NCBI RefSeq assembly: GCF_038025025.1
Contig: NW_027117343.1
Span: 372,001 to 436,000, forward strand
Source of the DNA: Phyllosticta citribraziliensis
Lineage: Eukaryota
Reading direction: 5' to 3'
Length of the DNA: 64,000 nt
The position numbers were made by a program, and so were the translations under genes. Positions within the stretch are counted from its first letter, which is position 1, and the number at the start of each line of letters is the position of its first letter. The notes beneath the pieces were generated by a model. That model was not told the origin of the DNA. It worked only from the letters and a program-made list of their open reading frames with translations, and made no database searches. Positions 1 through 64,000 of the stretch are shown here, piece after piece.

Positions 1-315
1 GGCGTCTGCCGCAAACTGTGCGGCATGGAGCTGCCGGCGACGACGGGCGGCGCAGCCGACAACGACCAGCTCATCTCCTGCATGTACTGCCAGGCGGGCT
101 TCAGCCCCAACAATTGGCGTAGCCGCCGTGCGGGACCCGGCGAGGGCCCGGATGAGCCGCTCGATGACCACATGGCTGGCTCGTCGCTTCTTGATGATAG
201 CGCTGCTGTCCGGGCGCCGCCACTGGAGCGCGCTGATGTCGGGAGTACCGCTGGTGAGAACGGGAGCTTTGGCGGGTGGCGAGTTGGGTCGTCGCCGGCG
301 CCTGCAATCTGGTGA
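1..315 (+). CDS. 3' end of a probable BTB/POZ-CxxC paralog (truncated by window edge)
   Basis: Frame 1 reads GVCRKLCGM...LISCMYCQAGFSPNNW, matching the C-terminal RVCPKC...LMQCFYCQARLPVDEW of the adjacent BTB gene, followed by an acidic tail and TGA. The BTB domain itself is not in the window. Confidence 0.6.
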   Translation, partial: GVCRKLCGMELPATTGGAADNDQLISCMYCQAGFSPNNWRSRRAGPGEGPDEPLDDHMAGSSLLDDSAAVRAPPLERADVGSTAGENGSFGGWRVGSSPAPAIW

Positions 316-1022
316 GTGGAGGCTGAAGATCTTGTACATACACTGTATCTGTGCTGAAACTTTCGCGAGCTCGATCAACATTCTGTGATAGGGAACGATA
401 TTGGAGTTCTGGAGAAATCAGTCTCGGGGAAGGTATGCAGTATATAGTCTTTAATTTTGGGATCGTATTTCACGTACGACCATAGCACGTGGAGAACTCG
501 GAACCCCGTCCGCTCTTCCATAGATAAGCCACGTTGTGGCCGATTAGTAGTTGCGTGGGTGACCAGCAGCGAATCCCGGCTGTCGTACGTTTTGTCTTTT
601 TTTGCTTCAACTTGACAGCCAGAAGAAAGCAACACTTTGAACGCTTCTTGTGCGTTGGTAGGAGGGAGACGTTTTGCCTAGTATTGTTCAAGTGACTATT
701 TGAGTTTAGCGTTGGCGCGGTGCGCGTCTTCCCGCCCTTCTTCCCTGCGCGTCGTTTGGCAACGGAGCTCCGCCTCTCTCCATTTTGATTGAATCGAGCT
801 GCGTTCCCACGTGCACTTCCGGCTCTTTACATGCGTGCTCCCATCTTGTTTTCTCAACGTTGCTCTCGCTCTCTCTATCTCCAATTCTGTGGGTTGGCTC
901 GGGAAACGCCGACAGCTCCCGCAGCGAGTTTTCGTCTGCTCGGAAGCTTGCGCGTCCACGCCTGGCGGCTTCTCCCATGCTCTGAACGCGAAGGCGTATG
1001 ATTCCGACAAGTATTCGACACG

Positions 1023-2107
1023 ATGACCGAGATAGTGCCAGGATCATCATTGAAAGGACCCGGTTCGGAATATGACATGGAATGGATTAAGAGAGTCGGT
1101 AAGTCTACCCTTCCAAAAAGCCCAGTCGAGCTCTGCTAACGCCAACCAGACTTCGCGAAGAGCCTTTGTGGTTTCGCAAAGGACGGCTTCCAGGCGAAGC
1201 TATACAGTGATCTCACGATCCGCTGCCAGGACAAGGAGTTCTACGTCCACAAGATGGTGCTTTGCTGCCAGTCGGAGTTCTTCGCCAACGCCTGCAAGCC
1301 GGACTCGCCGTTCGTGGTAAGCAGAACCCACCACCGTTTGCATTTTCTTCCATTTCTGAAAATAAGAGCTAGGAAGCGAGAACGGGCATCATCACTCTCG
1401 ACGAAGACGACCCGTTCATAGTCCAGCTGATGCTGGACTCGTTCTACGCCGACGGGTACGACTTCCAAGACCAGGCAGAGCAGCGCTTCCAGCCTCTGCC
1501 GCAGGTAGAGGCCATGGCGCTCTCTGACGTCTTGCTGTACGCCATGGCCGAGAAGTATCGCGCGCACCACGTCAAAAGCCACGCCGTGAACAATTTTCGC
1601 ATGTGCCTGGATCGCGAGAAATTGCCCCCGATCAAAGAGGACGACCGCAAGCCTCTGAGTGTGGCGAGCATCGTACGCCTCGCTACCAAGATTTTCGAGA
1701 CGACGCCCGATTCGGATCGCCGACTCCGCAACCTCATGTACCTCTACGTCAAAAACAACTTCTCCCGCCTCATGAATCGGTCGCGCTTTGAGGCCGACAT
1801 GGACAAGGTCGAAGGCTTCTGGAGAGGCTACGCGCGCTTCCTTGCCTTTTTCCTGGAGCTGGACCGCGTGTGTCCGAAATGCTCGTTGAAGGTTGGGACG
1901 TCGTTCGAGGGGAGGTTCCAAGATGGCTTCATGCTCATGCAGTGTTTTTACTGCCAGGCACGTCTTCCAGTCGACGAGTGGGAGCAGCCCGTTGACGATG
2001 AGAGCGAGGGGGATGAAGGTAACCCTCGCAAGAGGCGGCGGAGTTTGAGCGATGCAGGTCAACTCCCGCCGTGGACCTCTTCGCCTGAAGATGACACAGA
2101 CCTCTGA
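1023..2107 (+). CDS. BTB/POZ domain protein with C-terminal CxxC...CxxC ribbon (3 exons)
   Basis: Spliced product MTEIV...WIKRV|DFAK...YSDLTIRCQDKEFYVHKMVLCCQSEFFANACKPDSPFV|EARTGIITLDEDDPFIVQLMLDSFY has the typical fungal BTB motifs (SD.TI, HK.VL..S.FF..AC, F.EA.TG.I.L.EDDP). Introns GTAAGT..CTAAC..CAG and GTAAGC..TAG. C-terminal RKRRR resembles an NLS. Confidence 0.88.
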
Positions 2108-3967
2108 GCATGCTCTTGCTGCGCAATCTTCCTCTCCTCAACCGACGGCTACCAAGGACACTGTCAACACGCGCTGACTTGCTTTACCCCTGAAAACCTT
2201 TTCTCTTCGTTCCTCTTCGTCTACCGATCTCCGTCTTCCTCGAACAATCATTCCACTCTGGACCGGACTTTGGCGCCAGCACCTTTGGGCTTGCTCTCTG
2301 CAAGCTCTGGCGCGCATCAACCTCGCCTTCCATCCTCCAAGAGGCGGCACGAGTCGAGCAGCGATGGCGACTGGGGTGTCATGGACCCGAAATAGTCCGG
2401 CTTTTCCTCCATTTCGTTGCGCTTCCCTGCGGATACGCGTATAAAAGCGAGCGACTGTCTAGATTGAGAGCAAGAGTTTGAATCACAGCACAGAGTCCAG
2501 CAAAATCGGCTTTTGGAGGGTTGGCGCATTGGTCAACCAGGACGCACTGGCATATTCAAAGCCGGCGAGGTAGAGACGCTCGCAGAGGGCAAAGTTAGAT
2601 GGACGACCCGCCTAAGTCCAAGTGTTGACGTATCTTCGTTCGAGGCTTGACATCAATCATGTTGTAGATTGGGTGCGTGGTGAGTGGTGGTCGCTGGGTT
2701 TACTGAAGTCGACGCACGGTATCTGCTTTTTGCAGTGGCAGCGAGGAACGGCTGCTTTTCAATCACTCCGCCAGATCCCGCTGCTGGTTTGCTCCTCGAA
2801 TCTCTGCAACCCTCTTCGTCTACCGAAGTTTGTCTGCCTTCAACAACCATACCCGGAGGACCGGACGTTCGCGCCCAGTACTTGTGAGCTTGCTCTCTGA
2901 AAAGCTCCGACGCATCGACTTCGCTTTCCACCTCCCTTTCCACTGACACACGCTTCTCAAACAATCGCATTCTATTCCTTGCGTTTCTCAAGACAAAGAC
3001 CTCTTCACAGTTCGTGTCTCCGCATGACTTCACCGGCCTGACAAACGAAATCAACCGCTGCAACTGCAACTCCGAGAAATGGCCAGGGAGCCACAGCTGC
3101 GAATTCCGACTGTTGTAAAAGCAGCTCCCTGCCGCGCGCCAAAGCGTAGTGCCCGTTAAGGTTTTAGGTTAAGCACGGGTACAGTGCGCGTCTAACCCGC
3201 GGCGGCGCGCCCCACCTCTTCATGTCCTGAGCTGCACGATCACCGGGGCTCAGGCTACGCACCATTGATTTGCCGTTCTGCTCAAATTTTCCTTCGCGTG
3301 TGTCTTCGCTCGTCACGCTTCCTCCTCTCCCAACCCGATCTTTGTTTTGTCCTGTTGCTAAAGCTTGCGCGCCAACACAGCCGCTCTAGTCTTTTGGAAA
3401 GCATCGGCACTGCATCGACTTTGCTCCTCACGTTCCCTGCTTCTTCTTTCCTCTGTCGACGCGTCGACTGTTTCTCTCTCACACATTCTCTTTGCCAAAG
3501 TTGAAAGAGATCACGACCTCGAGCCGCAACTCCGCATCAAATCACAGGCCAAACAAACGGACGTGCCGGAATCGTCCACCAGGACCGCAACTCTGCACGT
3601 TGGCCAGCACACATCATTCCAATCGCGTCGACGGTCCCCCATCTGGGGCCCCAACTCCGCGTGACGTCATTGGTCAAACACACGGAGGTGCCGGAATCGT
3701 CCCCCACGACCGCAACTCTGGACATTGACCGGAGAAACACAGCACTCGACATTCCAACCGCCTTGGCGGTTTCCCATCTCAATTTTTGACTCAGAGAATT
3801 CAGAATTTGTCTCTCTAGAGGTTTGTGTCAGTCTATTCCCCGAAAACATCACGCGCCGGCGCCCACGGTTGTGTCCCCGTACTGGTGAAATAGGCTGATT
3901 GACGCGTTTGCCAGAGGTCGTCTCTGTTGCTACCCCACAGAAATAGGCCAGAGAGCACAATCCAATC

Positions 3968-4818
3968 ATGGATTATGACCAGAAAAAACTCTGTACGTCT
4001 CCCTCTGATGACACGGGCAAAAGCACTGACGCGTTGAAGGCTTGGTAGAAGGTCTGGAAGACTTCGCAAGTGGCAATTTCCAGTCAAAGGACTACACCGA
4101 TCTCACCATCCGCTGCCAAGACAAAGAATTCTACGTCCATAAACTGGTAGTTTGCCTATTTTCCGCCTTCTTCGCCAAAGCTTGCAAACCCGATTCTCCA
4201 TTCAAGGTGAGCCTGGAGATTAATGCGGAGTCGACGGGATCTGCTTACATTGCAGCTTCGCAGGAAGCGAGGACTGGCATCATTGAGCTCCACGAAGACG
4301 ACCCGGCAGATGTGAAACTCTTGCTCGACTCTTTCTATTCCTCCTGGTATGGTGAGCATCAGCACTGGGCCGGGAAAGTCTATCCTGACTTGCCTCTATT
4401 CGAAGCATCGCGACTGTGTGATGCCCGCTTGTACGCGATTGCCGAAAAATACCAAGCCCCTTGCGCAAAGTTGCATGCCGCAGACATCTTCAGAAGGGAA
4501 CTAGATAACAAGCATGGTTACATGACGGTCAGCGCCAGTGGCTTTGTCAAACTCGCAAAGAGGGTGTTCGAGTCGACGCCCGACTCGGACAGAGTCTTCC
4601 GTAACCTCGTCTTCCGCTACGCCAACAGGCATCTCGCGGCTCTCATGTCATGGAGTCACTTCCAAACCGAAATGGAGAAAGTCGACGGCTTCTTCAGTGG
4701 CCTGGCGCGTTTTCAAACCTTTTACGTCCTCAAGACGCGCATGTGCCCGACGTGCGGCAAGCCACAGAAGAACCGGTGGGAGGACAACAAAATCTACCGA
4801 GGAGGCGACATGCATTGA
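3968..4818 (+). CDS. BTB/POZ domain protein, tandem paralog with frameshift-truncated C-terminus
   Basis: YTDLTIRCQDKEFYVHKLVVCLFSAFFAKACKPDSPFK|EARTGIIELHEDDP, with the same intron positions as 1023-2107. The second CxxC (CIEC) lies out of frame just after the TGA at 4816-4818. Confidence 0.85.
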
Positions 4819-7139
4819 ATGCATTGAATGCCTCTACCATATAAACCTTTTTTCCATCACTCTATGACTGTGTACCCACCACAGCGGGGTTGAGTATTTC
4901 CAGATTATCCAGATTGGCCGTCGCAACCTTCGCAATCAAATCTAATCGAGTGTTGGATTATATCGGGGAAGCACAGGAGGATGGCCAGATTGGAAATTGG
5001 CGGACGCGCCGAGATTGTCTTCTATTTGACTTCTACACAGCCAGACTGAATGAAGGTTGACCAGGACGTGGTGCCCCAACTTCTTCGTCGTATCGGGTAA
5101 TACTAGATGCACTTGGCAGGGGAGAGCCCGGGACTGGATTCGCAAACAGGCGCCTTTTTGGAGGAATTCGCATGTTCAAACTCGGAAGTGACCTCGCTGT
5201 CCGATTCGGACGGTCCCATGTGTACCCGAATCTACTCCTCTTGCTGATGGCTATTTGGCAGGCGTGCATTCACTGTTCTCTGTGGATGAGATATTTCTTT
5301 CACCGAGCCGGCTGAATCATTGAGGGGGCTGCTTTTGATATCTTTTTACCAACATTGTATAGACGCTTCTCCAAGGTGCTTCTCAGGGAAACCCGATAAC
5401 CCAAGGATGTCAGCATTAGCAAAGCAGGAATGTTTACCATGGTAGAGATGGTCAGCCTCACATACTACATCGCATCGAGGTCCTCTTCAGACACCTTTAC
5501 ATGTCATTTTGAACCAAAACCCAGACAAATCACCACGTCGTCACAACCCCATACCCCTCCTCTTCCCCCTCACCAAAGCCGCATCCGCCACGTCGCTGGT
5601 CCCTTGAGAGACCGCAATCCAAGCGTCCACAAGCACGGAACATACAAAACGGCCCAGCCATCGGAACGGGACGCGAAAAAGAACAACACCTCCCGACAGC
5701 ACCGCGGAATCTCTCAAAGTGTACCTACCAGCTTCAAGCGAAAACACAGGTCTACACACTCAGTCCACCAACACCCACCAACACAAAAGCCCGACAATCA
5801 CCGCACTCAGAGCCAGCATTGCAGTGGGGTAAGGATACATTATCTCTTCTCAAACTGCAACTAACGATGCGTGTGAACGATCAAAAGACCTCCCTCTACC
5901 ATTCGCCGTTCCCGTCCCCATTCCCGTCCATGCAATCCAATCCACGCGCCTTTTTCTCTCTCTCTGCCGACTTTTGTTCTTTTGTTCTCTCTTTTTCTCA
6001 TCGTTAATCTTGCAACCCATCAGTCTCGCCGGGTGACATGCGCACATGATGATGTACTAGTGATGGAATACTCTATCGCTTTTCCCCTGCTCGCCCCCCC
6101 TGCTGCTCTTTTCCGTGCGTGCCATCCCGTCTTCGGCCTACCACTGCGGTCCCTTGATCTTCTGCGCTCTCGTCTCCGCTCCGACCCTCGCATTCCCAAA
6201 CTCGTTCTTTTTCTAGCGACTGTACTACTCCACCCTTTCCCTCCTCCGTCGATCCGACTGCACCGATCCGGAGCAAACTGAAAGGACACTGTCGCATGCC
6301 ATGCATGAACGCCAAAGACAACAACGACGCACAGATGCAATGAGAGAAAGGAAATGAAAGGAATGAGAAAAAGGAAAACGAAAGAAAGAAACGTGAGAGA
6401 TAAGAGAAGCGAGCAAACGGACAAACGCAGCAGTCCTCCTCTCTCGCGTCTCCCGTCTCGCTGCATTCCGTCGACGTGTGTTTGTGCAAGAGAGCTGGAC
6501 GGAGCGATGCGGAGCCAGCCTGCTTCTCCCGCTTGCCGGAAACAAGGCTCGAGGCCGCGAACAAAGCAGACGAGACTATCTTCCGAGGTGTTTGGGAAGC
6601 CGAAGAGCAAGAAAGAGCGAGAAGAAAGAGAGAGAGGAAGTGGGGGTGGGGTATAAGAGTCTTTCGCAAGCATGCCTGCATGCGACTGACGATACTGATC
6701 TTCTGCGTAATGCCAATGTCTAGTGATGATGGGTTATAGCGATAGCGCTACAGCGCGCGGGAGAGAGATGCGAAGAGAGAAAGAAAGAGAGAGAATGGGG
6801 TATAATGATGGCGCGAAGGAGAGAAAGAGTCCGAAAGGAAGACAGAGGAATGAAGGAGTGGCCTGTAATTACAAACACCAACCAGACCGACGCAAGACAA
6901 ACCGACGTACCTAGTGATGTGGAGTAGTGGGGATAATGATGGTCGGGGTGAGTGTGGAGCGAGAGACGGAACAGACGTCCATGGGGAATGTGACAGTCTA
7001 TACCGCCCATCAAGGCAGGCATGGACGGACGGGGAGGTGTGAAAATGTAGGATAGACAATTATAGACATGACGATGCTTCGTCTGGACTCATTAAGACGG
7101 TCATAAGTGAAAGACATGAAAACGCGAAAAGGAAAACAA

Positions 7140-8385
7140 CTACCGATGTCGCCGCTCGCGTCGCGTCTCGGGTGTGCTGCTACGCCGCGAGCTGCGATGC
7201 AGAGAATGCCGCTCGGAGTGTCTCGTCGTGCCGTGCGAGTACGGCGACGTGACGACGCCGCTGCTGCGAGTGCGCGGGGGACTGGATCGAGCGAGGACTT
7301 CGTAGCGCGAGTGGCCGCGGTCCAGCTCAATCGACGCGACAGACGATGAGCTCTCGTCAGTCGGACTGGGCGTCGACGAGGGCTGCGACGACGAGCTTGC
7401 CGACTGCTGCTGTTGCTGCATCTGGTGCTGCTCCTGGCGCAGTTCCTGCTCGCGCTGCAGCGCCTCCCGGGCGTCTCGACCCGGCTGCCGCCGGCGTGCG
7501 TTGATGAACCAGTTGGAGATTTGGTTCAATCCCAGGCCAGTCTCCCGCGACAGCAGCACCTTCTCCTCCTCCGACGGGTACGGCGAGTCCCCATGGTCAG
7601 CGAACCAGCGCTTGAGGCGGTTTGTGGCCTCCTTTGGGAGGTTCCCCCGTCGCTTCCGTCCAAAGTTTGGGTCGTTTGGACCAACTTCCCCATTCCACGC
7701 GTGTATATATTGCCCGGTCTCGGCGTGGTAAAAGACGTTTGGGTGGTGTGCATATTGTGCTTCAAAGTAGTGTGGTTGGTAGGGATGGTTCGGATAGGCC
7801 CCGATCACATGCGGCACGTGCGGCACCTGGGAGGCATGTGGATGCACGTGTGACTCTCTCACAAAGGGAGGGGGAGGAGGAGGAGGAGGACCCTCGGGAT
7901 TGGAAGGAGCCGCAACTGGCCTGACAGAGTATGGTTCTACAGGAATTCGGGGTTCGTAGTCGCCTCTAGGGATTCGAGGTTCGTACTCGGCTCTCAGAGC
8001 AGTTCGACGGTCGAAGCGCGGCTGGTATGCCGAAGTGTGGTATGGCCCAGGCTGTGTTGTATAGGTCCCATGCTCGTGCCGTGGAGCCCGCCTCTCTAGC
8101 AAATAGTTGTCATGATCCTGCCTGCGGGCATCGGACGAATCGACAGTTTGAAAAAGCTGAGGAGTCAGCATGAAAAGTGGTTGGCCGGGGACAACTCACT
8201 TCGGAGATTGGAGGCAGTTCATGTCGTGGTTCTGAATTTTGTGAGGGGGTGGTCTGCGCAGCAGAAACTGTCAGTTCGGGTGTACAGGTCCTCTGCCAAC
8301 GAGTCGGCATCATCGTCTCCAGAGAGTAGTGCGGAGAAATAACGGGCAACGGGAGGCGACGATGCGGTGGGCCATCCCTTTCCAT
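7140..8385 (-). CDS. TALE-class (KN) homeodomain transcription factor, Cup9/Tos8-like
   Basis: [57 protein letters not shown] contains the PYP loop and the WFIN helix-3 motif. 43-nt intron at 8199-8157 (GTGAGT..CTGAC..CAG). The start codon is uncertain: the frame is open upstream to an ATG at 8778. Confidence 0.9.
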
Positions 8386-11300
8386 GTACACCCGGTCGGC
8401 ACCAAACACTGGTATTCCTTCGACCGTGGGTGTGTTGCCCAACCCTCTGGACGTCTCCTCCTGCCTTTCTCTGTGATTGTTGAGATCGGGCTCGATCTCG
8501 ATTCTCGGCGATTCTCGACGATATGGAGAAAAGCTACTTCTCTTCCTTGGTATCGTACGGTGGCAAAGAGTATTTGGAAAAAGGGATGGGTGATGCAGCA
8601 TTCTGACAGTAGGTATAAAGACAGGCCAGGGCTTACAATGTCTCGTATACTCATATTCTCTCTTCCTTCTCGACGGGATGGTGTTCGGTTGACGAGAGTA
8701 GAATGCGCATGTCTGGGCACGTCTTGGAGAGTGAGATACTCCATGATTTATATTTGTCCTAAAGTGGAATGAGCACATGGGTCATTGTGGTTGAAGGAAG
8801 GAACGAACTTGGTCCACGGTCAGTCGTGCGGAGTTGTTGAATTAGAACGGTAGTTGAAATCCACAATCAGTCGAGTTGATGTGTGTGTTGAGTTGGACTG
8901 GCTTGTGTTGTTTTTGGGTCTGGTAAATCTTGGACCATGGGTCAGAGTATGGGACGGACAAAATGAGAAATGTGGACGAATGATGGGTGGGCAGCGTCAA
9001 GATAAATCGAGGGAGGAGAGTAGTGGGACAAATGATGGGACAAATGACAGTGACAGGTAGAGTCGGCAGACACTAGATCAATATCTCTCGAGGCAGACTC
9101 AGGCTCGTGGATGGGCGGGCGGGCGAGCCCTGAAGGCCACGGGGATGGTCCTAGTGGAAGGAACCGAACGGGGACGAGTCCAACGTACCAGATTCAACGG
9201 CGTCAAGTTTGATCGACGGGTGACGAATTCGGGATGCTCTCACGGACGGGAATGACGACGAGGAGTGAACGAACTACGTCTCAGAGTTTCCGGACCAGGC
9301 GACTTTTGAAGCTGGCAAGCGAGGCGGAGGCCCGACGGGACAGATCCAGCCACGGGTCTATATGACGAGGTGATAATTATATGCCCGTAGACACACGGCA
9401 GCAGCGTGTAGCCATTGCGACTGGGGTGTGGGAGGGAGACGTGGGAGCTGCGCGTAGCCGCGGTGTCTGCAAGCTGGAGGAGTAAGATTATGTAGGTCAG
9501 GTAGAGGATGCGCTCGAGGACCTCTGCGTGCCCAGAGCCCAGGTGTCTCCGTGCCTCGCACATCCCCGCCTCGAGACTGCAACGGCCCGCGCAGTAGTTG
9601 GACCTGGAGTGGTATCATGGATGGGCTGGCTGGCTGGCTGGCTCTGGGCTGCGCCCTGGCTCCAACAGTCACATTCAATTCTCCGACGCCGACTTCAGGA
9701 ACGCGCTTGCCCCGTGGCCTCTAGCGCCCACCTCAACACCACACGCTATTCCAACGGCGCCATCGACGCCGGCCGCTGTGGTGTGCGCCGCCCGTTCGAA
9801 GAGGAACCGCTAGTCAAAAGCGACCGGATCGCCCGTCAGCCTTGCCCGTGGCCGCATAACTGCGCTGTACGCTCGATGCTGCCATGTAGCCGCTCCAGAC
9901 CCCTGGCGGCATTGGGGCAAACGACGAAAAAAGAGACCAGAAAAAGAAAAGAAGCCCTAGGAGCGCACAGGTACAGACACGAGCACCTGGTACAGGAATA
10001 CCCTGCGGAGGGGTAGTGTGGGTTGAACCGTGCGGGCAGGAGCATCAAGCAGAGGCGATGAACAGGCCAAACTGGCGTGCCGCTGAAACAGGCGTCGTCA
10101 TTTGACGAGCGGACGGTAGAGTCTTGAGGCTTTGATCAGCCTGCCACCGGTCGCACAAGGGGAGCGACGAACCAGCAAGACGTAGCGAGTGCCTGAGGGG
10201 AGAATTTCTTTTGGACGTCAGTGTCAAAGTGCCTGAGAGGACGACGTGACGGGACAAGAGACGGCAGCAGTCATGCGGCAGATGGACGAGGGAGCGTGTG
10301 GTAGTGGCACCCCTGCGCTCATGCGTTGCTGCAGCTGTGGACGGGTTTGGTGAGGACTAAGCGCGGGCGAAGGATGGCTGTGGTGAGAAGTCGTCGGAGT
10401 GGCGGCACGTGTATGACAGAGAGTCGTAGGCAATGACAGGTGTTGACGTTGCCGGACGGTTGACGTTGACGATGCGATGGGCGCAGGGATTGATGTGGTG
10501 GAGGCGGCGGAGGTGGTGGACGAGGTGTGGTGTGGTGGTGATGGAGCGAGATTGCCGGGGACGGCGAGATGCCTGAGGTGGCAACTCAACACCACGATCC
10601 TTTTGCCTCTCTTCCGACGACACGCACTCGTCGACAACACGACACAACCCTCGCCCAACCCTCGACTCGACTCGACTCGACCCTCACGTGTCCCCCCTCT
10701 GCATGCTCCCGCTCCGACGACAAAAACCCAGCGCATGCACGCCACCGTCCTCACGGATCCCCATCACCTGATTCCCACCATCGCACAGTGCGCAGCGGAA
10801 GAGCCCGCATAACCCGTCGCTGGGGTTGCTGGTCCTAAACAACCACCGCCCACTCGTCAAGCTTCCGGGTTTCAATTGACGCCATGCAAGACGTCGGCCA
10901 ATATGCACGCCTTTCCGGCTCCCACGTCCAACCACACGTTGCATGCGTCGGCCCTCGTTGACATTGCATGCTCGGACGTGACACTTCTTCAGTCAGGTCC
11001 TGCTGAGACGGCCCCAATCGATCCAGGACCCCAATCGCCGGGCCGGCAGCACAGATGCTACACGATCGCTCTGCAAAGGGTTACATGCCGTGACGCAGCC
11101 GACGCGGGTTCCAAACGCCAGGTCGACCAAGTCCTAGCCGCAACCTGGCCCCGTCGCCCCGACATGGCACAAAACAATCTACCAGGCCGCATCTATACAG
11201 CCTATACGACAGCCATGCGCGTCATTCGAAACTCGCTCCCCGTCCTGACGGCGGGAAGCCTGCCGACTCGCAAAACATTCTTTCCCCATTCCTTCCATTC

Positions 11301-14223
11301 GTCAATCCCGTCCTCGACTAAGCCGCAGCTGACAGAAGACTTTGATTGATTCTACAGCAGTAGTCCGGCGTCTGAGAGAAATCCGTCCATCCTCAGCACC
11401 TGTCACAAGTCGCGAGGGCAACCCCGTCCGGCTGGTGTTTGTTCATCCTTCTCAGCTGCTCCGGGAAAGGCTCGCCAACTATAAATCCGCCGCGTCCGCC
11501 CACTATCCCTTTCCTGGTCGTCCATTTTCACGAGCCACGAATCAAACACTCGAGAGCCATTTCCTTGACGCGCCGTCTTCTTGGTCATGGCAAAGTACGG
11601 CACTGCAAAGTCAAGTCGGCCATGCCGTGTCGACTTTCAGCTTCCAGCCTTTCGGCATGACAAGACTACGCATCCTCTGCCTCATCCAAAACTTCCAAGG
11701 ACCAATGGAGCCCTCTGCACGCTTTCTCTACACATGCTGCGCCCTCGACCAATGCTAAGCATCTTGCGTTTGACAGCCAGGAGGGTTGCTCCCGCAGATC
11801 GATGATCGTGCTCTGCCCACCAACCACTGCGTCGCGACTAATCCCAATCCACACTTGCTTCATGCCGCCAGCGGTTCTCAATCACTTTGCGACGGTCTTT
11901 GAAGCGCACCATCACCTTTTTCTTTTTCTTGATGCCGTCCATCCCTGTGTCAAGTTTTTTCCATCCTCTCCGCCAGTGCCTCAGTTCGTGGCATCGCGAG
12001 CCAATACACCAGTGTGAGATGTAGCCCGCCAAACAGGGCCTGGTTCGTTCCTTTCTTGATGGATTGGACTGGCATCCACACGTAAGATGCAGAGAAGGCG
12101 AGTAAGCCTCTGAACTTTGCCGCGCAAGGTTGACGAACCTTGTTCAAATTCTCCGAGCCTAGCTCATTTGAAAGCGCATTCCCTCGTCCATTACCGAGTA
12201 AGTCGTGTCTGTCGAAAATGCGTCCTTGGAGAGTTGACCGCGACAAGCGCATTGGCACAATCGCTGGGACGCGACTCTTGGTTCAACGGCGGCGGACCGA
12301 ACCAGCGATCAGCATGGTAACTGCGAACCAAGATTACTTGTTCGATAAATCCGATGGGTGTGCGCAACGGGGCTGACGACTACGACACGTCTGCTGCGCT
12401 TCGAGGTTGATGCTGAACATGTGCCCGCTCAATCACTCCAGACACGTCTTTCATGCTCGTCGTGGAGCGCCATTGCGACGGCGTCATGACGGGACTTTCA
12501 ACTCCAGAGTGGTCCAATGTAGAACTGTTTTCCCTGCGCCGCAATCATTCGATTCTTTTCACTCCCCCTCGCATGTACTTTTCTGCCCTGACCCAAACTC
12601 CCTCGCCGCCCGAACGAGCGTCGGCCGGCCATCGCCTTCCACAGCACTCCAAACAAGTCCGGATCGCGGTCCGCCGCAGCCGTCACCGTGCTTCTGTTCT
12701 GGCCGCAACGCAGGGTGTGCGTGCTGAGGAGAATCCACGACAAAGGAGGATTCACCCACCTCACACCACCGACCGCAAACGCAACCCGTCAGTCAACTCA
12801 CCTTGCTTGTCCCGATTCCGCGCTGCTCTGCGGCAGCCCCACCCACACACGACCGACCACTTGCCGCGCCTGTCCCGGACCTGCTACTCCCGCGTTGGTT
12901 CCAGGTCGCGTCGAGTCCAGTCCGTTCTCCTGGCAGGTCCGGGTCGTGGGCAGTGCTCGCTTGCTTGCTGGCCTGACATGACACCCGTAGTAGCCGAAGC
13001 CGCAGCCGCAGCCGCTGGCAGCGGCCAAGTCGCGTCTTCAGACTTGACAAGAGACGGGTAGGTTGTTGGCTGCACTACGCAGACCGGTGCGGGATGCGAG
13101 CGGTTGGTCCAGCCAGGCACGCCGCATGCAGTGCATATCCCGGCAGTCAGGGAGGTAGGCCTGGCGGTAGGTACTAGGTACTAAGTACTAGGTGAATGGG
13201 TACATAGGTAGCGAGCGGTCGCGCAATACCCGCCGCAGGTGTTGTTGCGTCGATGGGGGCGGGCTATTTTTGGGCCACGTCTCGTGTGCGTGCCCGCTCT
13301 TTCGCGCTGCTTCGCTGCTTCGCTGCTTTTCCGGGTTCCAGTTCCAGCCAATGATGGAAATGCCAGGTAGAGTACCGGCACCTCATGTTGCCGGTCTCAG
13401 AAATTCCTCTTCCGTTGTCCATGGGATCCCGCGGATGCTGTTCTTCCGCCAACTTGACCATTTCCATCCGGTCCCGTTCCTACATACTTATAGCCCCTGC
13501 TAGTCTAGGGAGAAGGGATCTTTGGTAAGGGTACCGTTCAGCACCGTACTTTACCATGGGAGTACGAAGATCAATCAAGGGGTGGAGTGATGAGACCCGC
13601 CCCTACTGACCACATGTGCAGCCGCTCCCTCTAAAGTACGGTAGACCCTCAGGTCCGCTGTTGCTCGCTCGGTCCCTTAGGTCTCTTGAATAGTTCCCCT
13701 TACCCTCCCTGCCAAATGGGCTAGCCTACCGAGTACTGTACCCGGTACCCTACCCTCCTCCACCGCCGGTGAGCCCACCGTCCCTGATCCACCATCCACC
13801 ATACGCACACTTTATATAGACCATTCATCGCTCCCAAACCACCCCTTTCTTCCCTTGGCCCCCTTTCCTAAAGCTATAATACATCAGTTCGAACCCGGTC
13901 CGGTCAAGCCAATCCCAGAGCCGTCGCGTGCTCGGCGTGGGAGCGGCGTGTCGACCGGCCGGCCGATTGGCGGGCGCGCGCCGTTGATGGTGCTGCGTTT
14001 GTGTCCTGTGTGCCTGGATCAGGCGCGAGAAGGGAGAAGTGAGAGAGTGCGATGAATTGAGATGCTTTCGATGATGCGTGGAAGGGAGAGGGAAAGAATA
14101 GAAAAGAAAGGCGAGGAGTGTAATTATACTCCACTTTACCCTCCTCTGCTTTGCTTTACTCCACTCTACTCCGCCTCTTTGAAGTTGCTCGCTGAGAGAG
14201 AGGCCTACTATTGACTGTAGACA

Positions 14224-14278
14224 GGCTAACTGACTGACTGACTGACTGGCTAATTGACTGAATGATTGACTGCCTGAC
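14224..14278. repeat. (ACTG)n-type microsatellite within a simple-repeat-rich intergenic region
   Basis: ctgactgactgactgactg...ttgactgaatgattgactg. Neighbouring (GCCA)n, (GCAC)n, (GAA)n and (GAT)n tracts lie between 14.3 and 15.9 kb. Confidence 0.7.
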
Positions 14279-16033
14279 CGCCGCCTTACAGGAAAAGGAA
14301 GAGTAAAGCAGAGAACCGCGGCATACCGGCAGACAGAGCAAGAGCAAGCGCAACTTTGCATTGTTGTTGCTGCTGTCGCTGCTGTTGTGCTAGTCCGTTA
14401 AAAAGTAGAGCGAAGAGCAAAGAGCGAAGAGAAGAGAGGTGTAGCAAGTGCTCAAAGGCAGCAGCATACAGCCAGCCAGCCAGCCAGCCAGCCATCCATC
14501 ATCGGACGTCATCTGACCAACCCAACAAACAAAAGCTTCCCTAGTTGTCTATACATACGTTTACCCTCGAACCTCTCAATCTCTCAATCGACCGACTGAA
14601 CGCAGCAGTAGCGGCGGCAGCAGCGACGGTAGAAAAGCATGAAGAAGAGGAAGAGGAAGAAGGAGATGGAGAAGAAGTAAAGTCAAATAAGAGGCTGGTT
14701 GGCATGTAGGAAAGAAAGAAAGGAGGAGAGAGGAGGAGGAGGAGCATTACTGTAAAGTTGGCTGGGACCTCCTGCCGCAACAGCAGCGAACAGCGTCAGT
14801 CCGTACATGCATACGCTCTTACGTACACCCAGTCACTCGAACAGTCACCCAGTCACACATTCAGTCCATTAGCTCATCAGCTCATCAATCGATCGATTGG
14901 TCATTTGGCCAATCCCCAGGCCTCTATCACCACCGCAGTCACCACGAGAGGGCGGCAGCGAAAGATCTGCTAGACTGCACTGCACTGCAACGCAGCTAGA
15001 CTGCACTGCCGCCCCGTCACGACAAGACCAGAGAAGACGAGAAAATCAAGTCTAACCGCCCGCCCGCCCAACGACGACGGCAAGCCCGCACCTATCGATC
15101 AACTGCCTCCGCCCAATTCCCAATCGACGAAGAAGAGAGGAATGAAGACAAGAGGAGAGGAGAAGAGGAAGAGAAGAAGAAAAGAAGAAAAGAAAAGGCC
15201 TGCCTGCCTGCCAGCCAGCCTGCCGTGCAGTCCGGTCAGACAGTCAGACCCTCCGATCCCGTCGCAGTCTTTCTTGATATATCCATCCATCCATCAATTC
15301 ATCAATCCATCCAGCCCGCAAGCCAGCCAGCCCATCCCGACAACCGACCTACCCGACCAATCAACCGACGCACGCACGCACGCACGCACGTCTGCTTCTC
15401 CAGCGCCCCCGCCCCGACACCCCGACGATACTCAGGTCTGATATGTGTAATGTAAGGTAAGCTGGAGCCTAGATCTGCCCTTGCCCTTCCTTGCCCTTAC
15501 TCGCTCGAACAACTCAACCCCTTACCCGAACTCAACCCCAACCCCAACCCCGAACCCCAACCCGACGCTCACTGGTGCTGGTGCATCGTATTCGTGACTC
15601 GTTACTCGTCAATAGAGAGAAGAAGAGAGAAGAGAAGAAAGGACAAAAACCTCAAAAAGATGAAAAGATAAAGGAGAAGCAAGAGCAAAAAGCTTTCAGT
15701 GGGGTGTGTGGTATCTCCGCTGCATGATGGGGGGTGAATGCCGTGTAGCGCGCGCAAAAGGCAGGTAGGCAGGCAGCAAGCAATCTTTCTTTTGTGTGAT
15801 CCCGTCCGTCCCCAGCCCCAGAGGCAACAGGATGATGATGATGACTCGCATGATGCGGATGTAATCGATGATGATGATGAGCAGCGCTACGCTATGATGA
15901 GCGGGAGGGAGGAGGAGGACACCAGCAACTGTCTAATGGTCTTTGCAGCAGAGCACGCAAAATTAACTGACTGGACCGCCAATGGGAAATGCAGCAGGTG
16001 GCGCGGTCGTGACAAGGGTCGACGAGGCAGAAT

Positions 16034-17905
16034 CTAGCGGTAGCGGCCCCGGCGGTCTTCGTAGACGACTTCGCGCTCGACATAGTCGTACTCGCGCGGA
16101 GGAGGAGGCGGCAGCGAGGGTTTGCGCTCGACCGTTGTGCGCTCGATTTCAATCTCGCGGATGCGCTTGCGTCGGTCGCGGCGAATGTCGTCCGAAATCT
16201 CGACCAGCTGAAGGACGTCCTCCTGCACATTGTTAGATTGCCCACATTCCATTCCAGAAAACTTACATATCGGAGGTATTCCATGACGTAAAAAAAGTTT
16301 TCCGTCTCTTCGTAGTCGTATTTCATGGCCTCGATCGCCTCCTTGAGGACCAAGTCCTTGGTAATTTCGGTCCACATGTCGGCCGGCTTTGGTTTGGGTG
16401 GCGGAGGGAGCGCCGGTGGAGCAGGGCCGTATTCAGATATGAATTCTTTGCCGTCTGCAATGAATTTTGACCTCCTCGCGCCATTGTATCGTTGCCAGGA
16501 GATTTCTTGAGCTCCACCACCAATGCCTTCCATGCGCACCTTGTTGGTTCCGGGAGGCACGTCGACAAGACCCCAATCCTTGGTCGCACCATCCTTGGCC
16601 TCTCCAAGGGTAGCTCGCTCAAAGGCCTTGCGATGGTAGTATTCGGCCTCTGTCTCCAGATCCCAGTCTGCAGGTTTTGGCATGCTGACGGAGCGGTGTC
16701 TGTGGACAAGTTCGACCTTGGGCTCCTTTTTCGTCTCTTTTTCGTAGATGATTTCGTCATCATACACCTTCCTACATAGACGTCAGTATCTGCAGCTCGC
16801 TATCTCAGGTTGCGCTCACTTCTTCTTGATTACGACCGACTTTTCCTCCTTGACAGACGGAGGAGAAGGGGGAGGAGGCGGAGGGGTAGGCGGTTTGGCC
16901 TTTTCAACTCCTAAGACTGGTTAGCGGTAATGGGCACATTCTGGGGCGCGACAAACCATGGTCAATGTGACGGTGGTGAGTGATGATTTCCTGGACAATC
17001 GGCGGTCGGATGAATGGGTCGGGAGGCGGCGGCGCGTGGGGAGAAGGAGGCGGGCTGGGACTGGGCGACTTTTCCGTCTTGCGAATGATGATTTCTTCGC
17101 GCTCGCGCACCGGGGGCGGAGACGGGGGCGAAGGAGGGCGAGGAGCGCGCCTGCGAATGACAAACTCCTCCTTTTCGCGGACGAGCGGCGGGGGCATGCT
17201 CCTCGGGGGCGAGGGCGAGCGGTGGCGGCGAATCTTGACATGTTCCTTTTCTACTTCTGACCCAGATTTCTCAGTGCGCCGAACATGTACTTCTTCACGT
17301 TCTGGCTCACTGGGCGGCGGGCGCGAACCCCCTCGGCGAAAGACGATTTCTTCGCGCTTTGGCGGTGGGGACCTGCGCTCTCGAATGTAGACCTCTTCGA
17401 CGTCTGGCGGGGGCGGGGGCGGTCGGCGGCGGTCGATGACGATTTCTTCGCGTTCGACCTCGCGCGGGCGAGGGCCTCTCGAGACTGAAGAAGTTCGACG
17501 TTCTTTAACAACGTAATCGGGGTCGCGAGGAGGGGGAGGGTCTCTACGGTAAATGACCTCCTCGCGCTCAACGTCTCTGGGCGGGGGGCGGTCGGGCTTT
17601 TTGATGCGCACTTCGTCGCGCTCAATGTACTCTTTGCGGACCCGCGGGGGCGGAGGGTAGTCGTCGTCGGGCATGACAGAGCGCGAGCGTTCTGGCAGGA
17701 CGAGGGGACCGGACGAGGTTTGGCCGTAATCGTCATGCAAAAAGTCGGGGTGAGAGCGGCGAGCAGAGAACTCGGAGCGAGGACGGCCGCGGGTCAGCTC
17801 GTAGTCAAATTCCTCGTAGTCGTGGTGGGAGCGGTCGGCATGGTAAAAGTCGCGCTCCCTCTCTTCGTATAATTCGGCAGTTGGATAGGCACGCCGGGAT
17901 CCCAT
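16034..17905 (-). CDS. Conserved fungal Arg/Glu/Pro-rich protein with repeated 'EREEIIIR' units and a conserved C-terminal domain (multi-exon)
   Basis: Long ORF 16904-17905 with repeated EREE[IV][IV] motifs. Downstream exons give WGLVDVPPGT, WTEITKDLVLKEAIEAMKYDYEETENFFYVMEYLRY|EDVLQLVEISDDIRR. Canonical introns are visible. Confidence 0.8.
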
Positions 17906-20900
17906 GGTGGACGGTGAGGCTGGGGGATCGGCCGGGTACGGCGGGGTGGTGGGGAGGCGTTGGGTGAGGTAAGGTCGGACAGGTCAGGTCTTGAGAGAGA
18001 GGGCGAGGGCGAGGGCGCTGTCGACGACGGATGGATTGGGAAGTTGGGCGGTTGTGTTGGGTAGGAGGAGAGAAGAGCGCAGGAAGAACCCAGTGGGGAG
18101 GCGCCACAGGGCAACCTCAGGGCGGGCTGGGCAGGGCGCGGCGGTTGACGTTGACGACGACGATGGAATGAGGTGAGAGATGAGGAGGATGAAGAAGCAG
18201 AGGAGACGCAAAAGAGAGGCAGGCGACACGAAAAGCGGGGAGCAGCAGAAGTCGAGGGTTTTGATGCAGCAGGCCTTGCATAACACAGCGACTGCAGTGC
18301 AGTGCAGTGCACACCGGGAGCCTATCCCCCCATGCGAAACACCACGCACAGGAACCCACCGGTCAACGCAACGCAAGTCTTCTCGAACGTCAACCTCCAT
18401 CACATCAGCTTGGGTTCATCGTCGATGCGGCAGCGCAGCCCAACTCCAGGTTCCCCCCGTCCGGCAGCGGTTTCAACGGCAAAGAGCGAGACGGGCCGCC
18501 CGAGTCCATGGCCGCCCAACACCACCACCACATGACATGCACAGTGACGCAGCCCGCAGGCCTGATCCCAACTCCAAGATTGCGCGCCCTCGAATCACCG
18601 ACCACAGAAGAGAGTTGGTTGTCGGTTCGGCCCAGAGCCTGTTTCTCGCTGCTCGGCTGTGTCCGCTCAAGACGTCCGTCCGTCCTCTCAATCCATTCCG
18701 CACCTCGACAGGAAAGGAACGGAATCCAATTCTCGCGTCTGACTTCAAATTACCCGTCACATCTCTGACGTCGGGTGTGCCCTAGCTAGCGGATGTCCGC
18801 CCTGTCATTGCTTCACTCCCGTCCAGTCCACTAGACCACCCCATCGCCAATTGCCGCATTGGGTACCAACCACCGCCCACCAGCCACCGCGCCACCCCAT
18901 TTTTGCAATCTCAGCTTGCTGTCAAAAAGGGTCTGTGGCCATCTCTCAACTAAACCCCCCCTCGCCATCGAGAACTTCTTGCCCCATCGCCAACCATGCT
19001 CACCACGCGGCTGTTCCTGAATCTCCGCCCTATCCCTCTCTCCCTCTCCTCTCCCTCCCTCGCGCGTTCCTTTCCCATCCACAACCACATCTCTTCCTCC
19101 AACATGACCACTCCCACGCCCGGTTGCCGAGCACTCGCGCAGCAGCACATCACTAGCTACCTACATATCTAAGTAGCACCGGGAACCACAGCTACAGCTG
19201 CTGCGCGCCTCCTGAAGCCGGCAGGCAGGCAGCGCTGCTAGCATGGACAAGAGACGCGGGACCGCGCGCCCGACCCCCGCGCAGCAGGGGCCGTCCCGGC
19301 GTCCAGACAGGGCGCATCTGCTTGGCGAGGCTATCGGCCGATGCCTTCCATCCATCATTATTAGTGCCAGATTCCCTGCTCAGGCTAGCCGCGAGTTTCG
19401 TCGGGAAACGAACGGTACGGTAGGTAGGTACTTGACGTCCTGACATCCTGATGTGCCTGCGGAAGGTCACTGGTTCTTTGCGCTTTCTACTTTTTTCTCT
19501 TTTTCTCTTTTTTTCTTTCTCTCTCTCGTGTGTTGGATTTTGCGCAGAGTTGTGGAAGTGCAGGCGGTGTCTGCTGTCTATCCTCACAGCGTCAGCATCA
19601 GCGGCAGCAGCACTAGACACCAAGAAAAAAACTCTGCCTCCATCTGAAACACCACACGAAGCGGAACTCCCCCAGAAACCGCCAAACCCCAGAATCCCGC
19701 AAGAAAGAGACGAAGAAAAAGAAAAGAAAAGAAAAAAAAAAAAAAAAAAAAGCTCCCGCAAACTTCGCCTGTAACCACTAGGGAACCCCACTCTCTCTTT
19801 TGTCGACGAAGAATCTACATGCATCCGCTCAAACACTCCCCCAAACACCCGCCATCCACCCGTGCGAGCGTGCTTGTCTGTCTGCGTCGGGTAGGCAGGC
19901 AGGCGGGCAGGCGGGTTTCTTGAAGCCTTACGGCCATGGCTGGCGGGATGTGCCTCTTTCTCTCACTGCTGCACTCTCCCGTCTCATCTCGTCTAGAGAG
20001 AGACTCACAGCGCGTATTTGATCTGCGACGCAACGCGACGTGACGCGCCTGCGTCTACGTGTCTACGTGTCTACCCTGGGCAATCAGGTACTCAGGTACC
20101 AGTCTGCAGGTATAAGGTACACACCTTACTATACCTTGCTGTTCTCTACCTACCGTACGCGGGTATCAGTACGCATCATAGACAGTCAGCCACGTGACGA
20201 CAGCGACCACCTTCGCTTCCTCCCTCCCCCTTTCTGGCACGTGTGCTCTCTTGCCTTCTAGTATGCAGTAAAGGGGGCGGAATAGAGCATGTATGCGTGC
20301 GTGTAGTTAGTGCGGTTAGCACAGCGTTAGCTTTGCTGATCTGCCTATCCTGGTAATTTGAGAATGGAGACAGGCGTGGAAGGAAGGTTTAAAGCATCGA
20401 TTTCTTCCATTCCCGTCTTACCTTCCCGTGCCTCATCGCTGTCGGTATACCTGTGGTACGGTACATGTAGCGTGCGTTCATGCATCCAAGACATAGGTAC
20501 AGATGAGATGAGATGGACTACACTGTGTGCAAGAAACAGGCGTATAGTACATGCATGGTGCATAAACTGTTGTCTAGGCATTGTTGAGTGTATATACATA
20601 CCTACCTAGGCAGCATATTTGACATGTCATGGTATTTGTGCACGCGCGCTGATGGTGCCAAGCTTTCTTGCGGCTTTGCATCTTTACTTGTGTTGTTCAT
20701 TTGTTCATTTACTTGGTGGTGCTAGTTGCTCGACCTAGACAGACTACAGCCCATGCGCTCACCTGTCAAGATGCGAGCGAGGCATGTGGACACATCGCGA
20801 TCCCCCTATCCCCCTCATCGCACCCCACCCCGCCTGCCCAGCCTACCCAACCTACCCCCTCCAGCGCCTCCCTCAACCCCTTGTGCCACTACCTCTCCCT

Positions 20901-21440
20901 CACAGCCCCAGCCCAATTCATCAAGAGAAGACTGCACGAAAAGAAAACACGATCCGAAAAGTAAAAAGCTCAAAGCTCAAAGTGAAGAGCGAGGGCGTCG
21001 AAGCTGCTCCCATGCCGCTGTACTGCGCTGCACCACGTATATGTATGTATGTATGTACACTGAATCACTGACTCGCCGACTTGCTGACTGACTGGCTTAC
21101 GCTGGACTCATCTGCGGGAAACGAAAGAAAAGGAAAGCAAAGGAAGAAAAGGGGAAACGATGCTGCGCTGCGCTGCGCTGCGGTTCACTCTGCGTCCCCT
21201 CTTCTCTCATATTCGACTATCGCTGCTCGACGGACTGCTCGACGGACTGCTCAACGCTCAGATAAAGACGACGATTGACGATTGACAAAACGGAAGCTGA
21301 GATGATGGATGGATGGATGGGAATCCGAAATGCTGATGTGGATGATGGTCATGGCGACAAAGGGAAAGAGGCAGAAACGCCAACGACGACAACGACTTAT
21401 GAAAAGGGGGAAACGCCAGGAAAGCTAGGTCATGTACACA

Positions 21441-23572
21441 TCACTCAACGCCCTCCCCGCGCTGCAGCAGCCCCAGGCCCCGCTCCTTCAGCTTGTACTT
21501 CTGCACCTTGCCGCTGGCCGTCTTAGGCAACGCCGTTTTAGCATCGACCCAAAAGACAAACTTGGGCACGAGATGCGCGCTCAGCTTGGCGCGGACCCAG
21601 GCTCTGACGTCGTCGGCCGCGAGGTGCGCGCCCTCCCGCCGCAGGACAAACGCGGCGACGCACTCGCCGTAGCGGTCGTCGGGGAGGCCGACGACAGCGG
21701 CCTCGGCCACGCCGTCGCACGCCAGCAGGCAGCTCTCGACTTCGAGCGGCGAGATGTTTTCGCCGCCGCGGATGATCAGGTCCTTGATGCGGCCCGTGAT
21801 GGCGACGTAGCCGTCGGCGTCCATGACGCCCTCGTCGCCCGTGTGCATCCAGACGACCGACGGGTCGGCGGCGTCCGGGACGAGCACTTCTGCCGTGCGC
21901 GCCGCGTCGTTCCAGTACCCGCGCATCGTCACGTAGCCCGAGACGACGACCTCGCCCTTGGTGCCGACGGGGACGACGCGCGCGCGGTCGACTGGGTCGA
22001 CGATCTTGACCGACACGTGCGGCAGCGGCTTGCCGACCGTGTTGACGCGCTTGGCGAACGAGTCGGACGGCGCCGTCATGAGCGACACGGGCGACGTCTC
22101 GGTCATGCCGTAGCAGTTGGTGAGCCGGTCGAGGTGCAGTTCGGCTTTCAGTTTGCGGATGAGCTCGGCGGGCACGGCGGAGCCGGCGGCGATGCCTGTT
22201 CGGAAGTTGGTCATGTAGGCGAGGGCGCGGGCTGATGGCATCGTTTGCAGCAGGTCGAGCTCGGCGAGGAACATGGTGGGTACGCCGTAAAGTGCCGTAC
22301 AGCGGTATTCGGCGGCGGCCGTCAGCGTGGCGAGCGGGTCGAAGCATTCGCTGGGGAAGACAATGGCCGCTCCATGGGTGCTAGTGGCTTGGAGACCAAG
22401 GACGCAGCCAAAGCAGCTGAGATGATGAGTATATGTCTGGGAAACACCGGTAGCAGCACAACTTACTGGAAGAGAGGAGGCGGACAACACACGGCATCGT
22501 CTGCCGTCAGCTTCAGCCGGTCTCCTATACTCTTGCCATTGTTCAACACATTTCGATGTGTCAAGCAGGCAGCCTTGGGCGAGCTCGTCGTGCCAGAGGT
22601 GAATTGAATGTTGATGATTTCGTTGTGATCTAATCCCTGATCAGGAAGGTATTTTTCTGCCGACGGACCGCTGGAAACCACATCTTGATATCTGGTCAAG
22701 CTGCGGAACTGATCAATATCAACGCGGCCCTTGGAGTTGTCCACGACCACGACGCCTTTGAGTGACGGCACGAGAGCCGACTCGATTTTGGCGCTCGAAC
22801 GTAGATTTGGCAGCAGGTGCTCCAGTAATGGGACGTTTGACCGCGGATCTTTGAACGGTAGATGCGTCTCGGTGCCTATTATCAGGTGACTGGCTTCGAG
22901 ATGCGTTATGGCCGAGGCGACTTGGGTGACTGTAAAGGCCGGATTCAGCGGAACGAGAATGGCGCCGAGTTTTGCAAGAGCAAATGTGGCCTGCAAGAGT
23001 TAGATCATGTAGAAAAAGACGGGAGAGAGAAAAATACAGTGACATGCTCAATGTTGTTGCCCAGACTCAGGGCAACTCGGTCTCCTTTTTGGACATTGAT
23101 AGACTGCAGACCGCGAGCGAGGGCATTGCTGGCACGGTCGAGAGCGTCGTATGAGAGGGTGGTTTCTTGGTGGTGAGCAATGACGCTGTCTCATTCGTCA
23201 GCACCTCAGGCAGCGGAGCCGGGTGATTGTTTGGGGGGCCGTCGGCTTACGCAGGGCGATCTCCGTACTTGGCCACGGTGGACGAAAAGTACTGGCCAAT
23301 GGTCTGCTCCAGCAAGGCGGGCTACAGTACGCAAGTCAGTCAGTACAGCAGCATGGATGCCTGGCAGTTGTACATACGGCCGGCGGCCCTCGTGCGTGCG
23401 ATGTGGTCAACGGCAAGCTGGAGCTGGAGCCAGAGCCAGACAAGGCGCGGTGTGGCGCGTGTGGCAGTGGCAGTGGCAGCGGCAGTCGGCGCCACAGTTG
23501 CCCCTTTGGGCAAGCCGAGGCAGGTTTGGGGGATTTGGTAGCGGCTCTCTTGCAAGCCAATGAGGGTAGCAT
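21441..23572 (-). CDS. AMP-binding acyl-CoA synthetase (ACSF2-like), probable mitochondrial presequence
   Basis: Motifs INIQFTSGTTSSPKA, YGMTETSP, WMHTGDEG, GRIKDLIIRGGENISPLEVE and LPKTASGKVQK. Several GT-AG introns. Basic, Ser-rich N-terminus. Confidence 0.92.
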
Positions 23573-24323
23573 GGTCGGGTGTGGTGGCCGCGGGTTATCT
23601 CGGCGAGGTCATCCACGTTTCGATGAGGGAGGGTGTCGAGGGGTGGAAGAGGACGAGTAGTGCCCGGCCGTGTTGTGTGCGGGAACCAGGTGCCATGACT
23701 TGATGCGGGGCAGCCAGGGGAGGGGGGGCTTGCGGGGATTCTGGCCTTTGACGCTGGCGGATGACATACGGTGCGAGCTGACAGGCCCCATCGAGACTCC
23801 ACCTCCAATTGACCTGACCCGCTGAGATCATGTCACTTCACCTATCGTGAGATGAGACCGACTCGACTCCCGCGCCCAATCACGCCAGCACCGCCGCCGC
23901 TTACCAATGAATGAATGCCTGCTTCCGGCACCCCTGCCAACACACGGAACCCAACACCAGAAAATGCACCTCATCCCTTGACTCTTCACATGAAATATCT
24001 ACCAGGCCAAGGTACTTGTTCCACGCTCCCCCATTTCATCTGCTCTGCTCTGCTCAGCTCTGCTCGGCTCAGCTTGCTGCCACGCACTCATGCTGCGACC
24101 GTCTCGTCATCTATGCGTAGCCCCACATAAGTACACTATACAATCACAACTAATGCTGTACCCAATGTGCTTGGTAAAAAAGGTATCAAAACCCCCCGCC
24201 GCCCAGTTTCCAAAAACACCAAATGAAAAGACCACATCGTCAGTCGTGCACGTCAACACCCGCTACCCTCCAAACCACTAGGAATATGCTAATGTATGCG
24301 GCAGCACCACCATCCTCTCGCCT

Positions 24324-25909
24324 TCAAAAGTCCTTGAATGCATCATCGTACTTGGCCGCCATCTCTGGCGTGTACGGCGCTCGACCTTCAGGCTCCGGGT
24401 CGTACTCGTCAAAGTTCCTCGTGTCGGCCGGCCCTCTCAAATGCGGAATTATCGGTCCTCGCAATCTGCGGTGATATAGCGCGTCCCAGTCCATGTGTCG
24501 AAACCACGGATGGGCCTTGACGGCCGCCGCGCCGCCCTTGATGTTACCCAACCGTTTCGAAGTATCAACCGTGCAAAGCTTCCCAATGAGGTCGCGCGCA
24601 TCTGGCGACATTGCACTGGGGTATCGCACTTTTCCTTCGACAATTCTACGTCCATGTCAAAACATGCCGCACACAGAGCCCAGGATACTTACTGCTCGTA
24701 TATTCTCATCGGATTCTGGTCCCAAAACGGCGGCTGGCCCACCAGAAACTCGTAGACGAGAATGCCAAACGCCCACCAGTCGACTGCGCAGCCATGGCCT
24801 GGCACGTGTCAACTTGCAATCCTACGCATCCAGGGTTTGACGTACCAGTATTTCGAATCACTTCTGGCGCCAGATACTCTGGGGTGCCGCACAGGGTGTA
24901 CGTCTCTCCTGCAATAATGTGTGAGCGATCCGTGCATCCATGCATTATTCAAAAGGGACGGCCCGCCAAACACCAAGACTTACTGTTCTCAACCTTCTTG
25001 GCGAAACCAAAGTCGACCAGCTTCAAGTGACCTTGGGCGTCGATCAAGATGTTTTCTGGCTTGAGGTCCCGATAGGCAACTCCCTCCCGTTCGTGCAGGT
25101 ATTCCAGGATCAGGACGATTTCAGCAGCATAAAACTGGGATGTCGGCTCGTTGAATCGCCGTGCTCTGCGCAGATAACTAAAGACTTCACCGCCAGGGCA
25201 GTAGTCGAGCTGTGCGCAGTCAGATCAGCAACCTTGCAAACAATGACGTCGCCGCCGCGACACGAGAGAGAAACTGACGAGCATGTATAGGGAATCGTGG
25301 TCTTGGAAACTGGCAATCATGGTCGTGATGAATGGATGGCCGGCGACGGCGGCCAGGACGTTGCGCTCGTTGCGCACATGCTCGACCTGCTTGAGCCGCA
25401 CAACTATCTCGAATCAGCCAAAGCATTGACGCGGGAAGCGCAAGCATTGTTACCGTCCACTTTTCGCAGGATCTTGAGAGCAAAGACCTTGTCTTCGTCT
25501 CCCGGGCGAGGATTTGCTAGGCGCGCCAGCCACACTCGTGCAAAAGTTCCTATGAAACGCACGATGCTTAGCTTGCAATCCTTCCAGTAGCCGCCGCACC
25601 TTGTACGCATCAGCCGAGGGGAAGTGTCGTCGTACCGGTGCCCAAAGTCTTGAGCAGGTCAAAGTCTTCGCAGCGCAAATGGCGCGATGAGTGACCGACA
25701 CGCTTCTTGGCCGGGTCTGTGGCGACGGCATCGGGATCCAGAGGAGTCTTTTCGGCCTGCCAATCGGCAATGATGCGCTTTTCCTGCTGGCGCATCTGGG
25801 TATCGTCGGGGGAGCGCGAAGAGTGATCGCTGCCGTTTTGTTGGTTGTGGTTGTTGCGCAGGCCATGTGGGACGAGATGATGCATTGCAGACGACGCAGC
25901 AGCGGCCAT
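24324..25909 (-). CDS. pkaB: cAMP-dependent protein kinase catalytic subunit, secondary (PkaB/PRKX-like) isoform
   Basis: [66 protein letters not shown] and a C-terminal FKDF hydrophobic motif. Short N-terminus. The symbol rests on motif resemblance. Confidence 0.9.
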
Positions 25910-27068
25910 GGCCCCGGCGCAGGGTAGATGAGGTGGAGGGCGAGGGCGAGGAGGAGGAAGAGGAAGAAAGTGGGCGATGTTGACGGGATCGTTGCGCGGA
26001 GAAGAGGTGACCGGTGGGACGCAAGAAATCAGAACATGGCGGGGATCATGAGCGAGCGGCGCGAGAAGAGATAGCCGGTGGCAGAGGAGCGGTGGGCGGC
26101 GAGCAGGGAGGACGTCTGGGGCACAGCGACGGAGGACGAGGAGAGGCGAGAGGAATAAAAGGCGGAGTAACAGCTGGAGGATAAGCCGCAGAAATGGGCC
26201 AAGGTAGAGAAAGCTTCGCCTGTCGAAGCCGGAGCAGGTGTTTTGATGGGCGTAGTCAGCACTGGCACTGACGGGACTTTGGCTTTGGGCAACGGTGCGG
26301 TGCGCTGCGGGAATGACGACTGATCGAGCCTTCAGGCTCCGGCAACCCAGCCAGGCAGCTCATCACGGAACGGCTTGGCCTCGCCAAAACAAACCCTCGG
26401 CCTTTTCAGATCTCTTGGTCGCCATCGCCATGCCATCGCTTCTTCGCATCGATGCCCTCCCATCAGCCTTGCTGACTACATACATTCATGTACGATAGAC
26501 CTCTGAGCTGCCGTGCAGTGCTCGAGCTGCGCATGACCTCCGGCACGACCACGACCCCCACCGCCCGCCTGCCGCACCGTACAGCCCAGCCTCCCACCTC
26601 CAGCCCGCTGTAGGGGGCCCGACCACGGCCATGCCAGCTCGCATTGCGTACCGATTGGGATGCCATCGGTGGGATACCGCCGTAGCATCTGACGTGCCAC
26701 TACCTGCTTCATCCATCAGGCTCACAGCCAGGTCGCTTCACGGCCATCAGGTCTTGCCGCATATGACGCACGTGCGGCTTCTCTCGGCCTCCATCTGAAT
26801 GATGCCTGCATACAGCTCCCTCCTCCTCCCCAGCTTCCGGTTCGCTGGGACCCCGTGTATATATACATGCGCAGAGCTGCTGGTTGAGAGCTCGTCGAGG
26901 GACCAATCATTGAAAACTCCGAATACGCCCTCTGAACCTTTCCTCGACGCTGGCCCGCCTGATCGACATCCCCAGAAGAATTCTTTTGCTTGTCGTACTG
27001 TACATGATGATCATCGGTTGTCTCCTTTGACTCGTTCCATGACGTCTTTGGTCGACGCTTGTCTGTTT

Positions 27069-27867
27069 TTAGCCACGGCTATGGGTGTTGAGGATGAGGC
27101 CGACAATCAGGCTGCAAAACGTGTCAGTAACCTCTCGCAGACCGGCCGTCCAACACTTACCCGTACAAACCCAAAACTTCACCAAAGATCAAAATCAGAA
27201 CCATGCCAACAAAGATGCGCGACTGCTGCATGTACGAGCGAACACCCTGGATGTGTCAGTTTTGACCCCGACACGAATGATGCAATCGTACCATGTCTCC
27301 AACTTTGCCAATCGCATAACCGGCCGCACAGCCAGTCAAGCCCACCGAAAGGCCACACGCCAGATGCATGAAGCCACTGAACAAGCTGTAGTTTTGCCCT
27401 GGCGGAGGGCCCATATCTCCGGCGATGAGGACGGCAATGACGAGGGCGTAGACGGCAATGATACCAGACATGACGACGGGAATCAGCGACTGTTTGGCTG
27501 TCAGCTTCGTGTCTGTTGGGATGCCAATCCAAGCTTGCCTTCATGATCAGGTCTGGCCTAAAGGTTCCCACGCCGGAAATTCCAATGCCCGACTTGGCCG
27601 TGCCATATGCTGCGCCAATACCTGTCGAATCATCAGTTGGGCGTCGAAACGGGATGGTGGTAGCGACGGAGCGTACATCCAAAAATCATCTTCGCGCAGC
27701 ATTAGCAAACGTGGACGAAAGAACGGGAGAGGTAGCTTACCGCAAAGGCGATACCGCCCTGCAGCGCAAAAGCGTCAGTTAGCACGACCATGGCATCATG
27801 GATGACGGGTGCAGAGACGAACCATGCCAAAGAAGGGAGCGAACTTGGGGGTGAGGTCGGACTCCAT
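27069..27867 (-). CDS. VMA11: V-type ATPase proteolipid subunit c' (6 exons)
   Basis: [67 protein letters not shown]...[28 protein letters not shown], with the conserved Glu in TM4. Confidence 0.93.
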
Positions 27868-28790
27868 GGCGGCGATGAGGGTGGACGACGAAGATGCGAT
27901 GGAGTGGATGCGCGCGAGGCAAGGTGGATGGGTAGATGGCGAGTTGGAGCTAGCTCGGAGGGTAGGGTAGGGTAGCGCTGGTGTGGTGGAGGCGGTTGGT
28001 TGGTTGGAGGTGGTGCTTGGGTGCTTGGTGCTTGGGTGCTTGGGCGGCCCGGTTCTGGACCTGTAAGAGGACGACGGAGAGCGAGCGGCATCTCGGCCTC
28101 GCATGGATGAAGAGAGACAGACGGTAAAGGGCGACAAGCAGACTCGACCGGCTCACTCTGCTCTACTCGACGGCAGCAAACTCGTCTGCACACGCACCGC
28201 TGGAACGAATAACTCTCGTTCAAGCCTCTGCATCCGACTCCCCCTCTTCCTCGTCTCCCACGCACGTCGCGCCGGCCTTGCCCCTGCCCTTGGCCGTGAC
28301 CGTGACCGTGACCCCAGTCCGTACCGCGACGCACAATACCGCCGCTCCCAACTCGTCCACCTCCTCGTCCTATCCTCGACCTCTCCTCGTCATCTCTCCT
28401 TTGCCAGCTCCCAGGTGCGCAATCCTATCCATCCGCCTCCCGCCCACCTGGCTCCTCTTCTCCCATCCCTCAGGTCGTCGCCTCTCCCTCCCGCCGAGCC
28501 CGACCAACTCGTTGCCGACCTCCCTCCGAGCGCGGCTCACGACCCTCTATCCCTCTCCCACGCCGGCGCGCGAGCTCCATCCCTCCGCTTGTCGCGCTTC
28601 CTGTCCATCCATACAGGGGCTTCGTCTTGATTGCGGCCTCGCCGGCCCTGCCGCCCATCCTCTGCCTCCCGGCCAGGGCTGCGACGACCCCATCCCCGCC
28701 TCCCTCTTCCTCTCCCCACGCCCCTTGGTTCGTCCTGAGGTGGCGCCTACGGGGCAGCTCCTCACAGATCGCCGTGTTGGCTAGATCCAC

Positions 28791-31700
28791 ATGGCAGACT
28801 ACGGCGCCCAGCAGGGGAGGGATTACGGTCGCCAACCCAACTACGGCCACACGTCGGATCACCAGCGAGATGCCGCCTTCTCCAACATTTTCGGGACTGC
28901 TCCACCCGGCAGGTCTCAGACAATGACCTCGCAGTCCTTCCAGCGCCCCGCCGACCGCGCTGCCACCATGTCATCCCAGGTCTCCGACGTGATGAACCGC
29001 ATGGGCCCCATGAGGCCGGCCCAGGCCAACGGCTACCACCCTCCCCGAAGGCCCGTCGAAGGTGCTCCCGTGCCTGGTCCACGCCATCCCCAGAACAACT
29101 ATCTTCCACAGCCCCTGCGACCGGACCGTCCGCCATACAACATGCCCCAACGCATGGATCCGAGAGCCCCGCCTCCGAATGGGTCCTACGGCAACAAGCC
29201 CGTCCCTCAGCGCTTTCCCAGCGGTCCTCCTGGCCCTGCCCTCAATTCCGATCCCTTTCGCTCGCAGTCCCTGGCCGCCGGCCCTCGTCCGCAAATGTAC
29301 AACCCACCAAGCAGTGGATACGTCAATCCTGCGCATACGTTTCGCCAACAGCCTTATATGAACAACGGAGCCGGCGCCCGTACCACGGCGCAGGGTAGGG
29401 TGGTTCCAGAAAGGGTCGACGAGCGCGCAATGTCCCTGACTTCGTTTGCTCGTGACCACGAGTACACTACGACCATGAGTGGTCGAGTCATTCCCAACAG
29501 GAGGAAAGAGCCCAGCGAGGCCAACGGTTCCCACCCCCCGGGCGTCCACATACCCACACCTTCTGCCGGTGCTCCACATTCGGCTCAGTACGCTGCCAGT
29601 CCTGGCAACAAGACGAGGAGCCCCAGCCAAGGCAGCTTCAGCACTCAGCGGACCATGTCAATGGCTTCGACAGTTTGCCCGCCCTCCGAAGCTGGCGAGC
29701 TCCGGCCGTCGACCTCACAAAAGTCAAAGCAAGCGTTGGCGACGGCGCGCGAGCGCCCTCTCGTATATCCTGCTCTGCTCTCCCGGGTCGCAGAAGTATT
29801 TCGAGACCGGATGATTCCGGGCGAAAAAGAAAAGGACGGCCTGGTCTACAAGAGCGCCTTTACGGGAGCGGAAGCGGTAGAGCTCATTGCTTACATCATC
29901 AGGACTTCGGACAGGAACCTCGCGCTCCTCTTGGGCCGGTCTCTGGATGCGCAAAAGTTCTTCCACGAAGTTACCTATGCCCACAGGTTACGAGACTCGC
30001 CTGCCGAGGTCTATCAGTTCCGCGAGACACTTTTGGAAGACTCGACCGAAGTCAACGGTGTTTTCACGCTCCTGACGGAATGTTACTCGCCGACATGCAC
30101 GCGCGACAAGCTGTGCTACTCCATTGCCTGCCCGAGAAGGTTGGAGCAGCAGGCGCGGCTGAACATGAAGCCAAACCCTGGTCTCAAGAGGGAGGAATCC
30201 AAGTCCAGTCTGCACGAAGACGACAACGACGAGGAAAAGAAGCTCTGGATCATGACCGTCTCCAAGGAAGTGGCCGACAGCATCTCGGAAAAGGAAAAGA
30301 AGCGACAAGAAGTCATTTCCGAACTCATGTACACGGAGCGCGACTTTGTCAAGGATTTGGAATACCTCCGCGATTTTTGGATGAAGCCTCTGCGCAATCC
30401 TGCCACCTCGCCCATTCCCGAGCACCGGCGCGAAAAGTTCATTCGTACAGTCTTTTCAAACTGCCAGGACGTCTACAAAGTCAACGCGCGCATGGCAGAG
30501 TCCCTCACTCGCAGACAGCAGATCGAGCCCGTCGTCAAGAACGTTGGAGACATTTTCCTCGAGTTCGTGCCCATGTTTGGGCCGTTTATCAAATATGGTG
30601 CAAATCAGCTCTTCGGCAAGTATGAATTCGAGCACGAGAAGAGGACAAACCCGGCATTTGCGAGATTCGTCGATGAGGTAGAGAGAATGAAGGAGTCGCG
30701 CAAGCTCGAGTTGAACGGTTACCTGACCAAGCCGACCACGAGATTGGCTCGTTATCCCCTGCTTCTAGAAAACATCTACAAGTACACCGCCGAGGACAAT
30801 CCGGATTTCAAGGATATCCCCAAGGCCACCACCCTGATTCGGGAGTTCTTGTCCAAGGTCAATGTGGAGTCCGGAAAGGCTGAAAATCACTTTAATCTGG
30901 TGCAGCTCAATAGGGACCTCAAATTCCGGCCGGGCGAATACGTCGATCTCAAACTGACCGAGGAGAACCGCCAACTGGTATTCAAGGGTGCGCTGAAAAA
31001 GAGTCCTACAGAAAACACGAGCGATATCCAGGCCTACCTGTTCGACCACGCGGTGCTGCTAGTCCGGATCAAGACGGTCAACAAAAAGGAAGAGATGAAG
31101 GTTTACAAGAAGCCGATTCCGTTGGAGCTGCTGGTCATTACCCAGATGGATGAGATTCTCCCAAAACAAGGTATTGCCAAAAGGCCCTCCTCCAGCTTGA
31201 TCCCCGGAGCCAACAAGACCTCTTTAAACACAGGTGCCAAGACCGAAAGCCAGAAACAAGCCGGATACCCCATCACGTTCAAACACCTGGGCAAGGGCGG
31301 CTACGAACTGACGCTCTACGCGTCGACCCAAATCTCCCAGGAAAAGTGGATGAAGCACATCCAGACCCAGCAAAAGACGCTCCGGGACCGCAGCAACATT
31401 TTCACCAAGGAGATTGTTTGCGAAGGCTTCTTCAACCAGTCCATCCGAGTCAATTGCTGCGTGCCGCTTGGTAAGTGTGGGCTGGGAAGTTTGTTGATGG
31501 TGATGCTAATTTGAAAAGACGGTGGCAGGAAATTGGCATACGGCACCGACTTTGGTGTCTACGTTGCTGACCGCAGGCCCAAGGATGCATCAGTCAAGCC
31601 TCGGCGTGTTCTTGACTGCAAGGCTGTCACTCAGATTGACGTGCTGGAGCAACATCAGATCCTGCTCGTCCTCTCTGATAAGACCATGTACTCGTATCCC

Positions 31701-32644
31701 CTCGAGGCTCTCGACCCAGAAGAAGGCCAAAACGCCGGTGCCAAGAGAGGCAGGAAGATTTGCCACGCCAACTTCTTCAAGGCTGGTGTCTGCGTCGGCC
31801 AACACTTGGTGTGTTGTGTCAAGACGTCAGCGCTTTCGACGACCATCAAGGTTTACGAACCCATGGAGAACATGGCCAAAAAGTCCAAGAAGTCTGGCTT
31901 CACCAGGATGCTTGCCGGCGGTCAAGATGTGCTCAAGCCCTACAAGGTATGTCGGCCGGTTTTAAGCCTCGGCAAGCCACTAATGTCGTTAGGAATTCTA
32001 CATTCCCACCGAATCTACCTCGATCCATTTCCTCCGCTCCAAGCTTTGTGTTGGCTGCGCCAAGGGTTTCGAGGTCGTCTCCCTCGAGACGCTCGAGACC
32101 CAATCTTTGCTCGACCAGGCCGATACTTCGCTCGACTTTGTGGCTCGTCGCGAAAACATCAAGCCGATCCACATCGAGCGTCTCCAGTCCGAATTCTTGC
32201 TCTGCTACACAGACTTTTCGTTCTTTGTCAACCGAAACGGCTGGCGAGCTCGTCCGGACTGGAAGATTACCTGGGAAGGCACGCCGCAGTCATTCGCCAT
32301 ATTCAACCCCTACATTCTCGCATTTGAGCCGAGCTTCATTGAGATTCGACACATGGAGACGGGCATGCTCGTGCACATCCTTACAGCTAAGAACATTCGG
32401 ATGCTGCATTCGTCGACGAGAGAGGTAAGTCTTTATTTGAATCCACATTTGCCTGCTCTAACACCTTCAGATTCTCTATGCGTACGAGGACGAGATGGGC
32501 GAGGATACGATTGCATCACTCGACTTTTGGAGTCGGCCGCAGAGTCCGCAACAACCCAAGCAGCTGCCCCCTGCACCCTCGGCGGCGGCGGCAGCAGTGC
32601 ACTCCCCCCCTCCGCAGATTCCTGCTCAGAGTTTCTCGCCGTAA
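28791..32644 (+). CDS. ROM2: Rho1 guanine nucleotide exchange factor (DEP, DH, PH, CNH domains)
   Basis: 907-aa first exon with DEP (AFTGAEAVELI), DH (KRQEVISELMYTERDFV, LTKPTTRLARYPLLL) and PH regions. CNH exons follow after introns near 31471, 31947 and 32424. Ends SLDFW...QSFSP*. Confidence 0.96.
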
Positions 32645-34369
32645 AAAGTGGAAAAAGAAGCCGTGCTTGCATTCACACCTTCTCGTCACACGCAAACAAC
32701 ACCTTTTTTTCCTTTTTTACGGTCTTGAAAATACCCTGCTTGTCTTGGCATCTGGTGCACTCTCGTCGTTGTTGCACTTCGGGGGAGCCTCTCTGCTTGG
32801 TTGTTGTACGACGTCTCCTCCAAAACCCCTCCCACCTTCTTCTTCTTCTTCTCGTCGTCTCTCTGAAGTTTCCTGTACCGTTCGTCCAGAACCAAAGCTC
32901 GTTGATAGATAATCTGGAAAGCAAGCGCCTGTTTGTCGGGTTTCGCCCCACTTTTTTCTCTCTTCCTCTCTCTCCCCCTCCCTTGTCTTGAGCGTCCTCT
33001 GCGTCCGTCATCATCTTCCGTCGTCGTCTGTGCTTTTCTCTCTCCCGTCCCTCTCCCCTTTTTTGTCGAGACTTGTACTCCCTCCGTACCATACCTCCGA
33101 CCAACAACTTACTCCTCTGCCAGCCAGCCAGCCAAGCCCGCCAGTCAGTCAGTCTGTCAGTCCAAATTCCAAAATCTTGATTGAGAGCGCTTTTCCGATT
33201 GTACTGTTTTGTGTCGACTGCGCGTCTCTTTGGCGTAGTCATGTCAGTGAACGTGCCAAACGCGACAGGCTGACCTACCCTACGTTCCCGTCTTCTCAGT
33301 GGCGCCTGCGCTTGCAAGTAGTCTTGCAGCTCTTCGCGATTGTGAGTAGTTTCGGGCACGCTGGGCTGCCTATCTTGCCTCCGCCGTCTCCGCGGTGCAA
33401 CGGTCGCTCTGCTTGCCGATGGGTCTGCACAGGCAGCTCAGCCCAGCCCAGCCCCCAAAGCTGTTCCAACACCCAACCTCCTCTTCTCGATTAGACACGG
33501 CCACATGCGATGCCCCGCGTCTATTTGTCACGTACTTATTTTTGCTCTTCTGCGCCAAAGGAGTGGGAGACGTGGGCGCTGAATGTAACGATATACTGCA
33601 CGCACGTTGATCGCTCTGTGGAGCTAGGTTGAGCGCTGCTGCGGGGTGAGAATGAGAGTGGGAAAGCACGGGTGGTAGGTCAGGTCGAATGTTCGCATGT
33701 TGCGATGCGGCGATGCAGCGTAGCTGAGTTTTGTATATACGGTACCAGACGGCTGGCTAGTAGGGGAAGGGCGAAATAAGAGGGGGGGGGGTGGGGGGGG
33801 AAGCGCTGAGGGAATCAGGGTTGATTGGGTTTTCGATCGTTTGTTGGAGATTGGAGCGACTGTTGCGGGGTTGACAATGAATTGAGCCCTTGGCCATGTG
33901 TGGAAAGAAAGGTTTGTTGATTATTTATCTAGGCACATAAGGTAGGCTGTTTAGGTGTATAGGGAGTCAAGCATGTGCTCGGATGTGCTCGGCGACCGAC
34001 CTCCAGCTGCACACATGTATGTAATCTCTGCCGTCAGATTCCTGGCGCAAGTTTGATCAACGGATTCAACGCATCTGCATCTTACGTGGTTTCTGCCGGA
34101 GCAAGTGAAAATGGGAAAACAGAGAGTTCTTTCGATGAGAAGAGTTGGATGTGTAGGTCGCAGACGGATGGACGGACGGGCGGGCGAACGACTCGGGGGA
34201 TACTTTTTCGCTCCGCGTGCCCACGGCTAGCATCCATGACGTCCTCCGCAAAGACCACCATTCATCCAGTCCATCGCACATCAACTCAACTCATCCACTG
34301 CGCCACCACCACAAACCCACTTCCACAACCCACAATTGCTTGCTTCCAATCCCCCGCCAAACCCAGCTC

Positions 34370-35367
34370 ATGGCCGCACCCCCATCCCCCTCCTCTTCCT
34401 CTCCAAACCCCCCATCACCATCACCATCCCGCCTGCTCGCCCTCCCCGCCGAGCTGCGTCTACGCATCTACGCCGAAGCGCTGACGGCGCGCGACGCGAC
34501 GATACGGCTGTATTTCTCCTTGCAGCGCGAGCAGCGCACGCAGCCCGGGTTGGGGCTGGGCTTGCTGCGCACGTGTCGGCAGGTGCGGCGGGAGTGTGGG
34601 GATTTGGTGTTTAGGGAGAATGAGGTGTGTGTTTATGCTGATGTAGGTGGTTTTTGTTTAGTTATGTGTCGTCAGGGGAAAGGGGCTGAAGGGGTGCTGT
34701 TTGCTTCCATTTCTCTTCCTTGCGTGTTTTTTTGTTGCTGGTGCTTTGTGCATATACCGAGTTGAGTTGAGTCGATTCGAGTCGAATCGATCGAGTGTGG
34801 CACACAACAAACCTACATAGCAGAGCGCGCAGCAGCAGCAGCAGCTGACACCACGCACAGTGCTTCAAACCCGACGCCGCGCCCCTAATCGGGCACAGCC
34901 AACTACCACCGCACAGCCTACGCAACCTGCGCACGCTCTTCCTCCTCCTCGACGCCACCACCGCGCTCGACTCGTCCCTCGAGCCCGTCCCCTCGCCCTC
35001 CTCCCTCTCCAACTTCTCTCCGCTCTCCGCCACGCCCTCGCTGCAGCGCCTGCGCGTCGCCGTCGTCGTGCGCCGCCGCTTCGTGCAGGGCACGCAGTGG
35101 TGGAAGGCGCTGCTGGCGCGCGTGGTCGAGCGCGTGCCGCCGCGTTGCTCGCTGCAGTGGGGCGTCGAGGAGGGGAATGCCGCGCAGAGGACGTATGTGG
35201 ATGCGTTTTTGAAGACGCCTGGCGGGGCGGCGCTGTCGGGCGTTGTGCTGGAGGAGGTGCCGAGGGAGGTGTTGATGCGTGCGGCGGCGTATGCGGAGGT
35301 GGAGCAGGGCGCGCTGTGTGGGAAGGAGGGCGTTGGGTGGGATGAAGCTGTAACGACCGTGTTTTGA
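34370..35367 (+). CDS. F-box-like hypothetical protein (2 exons)
   Basis: N-terminal SRLLALPAELRLRIYAEAL and LLRTCRQVRREC motifs, typical of fungal F-box-like proteins. Intron about 34643-34860 (GTAGGT..CTGAC..CAG) restores a continuous frame. Confidence 0.75.
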
Positions 35368-35537
35368 GCCTTGGTGGCGCTCGAGCTCAATTGCAAAATA
35401 TCTGACGAGGCTGTAAGCGAGCACGCATCTGTGGGCAAAAGATGCGGCTATTTGTTTCTTGGGGTGGAAGTCACTTGATGCGAGCCGATCAGCTGTGAAG
35501 CCAAATTTATTGATCATCCACAACTCAGGCAACTGAG

Positions 35538-35832
35538 CACGGTGGTCGTCAACGCAACGCAACGCAACGTCGGCTCAGATTGCGTTGGGTTGACGGCGTC
35601 AATGATGAGGAGTATATTATGTTAACAACGGGCAGTCTATATTGGGTTGAATTGAATTGGGTTGACAAATATTGAGCACTACTTAGTACTAAGACTGCCT
35701 ATGACTAATTTTTTTTTTAAAGCTACCTACCTGCTACTTAGTAGGGAGTAGTAAAAGTAGTAGTAGTAGTAGTAGTGGTACTAGTAGTGGTAGTAGTAGT
35801 AGTAAGTAGGTCCTAGGTACTAGGGAAACCCT

Positions 35833-35876
<44 letters not shown>

Positions 35877-36025
35877 ATCAACGATCGTCAACCCAATTCA
35901 ACGCAACGAGGGTACCACATTGCGTTGCGTTGACAAACCAGGAGGCGCCGTTGCGTTGCGTTGACGTTGACGTTGTCAACGTCCGTTGTCAATCGTTAAC
36001 GAATATTGAATTGACGACCACCCTG
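35538..36025. mobile_element. Non-autonomous hAT-type DNA transposon (MITE-like), 488 bp
   Basis: 15-bp TIRs CACGGTGGTCGTCAA (35538-35552) and TTGACGACCACCCTG (36011-36025), 14/15 match. Perfect 8-bp TSD CAACTGAG at 35530-35537 and 36026-36033. Subterminal CAACG/CGTTG arrays. No ORF. Confidence 0.9.
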
Positions 36026-36040
36026 CAACTGAGTGACTGC

Positions 36041-36157
36041 TTGATGAACCTTGATGACCCGCCTTGGTTTGTACCTGCCTGGATAAACCACCTCGATGAA
36101 CCACCTTGATGACCCTCTTTGATGAACCACCTCATGAACCACCCTGATGATCCGCCA
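36041..36157. repeat. Degenerate minisatellite, unit about 13 bp (TTGATGAACCACC)
   Basis: About nine imperfect copies, e.g. ttgatgaacc, ttgatgacccgcc, tcgatgaaccacc, ttgatgaaccacc, ctgatgatccgcc. Confidence 0.75.
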
Positions 36158-36277
36158 TGGCGATCAAATCCCCTCCCGATGTGTAGCGTCCAAGACGCAA
36201 AGCCCAGCCAGAGACCAACCCTCGAAACACTCCAATCCAACGCTGGCTCGCCGCGCCGATGATCAGATCAGATCAGA

Positions 36278-36734
36278 TCACTTTGAGACTTCGGCCGGCT
36301 CGTCGGTCTGCATCATCTCAAGATCGCCGTGCGTCTCCTCCGGCTCCGCCGTCTTGCGAGCTTTGTCGACGGCATGGCCCACGTTCTTCCATCCATCGAG
36401 TTCGCTCTTCATCTCCGAGCGTGACTTCTTAAGCTTCTCGATCTCCGAAGCTTTGTCATCATTTGCTTGGATGAGAATCCTGACCAGTCTTTCATTCTAC
36501 GCATTGCGTTGGATGGAACTCGTGGGGTGCGGAAGACGTGCTTCAGCTCTCAGGCGCGTGATCTCCGCAAGAAGTCCCTTCGTTGTAGCCCGATCGGCGC
36601 GTGGTGGCGTTGGTTGCTTGGGCTTAGATCGGGTTAGAGATGGGGAGGACTTGCACAACAGCAGCTTAGTTCGCACTTACGGGGCCAGAGTCCTCGTCGT
36701 CACTAAGGTCGTAGCTAACCAGAGAGCGGCGCAT
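36278..36734 (-). CDS. Small coiled-coil orphan protein (3 exons; absent from ORF track)
   Basis: MRRSLVSYDLSDDEDSGP|PKQPTPPRADRATTKGLLAEITRLRAE|NERLVRILIQANDDKASEIEKLKKSRSEMKSELDGWKNVGHAVDKARK...SK*. Intron 1 is 36680-36623 (GTAAGT..CTAAC..AAG). Intron 2 is 36541-36497 and needs a GC donor. Confidence 0.6.
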
Positions 36735-37706
36735 CTTTTCGGAAGGCATTTTTGGTGTGAAGATGTGGAGGTAGTCTGGTGATGGTGGGTGGCAGTGACG
36801 AGGTCGGGTTTACAGGTTTGGAGCACAGAGGCCTTCAGTCTGTGGAGTACTGACGGAGAGCTTTCACGGTGCAGAGAACTAGTGACAGTAGTGTGATGTG
36901 AAGCAGAAAGACTCAGACCGTGCGCTTATGAGTAGTCCTCGCCGTGAAGTGAAGGCTGTAGTGACGTGGTCGGTTGTGGAGGAGAGAGGCTCAATTCGTG
37001 ACCTGGTAGGCAATTCCCGTCGCGAAGTGAACTCAAAGGTCTGACCACCGCCAGAATGTGTATTATTTGGCGTTTCTACTGCAGCGAAAACTCCGCGCCA
37101 ATTGTTTCGCAGTGAACGTCGAATAGGACAATCCTCCCAGGGTCTGGTTACAGTGGTCGAAATGCTCGTCAGGCGCATAAGTCATAGTGAATAAGTGAAT
37201 AAATGCTCCTCAATAGCAACCGTACTTGTGAAAAAAAAAAAAAAAAAAAAAAAATTTGCTGTTTGGCCGAAGCATTGACCGCTGCCATGGTCGCGTCTCG
37301 GGAGCGTTCGTTTGCTACTTGGACCTCGAAAGCGTCCGTCTGCCGCTGCAACCAGACCCAAAGCCTCGAGCCAAGAAACGAGGATTTGCTGAGCGTCCAC
37401 AAGGATATATGCACTGACAGGGAGGGGAGGACTGCGGCCGCTCGAGATATGCTTGAATACTGCCGAGCATATGATGTTCGAGTTCGAGGCAACGGCAGTT
37501 TGTGCTTCTGCCATGAAGTCCTTGTCAGCGGGTGAACCCCTTACCCGCGACATACTCCGTTGTGCGCACGGAACTTTGCCGACTGTCCTACGACCGCGGC
37601 CTTCGCAATAGCAATCGTTTGGTCAAAGGGGTAGCACTGCCTGCCACACCCAGCAAAAGCGCAACGTCACTGAACCAGGCTTCGCTGTTAACAGGAGGAC
37701 TCAACA

Positions 37707-38173
37707 TGACTCAAAGGGCAAGGGAGGGCACGGTACACATATGTAGCCAACTGACCTGCCTTTCTCCTACGATTCCCACCATCCCGTCGTCTCGAACCGA
37801 CTGCGACAAAAACAACCGCGACAACATCATCATCAACATTGCCGACTTCAACGAGATGCCCACGCCGCCCAACATCGCATCGCGCCCGAACCGCGAGCTC
37901 ACGCGATGCTTTATGATCCTCTTACACCTGGTACTCACCTTCGCCATGGTCAGCGTGCGAAATCGCCAGCAGCTCTACCCTGACGCGGCAGACCTGCTAC
38001 CCGATTTTCTTACCTTCTGCCACATCGCCATGACGGTGACGGGCTGGGTCGACAAGGCAATGGAGCCATGCACCAACGAGCAGATTGGCCGTGATGTAAA
38101 TCTAACGAAGGACCTGCTGTGGATGAATGTCTTTTTGTTTCCCTTTTTGCGTGAATTGTATCCAAACGTGTGA
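37707..38173 (+). CDS. Possible small hypothetical protein with hydrophobic segments
   Basis: Open frame with coding-like codon use in its 3' half (FMILLHLVLTFAMVSV...WMNVFLFPFLRELYPNV). No recognisable domain, and the start is uncertain. Confidence 0.35.
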
Positions 38174-38580
38174 GTGATTCGATGAATGACTGATTTTATT
38201 TGGGATGTTTAGGGTCCGACCGGCGGATTCTGGTTACAGGCGACTGCAAATGAATATTTTGCAGGAGCTTGGATTGTTTCGCGTGGGCCATGAAGTGGTG
38301 ATTCCACATTATATGGCGATTCGGTATGGTGTCTTTCGGTGAGAGTGTGGATTTGGCGTGTCGTGGAGCATGAAAGAAGGTCTTGAACAACGGGTGCATT
38401 TGCCGTCGAGTGGTACGGGGGTTCGTCGAGGGGTCGTGCTTTCTACGAGGCACGAAGAGAAACTGCAGTCAATAGGGCAGAAAACATTCCATCTTCTTTC
38501 GCCAGGAAATTGAGAAAATTGGTCAGGTTGGTACAAGCGCAGTGGGAAGCGATTTGGCAGCCTTGTTGACGTAGAGAATC

Positions 38581-38760
38581 GCGTTGGTTGATGGCACGCT
38601 CAAATCAAGCCGGGCGTCTGCTTCTTGCGCCAGTACCACAGTATGCAGCGTCTCTATGGTGTGTAAATAGAGGAAAACATGTGTCGGAATGGTCTATGCG
38701 ACTCCCCGGCAAGTCCCAGGTTCAAGTCCTGGCCGACCCACTGCTGCAGCCAAACTTTTT
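38581..38760 (+). ncRNA. tRNA-like / pseudo-tRNA Pol III element
   Basis: Canonical tRNA 3' half CCGGC-AAGTC-CCAGG-TTCAAGT-CCTGG-CCGACCC-A (38706-38740), B box GGTTCAAGTCC, A-box-like TGTCGGAATGG (38682-38692) and a T5 run at 38756-38760. The 5' half is non-canonical. Confidence 0.5.
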
Positions 38761-39464
38761 GGCCTTTCTCCTGCTCTTTTGGTTGCTTGGTAGCGAGGGG
38801 TGGTGTTGAGTGGTAGCGGGGATCCGTGCGAGCTTGGGGTTTGTGGTCGCGATGGAACATGTGCGAGATGCGCGTCATGACTGCGAGAATGTTGCGTCTG
38901 CTCGAGGTTCAACTCGACCAGATGGTCATTTGGCCCAGTAGACATATGGAAGAAAGCGACGGAAAAGAAAGACGGAAAGACAATGCATGCGTTGTGGCAT
39001 GGCGGAATCAAATGGTCGCGACAGGCGATGGATGACTGGCGGAAAGGCTGCGGCGTGATTTGGATGCGTTAGATGGCTGCTGGGTATTTGTCCGGTCAAA
39101 ATGCAGTAAACAACATGAAAAGCAGCCGGAAATGACGATAGAGAGACAATGTGCAGACGTTGTCGTCGCGATGTCGAGGCGACGAGGAAGTTTGGTGTTG
39201 CTCGGGACGGAGAAACAGTCGGGCCGCACCGAAAGCGGTAAGGCGGCGTCTCTTGTTCGTTGCAGGCGCGCGGCGGCGAGCAATTGCTGGGGTATTTGGA
39301 CCTTATGGCGCGCTGGTTTCTGAGGGCCTTTCCCGCGCAGAATCCGCCTGCGTTTTTCGAGGTCGTGCCCTTGGCCGCCCGCCCAATCCAGCTTAGCGTG
39401 ACGTGACTCCCGCCTGCTGCCACCGCAGCCAGCACTCAGGTCGCAACCTAATCATCGCCCTCCC

Positions 39465-39472
39465 TATTTAAA
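39465..39472 (+). promoter_or_regulatory. TATA-like box of histone H4 gene
   Basis: TATTTAAA about 130 bp upstream of the H4 ATG, followed by a pyrimidine-rich tract. Confidence 0.45.
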
Positions 39473-39601
39473 CCCTCCGTCCTCCTCCGCCTCTCCTCGC
39501 CCTTCCACCCGACCCTCTCCATCCGCCATCGAGTGACATCAACTCTATCCAATCCCAACGCTTATCTCATCTCAAAACCCAACCCACACTTTACAATCAA
39601 C

Positions 39602-40167
<566 letters not shown>

Positions 40168-40678
40168 ACGTCGCCACTCTCGTGGTCCTCCACCGACTGT
40201 TGCTCTCCTTTTCGACTTCGTCGCGCTTGTCAAGTACTTTTGCCGGCGGACCTGGGGGCGATGGGCGCGACTCTTGGCTTACAACGGATTTTACTTGTGT
40301 TAGGGATGGAACGGAGTTTTCGGGCTGAGGTCTTGTGTTTCTGAGCGATAACCATGGTTTCGCAGTGGTGAAGGACCAACATCGAAATGACATGCTACAC
40401 TTTCCTTGATGCGCCTCTTTCAGTCTTTCCCAAGTGATGTTGTGTGGACTAACTGGAGCTAGCAACCATTCCTTCTAACCCACGAGGTCCCAAGTCACCA
40501 TTCCACTTTTGAAAGAGGGGTACTGACGATGCATCAGGGTCTCGGCCGACCACGCGCAGCCGAAGCTACCAACCCCTCTTCAGTCTGGTTCTCTAGTCCC
40601 ATCGTCTGCTACTAATAGCTGCCCGAATCACTGGCCAACCGCCTTCCAAACGAAGTCAACGACAGCATCCCTTCAACA

Positions 40679-41919
40679 ATGGAGCCTCCCCCACCCAGCC
40701 AACGCATCCTCATCTTCGGCGCCACGGGCAAGATTGGGACATACATTACATCAGCCATAGCCAACGCCTCGCCACCCTTTGCCCGAGTCGCCATATACAC
40801 GTCTGCCAACACCGTCGCGGCCAAAGCAGCGCACATTGAAGCGCTCAAGGCGCGCGGTGTCGACGTCGTGGTCGGCGAGTTGGATGACGACGACAAGATC
40901 AAGGAGACGTACCAAGGTGTGGCTTCCTCCCTCCCTCGTCTTCCTCTGCCCTGCTTACCTACACGCTTCCGCCTGCTCACACCTGTGCAGACTTCGACAC
41001 CATCATCTCCTGCCTCGGCCGCGCCATCCTCTCGCACCAAACACGCCTCATCCGCCTCGCCGCCCTCGCCTCGTCCCCAATCCGCCGCTTCTTCCCCTCG
41101 GAATACGGCACCGACGTGCTGCACCCCGTCACGCCGGACCCGCACGCCGAGCCGCCGCACCGCTACAAGCTGGAGGCGCGCGCGCTGCTGGAGCGTCTGG
41201 CGTCTGGCGAGACCGAGGGCGATGCGGTGGTGGTGGGCAAGGGGGAGGGAGAGAAAGGGGAGAAGGTGGGCAAGAGCCTGAGCTACACGTACATCGTGAC
41301 GGGCCCGTATGCCGAGTTCTACGTCGCGCCGACGGGCCAGCGCGGCGTCGAGGGCGGCGCCATGGCGTGGGACCGCGCGGGCGGCTTTGACGTCGTGAAC
41401 CGCCGCGCTACGCTGTTGACCAGACACGCCGACGGAGGCGAAGGCGAAGGCGGAGGCAGAGCGGAAGGTCAAGGCACCGACCCCATCGCCCTCACCACCA
41501 TGCCCGACACGGCGCACTTCGTCGTCTGCGCCCTGCGCCACCCACAGCAAACGCACAACCGCGCGTTGCGCTGCCACTCGTTCAACACCACTCCCCGCGC
41601 TATCCTGTCGGCTTTTGAGGCGCAGACGAGCGGGCCAGGGACGTGGGCCGTCACGTACCTGCACCTCGACGAGCTGCACGAGCGCGAGCGCGCGGCGTAT
41701 GCGCGCGGCGATGCCGAGAAGGGCTTGTTCAGCGTGCGGCGCATTTGGACGATGGGGGGGAGTGTGTATGAGGGGTGGGAGGAGGGGAGGGGGTGGGATG
41801 ATGGTGAGGGTGAGGGGTGGGTGGATAGGGAGGGGTGGACGGCGGGGACGCTGGAGGAGGTTGTTAGGGGGGAGGTTGAGCGGCAGATGCGCGAGGAGCG
41901 GGAGGGTGAGGAGGTGTAG
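40679..41919 (+). CDS. NmrA-like / isoflavone reductase family NAD(P)-binding protein
   Basis: RILIFGATGKIGTYI Rossmann motif; after one intron, FDTIISCLG...IRRFFPSEYGTD, YTYIVTGPYAEF and IALTTMPDTAHFVV. Confidence 0.88.
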
Positions 41920-42242
41920 GTCTTCACTCAGAGGCTGCAGGTGGTTGGTTTTGTGAATGGAGAGGCGAGCGAGCTACGGTACTTAAGATAGGTACTCGAA
42001 TTGAGAGAGGGAGACCCGAGAAAGAAAAAACGTGGGTGGGTATTTTTGTCATTTTGGCCCATCCAGACCTGACGCCGTGACGTGAAAATGCTTCCTCCCT
42101 CCTGCCTGCCTACCAACTACTAGGGTATGATGACCGCGTCCATCTGTCTGCACTGCACGCATGCTTCTGTCCATCTCATCCATAAGGGCGCAACTCGAAG
42201 AAGCGAAGGAAACAGCAGAATCCAATCCGCACGATGATGGCG

Positions 42243-43507
42243 CTACTTGGTCCCCTTGCCACTCGACTTGGCCGCCTTGCCCGACCTGGCCCGGCTGCTC
42301 GCCGTCGCCGCCTCGTAGGGACGCGCCGCCCGCTTGGTTTTGCTCGGCGGAGGCGGCGCAGCATCCGGATCGGCGTCGTCTGCTTTGCGTTTGCGCGAGG
42401 AGCCGGACGGTCCAGCTGTCGCGGGACCACTCGCTGACGCAGCAGTAGCAGTCGGTTTGGCACTTTGGATTTTGGCGGGCGCGTTTTCAGATCCGCCTTG
42501 GGCAGACGATGGGGTAGGGGGAAGCTCTTGGGTTGCATTTTGCGCCGCGGCGTGGTCAGTCGTCTCGTTGGCGGACGCGTCTTGACCGTTCTTGGTGGTT
42601 GAAGCCTTTTGCTTCGATACCCACTCGGCAATCTCGTGGCCTTCTTCGTCGTCGTCGTCTGCCTGCTCAAACATGGCGTCGGCCATTTCGCCCGCAATGT
42701 CGTCGGCCTCTTCGCCTCCGTTGAGCATGCGCAGGGCGTAATTGATGAGGGTGCTCTGGTCGAGACCGGCGGGCGCCGCTCCAGCTGCTGAAAGGTTTTC
42801 TTGCAGCGCTCGCATCAGGGCCTGCGGGTCGAGGCCGTTACCAGCGACGAGACCCTCCAAGTCGTGTCCTAGACCTCCGCCAGCGCCTCCGCCGGCTTCC
42901 GTGCTGCGTGACGGTTTGGACTCATCTTCCGAGTCTGTGGCCCATTCCTCGTCGGCGGCGTCCGTTTTGGGAGCCGCGTCAGTGACAAATCGCGTTTGCC
43001 AGTCTCGCAACAACGCGAAAGATTCTTGGGGCTCTTCTAGTGGCAGGTTTAGACCCAGCACTTTCTCCATGCGCTGGCTGGCGGGAATCCATTTTACAGG
43101 AGGGGCGTCCAGTGACTTGACGGCGATACGGGCCGCGGCGTCTTGGGCAACCTTTCTTTTCTTTTGCGGCGAGCCACCCTGCGCCGTCTTCTTCCTCTTG
43201 TTTCCTATAGCGCTCGGCTGCCTAATCTTTGGCTTTCCTTGTATGTCGTTCCAGCCGTCCGAATTGTATTCAATGTCGATCCAGTACTCGTACGGGTCGG
43301 AGCCGGCGCCGTAGTCGTCAAGTTGGTCATCTAGGTATGGAGGGTCCGGGACAGCGCCTTCTGCCAAATCATCCTACCCAATGTCAGCATCGTCAGGGAA
43401 GGGTTTGGCGGAACCCTCACGGCAAGCTGGTCTTCTTCGGCAATGTAGAGCCACGCGTCGTCGTCGAAGAATTCCAAATCGTCCGAATCGTAGCCGTAAT
43501 CCGACAT
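42243..43507 (-). CDS. Hypothetical acidic protein (2 exons), divergent from mccA
   Basis: MSDYGYDSDDLEFFDDDAWLYIAEEDQLA|DDLAEGAVPDPP...YEYWIDIEYNSDGW...; 374-codon second exon with basic NLS-like clusters (KRKK, KKRK, RKRK). Confidence 0.75.
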
Positions 43508-44058
43508 GGTGGCGAGCTCTGCAAGCGGCGGCGGGTTGTGCGACTGGGCGGATGCTCTGGACGAATGGAACGCAGGAAGAGGCGCCTCAAATCAGGGCAT
43601 GGCGTGCAGACGAATGGGTACGACGAGGATGGAAATGTGACCAAAAGCAACGGTGCCTTTGTCGAGAGTGTCGTTGGACAAGCAGACAGCTGGAGGTGGA
43701 GGAGGTCAGATCAGGGATCCAGGTTTGCTCTGTAGGGATTGGTTGGGCGGCGAGGTGCGACGACGACGGGGAGCTTTGCATGGCCTGCGCTCATGGTGAC
43801 AACGACCTGACGCAGCAGCCTCGATGCTCCTTTCCCAGCATCCAAATTGACCGAGTGGGCAAAATCTCAGCTTGGCTACTGTCGACCGGACGGCGTCGAC
43901 GCGTGCGGTGCCTGACTCGGCCACGAACGCATCCCCCACGTCGGCTATCCTCGGCCCATGCCGCCCGCTTCCATATCCGGGGAAGCTCTGAACCCCATCT
44001 GAGCGTCCACCTCCAGCCCTTGATTCAACTCTCCCCATGGACTCGTTGGTGTTGCAAC

Positions 44059-46241
44059 ATGTACAATCTTCGAAATTATAGCCTTCGAGCTGCGGCTCTT
44101 GCTCGGATTCGTCCCCCAACAGCAGCCCGGCGATTTGAAACCCTGTCCAAGCCTTTGACGTCCATCCTCATTGCAAACAGAGGAGAAATAGCCATCCGCG
44201 TGGGCCGCACGGCCTCCAAGTATGGCATTCGGACTACCACCATTTACACGGACCCGGATGCACAATCTCAGCATGCTGCCAGTTCCCCTTGGGCCATAAA
44301 TCTCGGTCAACCAAGCGCCTACCTGGACGGAGACCGCATCATTCAAGTTGCCAAAGAACATGGCTGCCAGGGCGTCCACCCAGGCTATGGTTTCCTCTCT
44401 GAAAACCCCCATTTCGCCAAAAAGTGCACCCAAGCTGGACTGGTCTTTATTGGTCCTCCCTGGGAAGCAATCGACGCCATGGGCAGCAAGAGCAGAAGCA
44501 AGGAAATCATGACTGCCGCCGGTGTGCCTTGTATTCCTGGCTACCACGGCGGGAACCAGGACCCCGATTTTCTGCAAAAAGAGGCTGGAAAGATTGGGTA
44601 TCCTGTCTTGCTAAAGGCCGTCAAGGGGGGAGGTGGCAAGGGCATGCGCATCGTGCAAACGCCCGCCGAATTCATGGATCAGCTCAAATCAGCCAAGTCG
44701 GAGGCCACAAACTCTTTCGGCGACGATGTCATGCTTGTGGAAAAGTACATTACAAAGCCCCGACATATCGAAGTTCAAGTGTTTGCCGACAGGCATGGAA
44801 ACTGTGTTGCCTTGGGCGAGCGGGATTGCAGCATCCAGAGAAGACACCAAAAGATTCTGGAAGAGTCGCCCGCCCCCAACCTTGACGAGTCTGTTCGACA
44901 AGATCTCTGGGGAAAGGCGAGGGCAGCAGCCTTGGCCGTCAATTACGAGGGAGCGGGCACCGTGGAGTTCATCTTTGACAACGACACCAACGAGTTCTTC
45001 TTCATGGAAATGAATACGCGGCTCCAAGTCGAGCATCCCGTGTCCGAAATGGTCACTGGTCAAGATTTGGTGCAATGGCAGCTACATATAGCAGGTGGTG
45101 GAAAGCTTCCGATGACGCAAGACCAAATCCACGAGCAAATCAAGCTCCGCGGCCACGCCATCGAAGCCAGAATCTACGCAGAAAATCCCGACCTCAACTT
45201 TATCCCTGATTCGGGGAAGCTTGTCCACCTCAAGACTCCAGAGCCATCACCACAAGTCCGAATCGACGCGGGATTCGTCGAAGGCGACGAAGTGTCGTCA
45301 CACTACGACCCCATGATTGCGAAGCTCATCATCCACGGCCCCGACCGACTTGCCGCTCTCAATAAGATGCGCATGGCGCTCGAGGAATACGAAGTTGCCG
45401 GACCGGTGACCAATATCGAATTCATCAAGCGGCTTGCCGTCAGCCCTGCCTTTGTGGCTGGTGATGTCGAGACGGGCTATATTCAAAAACACCACGATGA
45501 ACTTTTTGAAAGACTGCCAACACCTCCCGAAGTGTACGCGCAGGCAGCAATTGCAGTGCTCATTCAGGAGGCAGAATCTCTAAAGGCACCGCACGCGATT
45601 GGCTTCCCTAGTACAACGCTCGGTTTCACACAAAGCTACTCTGCTCGCGAGGTCCACCTGCTCGAAAAGGACCCCTCGGCCGCAACGACTGTGCAGAATG
45701 CAGACAACACGACAACTGCCGTAACACTGCAGCAGAGGAGTCCGGATACTTTCAGCGCCACCATCGGCGATGTGTCGTTCTCGTCAATCAAAGCGCAATT
45801 CGACCCCGCGACCTCCATCCTCACATCCTACTACCCGCACACGCGGCTGACGACGCAATTCGTCCGGACCGGCTCGCTGCTCACCTTGTTCCAGCACGGC
45901 AAGCAATACCGGCTCGAGCTGCCCATGCCCAAGTGGGCCGAAAAGGCGCTCGGCGTTAAGGAGGCCAAGAACAGCGTCGTGGCGCCCATGCCGTGCAAGG
46001 TCCTCCGCGTAGAGGTGCAGGAGGGGGATAGAGTCGAGATGGGCCAGGCACTCGTCGTCATTGAGAGTATGAAAATGGAGACGGTCATCAAGAGTCCGGT
46101 GGAGGGTGTCGTCAAGAAGATTGTGCATGGGCAAGGGGCAAGTCGTGTTTCCCTCCCCGTTTGTTTGTTTTGCTGACACGGTGACAGGATCTTTGCAAAG
46201 CAGGCACTGCGCTTGTCGAGTTTGAAGAGGCGGCCGAGTAA
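44059..46241 (+). CDS. mccA: Methylcrotonoyl-CoA carboxylase biotin-containing alpha subunit
   Basis: ILIANRGEIA, HPGYGFLSEN, KAVKGGGGKGMRIV, ERDCSIQRRHQK, FMEMNTRLQVEHPV and biotinylation motif ESMKME. Mitochondrial-type presequence. Terminal GC-AG intron at 46138-46187. Confidence 0.93.
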
Positions 46242-46627
46242 GCTTGCATTTCTTGCGGTTGGCGGTTTGACGTTGAGGTCGCGGAGCGGCCGTGTCTTGG
46301 GTTTGTCTCTCGAGAAGTGCGCCAGTATTGTGAGTCTTTCTGATGCATTTACCATGCCAAACAAATCCGAAGCTGTATCTCCAAGTCGTTTCGACCGGCC
46401 GCCGAGTCTTTGCTGTCTCCTTCATTCACTGGTTTCGCAGAGAAACTATCAGAGCTCCCACACCGCGACGTAAGACAGTTCAGATATTGACTCGGACTCG
46501 GACACGCTCGCGGCCGCCATTGTAGCCACAAAGCCGTCGCCTCCTTCTGGTTATAATCAATGCCATTGTACTCTATCTTGACCGCATACACACACAAGTC
46601 CGCTTGATCTCCCATCTCACCATTGCA

Positions 46628-47091
46628 ATGTTTCCCCACAATTCCCGCGCTTCATGGAGGAGCGAGCCTCCCCTCCCTCCCACATTCCCCCGCCCCTGCC
46701 GCACTGAACCAATTTACGAAGCGCTGTACGCTTTCACACCAGAGACGAGCAATCAGCTCGGCTTGATTGAAAACGAGATTTTAGTCGTGCTAGCACACTG
46801 TCCGAACGGCGGTGGTACGTGTCTTCCTTCCCAACACCATCACAGCCAAGCTGCACTTCCGAAAACAAGAAGAGAACGAGAGCTGACAGCGCGTAATCGG
46901 CAGGCTGGTCACTGGCCAAACGCCGCTACGGCGACGAGCAAGGCTGGGTCCCGTCGGCGTTCCTGCAGGCTTACATTCCTACCTCAAGACAATCGAATTG
47001 CGGCACGTCGCGCACGGCGAGCAATCCGGTCGAGACGTCGAACACCGCCGCTTGTCCGCCACCAGGCCGGCCTGCGCAAAACGGAGGGTGA
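46628..47091 (+). CDS. Small stand-alone SH3-domain protein (2 exons)
   Basis: After removing intron 46815-46903 (GTACGT..CTGAC..CAG): YEALYAFTPETSNQLGLIENEILVVLAHCPNGG|GWSLAKRRYGDEQGWVPSAFLQAY, with the SH3 signatures ALY.F, GW and GW.PS..L. Confidence 0.8.
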
Positions 47092-47766
47092 CAAAATCTA
47101 CGCCATCCTCCCGAGTCGATTTGCATGCTGACCCGGCGATAGTTTCTTCACGAGAGGCTCGAGGTGGTTGTTGTGTTTACCCGTGCTGTGTGGGCTTTTA
47201 GTCTCTGCGCCAGCGAAAACGCTTTTCTACTTTCGCTTTACTGCTCTTGGCATTTTGTCGGTTGCTCTTGGCTATTTGACTGGTATGGCTGTCATACCTC
47301 ATTTCTACAGTCGAAATTAGATTGTTGCGTCATTCGTCACGACTTCCTGGCGGCTTGGTGTTGAGTATACCACCTCGTGACTTGTCCCTCCTTACCTGAT
47401 GCACGTCCAGCGCGTCCACGTCCGCTTGTAGCTTGTCCTTTTTGTCCTCCACTGGCAAGTGCCCAAGCTTTTGAGGACCCGGCCGCATACCCTACTCAGC
47501 TACCTGGGCAATAGCCTGGAGAACGGCTTTCGCGGGGACAGGAGGTGTTGCGGCAATTATCTGGCACTGATTCGAGCTCGCTATCGCTGCTCTGCTTGGC
47601 GACATATTTGGATGAGCAGATGGTAATGGAGCAAAACAAAGGTAGGCAATTGCGGAGGAGGAGGGAGTCTGGAGCAGTCACGTCGACGAGCTGTCCTCAG
47701 ACCAGTTCACTTGACTGCAGGTTCCAATCGGCTAGGTTGGTGACACGACATCCGACCATCCGACAG

Positions 47767-47823
47767 GCGGGGAGCGGGGAGCGGGGAGCGGAGAGCGGGG
47801 AGCGGAGAGCGGAGAGCGGAGAG
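47767..47823. repeat. Heptamer tandem repeat (GCGG[G/A]GA) x8
   Basis: gcggggagcggggagcggggagcggagagcggggagcggagagcggagagcggagag. Confidence 0.85.
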
Positions 47824-48612
47824 AATTCACCACCTCCTTTGTCCTTGAGAGCGACGATTTGCAGTGACGGGTCTCTTCCAAAGCCTCTTGATGCTGTGAC
47901 ACAGCGCGGAGGTCATCATTGAATCGTGGGAACACCCGCCAGCCACGTATCTTCCCACGCCGCCCTTTCCAGCTTGTCGTCCCGCTGCCCCCGTGTCCCG
48001 GTGGCGGCCGAGGGGAGTATGAGCCAGGCGAAGAGACGACACTGGGCGTTGGTCGAACCCAGAAAGGGACGCAAAGCGGCCACTGTTAAGACTCCCTCCA
48101 GACTACAATTTCTGTGGGCCGCACTGAGACTGCAGGTACTCTACGCGAACACCCTAGCGCGTCGCGTTTGCACTTGCGGGGCGGCCACCATACGACTGTG
48201 CTCAACACACACGACGCCCGCGGCACTTTCAAAAGCTTGCCGCCCATCCAGCCACAATATTTACCGGCATCAACGGCTCAGAATATGGCCATGTTTCTCA
48301 AGTAAGGTGCAAATTGTCACAGCGGAAGGGGAACGCCTCTTGATTGATGCTCACAGTGTAAAATGTCACTGAATCTGCGGTGCGTCATGTCGGGATTGCT
48401 CCTCTCCGTTTGTGCAAAGCCCGCGGGAATCGACCGGGAATCTCTACTTTGAGGCCAGACGGGCAGAAAGACCGTGATCGAGCGGTATTAAAGCTCTAGG
48501 GACTGCCTTGATTTCTCATCTCATCCCCATCATCCATTCCAGTCTTCTCATCTTCTTCAGTCTATTCTGACTGTTTGGCTAATCTCTGAATCATCCCAAA
48601 CCGTACATCAAA

Positions 48613-49660
48613 ATGTATTCTCCTGGATCCTGCCGCCCTCCTTCCCCTGCTCCTACTGCTTCTCCCCCTCTTCCTTCTTTTCCTCCTACAGCTCCCAAAT
48701 TCTACGAGCGTACTTTGACGCTCAGAGCTTCGTCTCTGTCGGGGCTCAAGTGGATGGAGAGTAAGGTGGCTGAAGTCTTTCCGGAGCACGGTAAGTCTGC
48801 TTCTCCTTTGCGGACGTCTCGAAAATACATTGCTAACCGTGTCGCCAAAAATCAACAGGAATTACCCAGGCCCTGTTCTCCGGAGACCAAGTCTGGGTTC
48901 CCCCAGAGGACAGGCACAAGTTTGACCCCCTGACGAGGGACCCTCCCCCGTCCGTGTCAGACGTTCTGTCCTCGGAGATATCAACCCCCTCATCTTCGAT
49001 CAAAGACGAAGAATGTTCGACTCCCGTAAGTATACCTGATGCTTCGATGAAAACCATCTAATTTCACCTGCAAACAGCGCCAGGGGACTTTTGCTACGAA
49101 TGCCGACTGCAGCGAAGTGAGCGAACTGTCTGAGACCGTGCGAGCTTTGAAGGCTGAGGTAAGTTTTTCATTCTATGATAGACCCAGCTAACGCGCCCTA
49201 GATTGAACGCTTGAAGATGACTTACGCTGTGCAAAGAATGACAGTTTTCCGCCTCGAAGATGAAGTAAGTTTTGCTTTGCATTTCACAGATTCCAGCTGA
49301 CGCGTCACCTAGAACAAAGTGTGGATTGCGGCTCTCAAGGCGGAAATGCACAAGACCAACAGTGAAGACTGTGATGACAGCTTAGAGTCCCAGAACAGGG
49401 GGCCCTCGAAGTCCCAAAAGGCAGCGATGCCCCCGGTTGCTGAGAAGGGCCAATGCTCGGCCGAAAAGAAAGGCGAGGACAGGCGGTGCAAGAATTGGCG
49501 AATGATGGGAAGGCTTACGTGCGCATCACACCGCCACCTTGAAGAATATGTTTGGGAGAAGCTGCAATTAAAGAGCGAGAAGACCTCCAAGAAGGTTTGG
49601 CTGGAAAAGGCTCTGTCAGTACTGCCAAAGCTGGACTCCCTCGCTCGACTTGAGATCTGA
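48613..49660 (+). CDS. Hypothetical coiled-coil protein (5 exons)
   Basis: Four GTAAGT-donor introns join in frame: MYSPG...EVFPEH|GITQALF...CSTP|RQGTF...RALKAE|IERLKM...RLEDE|NKVWIAALKAE...ARLEI*. Confidence 0.7.
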
Positions 49661-51226
49661 ACTGACTGACTTGTGCAGTGGTACGCCGTTGGCAGTTCGC
49701 AGAAGTAGTGGTGCCATGATCAAGCAGGCTGGCAGGGTGATCTTTCCTCACGAATTTGGAAATGGGTTTTGGCGTTTGGAGGCAGACTCTTGAGCGGTTT
49801 TCGAAAGGCGCGGTGTGGAGTAATGGAGAAGGAGACTGGATAATTTGCAGAGATGTCTTTTCTTGTTGCCTTGAGCAAGTCTAGAGAACTCCTTGTCTGA
49901 AAGTCCGCATTTCTATTTCAAGTCTTTGTGGTTACTTCCATGTCCAGCAGCAAACACCAGCATTGTCCAGCAACCCGTCAAATCCACCAGCCTCCGGCCT
50001 ATCTTAATCTTCAAAGGAAAAGCAGCCATGGACCGCGAGGTGCGCTTCGAACCCATTAGCTGTGATGAAAGCGAGGCCGCAAGAGCAGATCATGTATGCA
50101 AAGTCCCTTTCCTGACATCCCTCCTGTGTCTGCAGTGCACCGCTGACCATAGTCGAGGGGAGATGCCGGCGATCCGAAATATCCCTACGCTGCGCGCAGC
50201 GGACGACGGTGCCGGGGATTATCGATTCTGTACCGCACTGAGATAGCATGTATCGCGAGCACCGAATTTGTCTCAAAGTTGCTCCGCATTTTTGAAGGAC
50301 CGGAGCTGAACATGCCATGCGTCGGAGTCAGACACGCGTATCACAGGTTTCGCGCTTCGACGTGGTTGACGACGTCTGCATGTATGAAAGCTCGCGAGTC
50401 GTGATAGCTGCCGAGCTGCGAGAGAGACGTCGGATGGCATGCTACTCCGAGCAGTGCAGCGATCCGCATGCGGTGCTCTGAGACGTCGTCGTCGAAGCGC
50501 ACGCTGACACGCAATTCGGCCGTGTAGATGGCGTTGTTTGCGCGTTCGGAAGAAGGTATGGAAGATGGCTCGCCCAGGAGTTCCATGAGCCATTGCTCTT
50601 GGTCAATGGTGGACCTTCTGGAAGATGCTGACATGTTCTGTGTAAGTGCTTCATTAATGATCCTCGGCTTGAAGGGTTGAAGAACCCTCTGTAGTCGGTG
50701 CCGAGACAAATCGGGAATCTTCTAACATGTTCGGTGATCAAACAAAGCAAGCGAATGGTGATGCTATGCTGCTACTGACGAGATGCACCCAGATTTACCC
50801 AACGAAGGTGGTCTTGGAAGCATGACATGACATGTGTCGACGGCGGGCTTGATCAAGCTGAGCAAAAAATGAAAAAGCAACCCCTGAGTTTTGAATGACT
50901 GTCCAATATCCACCCGACAACCCGAACTTTTGATCCAAGATACGGAAAGAGAAGAAGAAGAAAAATCAGTCAACCAGACCTTCCCGCTTTGGCCCTGTCC
51001 GCTTCTCCGTTGCCGACTGAGCGACTCTTACGGCAAACCATTCTGCCAGCAATGTCGAATCCCTTCCGAAACCCCATCATCTTGTTCCCATCGTCGGTGT
51101 CATTTTTGTATGAGTCTTTTCGTCATCTCATCTTTCCCTGCTGCATCGTTCTCACGTCCACTGTTCTCTGCTGGGTTCCATCACTCAAGAGTGTGTTTTT
51201 GGGCCCAGCTTCGCCATGGTCGCCAA

Positions 51227-52214
51227 TCACTGGAATCTGCGCCTTTTCACATCCCTGCCCTCCTCTTCATGCTCTATGTTGGTGTTGTCCTCTCGCCACG
51301 TAATTGTGCTTAAGTCAGGCGCAATAGAGCGGTAGAAGTCGACTGTAGCTTGTCAGAGTGGTCTTGTATAATTTGTGCACGCCTTGCTTACCTGCAAATT
51401 TTGGACATTTCTTCACGAGCTCTTCAGTCTTCTGGCGGCTGAGATATTTGGATGCGCCGGGGAGATGATGCTTCTTGAAGAAATCCCGTATGCCATGTTT
51501 ATCCTTGTCTGCGGGAAGATTGGCACCGTCCAGACGGCCCGACGTGCCGTAGAGCCTTTTGATCAGAGACTCATAACTGCTTAGATTGGGATCGGTTTCC
51601 ATATCGATGCTGTTGAAATGTTGCTTGAAGTTTTCAGCTGCTGCGCTTTGGAGGAGAGAGGCACCGGCCGTATGGCCACAGTTGTAGATGAGAAGCCGAG
51701 TCGACAGATGGATAATGCTCGGATCTCCATTTTGCGTTGGTTCAAATGATGATTTCAGCTTTGGGTGCAGCCTTCCAGTGTAGATTGCTTCCAGAAAGGC
51801 TCCAATAAGCTTTTTCCTCGTCAAAACAGATCCTTTCCAGAGAAATCCCAAGTCGATTTGATGGGTATCGATGTCCTGGAGCATGTGTGAGCGCGACTTT
51901 CAAATACTCGGTGAACTCTTGACAGATGCAGTTATCATGGAGGGTGTTTTGAAAAGTGGCAACGCCAAGGTGAAACATATGTAGGGTGATCTCCATCAGT
52001 GCTGCAATGAGATCCAAGCTTCCCTCACCTTGTCAAGAATCTCCCGAAGCTTGGACGAGCGATTGTAGAGGACAACTTTGTGCGCTCTGCCAAATGAGCG
52101 GTCGTCGGCGATGATTTCAACGTCCGCAAACTGGTCGTTCAAAAAGAGAAAAGGCGAGTCGATCATTTGGTCCATCGCCGAGGGTTGCGGGCGCTCCGCC
52201 AATGGGATGTCCAT
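51227..52214 (-). CDS. Divergent BTB/POZ domain protein (probably 3 exons)
   Basis: FLNDQFADVEIIADDRSFGRAHKVVLYNRSSKLREILDK|...AFLEAIYTG...AAAENFK...CPKFA|VDFYRSI...DVKRRRFQ*. BTB motifs (AD.EI, AHKVVL..RS, FLE.IYTG, P.FA.D). The exon 2 boundary is uncertain. Confidence 0.7.
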
Positions 52215-53045
52215 GAGGCTGGACCCGATGGTCGAGTGGGGACGATGGTGGTGAAGTTCGGACGTGAGAGTGGTGTTGAAAGATGGAGGAGGGAGGGCTG
52301 GAGGAGACGGAAGGGTGGAGGCATAAATAGCAAGGTGGATGGGTCAAAGCAGGCACAAGAGTCGGCGACGGTAAGTGAAGGGCATGATGTGATCTGCCAT
52401 GTGATTGGCTTCTGCTTAAGCTGAATGTTTCTGCGCCTCTACTTCAAAATCTTGCCTGTGACCAAGTGAAACTCCAAAAGTCTTACGCATTTGGTGTTTG
52501 AGAATAGCCAGCAGATTATGATGCTATGCTTCTGAAGAGGTGGTGTCCTCTTTCGCCTGACAGAGGTGGCTGTTGAGACGATGGAGGAACTCACTGTGTC
52601 CGACGGCCAGCTGGCTCGCTCGAGCAAAGCGTAGGGTGTCAATTTTCTTCCGTTCTGAAATCCAACTGCCTGTGGAGTAACCTGAAATGCTGACCTATGC
52701 AAGAGAAGCAGAAAGGGATTGAAGCAAGAACATCTCTACCAGTGATTTTGTACGCCCCGTCCGTTGCTTCTTTGCTGACTCGGCAGCTTTTACCATTTAT
52801 CATCCCTCCCGCAGTGTCAAAACCCATACCAAAGATTATCCTTTTTTCAGCCGTTGTTTTCAGTTTCTGTGTCGCAGTCGACTGCAAGACATGTCAGTAT
52901 GAATATTCAGCTGGTCCTATGGGTGGCTCAAATTACCGACAACTTCTGGGACCCTCTTCAAAAGGCGCATGACGCTGAAGCGGCTAAGTTGCTTGCTTAC
53001 CGCAACTTGCTATGCACGAAGAGCGCTCTTCGTGCTTTGCTTGCC

Positions 53046-54149
53046 CTAGTTCTTGCCCTCTAGAAGCTTCGCCATTCCCACCTTGACGAGTGCCGAACTG
53101 GCTTCTTCCATGATCTGAAGGATATCGCGAAAGCCACGGGGCCAGAAGACCTCGCGCTTCAACTTGGCTGCCTTCTTGACTTCCTCATCAACCTTCTTCA
53201 ACGCAACTAGCTCTTTGTCAAGCATTGCCAACTTCTTCCCAGCAGTCTTGAAGGGAACAACGAGCTTCTCGACGTGCGCCTTCTCTTCGCTGATCCTCTC
53301 GCGAAGCACTTCGATGCACTTGCCTTCTTTGCGCGCTCTTCGGATCATATTATTGAGCTTAGTTTGCTGTCAGTGTCTATCCGTCTACATGTCATCAGGA
53401 GCTCACCTCAACCACCGTTCCGGGGTTATTAATTGGGTCGTGATCGCGACACTCTGGCTCAAACATGCGAAAATTCTGGGGACGTGTTAGCATGGACAAC
53501 ATGAGGCTTTCATGTGTGACAAACCTCTGGAAGGGGAATGTTTGTTTGGTGTCCCCCGAAAGCTTCCTGCGGCTTTGGATGGCCAAGTTGGATTGGGAGA
53601 TGAACGCCGGTGTTTGCAATATTCTCATTGATCTTGTCGAATCCGGCCATGAGCTCTTTGTATTGTTCAGCCAGTGAGTCCTCATTGGTTGCGACCCTCC
53701 TCCTGTCCCAACGATTTCCAACCATGGCAAGGCAAACCTGCCAGTGCTCCTTCTCAGCAACACGAGATCCACTGATAAGAGCTCTTAGCATGCCCTTAAG
53801 AGTCTCCACCTTTTTGCCAGAGTTGCACAACTCTGTATAGTCAGGTCGATCCGGGTTGGGATAGTAGCAAGACTTCTTGTCAATCTCCTTCACTCTTGAA
53901 ATGGCATCAGCGTATTTGAGCCCAGCCAATTTTGCCAGTCTCTCATATCTGAGACGATGCCATTCAACTTCTAGCTTCTCCTCCTCACGCTCTTCTCTGG
54001 CGCAGTCGACTTCATCCCGCGTAGGTACCGATTGGGTGTTCAGATCCTCGGTGGCGTCGGTGAGAGCCTCAGATTTGATCAATGCCTGTTCTCTGTTTGA
54101 AAGTCAGCCAGATGATTGAGGTCATGTCCCGAGCGTTGACATACGCCAT
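53046..54149 (-). CDS. Two-domain (A+B) coiled-coil orphan protein (4 exons)
   Basis: ATGGC|AGAACAG micro first exon and a long exon 2. 49-nt introns at 53524-53476 and 53406-53358 keep the frame into MIRRARKE...LLEGKN*. Both halves have paralogs in this window. Confidence 0.7.
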
Positions 54150-54780
54150 GATTGGTCGTGAGATGGCTTGGGCATATTGCGTATCCTTGCTCCGTCGGTG
54201 AAATGACGTGTAATGACGCTCGAGGCCGCGAGCACTTCAGGCTTCAGATCAGTTGATGTCTTGTAAAGACGTAGATCATGGGTGTAGTGGGGTGAAAAGA
54301 AGTAGAAAGTTTGGGAGAGAGCTTTGGAGAAAGCTGCGGCAAGAGCTACTCCAGCACCCAGTACCGCCTGTGAATCTGGCTTCGTCAGCGTTCACACCGA
54401 CGGCCGACTAATCCATGTTTTTTGTGCGCTCGAGTGTGGCATGCCGCCGAAATTTGACACTCACCTCAAATCCACGAGCCCTCTGCCACCCAGATCAAGC
54501 TCCCGACTTCTAGTTCTGCTCTTGCCTCACCTTTTCTCTCCCCATCCTCTGCCTCCACTCTGCACTCACCTTTTCTGGCAACTCATACCACCACACATTG
54601 GCTGTCTGCTTCTGCGACCCCACAGCTTCGCCAACCCTCCTCACCTCGACCCTTCGGATTCATACCCCGAAGTCACGTCTCTTCCTCCGCTCAGGCTTAC
54701 TTCTCTGTCCCCAGCGCCAAGGCTTGCGTTTCGCCTACAAGAGTTCAGATCATCTTGCATCTGCGCCCCTCTTGCCTTCA

Positions 54781-55244
54781 ATGGAAATCGACGACAGGAG
54801 TATCAGCAGCGACAGTGAAATCCCCAGAACGGACACAAAGGAGACTGTCGCTACTCTTGCCCGCGACCAGATCAATGCTGTCGCGACTCCAGAAGAAGAA
54901 CAAGCGGAAATCGAAGCGGCCAAGGTAGGTGCCAACATTGTCAACTTCATCAAGTGATTGAGTGCTTACAAGTCTCAAATAACCAGAAACGCCTCCCAGC
55001 GCTCGAAGAAGAGGTGAAGAAATTGGAAGATGAGCTTCATCAGATCAAAAACGACAGCTCCTTTCCCAGCGAAGCCGAGCTTGCGAGCATGATCGAGACC
55101 ACTGCCAAAATGGAGCTGGGAATCAAGATGGCGTCTACAATCAAGGAATGGACGGAGCACTTCGGCAGCCAAACTGGTGCAGTCCAGAGCTTCTATGTCG
55201 ATCTCCTCGAACTGATTATGGAGCAGTTCGAGAACAACAATTGA
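54781..55244 (+). CDS. Small coiled-coil orphan protein C (2 exons)
   Basis: MEIDDRSISSDSE...EIEAAK|KRLPALEEEVKKLEDELHQIK...DLLELIMEQFENNN*, with an in-phase GTAGGT..CAG intron. Confidence 0.6.
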
Positions 55245-56578
55245 AAAGGCAGGGGGGAGATAAAAGGCAGATATGGTCGCGGTACTGGCATGTGAACCGC
55301 AGCAGAAGAGGTCACATACAACGACGAGAGAATCAGCAGGGAGTTGCATCGGGGCAACTACCTACAACTTTTGATTACGAATGCCGGCAAGAGCTTCCTA
55401 ACACTCGCTTGAAAGGGTGAGACCGTCCTCAGCTAGGGAGATTGAAGAACGGCTGTTCAGCATGGTACCGAGACAAGACTCTGCAGCCATTATCCAACGG
55501 CAGACTCAGAGGGCCACAGGTGGATGCGATGACGGTCGACGGTCAACGGTCAATGGAGGACGGCGGGTCGACTTCGAAAAGTTTGCTTGAATTACTGCTT
55601 CTTCGTGGAATTGGGGACTTGCGTGGGTCTTCAGAGTGCGTGGAGATGGTATCATTGTCAGTCCAGGAGCAAGAAAGCTGCCTCCCCTTCAATGTACTGA
55701 GGACTGACATGCACCTGGGTTGGTATCTGGACCGCACTGGAGGCCAGCTGCTTGGATCAAGAGTTTTCGGATTTCCCTTTGGTTGGGTCGACGAGGATTG
55801 ATTTGATTTCTGGATGGCATGGCATTGGCATTGGGTTTCTCGGGCACCCTTTCTTCAACGGCCTCGATCTTCATCGGCGGCGAACTAAAAGCGAGTGCAT
55901 AGTCAGACAATGCAAAAGGTTGACAGATGCGAAGACATGGGTCACTCACAGCAAGGAGAGGAAGACGGATGGGAGCCCGTCGCACATACATCTTCCAAGA
56001 TGCCCAGACAAGCTTACATGTATAGCTGGCGCAAAGTGCTGCCGGCAGAAGACGGGTCTCGACGCTCAATACGGAGCTTGGACGAGTTTGAGCTGGGTGT
56101 GAAGACTACGAGAAGCGCACTGTGACATGGAATGGTCCTAGCAGGCGGTTAAACAACCAGATTTAGGACCAAGTTCTCGTGCGCAGAAGATCAGAAGCAG
56201 CTCCCATTCATTGACAGTGATCCTGAAGTGGAACGGTTGTTTGTGTTCCACATGCCTCACACGTATCAATGTCTCCACTCCGGTTCGCCAGAGAGGCGAT
56301 GAGGATATGAAGGACATACTGAGTTCCGTCGTCACCACGCCGGCTCCCGCGGGCGGGACCTGCTGGTATGGCACGCGCCGCTGGCTCAGCGCCGGCTGCA
56401 AACAAGATGTCCTTCTTCTTTGTTCCTTGGGCAACTGCACAAGAACAGGTAGCCAGGCATGCCATGTTTGGACCGCGGGACTCGTTCAAGAGAAGGCGAT
56501 GCACCGCCAGCCTGGTAACCGCGCTGGTCTAACGGTTGGCTCCTTGAGCCAGCAGCTTTGCGCCTTTGTCCTTGACCG

Positions 56579-56976
56579 TCATATCCTCAGGCCATCGGCT
56601 CTGCTCAACTTCCAGCTCTTTGGCAATATTGTATGCGCCTTGAAAGCCAGCACCAAACTTTGATAGAAGGTCGAGAAAGAGATCTCAACCCAGGCTGGGG
56701 GGCTGTGACGGTCTTTCTCGACGCCTTTGATTTTGGTCTCAAGCTCCTTGTATCTGTGCATTTTGTTTGGGGCAGGTCTGCTTCGCCGAGTTGTTTGTCA
56801 AACCGATCAAGCATTCGGCGCGTAGAGGTTACGGGTTTGCAGAGCTAGTTTACGGGCGCCCTGTCACAAGAAGTCAGAGCATGCAAAGCCAGGCACGTGT
56901 GGTGCAGCACAAACAGTAGGCCATTTGTTTGCTTTGAGTTGCCATCGATGACTTGGTTGGGCCCACGAGCGGACAT
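56579..56976 (-). pseudogene. Possible decayed coiled-coil gene (C-like)
   Basis: Protein-like fragments (LDRFDKQLGEADL; HRYKELETKIKGVEKDRH) in different frames, with an intron-like GTTTGT..CTGAC..CAG and in-frame stops. Confidence 0.3.
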
Positions 56977-56985
56977 GGCTGGTAG

Positions 56986-57008
56986 TTTTCTTTTTAGTTT
57001 TTTTAGTT

Positions 57009-57039
<31 letters not shown>

Positions 57040-57043
57040 GGGG
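56986..57043. repeat. Adjacent poly-T and poly-G homopolymer tracts
   Basis: Interrupted T-runs followed directly by about 25 G. Confidence 0.85.
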
Positions 57044-57597
57044 AGGCTGATTGAGCAACTAGTCGGTAGGGTTTTGATGAGGAGTGCTGAAGCTGGGTTC
57101 ACGCAGCGAAAACCGCGTCAAAGTTTGATTTTTCGGCGGCTTCCGGAGTTGTGGTGTTTAGAGTCCGCAGTGGATTGGCCACTGTGGGCGCTGGCATGTC
57201 GACCTCGCGGCCTCGCGGGCGGGCGCTGTTTTTCTGTCGTCGCGTTGGCGAGCCATCTGGATACCGCCGTTCCCTCCAAGGTCTTCCACCCTCTTGCACC
57301 CACCTCTGAACCAACCACTCCAAGCTTTCTGGCGACTGCTACGTGTTGCCATCCACGCAGGTACGCGTTCCTGGGCAAGCCTCGAACGATGTCTACTAAC
57401 CGTCAATGAGCAGCGACCTCTCTACAGGCTTCAACCCAGGGCATCCTCCAGCAACCGCCTCTGAACCACCTCAACCCAAGCTTCCAGGCAAAGAGGATCA
57501 TCTCTGTCGCAATCGACATCCACGCATGTACGTCACCATCGCCAAGCAAGCTCCGAACGACATCCACTGACTATCCATTGAAGCGACAGTCGGCAGT

Positions 57598-58113
57598 ATG
57601 GACGCTGCACAGCAGAAGCTCGCCGAGCTGCGCAAGAGAAAGTGCCAAGTCAGGGAAAAGATCACCGCCGCCAAAGCCGAGATGATCAAGCACCAGGAGC
57701 TTATTGCGAAGCTGGAGAAGGATGCCAACGAGAAGGAAGCTGAAGTCAAGAACTTGGAGGAAGCGAACGACAAGACCAAGAACGAGGCCTACTACCAGAA
57801 CCCTGACTACCTCGACTACGCCATCTTGTGTCACGCGAAGACCAACGTTGATATGTTGAAGGCCTGGTGTGAAGAGCTCAGCGAGGAGTACGATGGCAAG
57901 ACCCGCAAGCAGCAGTACTGGAAGAGCCACATTGCCAGCATCATCAAGATTCGGGAGGTGGATACTGACGCCGAGGGCAACACTCCAAAAGAACTCCACC
58001 AGCGCATTCTTCAGGAGCTCGACCAGTTGGAGAAGAACATGGCGGAAGATGGAGTCAGTCTGCCTGTGCGCCTTGGATATCCGAAGCCCGAGGACGTCAT
58101 CAGCAAGCCGTAA
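57598..58113 (+). CDS. Coiled-coil orphan protein, domain A only (5' exons uncertain, may begin near 57406)
   Basis: 171-aa ORF with strong coding bias. YYQNPDYLDYAILC and GVSLPVRLGYPKPE match exon 2 of 53046-54149. Confidence 0.75.
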   Translation: MDAAQQKLAELRKRKCQVREKITAAKAEMIKHQELIAKLEKDANEKEAEVKNLEEANDKTKNEAYYQNPDYLDYAILCHAKTNVDMLKAWCEELSEEYDGKTRKQQYWKSHIASIIKIREVDTDAEGNTPKELHQRILQELDQLEKNMAEDGVSLPVRLGYPKPEDVISKP

Positions 58114-58871
58114 GGATGAGGTCAACCACGACTCTCGCGATAGCTCCCGAGGTGTATTGGACGGATTACTAGAGGCGGACTTGGCAAGACTCGTCTTTTT
58201 CCCTTTTCAGAATGGATAACATCGGAAGGCTAGATAGAACGGACCTCGCTTGCAGGTCAATCAGTCTGCCGAATCAATGATGAACAAGCCACTCACGGCG
58301 TTACACTTAGGGTGCCTGAAAATATGCAAACAAATCCATCACCGTGATGATAAAACGCAGGTACCGTACCTGGTACACGTGGTGAGGGTCGTAATGTCGT
58401 GGTCTCGGATTAGGGTCGGGCCGGGCAGCAGCACGGTCGGGTCGCGACGCGATGACGGACAACCAACTGTCACCCACCCACAGGGTCCAGTTTCCTAGCC
58501 TTCTACTCGCCATCATACAACTGCTTCAAGCAACTCATTAGTATAGATGCAATGCCTTCAGTTGTCCCTCATAAGCCTTTCATTTTCGTAGTGCCTATAC
58601 TGCTTGCACCCGACCACCTCCCGACAACCTTTCCGCTCGTGAGCAAGATTGTTGTTTGCCGGTCATGTCCACACAACGATTGAGGCCTCGGTGCCCGCCA
58701 TCCATACGTTCCCATGGCATCATGATGAGGATGTAGCTAAGGAACTTGAGTCCATTCTAGTCGCACCGTCGCCCGTCGATCCAGATTCTCGCACCCGATG
58801 GTACTCCGCCATGATCCTGCTCCTGTGAATCTTGACAAGCCGCATGCACCGCGTCTCTCCTCAACGTCCAC

Positions 58872-59764
58872 CTAGCGCTCGTTGAGCTTCTCGTCAGCCT
58901 TGCGGATGTCAACGTCGATTGGGCCGAAGCTTCCGGTACGATTATAAAACGCCATGCGCTGGTCGTGCTGCTCTTTCAAGAGGTCGTCGATGCTGGAGTG
59001 CATGTCAAAGTCAACTGGGCCGAAGCTTCCGGTACGGCCGTAAAAGGCCATGAGCTGGTCGTGCTGCTCTTTCAAGATGTCGGCGACGCGGGAGTGCATG
59101 TCAACATCCATTGAACTGAAGCTTCCGGGACGATCGTAAAAGGCCATGCCCTGATCATCCTGTTCTTTCATGATATCGCCGTCGTAGGGGTTCATCGTGG
59201 ATTGAGGAACCACCTGAGCCTTGGACTTGGACATGCGAAGCTTCTTCCTGCCATCAGCACCTTCAACGGTTGGCCTTCTGAGTCTTTTGCGGCCCTTGCT
59301 GTTCTCGGCGAAGGTTGTTTCATTCGGTGTGCCCGGCTGTGTTGGCTTCGGGTCGTCGGAGGGCTTTTGGTCTTCTCCAAATATCGCCTTGTAGATGCCG
59401 TGAACCACCGGATAGAGCTTATTCATGCGCCAGTCCTTGCCTGTCTTCTCCACCCTGGATCCGAAATACGGGGTGAGAGGGAGTTCATCCAAGATTTCGG
59501 GGCGCTCTTTGCCCCCTTCTACCAGGTTGAAGACCCTCGAACGGTACCCGAAGTCTCCCGATCTGCCAAGCCGGCCATACCAAGCCTCTTTGCGTGTTGT
59601 CTCGTCTCTGGCTATGAGCACGCGCCGGGAGCCTTGACAGTATTCATTGCCTGATGCCGCATGGACGGAGATGAGCGGATCGTTTGCCTGGTCTGATTAG
59701 CCGGAGGGAAGATCCGAGTGATATGGTAAACTGGAGCGTTGCGTACCTTGGAACTGGATGCCAT
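58872..59764 (-). CDS. Orphan protein with three C-terminal 32-aa tandem repeats (2 exons)
   Basis: MASSSK|ANDPLISVHAASG... (intron GTACGC..CTAAT..CAG). Basic NLS-like KGRKRLRR/GRKKLR. Repeats D[IL][ML]KEQ.DQ.MAFY.R.GSF...D.D. Confidence 0.7.
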
Positions 59765-60270
59765 GGCAAGGGCCCGTCAACGTTGGAGACTTTGACGATG
59801 GTATGATTGTAGAGGCCGATGAAGAAGAGGCGCAGGCGTAGGGGTCGAGAAGCGAGAGTGTTGAAATGCTATCAACGCTCTCGTGCTGAAGTCTGGGGAG
59901 AGATGCAGAGGTCAAAGTAGCGCGATCCCGTGGGCGTCTTGGGAAGAGAAGCCACGGGGATGACGCTGGAGGTCCAGAATCACGCAGCGACCATGAGATG
60001 ATCGGAGGGGTGGGCGTCTTTGTTGTGGTGTTGGTGAGAAAAGCGGAGTGACTTGCAGGCGGTTGTATTTTTCCACATCCCACACAGAGCGGTTGGCTTT
60101 TTCTTTTTTTTTTGGTGAAGGTGCGGCAGGTACCTTCGGTTTTTTCGAACGCTTGCCGGACTCTCCCAACTCTTTGGTCGCCCCCCATCTCGCCAAACCC
60201 GCGCTCCCCTTCACGCGCGCATCCTCCCCATCCAACATCGCCGACCATCACATCCCTCAAAGAGTCAACC

Positions 60271-60860
60271 ATGCCGCTCACGAAACCGGTCCTGATCCTT
60301 GACATCGACTCTGACTCAAGCAACTCAGAGGTTTTTCCACCATGCCTTCCGCACTGCCGTTGGCTCAGCTTCTAACGACCCCCGATGTAGGATGACAACA
60401 AGTCACCTCCACAGGCTTTGAGCCCCGCTGAGCAGCAGCCTCTTAAAGTTGTGCGCAACCAGATTCGCCAGGTTGAAGCCGAAGTAGGATCAAACTAAAC
60501 CCCCCACAAACATCTCATCTTGAGATCTGACTGACACGTGCCAAGGTCATGGCTGAGGAGTCTGAGCTGCAGCAGATCATCAAGGAACTTGAGGCCCAGG
60601 AAGGAAAAATCAGCGAGCTCCAGACCCGCAACGCAGAGATCTCGCAACGCCACATCCGTCTTGCGAAGGAGAACAAGCGTTGGAAGAAGGTCAAGAAGGT
60701 GGTCAGCAGCGTCGCCTCGGCCAAGCGGGAGTACTTTGACGGCAACACGCTTGCAGAGCTCCTCGGCATTATGGAGGATGCGAACAAGGCGTTGGACGTG
60801 CTTCGCATGGCTCATGTCCTGAAGAATTCTGCTAAGAGGTCGAAGGCTTGTGGAGAATGA
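60271..60860 (+). CDS. Coiled-coil orphan protein, domain B only (3 exons)
   Basis: MPLTKPVLILDIDSDSSNSE|DDNKSPP...IRQVEAE|VMAEESEL...AKREYFDGNTLAELLGIMEDANKALDVLRMAHVL. Introns at 60331-60390 and 60484-60545. Matches the C-terminus of 53046-54149. Confidence 0.72.
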
Positions 60861-62051
60861 GAAGGACAACTTGCCGCGTCCCTACGAATTCCTGCACGGA
60901 TGCTGAGCAACTGCTTTGCAAACACGGCATAACAGGATGCCATGACATGGATATTCTCAGGGCATACTTGGACTATGGCGAACGGCGCACAAAAGAGCGT
61001 CTGGAAATCTCGACACACGTTGACGGTCTAAATTGGTGCTCCGAACATGGATGACGGCACGCACACAACACTGAGCTGCTTTGGAATGGCTCAATGGACT
61101 ACGAGATAGCATGCAATGAAAGCCGCTCAGTGAGCAACCAGGCCTGTCCTTGGGGCCATGTTCAATGTCTGGCTCGCATGAAGGTTCTGTGAATGTTGTC
61201 AGCACGTCCAATCAAGACAGCCCGCCTGCTGCCGGCACTTCCCAAGCTTGCCCACCACCACAAGTTTGACGTTCACCAAGATCATTCGACGGTATTCTCG
61301 AAGCTCAGCATTGACTTCCAAGATTAAAAGGCACCCTTCTGTTTGAGAACGCCTTTATTTATTCGAAGAAGCTCACGCAATGAAAGGCAGAATTTGTTTG
61401 GGAGGAGAGGAACATCTAGAAAGTACCAACGGCAAGTAGGGGCGCGAACCGCTTGGCCGGCAAGGTGCAAACATCAAGCATCCAGCATCTTCCATGCCAT
61501 ACCAGGAAGTCGAAGCTGGAACGTCAGTACAGGATGGTGGGGCGCACAAACGAGCTGGCATTCTTGCCGGTTTTTCCTCTTCATGTTGACGCCTGGAACG
61601 AACGTCTCCTCCTTGCGGGCCAGGGCGACGGCCAACGTCGCAGGCTTTGCTTCCGCAGAAGACTTGACGACGGGGCGCGCAGGGCCAGGGGCGCCCGGCG
61701 CGGCAACAAGTGGACCACAACATCTATTTGTCTGCTGAAGCGCATCCACACATACCATCAGCCCCGGGAGCGCGTGCCTCAAGGCCCTGATCGATGCGAG
61801 CACCTCCTTCTACACCAGCACCATGACCGCGTCCACCAAAGCTCATCAGACGCCGCGAAAGGCTTCTCTATCGAAACTCGCCTACTGGGTCGGCTGGCAG
61901 TAAGTCTAACCTAAAATGAAGCACGAAATCAAAGTGGAATATTCAAAATTAGGTTGAAGTATCGAATAATGGATGAAGGACTAGCACACCACCGTCACCA
62001 GAGCCAACTTCAACACCATTCTTTAAGTAATACCACCCTTCATCCGCCGCA

Positions 62052-62702
62052 TCATTTTTGACCAGAGCAGGAGTCACGGGACGCCATCCCAAGCTTGGCA
62101 TCATCTTTAATGGCCTCCAGGGCATCATCGTCGCTGGTCTCGTCGATGACGATTTGCTCTCTCCAATCAGTTTCATCGCCTTGAAATTCCGGATGCTCAG
62201 AATCCCGCTTCTGTTTCTTCCTCGGTGGCTCTGGATATGGGCCCATTTCGATCCACTCCGATCCCGCAGTCGAACTGTCCAGATTATGCGAGTCCTTGGT
62301 GTTCGCATGATTCTGTCCGATTTTCGGCTTGCAGTGCAAACATGCGTCATGCTCTTCGTCGTTTGAGTCGATGAAGTCGGATCGGGCCTCCTCGTGAGCA
62401 CCTTCGATGCAGAACTTCTCCTCAAGCAGCTTGTTGCTTCCCCCGACATGACAATACCTACACAGCCCTGATTCTTCCGCGAAGCGCTTTATGGCTCGGG
62501 GGACTCGACAACCGCTGCATCTCAAGAAGGTCGGACTGAGGCTTGCAGTAGGCCGCAGGGTAGTGGCAACTGTCGTGGAGCTTGAGTGGGCGGGCCGCTT
62601 TGCATCAGGTTGGATGTTATGATGTCTAAGCTGTGGTCCTGCTTCTTAAAGTCAGCAAGATGCATCCTCATCACCTGGGCTGAACTGACTGATGACAATC
62701 AT
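62052..62702 (-). CDS. Cys-rich hypothetical protein (putative zinc-binding) with NLS-like motif
   Basis: CSGC..CRYC..C...H..CLHC pattern, PPRKKQKR and an acidic tail. The open frame extends to about 62645; the putative first exon (ATG at 62702) is uncertain. Confidence 0.5.
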
Positions 62703-64000
62703 GCCCTCTTCGGAGAGTGCATCGATAAATTTGCCGCGAAAGCTCCATTTGCTATCCTTTTCCCTCTTCGATATTCTCGGGTATTGGAAACCTTTGAGTA
62801 ACAGCTGATCCGCAACGTGTTGGCAGGCGGCTCCCCTGGACGAGTACGAAGCTTTGAGTGATACAAGCTTCTTTGCCTCCTCGATCTTGTTTCTGATCGA
62901 TTCTGTATCATCATTTCAGCCCCAAGTATTTTTCCTCAGGGCACAGAGGCTTCTCGAACCATTGATGATTGGTCCCATGAAGTATCGGGACGTTGCTTGG
63001 TCTGGCGGCATGACGGAGATGACGGAAGAAAGTTCGTCACAGCGCGTCGAATTGAAATATAAGCGGTAAGCTGATAGCAAGTTGCACTCTCTCAGGACAT
63101 GGTATGAGTGTGGGATGGAACAGACAAAGCGTTGAGTTGAGGTGGAGGGCCGGCGATGTTCAGGTTGCTCGAGCGAAGGTAGCAGGCGCACCCACTGCGA
63201 CTTCCAGCTTGGTCGCGGGACCTGCCACCCCGCTACGACCAGGGGCCTCTCAACTCCACAGTCGCCTCTGTTCGCCAATTTTATCTCAAACTGAACTCGA
63301 GACTCCAATCCAGGAGCGTTTCGCCAGGCACGAGCTTGGTCTTGAATGGTAGACTCCCTATTTCTCAACAGGCTGTGCTCAGGCGCCCAAAAATTGGCAG
63401 ACCAAGCTTGAAGGGCACAGACTCGACGATTCGTTGGTCCTGAGCGTGGAGAAGAGTGAGTTGGGAGTGGAGGAGGGAATCAAAGAGAGGGACAGACCGT
63501 ATCTGTTCTCTCCAGCGTGGGGCGCCACTCCTGAGTGAGGCCTGCGCTCGTTTGTGTCATTGGACAGCTTCATTTCACAGTTACAAGGCTGCCAGATTGA
63601 GTCAATGGCTAGCCTGGATCCAAACGTGCGCTTTGCGGGAGGAGGTGACATGATATCTTCAGCTTTCACAAATGTGGAGTTCCGTAGATTGTTGAGGCGA
63701 TAGAATCAAAATCTTCGCTTGCGCGAGTCACTACCATCAAACTGTACTTGAAGACTCGTAAGACGCTTTGAGATCACAGCCTTGAAGTCTGTATTGCTGC
63801 ACTGCTGTCGCAGACCCTGCGCTTAAGGTATTTCATGCGCATAATTTCGCTCACTGGAGGGCTGTGATGAAGACCGCTTCGGTGCGGAGGAACAGGCGCA
63901 TTCGGTGGTCCGGTTTTGCATGATTTGCCCATGGACAGTCGTGAAGGACCTCGAGGTGTACCTTCAGGTGTCTCAAGGCCAGATCATGCTATGTGGTCGC

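Follow-up and report, generated by a model that had tools for sequence, protein, structure and literature searches.

A 64,000-nt window of the genome of Phyllosticta citribraziliensis, a citrus-leaf fungus (the whole stretch of DNA analysed, with positions counted from its first letter) carries the same two protein modules, A and B, in two forms: as a single minus-strand gene, A'B', and as separate plus-strand genes, A and B, with a third gene, C, between them on the other strand. The pattern is a real but ordinary fusion/split arrangement in an orphan family; the new element is gene C, which is linked to A in P. capitalensis as well. The coexistence of fused and split forms hints that the two parts work together. 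The features concerned are as follows:

53046..54149, minus strand: fused gene A'B', four exons (54149-54145, 54092-53525, 53475-53407, 53357-53046), 317 aa
53061..53198, minus strand: B' C-terminal motif, P0003 residues 268-313, KREvF...iLqIMEeAssAL...MAkLL
53476..53524, minus strand: A'B' intron 2, 49 nt, GTTTGT..CAG
53555..53878, minus strand: A' core, motifs YYpNPDrpDYteLC ... GVhLPiqLGhPKP, placed by BLASTP against A, tblastn coordinates and conserved columns
54781..55244, plus strand: gene D in our model, exons 54781-54924 and 54987-55244, 133 aa, net charge -17
57598..58113, plus strand: gene A, single exon, 171 aa, 100% contained in P0001 and P0013
58872..59764, minus strand: gene C in our model, exons 59764-59747 and 59687-58872, 277 aa
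58906..59170, minus strand: tandem repeat at the C-terminal end of C, 2.8 copies of a 96-nt (32-aa) unit
60271..60860, plus strand: gene B, exons 60271-60330, 60391-60483 and 60546-60860, 155 aa, the same model in the earlier note and here

The spliced exons of A'B' translate exactly to P0003, an annotated 317-aa hypothetical protein of P. citribraziliensis (100% identity), which bears out the coordinates and splice sites that an earlier note on this DNA had given for the minus-strand gene. All three introns (52, 49 and 49 nt) are GT..AG with a CTRAY branch site 15-16 nt upstream of the acceptor, and the 69-nt middle exon, flanked by the two 49-nt introns, is in frame. P0012, from a second strain, follows the A'B' model with an alternative acceptor 9 nt upstream, and P. 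citrichinensis P0004 is likewise a fused model, of 233 aa, so that three independent annotations agree with the fused gene proposed in that note. P0004 is 84 residues shorter, the conserved GVxLPxxLGxPKP motif being among those absent; the P. citrichinensis copy may be decaying, or the P0004 model may be wrong. The canonical in-frame introns, the identity of P0003 and P0012 and the fused form in the second species, these proteins being annotation models, are compatible with A'B' being one transcript and one protein. If intron 53524-53476 were kept in, translation would reach a stop codon at 53512-53510 and give a predicted 195-aa A'-only product; the note's arithmetic, which placed this stop at 53510, is correct.

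On the split side, P0001 and P0013 consist of gene A plus differing N-terminal extensions (263 and 315 aa), for which the sequence upstream of A has a non-coding look (codon score -0.04), and the tail of A stops in P. citribraziliensis where its sister species continues reading. The predicted gene B is an open model whose two introns (60 and 62 nt) are GT..AG, and its product has an acidic, Ser-rich N-terminus, a coiled coil and the C-terminal B motif at 60684-60821. Gene C is convergent with A and divergent from B, with which it has a common divergent promoter region of ~500 bp; its repeat has 82% matches and a score of 362 in Tandem Repeats Finder. Gene D, a small coiled-coil gene divergent from A'B', shows no similarity to A, B or C and scores at background against B and B'. 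Codon scores in the proposed frames are +0.52 per codon for A, +0.37 for B, +0.31 for B', +0.22 for C and +0.15 for A', where the reference, a RhoGEF gene, scores +0.30 and all other frames fall lower; exon 2 of D scores +0.33, and GC3 is 0.78 in A and 0.54 in A'. Together with intact sister-species orthologues (83% identical in A, 92% across A' and 86% across B'), these scores support A, B, A', B' and C as real coding genes.

The paralogy of the two copies is clear at the protein level. A' and A match by BLASTP at 56.6 bits (E 4e-15, identity 32/112) and are each other's sole significant tblastn match within the 64-kb window (E 2.7e-12); their Smith-Waterman score of 156 compares with 35.9+/-6.1 for shuffled sequences (z 19.7) and was reached by 0 of 2000 shuffles, so the A'-A alignment that the note had reported is significant. 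The B'-B match is weaker, yet real. BLASTP between the B' and B exons gives E 2e-4 across 32 aa, B against full-length P0003 gives E 1e-5 (19/46 identical, at the P0003 C-terminus), and tblastn within the window gives 3.8e-4 one way and 0.07 the other. The B'-B score of 82 was likewise equalled by none of 2000 plain shuffles (34.5+/-6.1, z 7.8), 2000 shuffles preserving heptad register (z 7.5) or 2000 shuffles of 7-residue blocks (z 6.1). This signal is confined to the final ~45-46 residues, which alone give z 10.3; the coiled-coil stretch before the motif shows no significant likeness between B' and B (z -0.1, 1038/2000 shuffles as high). The view that B' resembles B beyond coiled-coil bias holds for the last ~46 residues. 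Cross controls were flat (A'-B z 1.6, B'-A z 0.5), and other coiled coils of the locus reached 28-39 with either B or B', where the B'-B pair scores 82. By tblastx the A and B matches are collinear between the two copies, whereas blastn finds no DNA similarity between them; protein identity is ~29% for A and ~40% across the short B motif. Taken with the BLASTP, shuffle and control results, this collinearity confirms the fused-versus-split paralogy first claimed from the sequence, and the separate A and B proteins match non-overlapping parts of the composite A'B', the pattern on which domain-fusion arguments are built.

The A/B family is restricted to Phyllosticta and is without described relatives. 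No Pfam family reached its gathering cut-off, or even E up to 1, with A, A'B', the B exon, C or D, the best scores lying far under the cut-offs (LIP-1, 18.3 vs 34.1 bits; GrpE, 11.8 vs 25.8 bits), and P0003 and P0011 likewise gave no Pfam family. A profile search with the A domain across 1,835,955,588 representative proteins (1.84 billion) returned five hits, four from Phyllosticta and one tandem-repeat artefact, and found the domain in three Phyllosticta species only; word-index searches gave 2 matches among 44 candidates and 2 among 221. Neither type of search found an A homologue in further Phyllosticta species. No relative of the family turned up in Pfam, PDB or Atlas, in keeping with its earlier description as undescribed. 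The A-core motifs do not vary between the three species or between the two paralogue groups.

The description of the locus as a two-component system captures the A-B pair and is incomplete, as gene C stands between the two, and its linkage to A recurs in another species. In P. capitalensis P0006, a 391-aa protein, the N-terminal half is homologous to the first ~110 aa of C (BLASTP E 5e-11, 30/114 identical) and the C-terminal half is A-like (A match E 1e-18). In P. capitalensis C lies directly upstream of A and is fused to it in three of four annotations, and unfused forms of C (P0008, P0011) and A (P0010) occur there too; the C-A fusion may have arisen through annotation joining two genes in tandem. 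Since C adjoins A in this species too, we regard the split copy as an A-C-B cluster.

The proteins are predicted to be soluble and all-helical: in A, A'B', B, C and D no 19-residue Kyte-Doolittle mean exceeds +0.75, where the usual membrane threshold is about 1.6, and charged residues make up 31-37%. The AF2 model of A (mean pLDDT 71.4) comprises a long helix (2-67) and a three-helix bundle (69-150), followed by a tail with the conserved GVsLPvRLGyPKP, and the B module is a coiled coil with a 45-residue C-terminal helix motif. Foldseek returned no match to the A model at E <= 0.001. Residues 66-152 superpose on generic antiparallel three-helix bundles, which implies no functional family; the best-scoring are the designed bundle 9rgv_A (82 residues aligned at rmsd 3.3, Z 8.4) and 7k3h_B (84 residues at rmsd 3.5, Z 8.4), with Z values in the chance range for helical models. 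The model of the fused protein is poor (mean pLDDT 50.4, about 30 in the linker 175-229), so packing of B' on A' in cis is conjectural.

For the pair in trans, complex prediction gave a score of 0.48, graded 'weak support' with no interface reported, against 0.00 for the best of three controls; by the tool's calibration this lies in a range where passes mislead more often than not, barring a guess likely beforehand. Contacts agreed in at least 69% between runs, and neither partner had a pLDDT below 60. Among solved complexes 51 of 78 attained the mark, against 2 of 108 mismatched pairs; for eukaryotes the figures were 39 of 65 solved and 2 of 126 unrelated pairs, and for neighbouring genes drawn blind 7 of 44. 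At scores of 0.60 or under, however, those attaining it were only 5 of the 78 and every one of the 4 mismatches (out of 180) to pass. The proposal that A and B act together is thus weakly supported, by the domain-fusion argument and by this score.

Our best explanation, which we hold with slightly better than even confidence as a whole, is that an old local duplication in a Phyllosticta-only helical family left two diverged copies ~3.4 kb apart in opposite orientation. In the split copy, A and B are separate same-strand genes with C between them on the other strand; in the other, A' and B' are joined as a 317-aa protein through a disordered linker of ~55 residues. We infer that A and B could form one helical complex, in trans from the split copy and in cis from the fused copy, with the long helices pairing and the B motif docking onto the A bundle; such a complex might serve as an intracellular scaffold or adaptor, possibly with C. 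The arrangement of A beside C is probably older, because it is common to P. capitalensis, and fused A'B' would be a derived, faster-evolving paralogue. In the unrooted, long-branched tree the A' branch is the longest (stem 2.19 + 0.58 vs about 0 for A), and the lower GC3 of A' likewise fits faster evolution; the direction, fusion or fission, is drawn from protein models and one outgroup species.

Several readings of the gene structures compete with this explanation. One takes the fusion for an artefact of annotation, with A' and B' as adjacent minus-strand genes that mirror A and B and no fused form; it is unlikely. Only ~150 nt separate the stop of the A' ORF (53512-53510) from the B' exon, which starts at 53357, too short a gap for a terminator plus a promoter; moreover, the in-frame 69-nt exon sits between two GT..AG introns with branch sites at -15/-16, identical junctions were chosen in two strains, and the fused form was also chosen in a second species. 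Against these points stand the origin of P0003, P0012 and P0004 as pipeline predictions, an internal Met in the translation of the last A'B' exon, and the unreliable look of neighbouring models, with P0001 and P0013 extending A differently and C and A annotated jointly in some P. capitalensis strains, apart in others. We consider it extremely improbable that split A and B are still one gene without any fission, C being nested on the opposite strand within a ~2.2-kb intron. A and B do share strand and order with A'B', and a donor-like GTAAGG at 58110 overlaps the A stop codon, but this donor leaves 512 nt of coding sequence (phase 2) and B exons 2 and 3 start in phase 0, so that splicing A to either would break the conserved frame of B. 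In addition, B carries an ATG of its own and, upstream, a pair of short coding exons with canonical introns, the A orthologues P0002 and P0010 stop at or just past the same motif, and 2-kb introns are very rare in filamentous ascomycetes. Decay offers another account, in which A'B', or else the entire cluster, is a functionless remnant whose duplicates drift under relaxed constraint; the weak codon bias of A' and its longest branch, the 84 residues missing from the P. citrichinensis model, the tail of A that stops early relative to the sister species and the lack of an A homologue among search matches from other Phyllosticta species all point this way. We judge it quite unlikely, given frames and splice sites that are intact in two strains and largely intact in a second species, similarity between paralogues retained in protein though lost in DNA, invariant A-core motifs and strong codon bias in A and B.

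The earlier note had also drawn an analogy to allorecognition or poison-antidote loci, and a het-like or meiotic-drive system, with fused and split forms or full-length and intron-retained isoforms as antagonists, would share with het loci and the wtf and Spok drivers the feature of linked, lineage-restricted genes, here paralogous orphans. The idea of two products from one gene is familiar from wtf drivers, and a second, intron-retained product of A'B' could exist on paper; A' evolves fast relative to A, and the weakly supported A-B contact (0.48) is compatible with antagonists. Unlike those systems, the locus is without their domains or membrane segments: at E up to 1, neither A, A'B' and the B exon nor C and D yielded a HET, HeLo, NACHT, gasdermin, WTF or other Pfam family, such families were absent in 148 of the 157 window ORFs of at least 120 aa (Pfam, E up to 1e-5), and none of the five proteins has a membrane-like segment. 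Known het loci have very divergent alleles, whereas P0003 and P0012, from two P. citribraziliensis strains, are identical at 317/317 aligned residues, the A sequence is identical within P0001 and P0013, and between P0006 and P0007, from two P. capitalensis strains, only 2 residues in 391 differ; with two strains per species compared, this near-identity is a weak test of divergent alleles. The window also holds single copies only by tblastn, with no multi-copy expansion. The analogy thus found no backing in domains, membrane segments or strain differences, and we regard such a role as very improbable.

The preferred reading, a duplicated family with one fused copy, has parallels among fusion genes. 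Domain-fusion ('Rosetta stone') pairs serve to infer functional links (PMC3155505; see also PMC529437), and A and B likewise match parts of the composite A'B' in the same order, hinting at interaction. Such pairs are usually orthologues across genomes with known activities, whereas those described here are paralogues in one genome, a few kb apart, from an orphan family, with a third gene between the split components. Gene fusion and fission also appear as a eukaryotic source of new genes, in folate-pathway fission patterns (PMC4224340) and in fusion genes of Oryza (PMC9199173). At this locus, unlike in those cases, the A/B modules are non-enzymatic and fusion is no more than the probable direction; as in them, a local rearrangement altered gene number for the same set of modules.

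The pattern at this locus, in which A and B are encoded once by a fused minus-strand gene (A'B') and once by separate plus-strand genes, in a genus-restricted orphan family and with a third gene linked, is real and cleanly demonstrable. It involves the following features:

Predicted features of the locus
53046-54149, minus strand, fused paralogue A'B'
54781-55244, plus strand, divergent from A'B', gene D (two exons, 133 aa, net charge -17, coiled coil)
57598-58113, plus strand, gene A
59764-59747 joined to 59687-58872, minus strand, gene C (predicted model, 277 aa)
58906-59170, minus strand, tandem repeat at the C-terminal end of C (2.8 copies of a 96-nt unit)
60271-60860, plus strand, gene B

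The minus-strand gene model put forward in the earlier note proved exact to the base, its exons (54149-54145, 54092-53525, 53475-53407 and 53357-53046) giving P0003, the 317-aa annotated P. citribraziliensis protein that was returned at 100% identity in the protein search, whereas an acceptor 9 nt upstream yields P0012, the 320-aa form of a second P. citribraziliensis strain. The introns (52, 49 and 49 nt) have GT..AG ends and a branch-like CTRAY at -15/-16. The arithmetic behind the suggested A-only isoform is also correct: retention of the intron 53524-53476 places a stop at 53512-53510 and leaves a 195-aa product. The protein search likewise matched gene A at 100% identity to an annotated P. 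citribraziliensis protein (P0001).

The similarity of A' to A is real (BLASTP E 4e-15, 32 of 112 residues identical) and lies 19.7 SD above 2000 composition-matched shuffles. That of B' to B is real and weaker than A'-A: comparison of the exons gave E 2e-4, and B matched the extreme C-terminus both of the whole of P0003 (E 1e-5, 19 of 46 residues identical) and of its P. citrichinensis orthologue P0004 (E 2e-5). As had been argued from shared non-heptad residues, the B'-B match goes beyond coiled-coil bias, with z 7.5 against shuffles preserving the heptad register (0 of 2000 as high) and z 6.1 against shuffles of 7-residue blocks; the last ~45 residues alone gave z 10.3 and the N-terminal coiled parts alone z -0.1. 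The cross pairs A'-B and B'-A scored at background, as did three further coiled-coil sequences from the locus. When B' and B were searched across the 64-kb window by tblastn, each found the other at E 3.8e-4 in one direction and 0.07 in the other, the remaining matches being no better than E 5. Because the tblastx matches of A and B are collinear and inverted, and blastn between the two copies found no DNA similarity, we conclude that the duplication is old and conserved only at the protein level. Weak tblastn matches of A' at 11862-12661 (E 0.53 and 3.5) were attributed to chance, the ORFs there looking non-coding.

The fusion might be an artefact of annotation, and the neighbouring models are plainly unreliable, A carrying N-terminal extensions that differ between two strains and look non-coding. 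However, the A' stop lies only ~150 nt from the B' exon, and the short exon in the middle keeps the frame, with canonical introns on either side; we consider an artefact unlikely. A reading that joins A and B into a single gene, with C inside one of its introns, is scarcely credible, as a donor at the end of A would have phase 2 and both later B exons begin in phase 0, so that B would be read out of frame if spliced to A. Decay of the fused copy is suggested by the weak codon bias of A'B' and by a P. citrichinensis model without 84 residues, a conserved motif among them, but the frames are intact and the core motifs invariant across species. The codon signal of the proposed frames is lowest for A' (+0.15, GC3 0.54) and highest for A (+0.52, GC3 0.78), and their codon-usage scores are comparable to that of a housekeeping gene in the same window.

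With A'B' taken as a genuine fused gene, the fused and split pattern behind the candidate two-component system of the earlier note holds, but a third gene is linked, and A-C-B cluster is a better description of the split copy. The 2.2-kb gap between A and B holds C on the minus strand, convergent with A and with its start ~500 bp from that of B; no C paralogue was found elsewhere in the window (best E 0.19). In P. capitalensis, the 391-aa protein P0006 is C-like in its N-terminal half (E 5e-11) and A-like in its C-terminal half (E 1e-18). C and A are joined in three of the four NCBI strain annotations of this species (P0006, P0007 and P0009) and C is alone in one (P0008), whereas ORF calls made without splicing yield the two separately, as P0011 for C and P0010 for A. 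These joined and separate forms make C and A tandem neighbours there, and C-A adjacency is common to distant members of Phyllosticta whether or not the P. capitalensis fusion is real. The repeat unit of C encodes 32 aa (consensus D-x-D-MHS..D.LKEQHDQ.MAFY.R.GSFGP); in P. capitalensis, the C protein lacks the repeat and carries instead a low-complexity tail rich in Lys, Asp and Glu.

The divergent neighbour of A'B' differs from that of the split copy, being the small acidic coiled-coil gene D, which has no resemblance to A, B or C. Since the accession numbers of the fused gene and A are consecutive, the deposited record may lack an annotation for D. The promoter regions 54150-54780, 57100-57597 and 59765-60270 share words slightly above shuffles, including one common 12-mer; these words were not counted as evidence.

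None of A, A'B', B, C and D approached the cut-off of any Pfam family, the weak rows (GrpE, LIP-1, CCDC93 and others) all lying far below theirs, and the ESM Atlas returned no usable match for P0003 or C. PDB sequence matches (best E 0.059 for the A profile and 0.096, to GrpE, for B) were taken as coiled-coil noise. A search of 1.84 billion representative proteins with the A-domain profile, using no word index, returned five: P. citrichinensis A (P0002), the fused P0003 and P0004, P. capitalensis P0006 and P0005, a 1207-aa tandem-repeat protein dismissed as an artefact in which a 29-residue stretch of the profile matched 17 times. The A-domain family is thus restricted, among predicted proteins, to Phyllosticta. 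Fused forms of greater length were absent from 1184 candidates. The only species whose A-domain proteins came up in the protein databases were P. citribraziliensis, P. citrichinensis and P. capitalensis; the P. citricarpa group was absent from the matches, which may reflect loss, missing annotation or the limits of the search. P. citribraziliensis is described as a Dothideomycete citrus endophyte, in a genus said there to include endophytes of citrus as well as the pathogen behind citrus black spot (PMC9073689). The literature searched yielded no mention of the locus tags and accession numbers of these loci.

The left part of the window (1-46200, the first ~46 kb) holds ordinary conserved genes:

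Genes identified in the Pfam scan
4030-4815, BTB gene
7143-8195, TALE homeobox gene
21444-22999, AMP-binding enzyme gene
28785-32988, DEP-RhoGEF-PH-CNH gene
40619-41278, NmrA-like gene
43315-46173, biotin carboxylase gene

From ~47 kb to the window end, no Pfam match at E <= 1e-5 was found among the scanned ORFs of at least 120 aa. The scan covered 147 of the 157 window ORFs of at least 120 aa plus one shorter ORF, and the four main ORFs discussed here were scanned separately from this set.

The earlier note had likened the locus to fungal allorecognition or poison-antidote systems. This analogy draws on linkage and orphan status and nothing further, and is not supported: the Pfam scans found no domains of that kind, there are no membrane segments, and the proteins are identical in two P. 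citribraziliensis strains and differ at 2 of 391 residues between two P. capitalensis strains. We regard such a locus as very improbable. A, B, A'B', C and D contain no hydrophobic segment and about one third of their residues are charged, which argues that they are soluble intracellular proteins, neither secreted effectors nor membrane toxins. It is just as doubtful, and would be very surprising, that A, B and C constitute an undescribed genus-specific three-part intracellular module in which A'B' or an A'-only isoform acts as antagonist or decoy of A+B, as a new helical self/non-self or poison-antidote system.

Association of A with B is what the domain-fusion principle predicts (PMC3155505). 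The predicted complex of A (171 aa) with the portion of B encoded by its last exon (105 aa) scored 0.48 against 0.00 for the best control, graded 'weak support' by the tool, with at least 69% contact agreement between runs and partner pLDDT of at least 60. The tool's mark was reached by 51 of 78 solved complexes, 2 of 108 mismatches and 7 of 44 blind neighbouring gene pairs; at scores <=0.60, only 5 of those 78 solved complexes pass, together with all 4 passing mismatches (of 180). Given this score and calibration, we put predicted binding of A to B at about an even chance. In the AF2 model of A (mean pLDDT 71.4), a long helix at the N-terminus (2-67) leads into three more (69-150); the model of the fused protein is all-helical and too poor for fold searching (pLDDT 50.4, with ~30 for the linker at 175-229). 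In Foldseek, none of the 171 PDB matches with E <= 10 reached E <= 0.001, and a wide structure search retrieved only generic three-helix bundles or single helices (best Z 8.4, rmsd 3.3, 82 aligned). In our working model, A and B would form a helical heteromer through pairing of long helices, the B motif would dock on the A bundle, and the fused paralogue would form the same heteromer in cis via a flexible linker.

As to the direction of the event, P. capitalensis A matches A (68.9 bits) slightly more closely than A' (47.0 bits), and in an unrooted five-sequence tree with long branches the A' stem is longest by far and A branches very close to the central node. With the shared C-A adjacency added, these sequence comparisons favor A'B' as the derived, fast-evolving paralogue.

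Should A and B bind, a single genome would specify one interaction both in cis and in trans, making the locus a compact natural test case from a protein family without any annotation; A, B and C would then also provide a first handle on a gene cluster specific to Phyllosticta. For now, the locus serves chiefly as a clean case of fusion/fission among orphan paralogues, and its analysis also corrects several gene models; new biology is not established, and the more exciting analogies for the locus have no support.

The annotated N-terminal extensions of A (56142-57597) differ by strain, with 263 aa in P0001 and 315 aa in P0013, and have a non-coding-like codon score of -0.04. The orthologues P0002 and P0010 begin at the Met of 57598, which makes both extensions probable annotation errors. 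At 58108-58150, A ends at a TAA where the P. citrichinensis orthologue has Q and runs 11 residues further, and a second in-frame stop (TGA) follows where that orthologue has R. The fused P. citrichinensis protein P0004 (233 aa) jumps from ...IANTG to KLVV..., the skipped 84 residues including the linker as well as the conserved GVxLPxxLGxPKP motif; the gene may be damaged in that species, or else the model skips a difficult stretch. At 56983-57043, ~550 bp upstream of A, 25 consecutive G residues come after a short T-rich tandem repeat.
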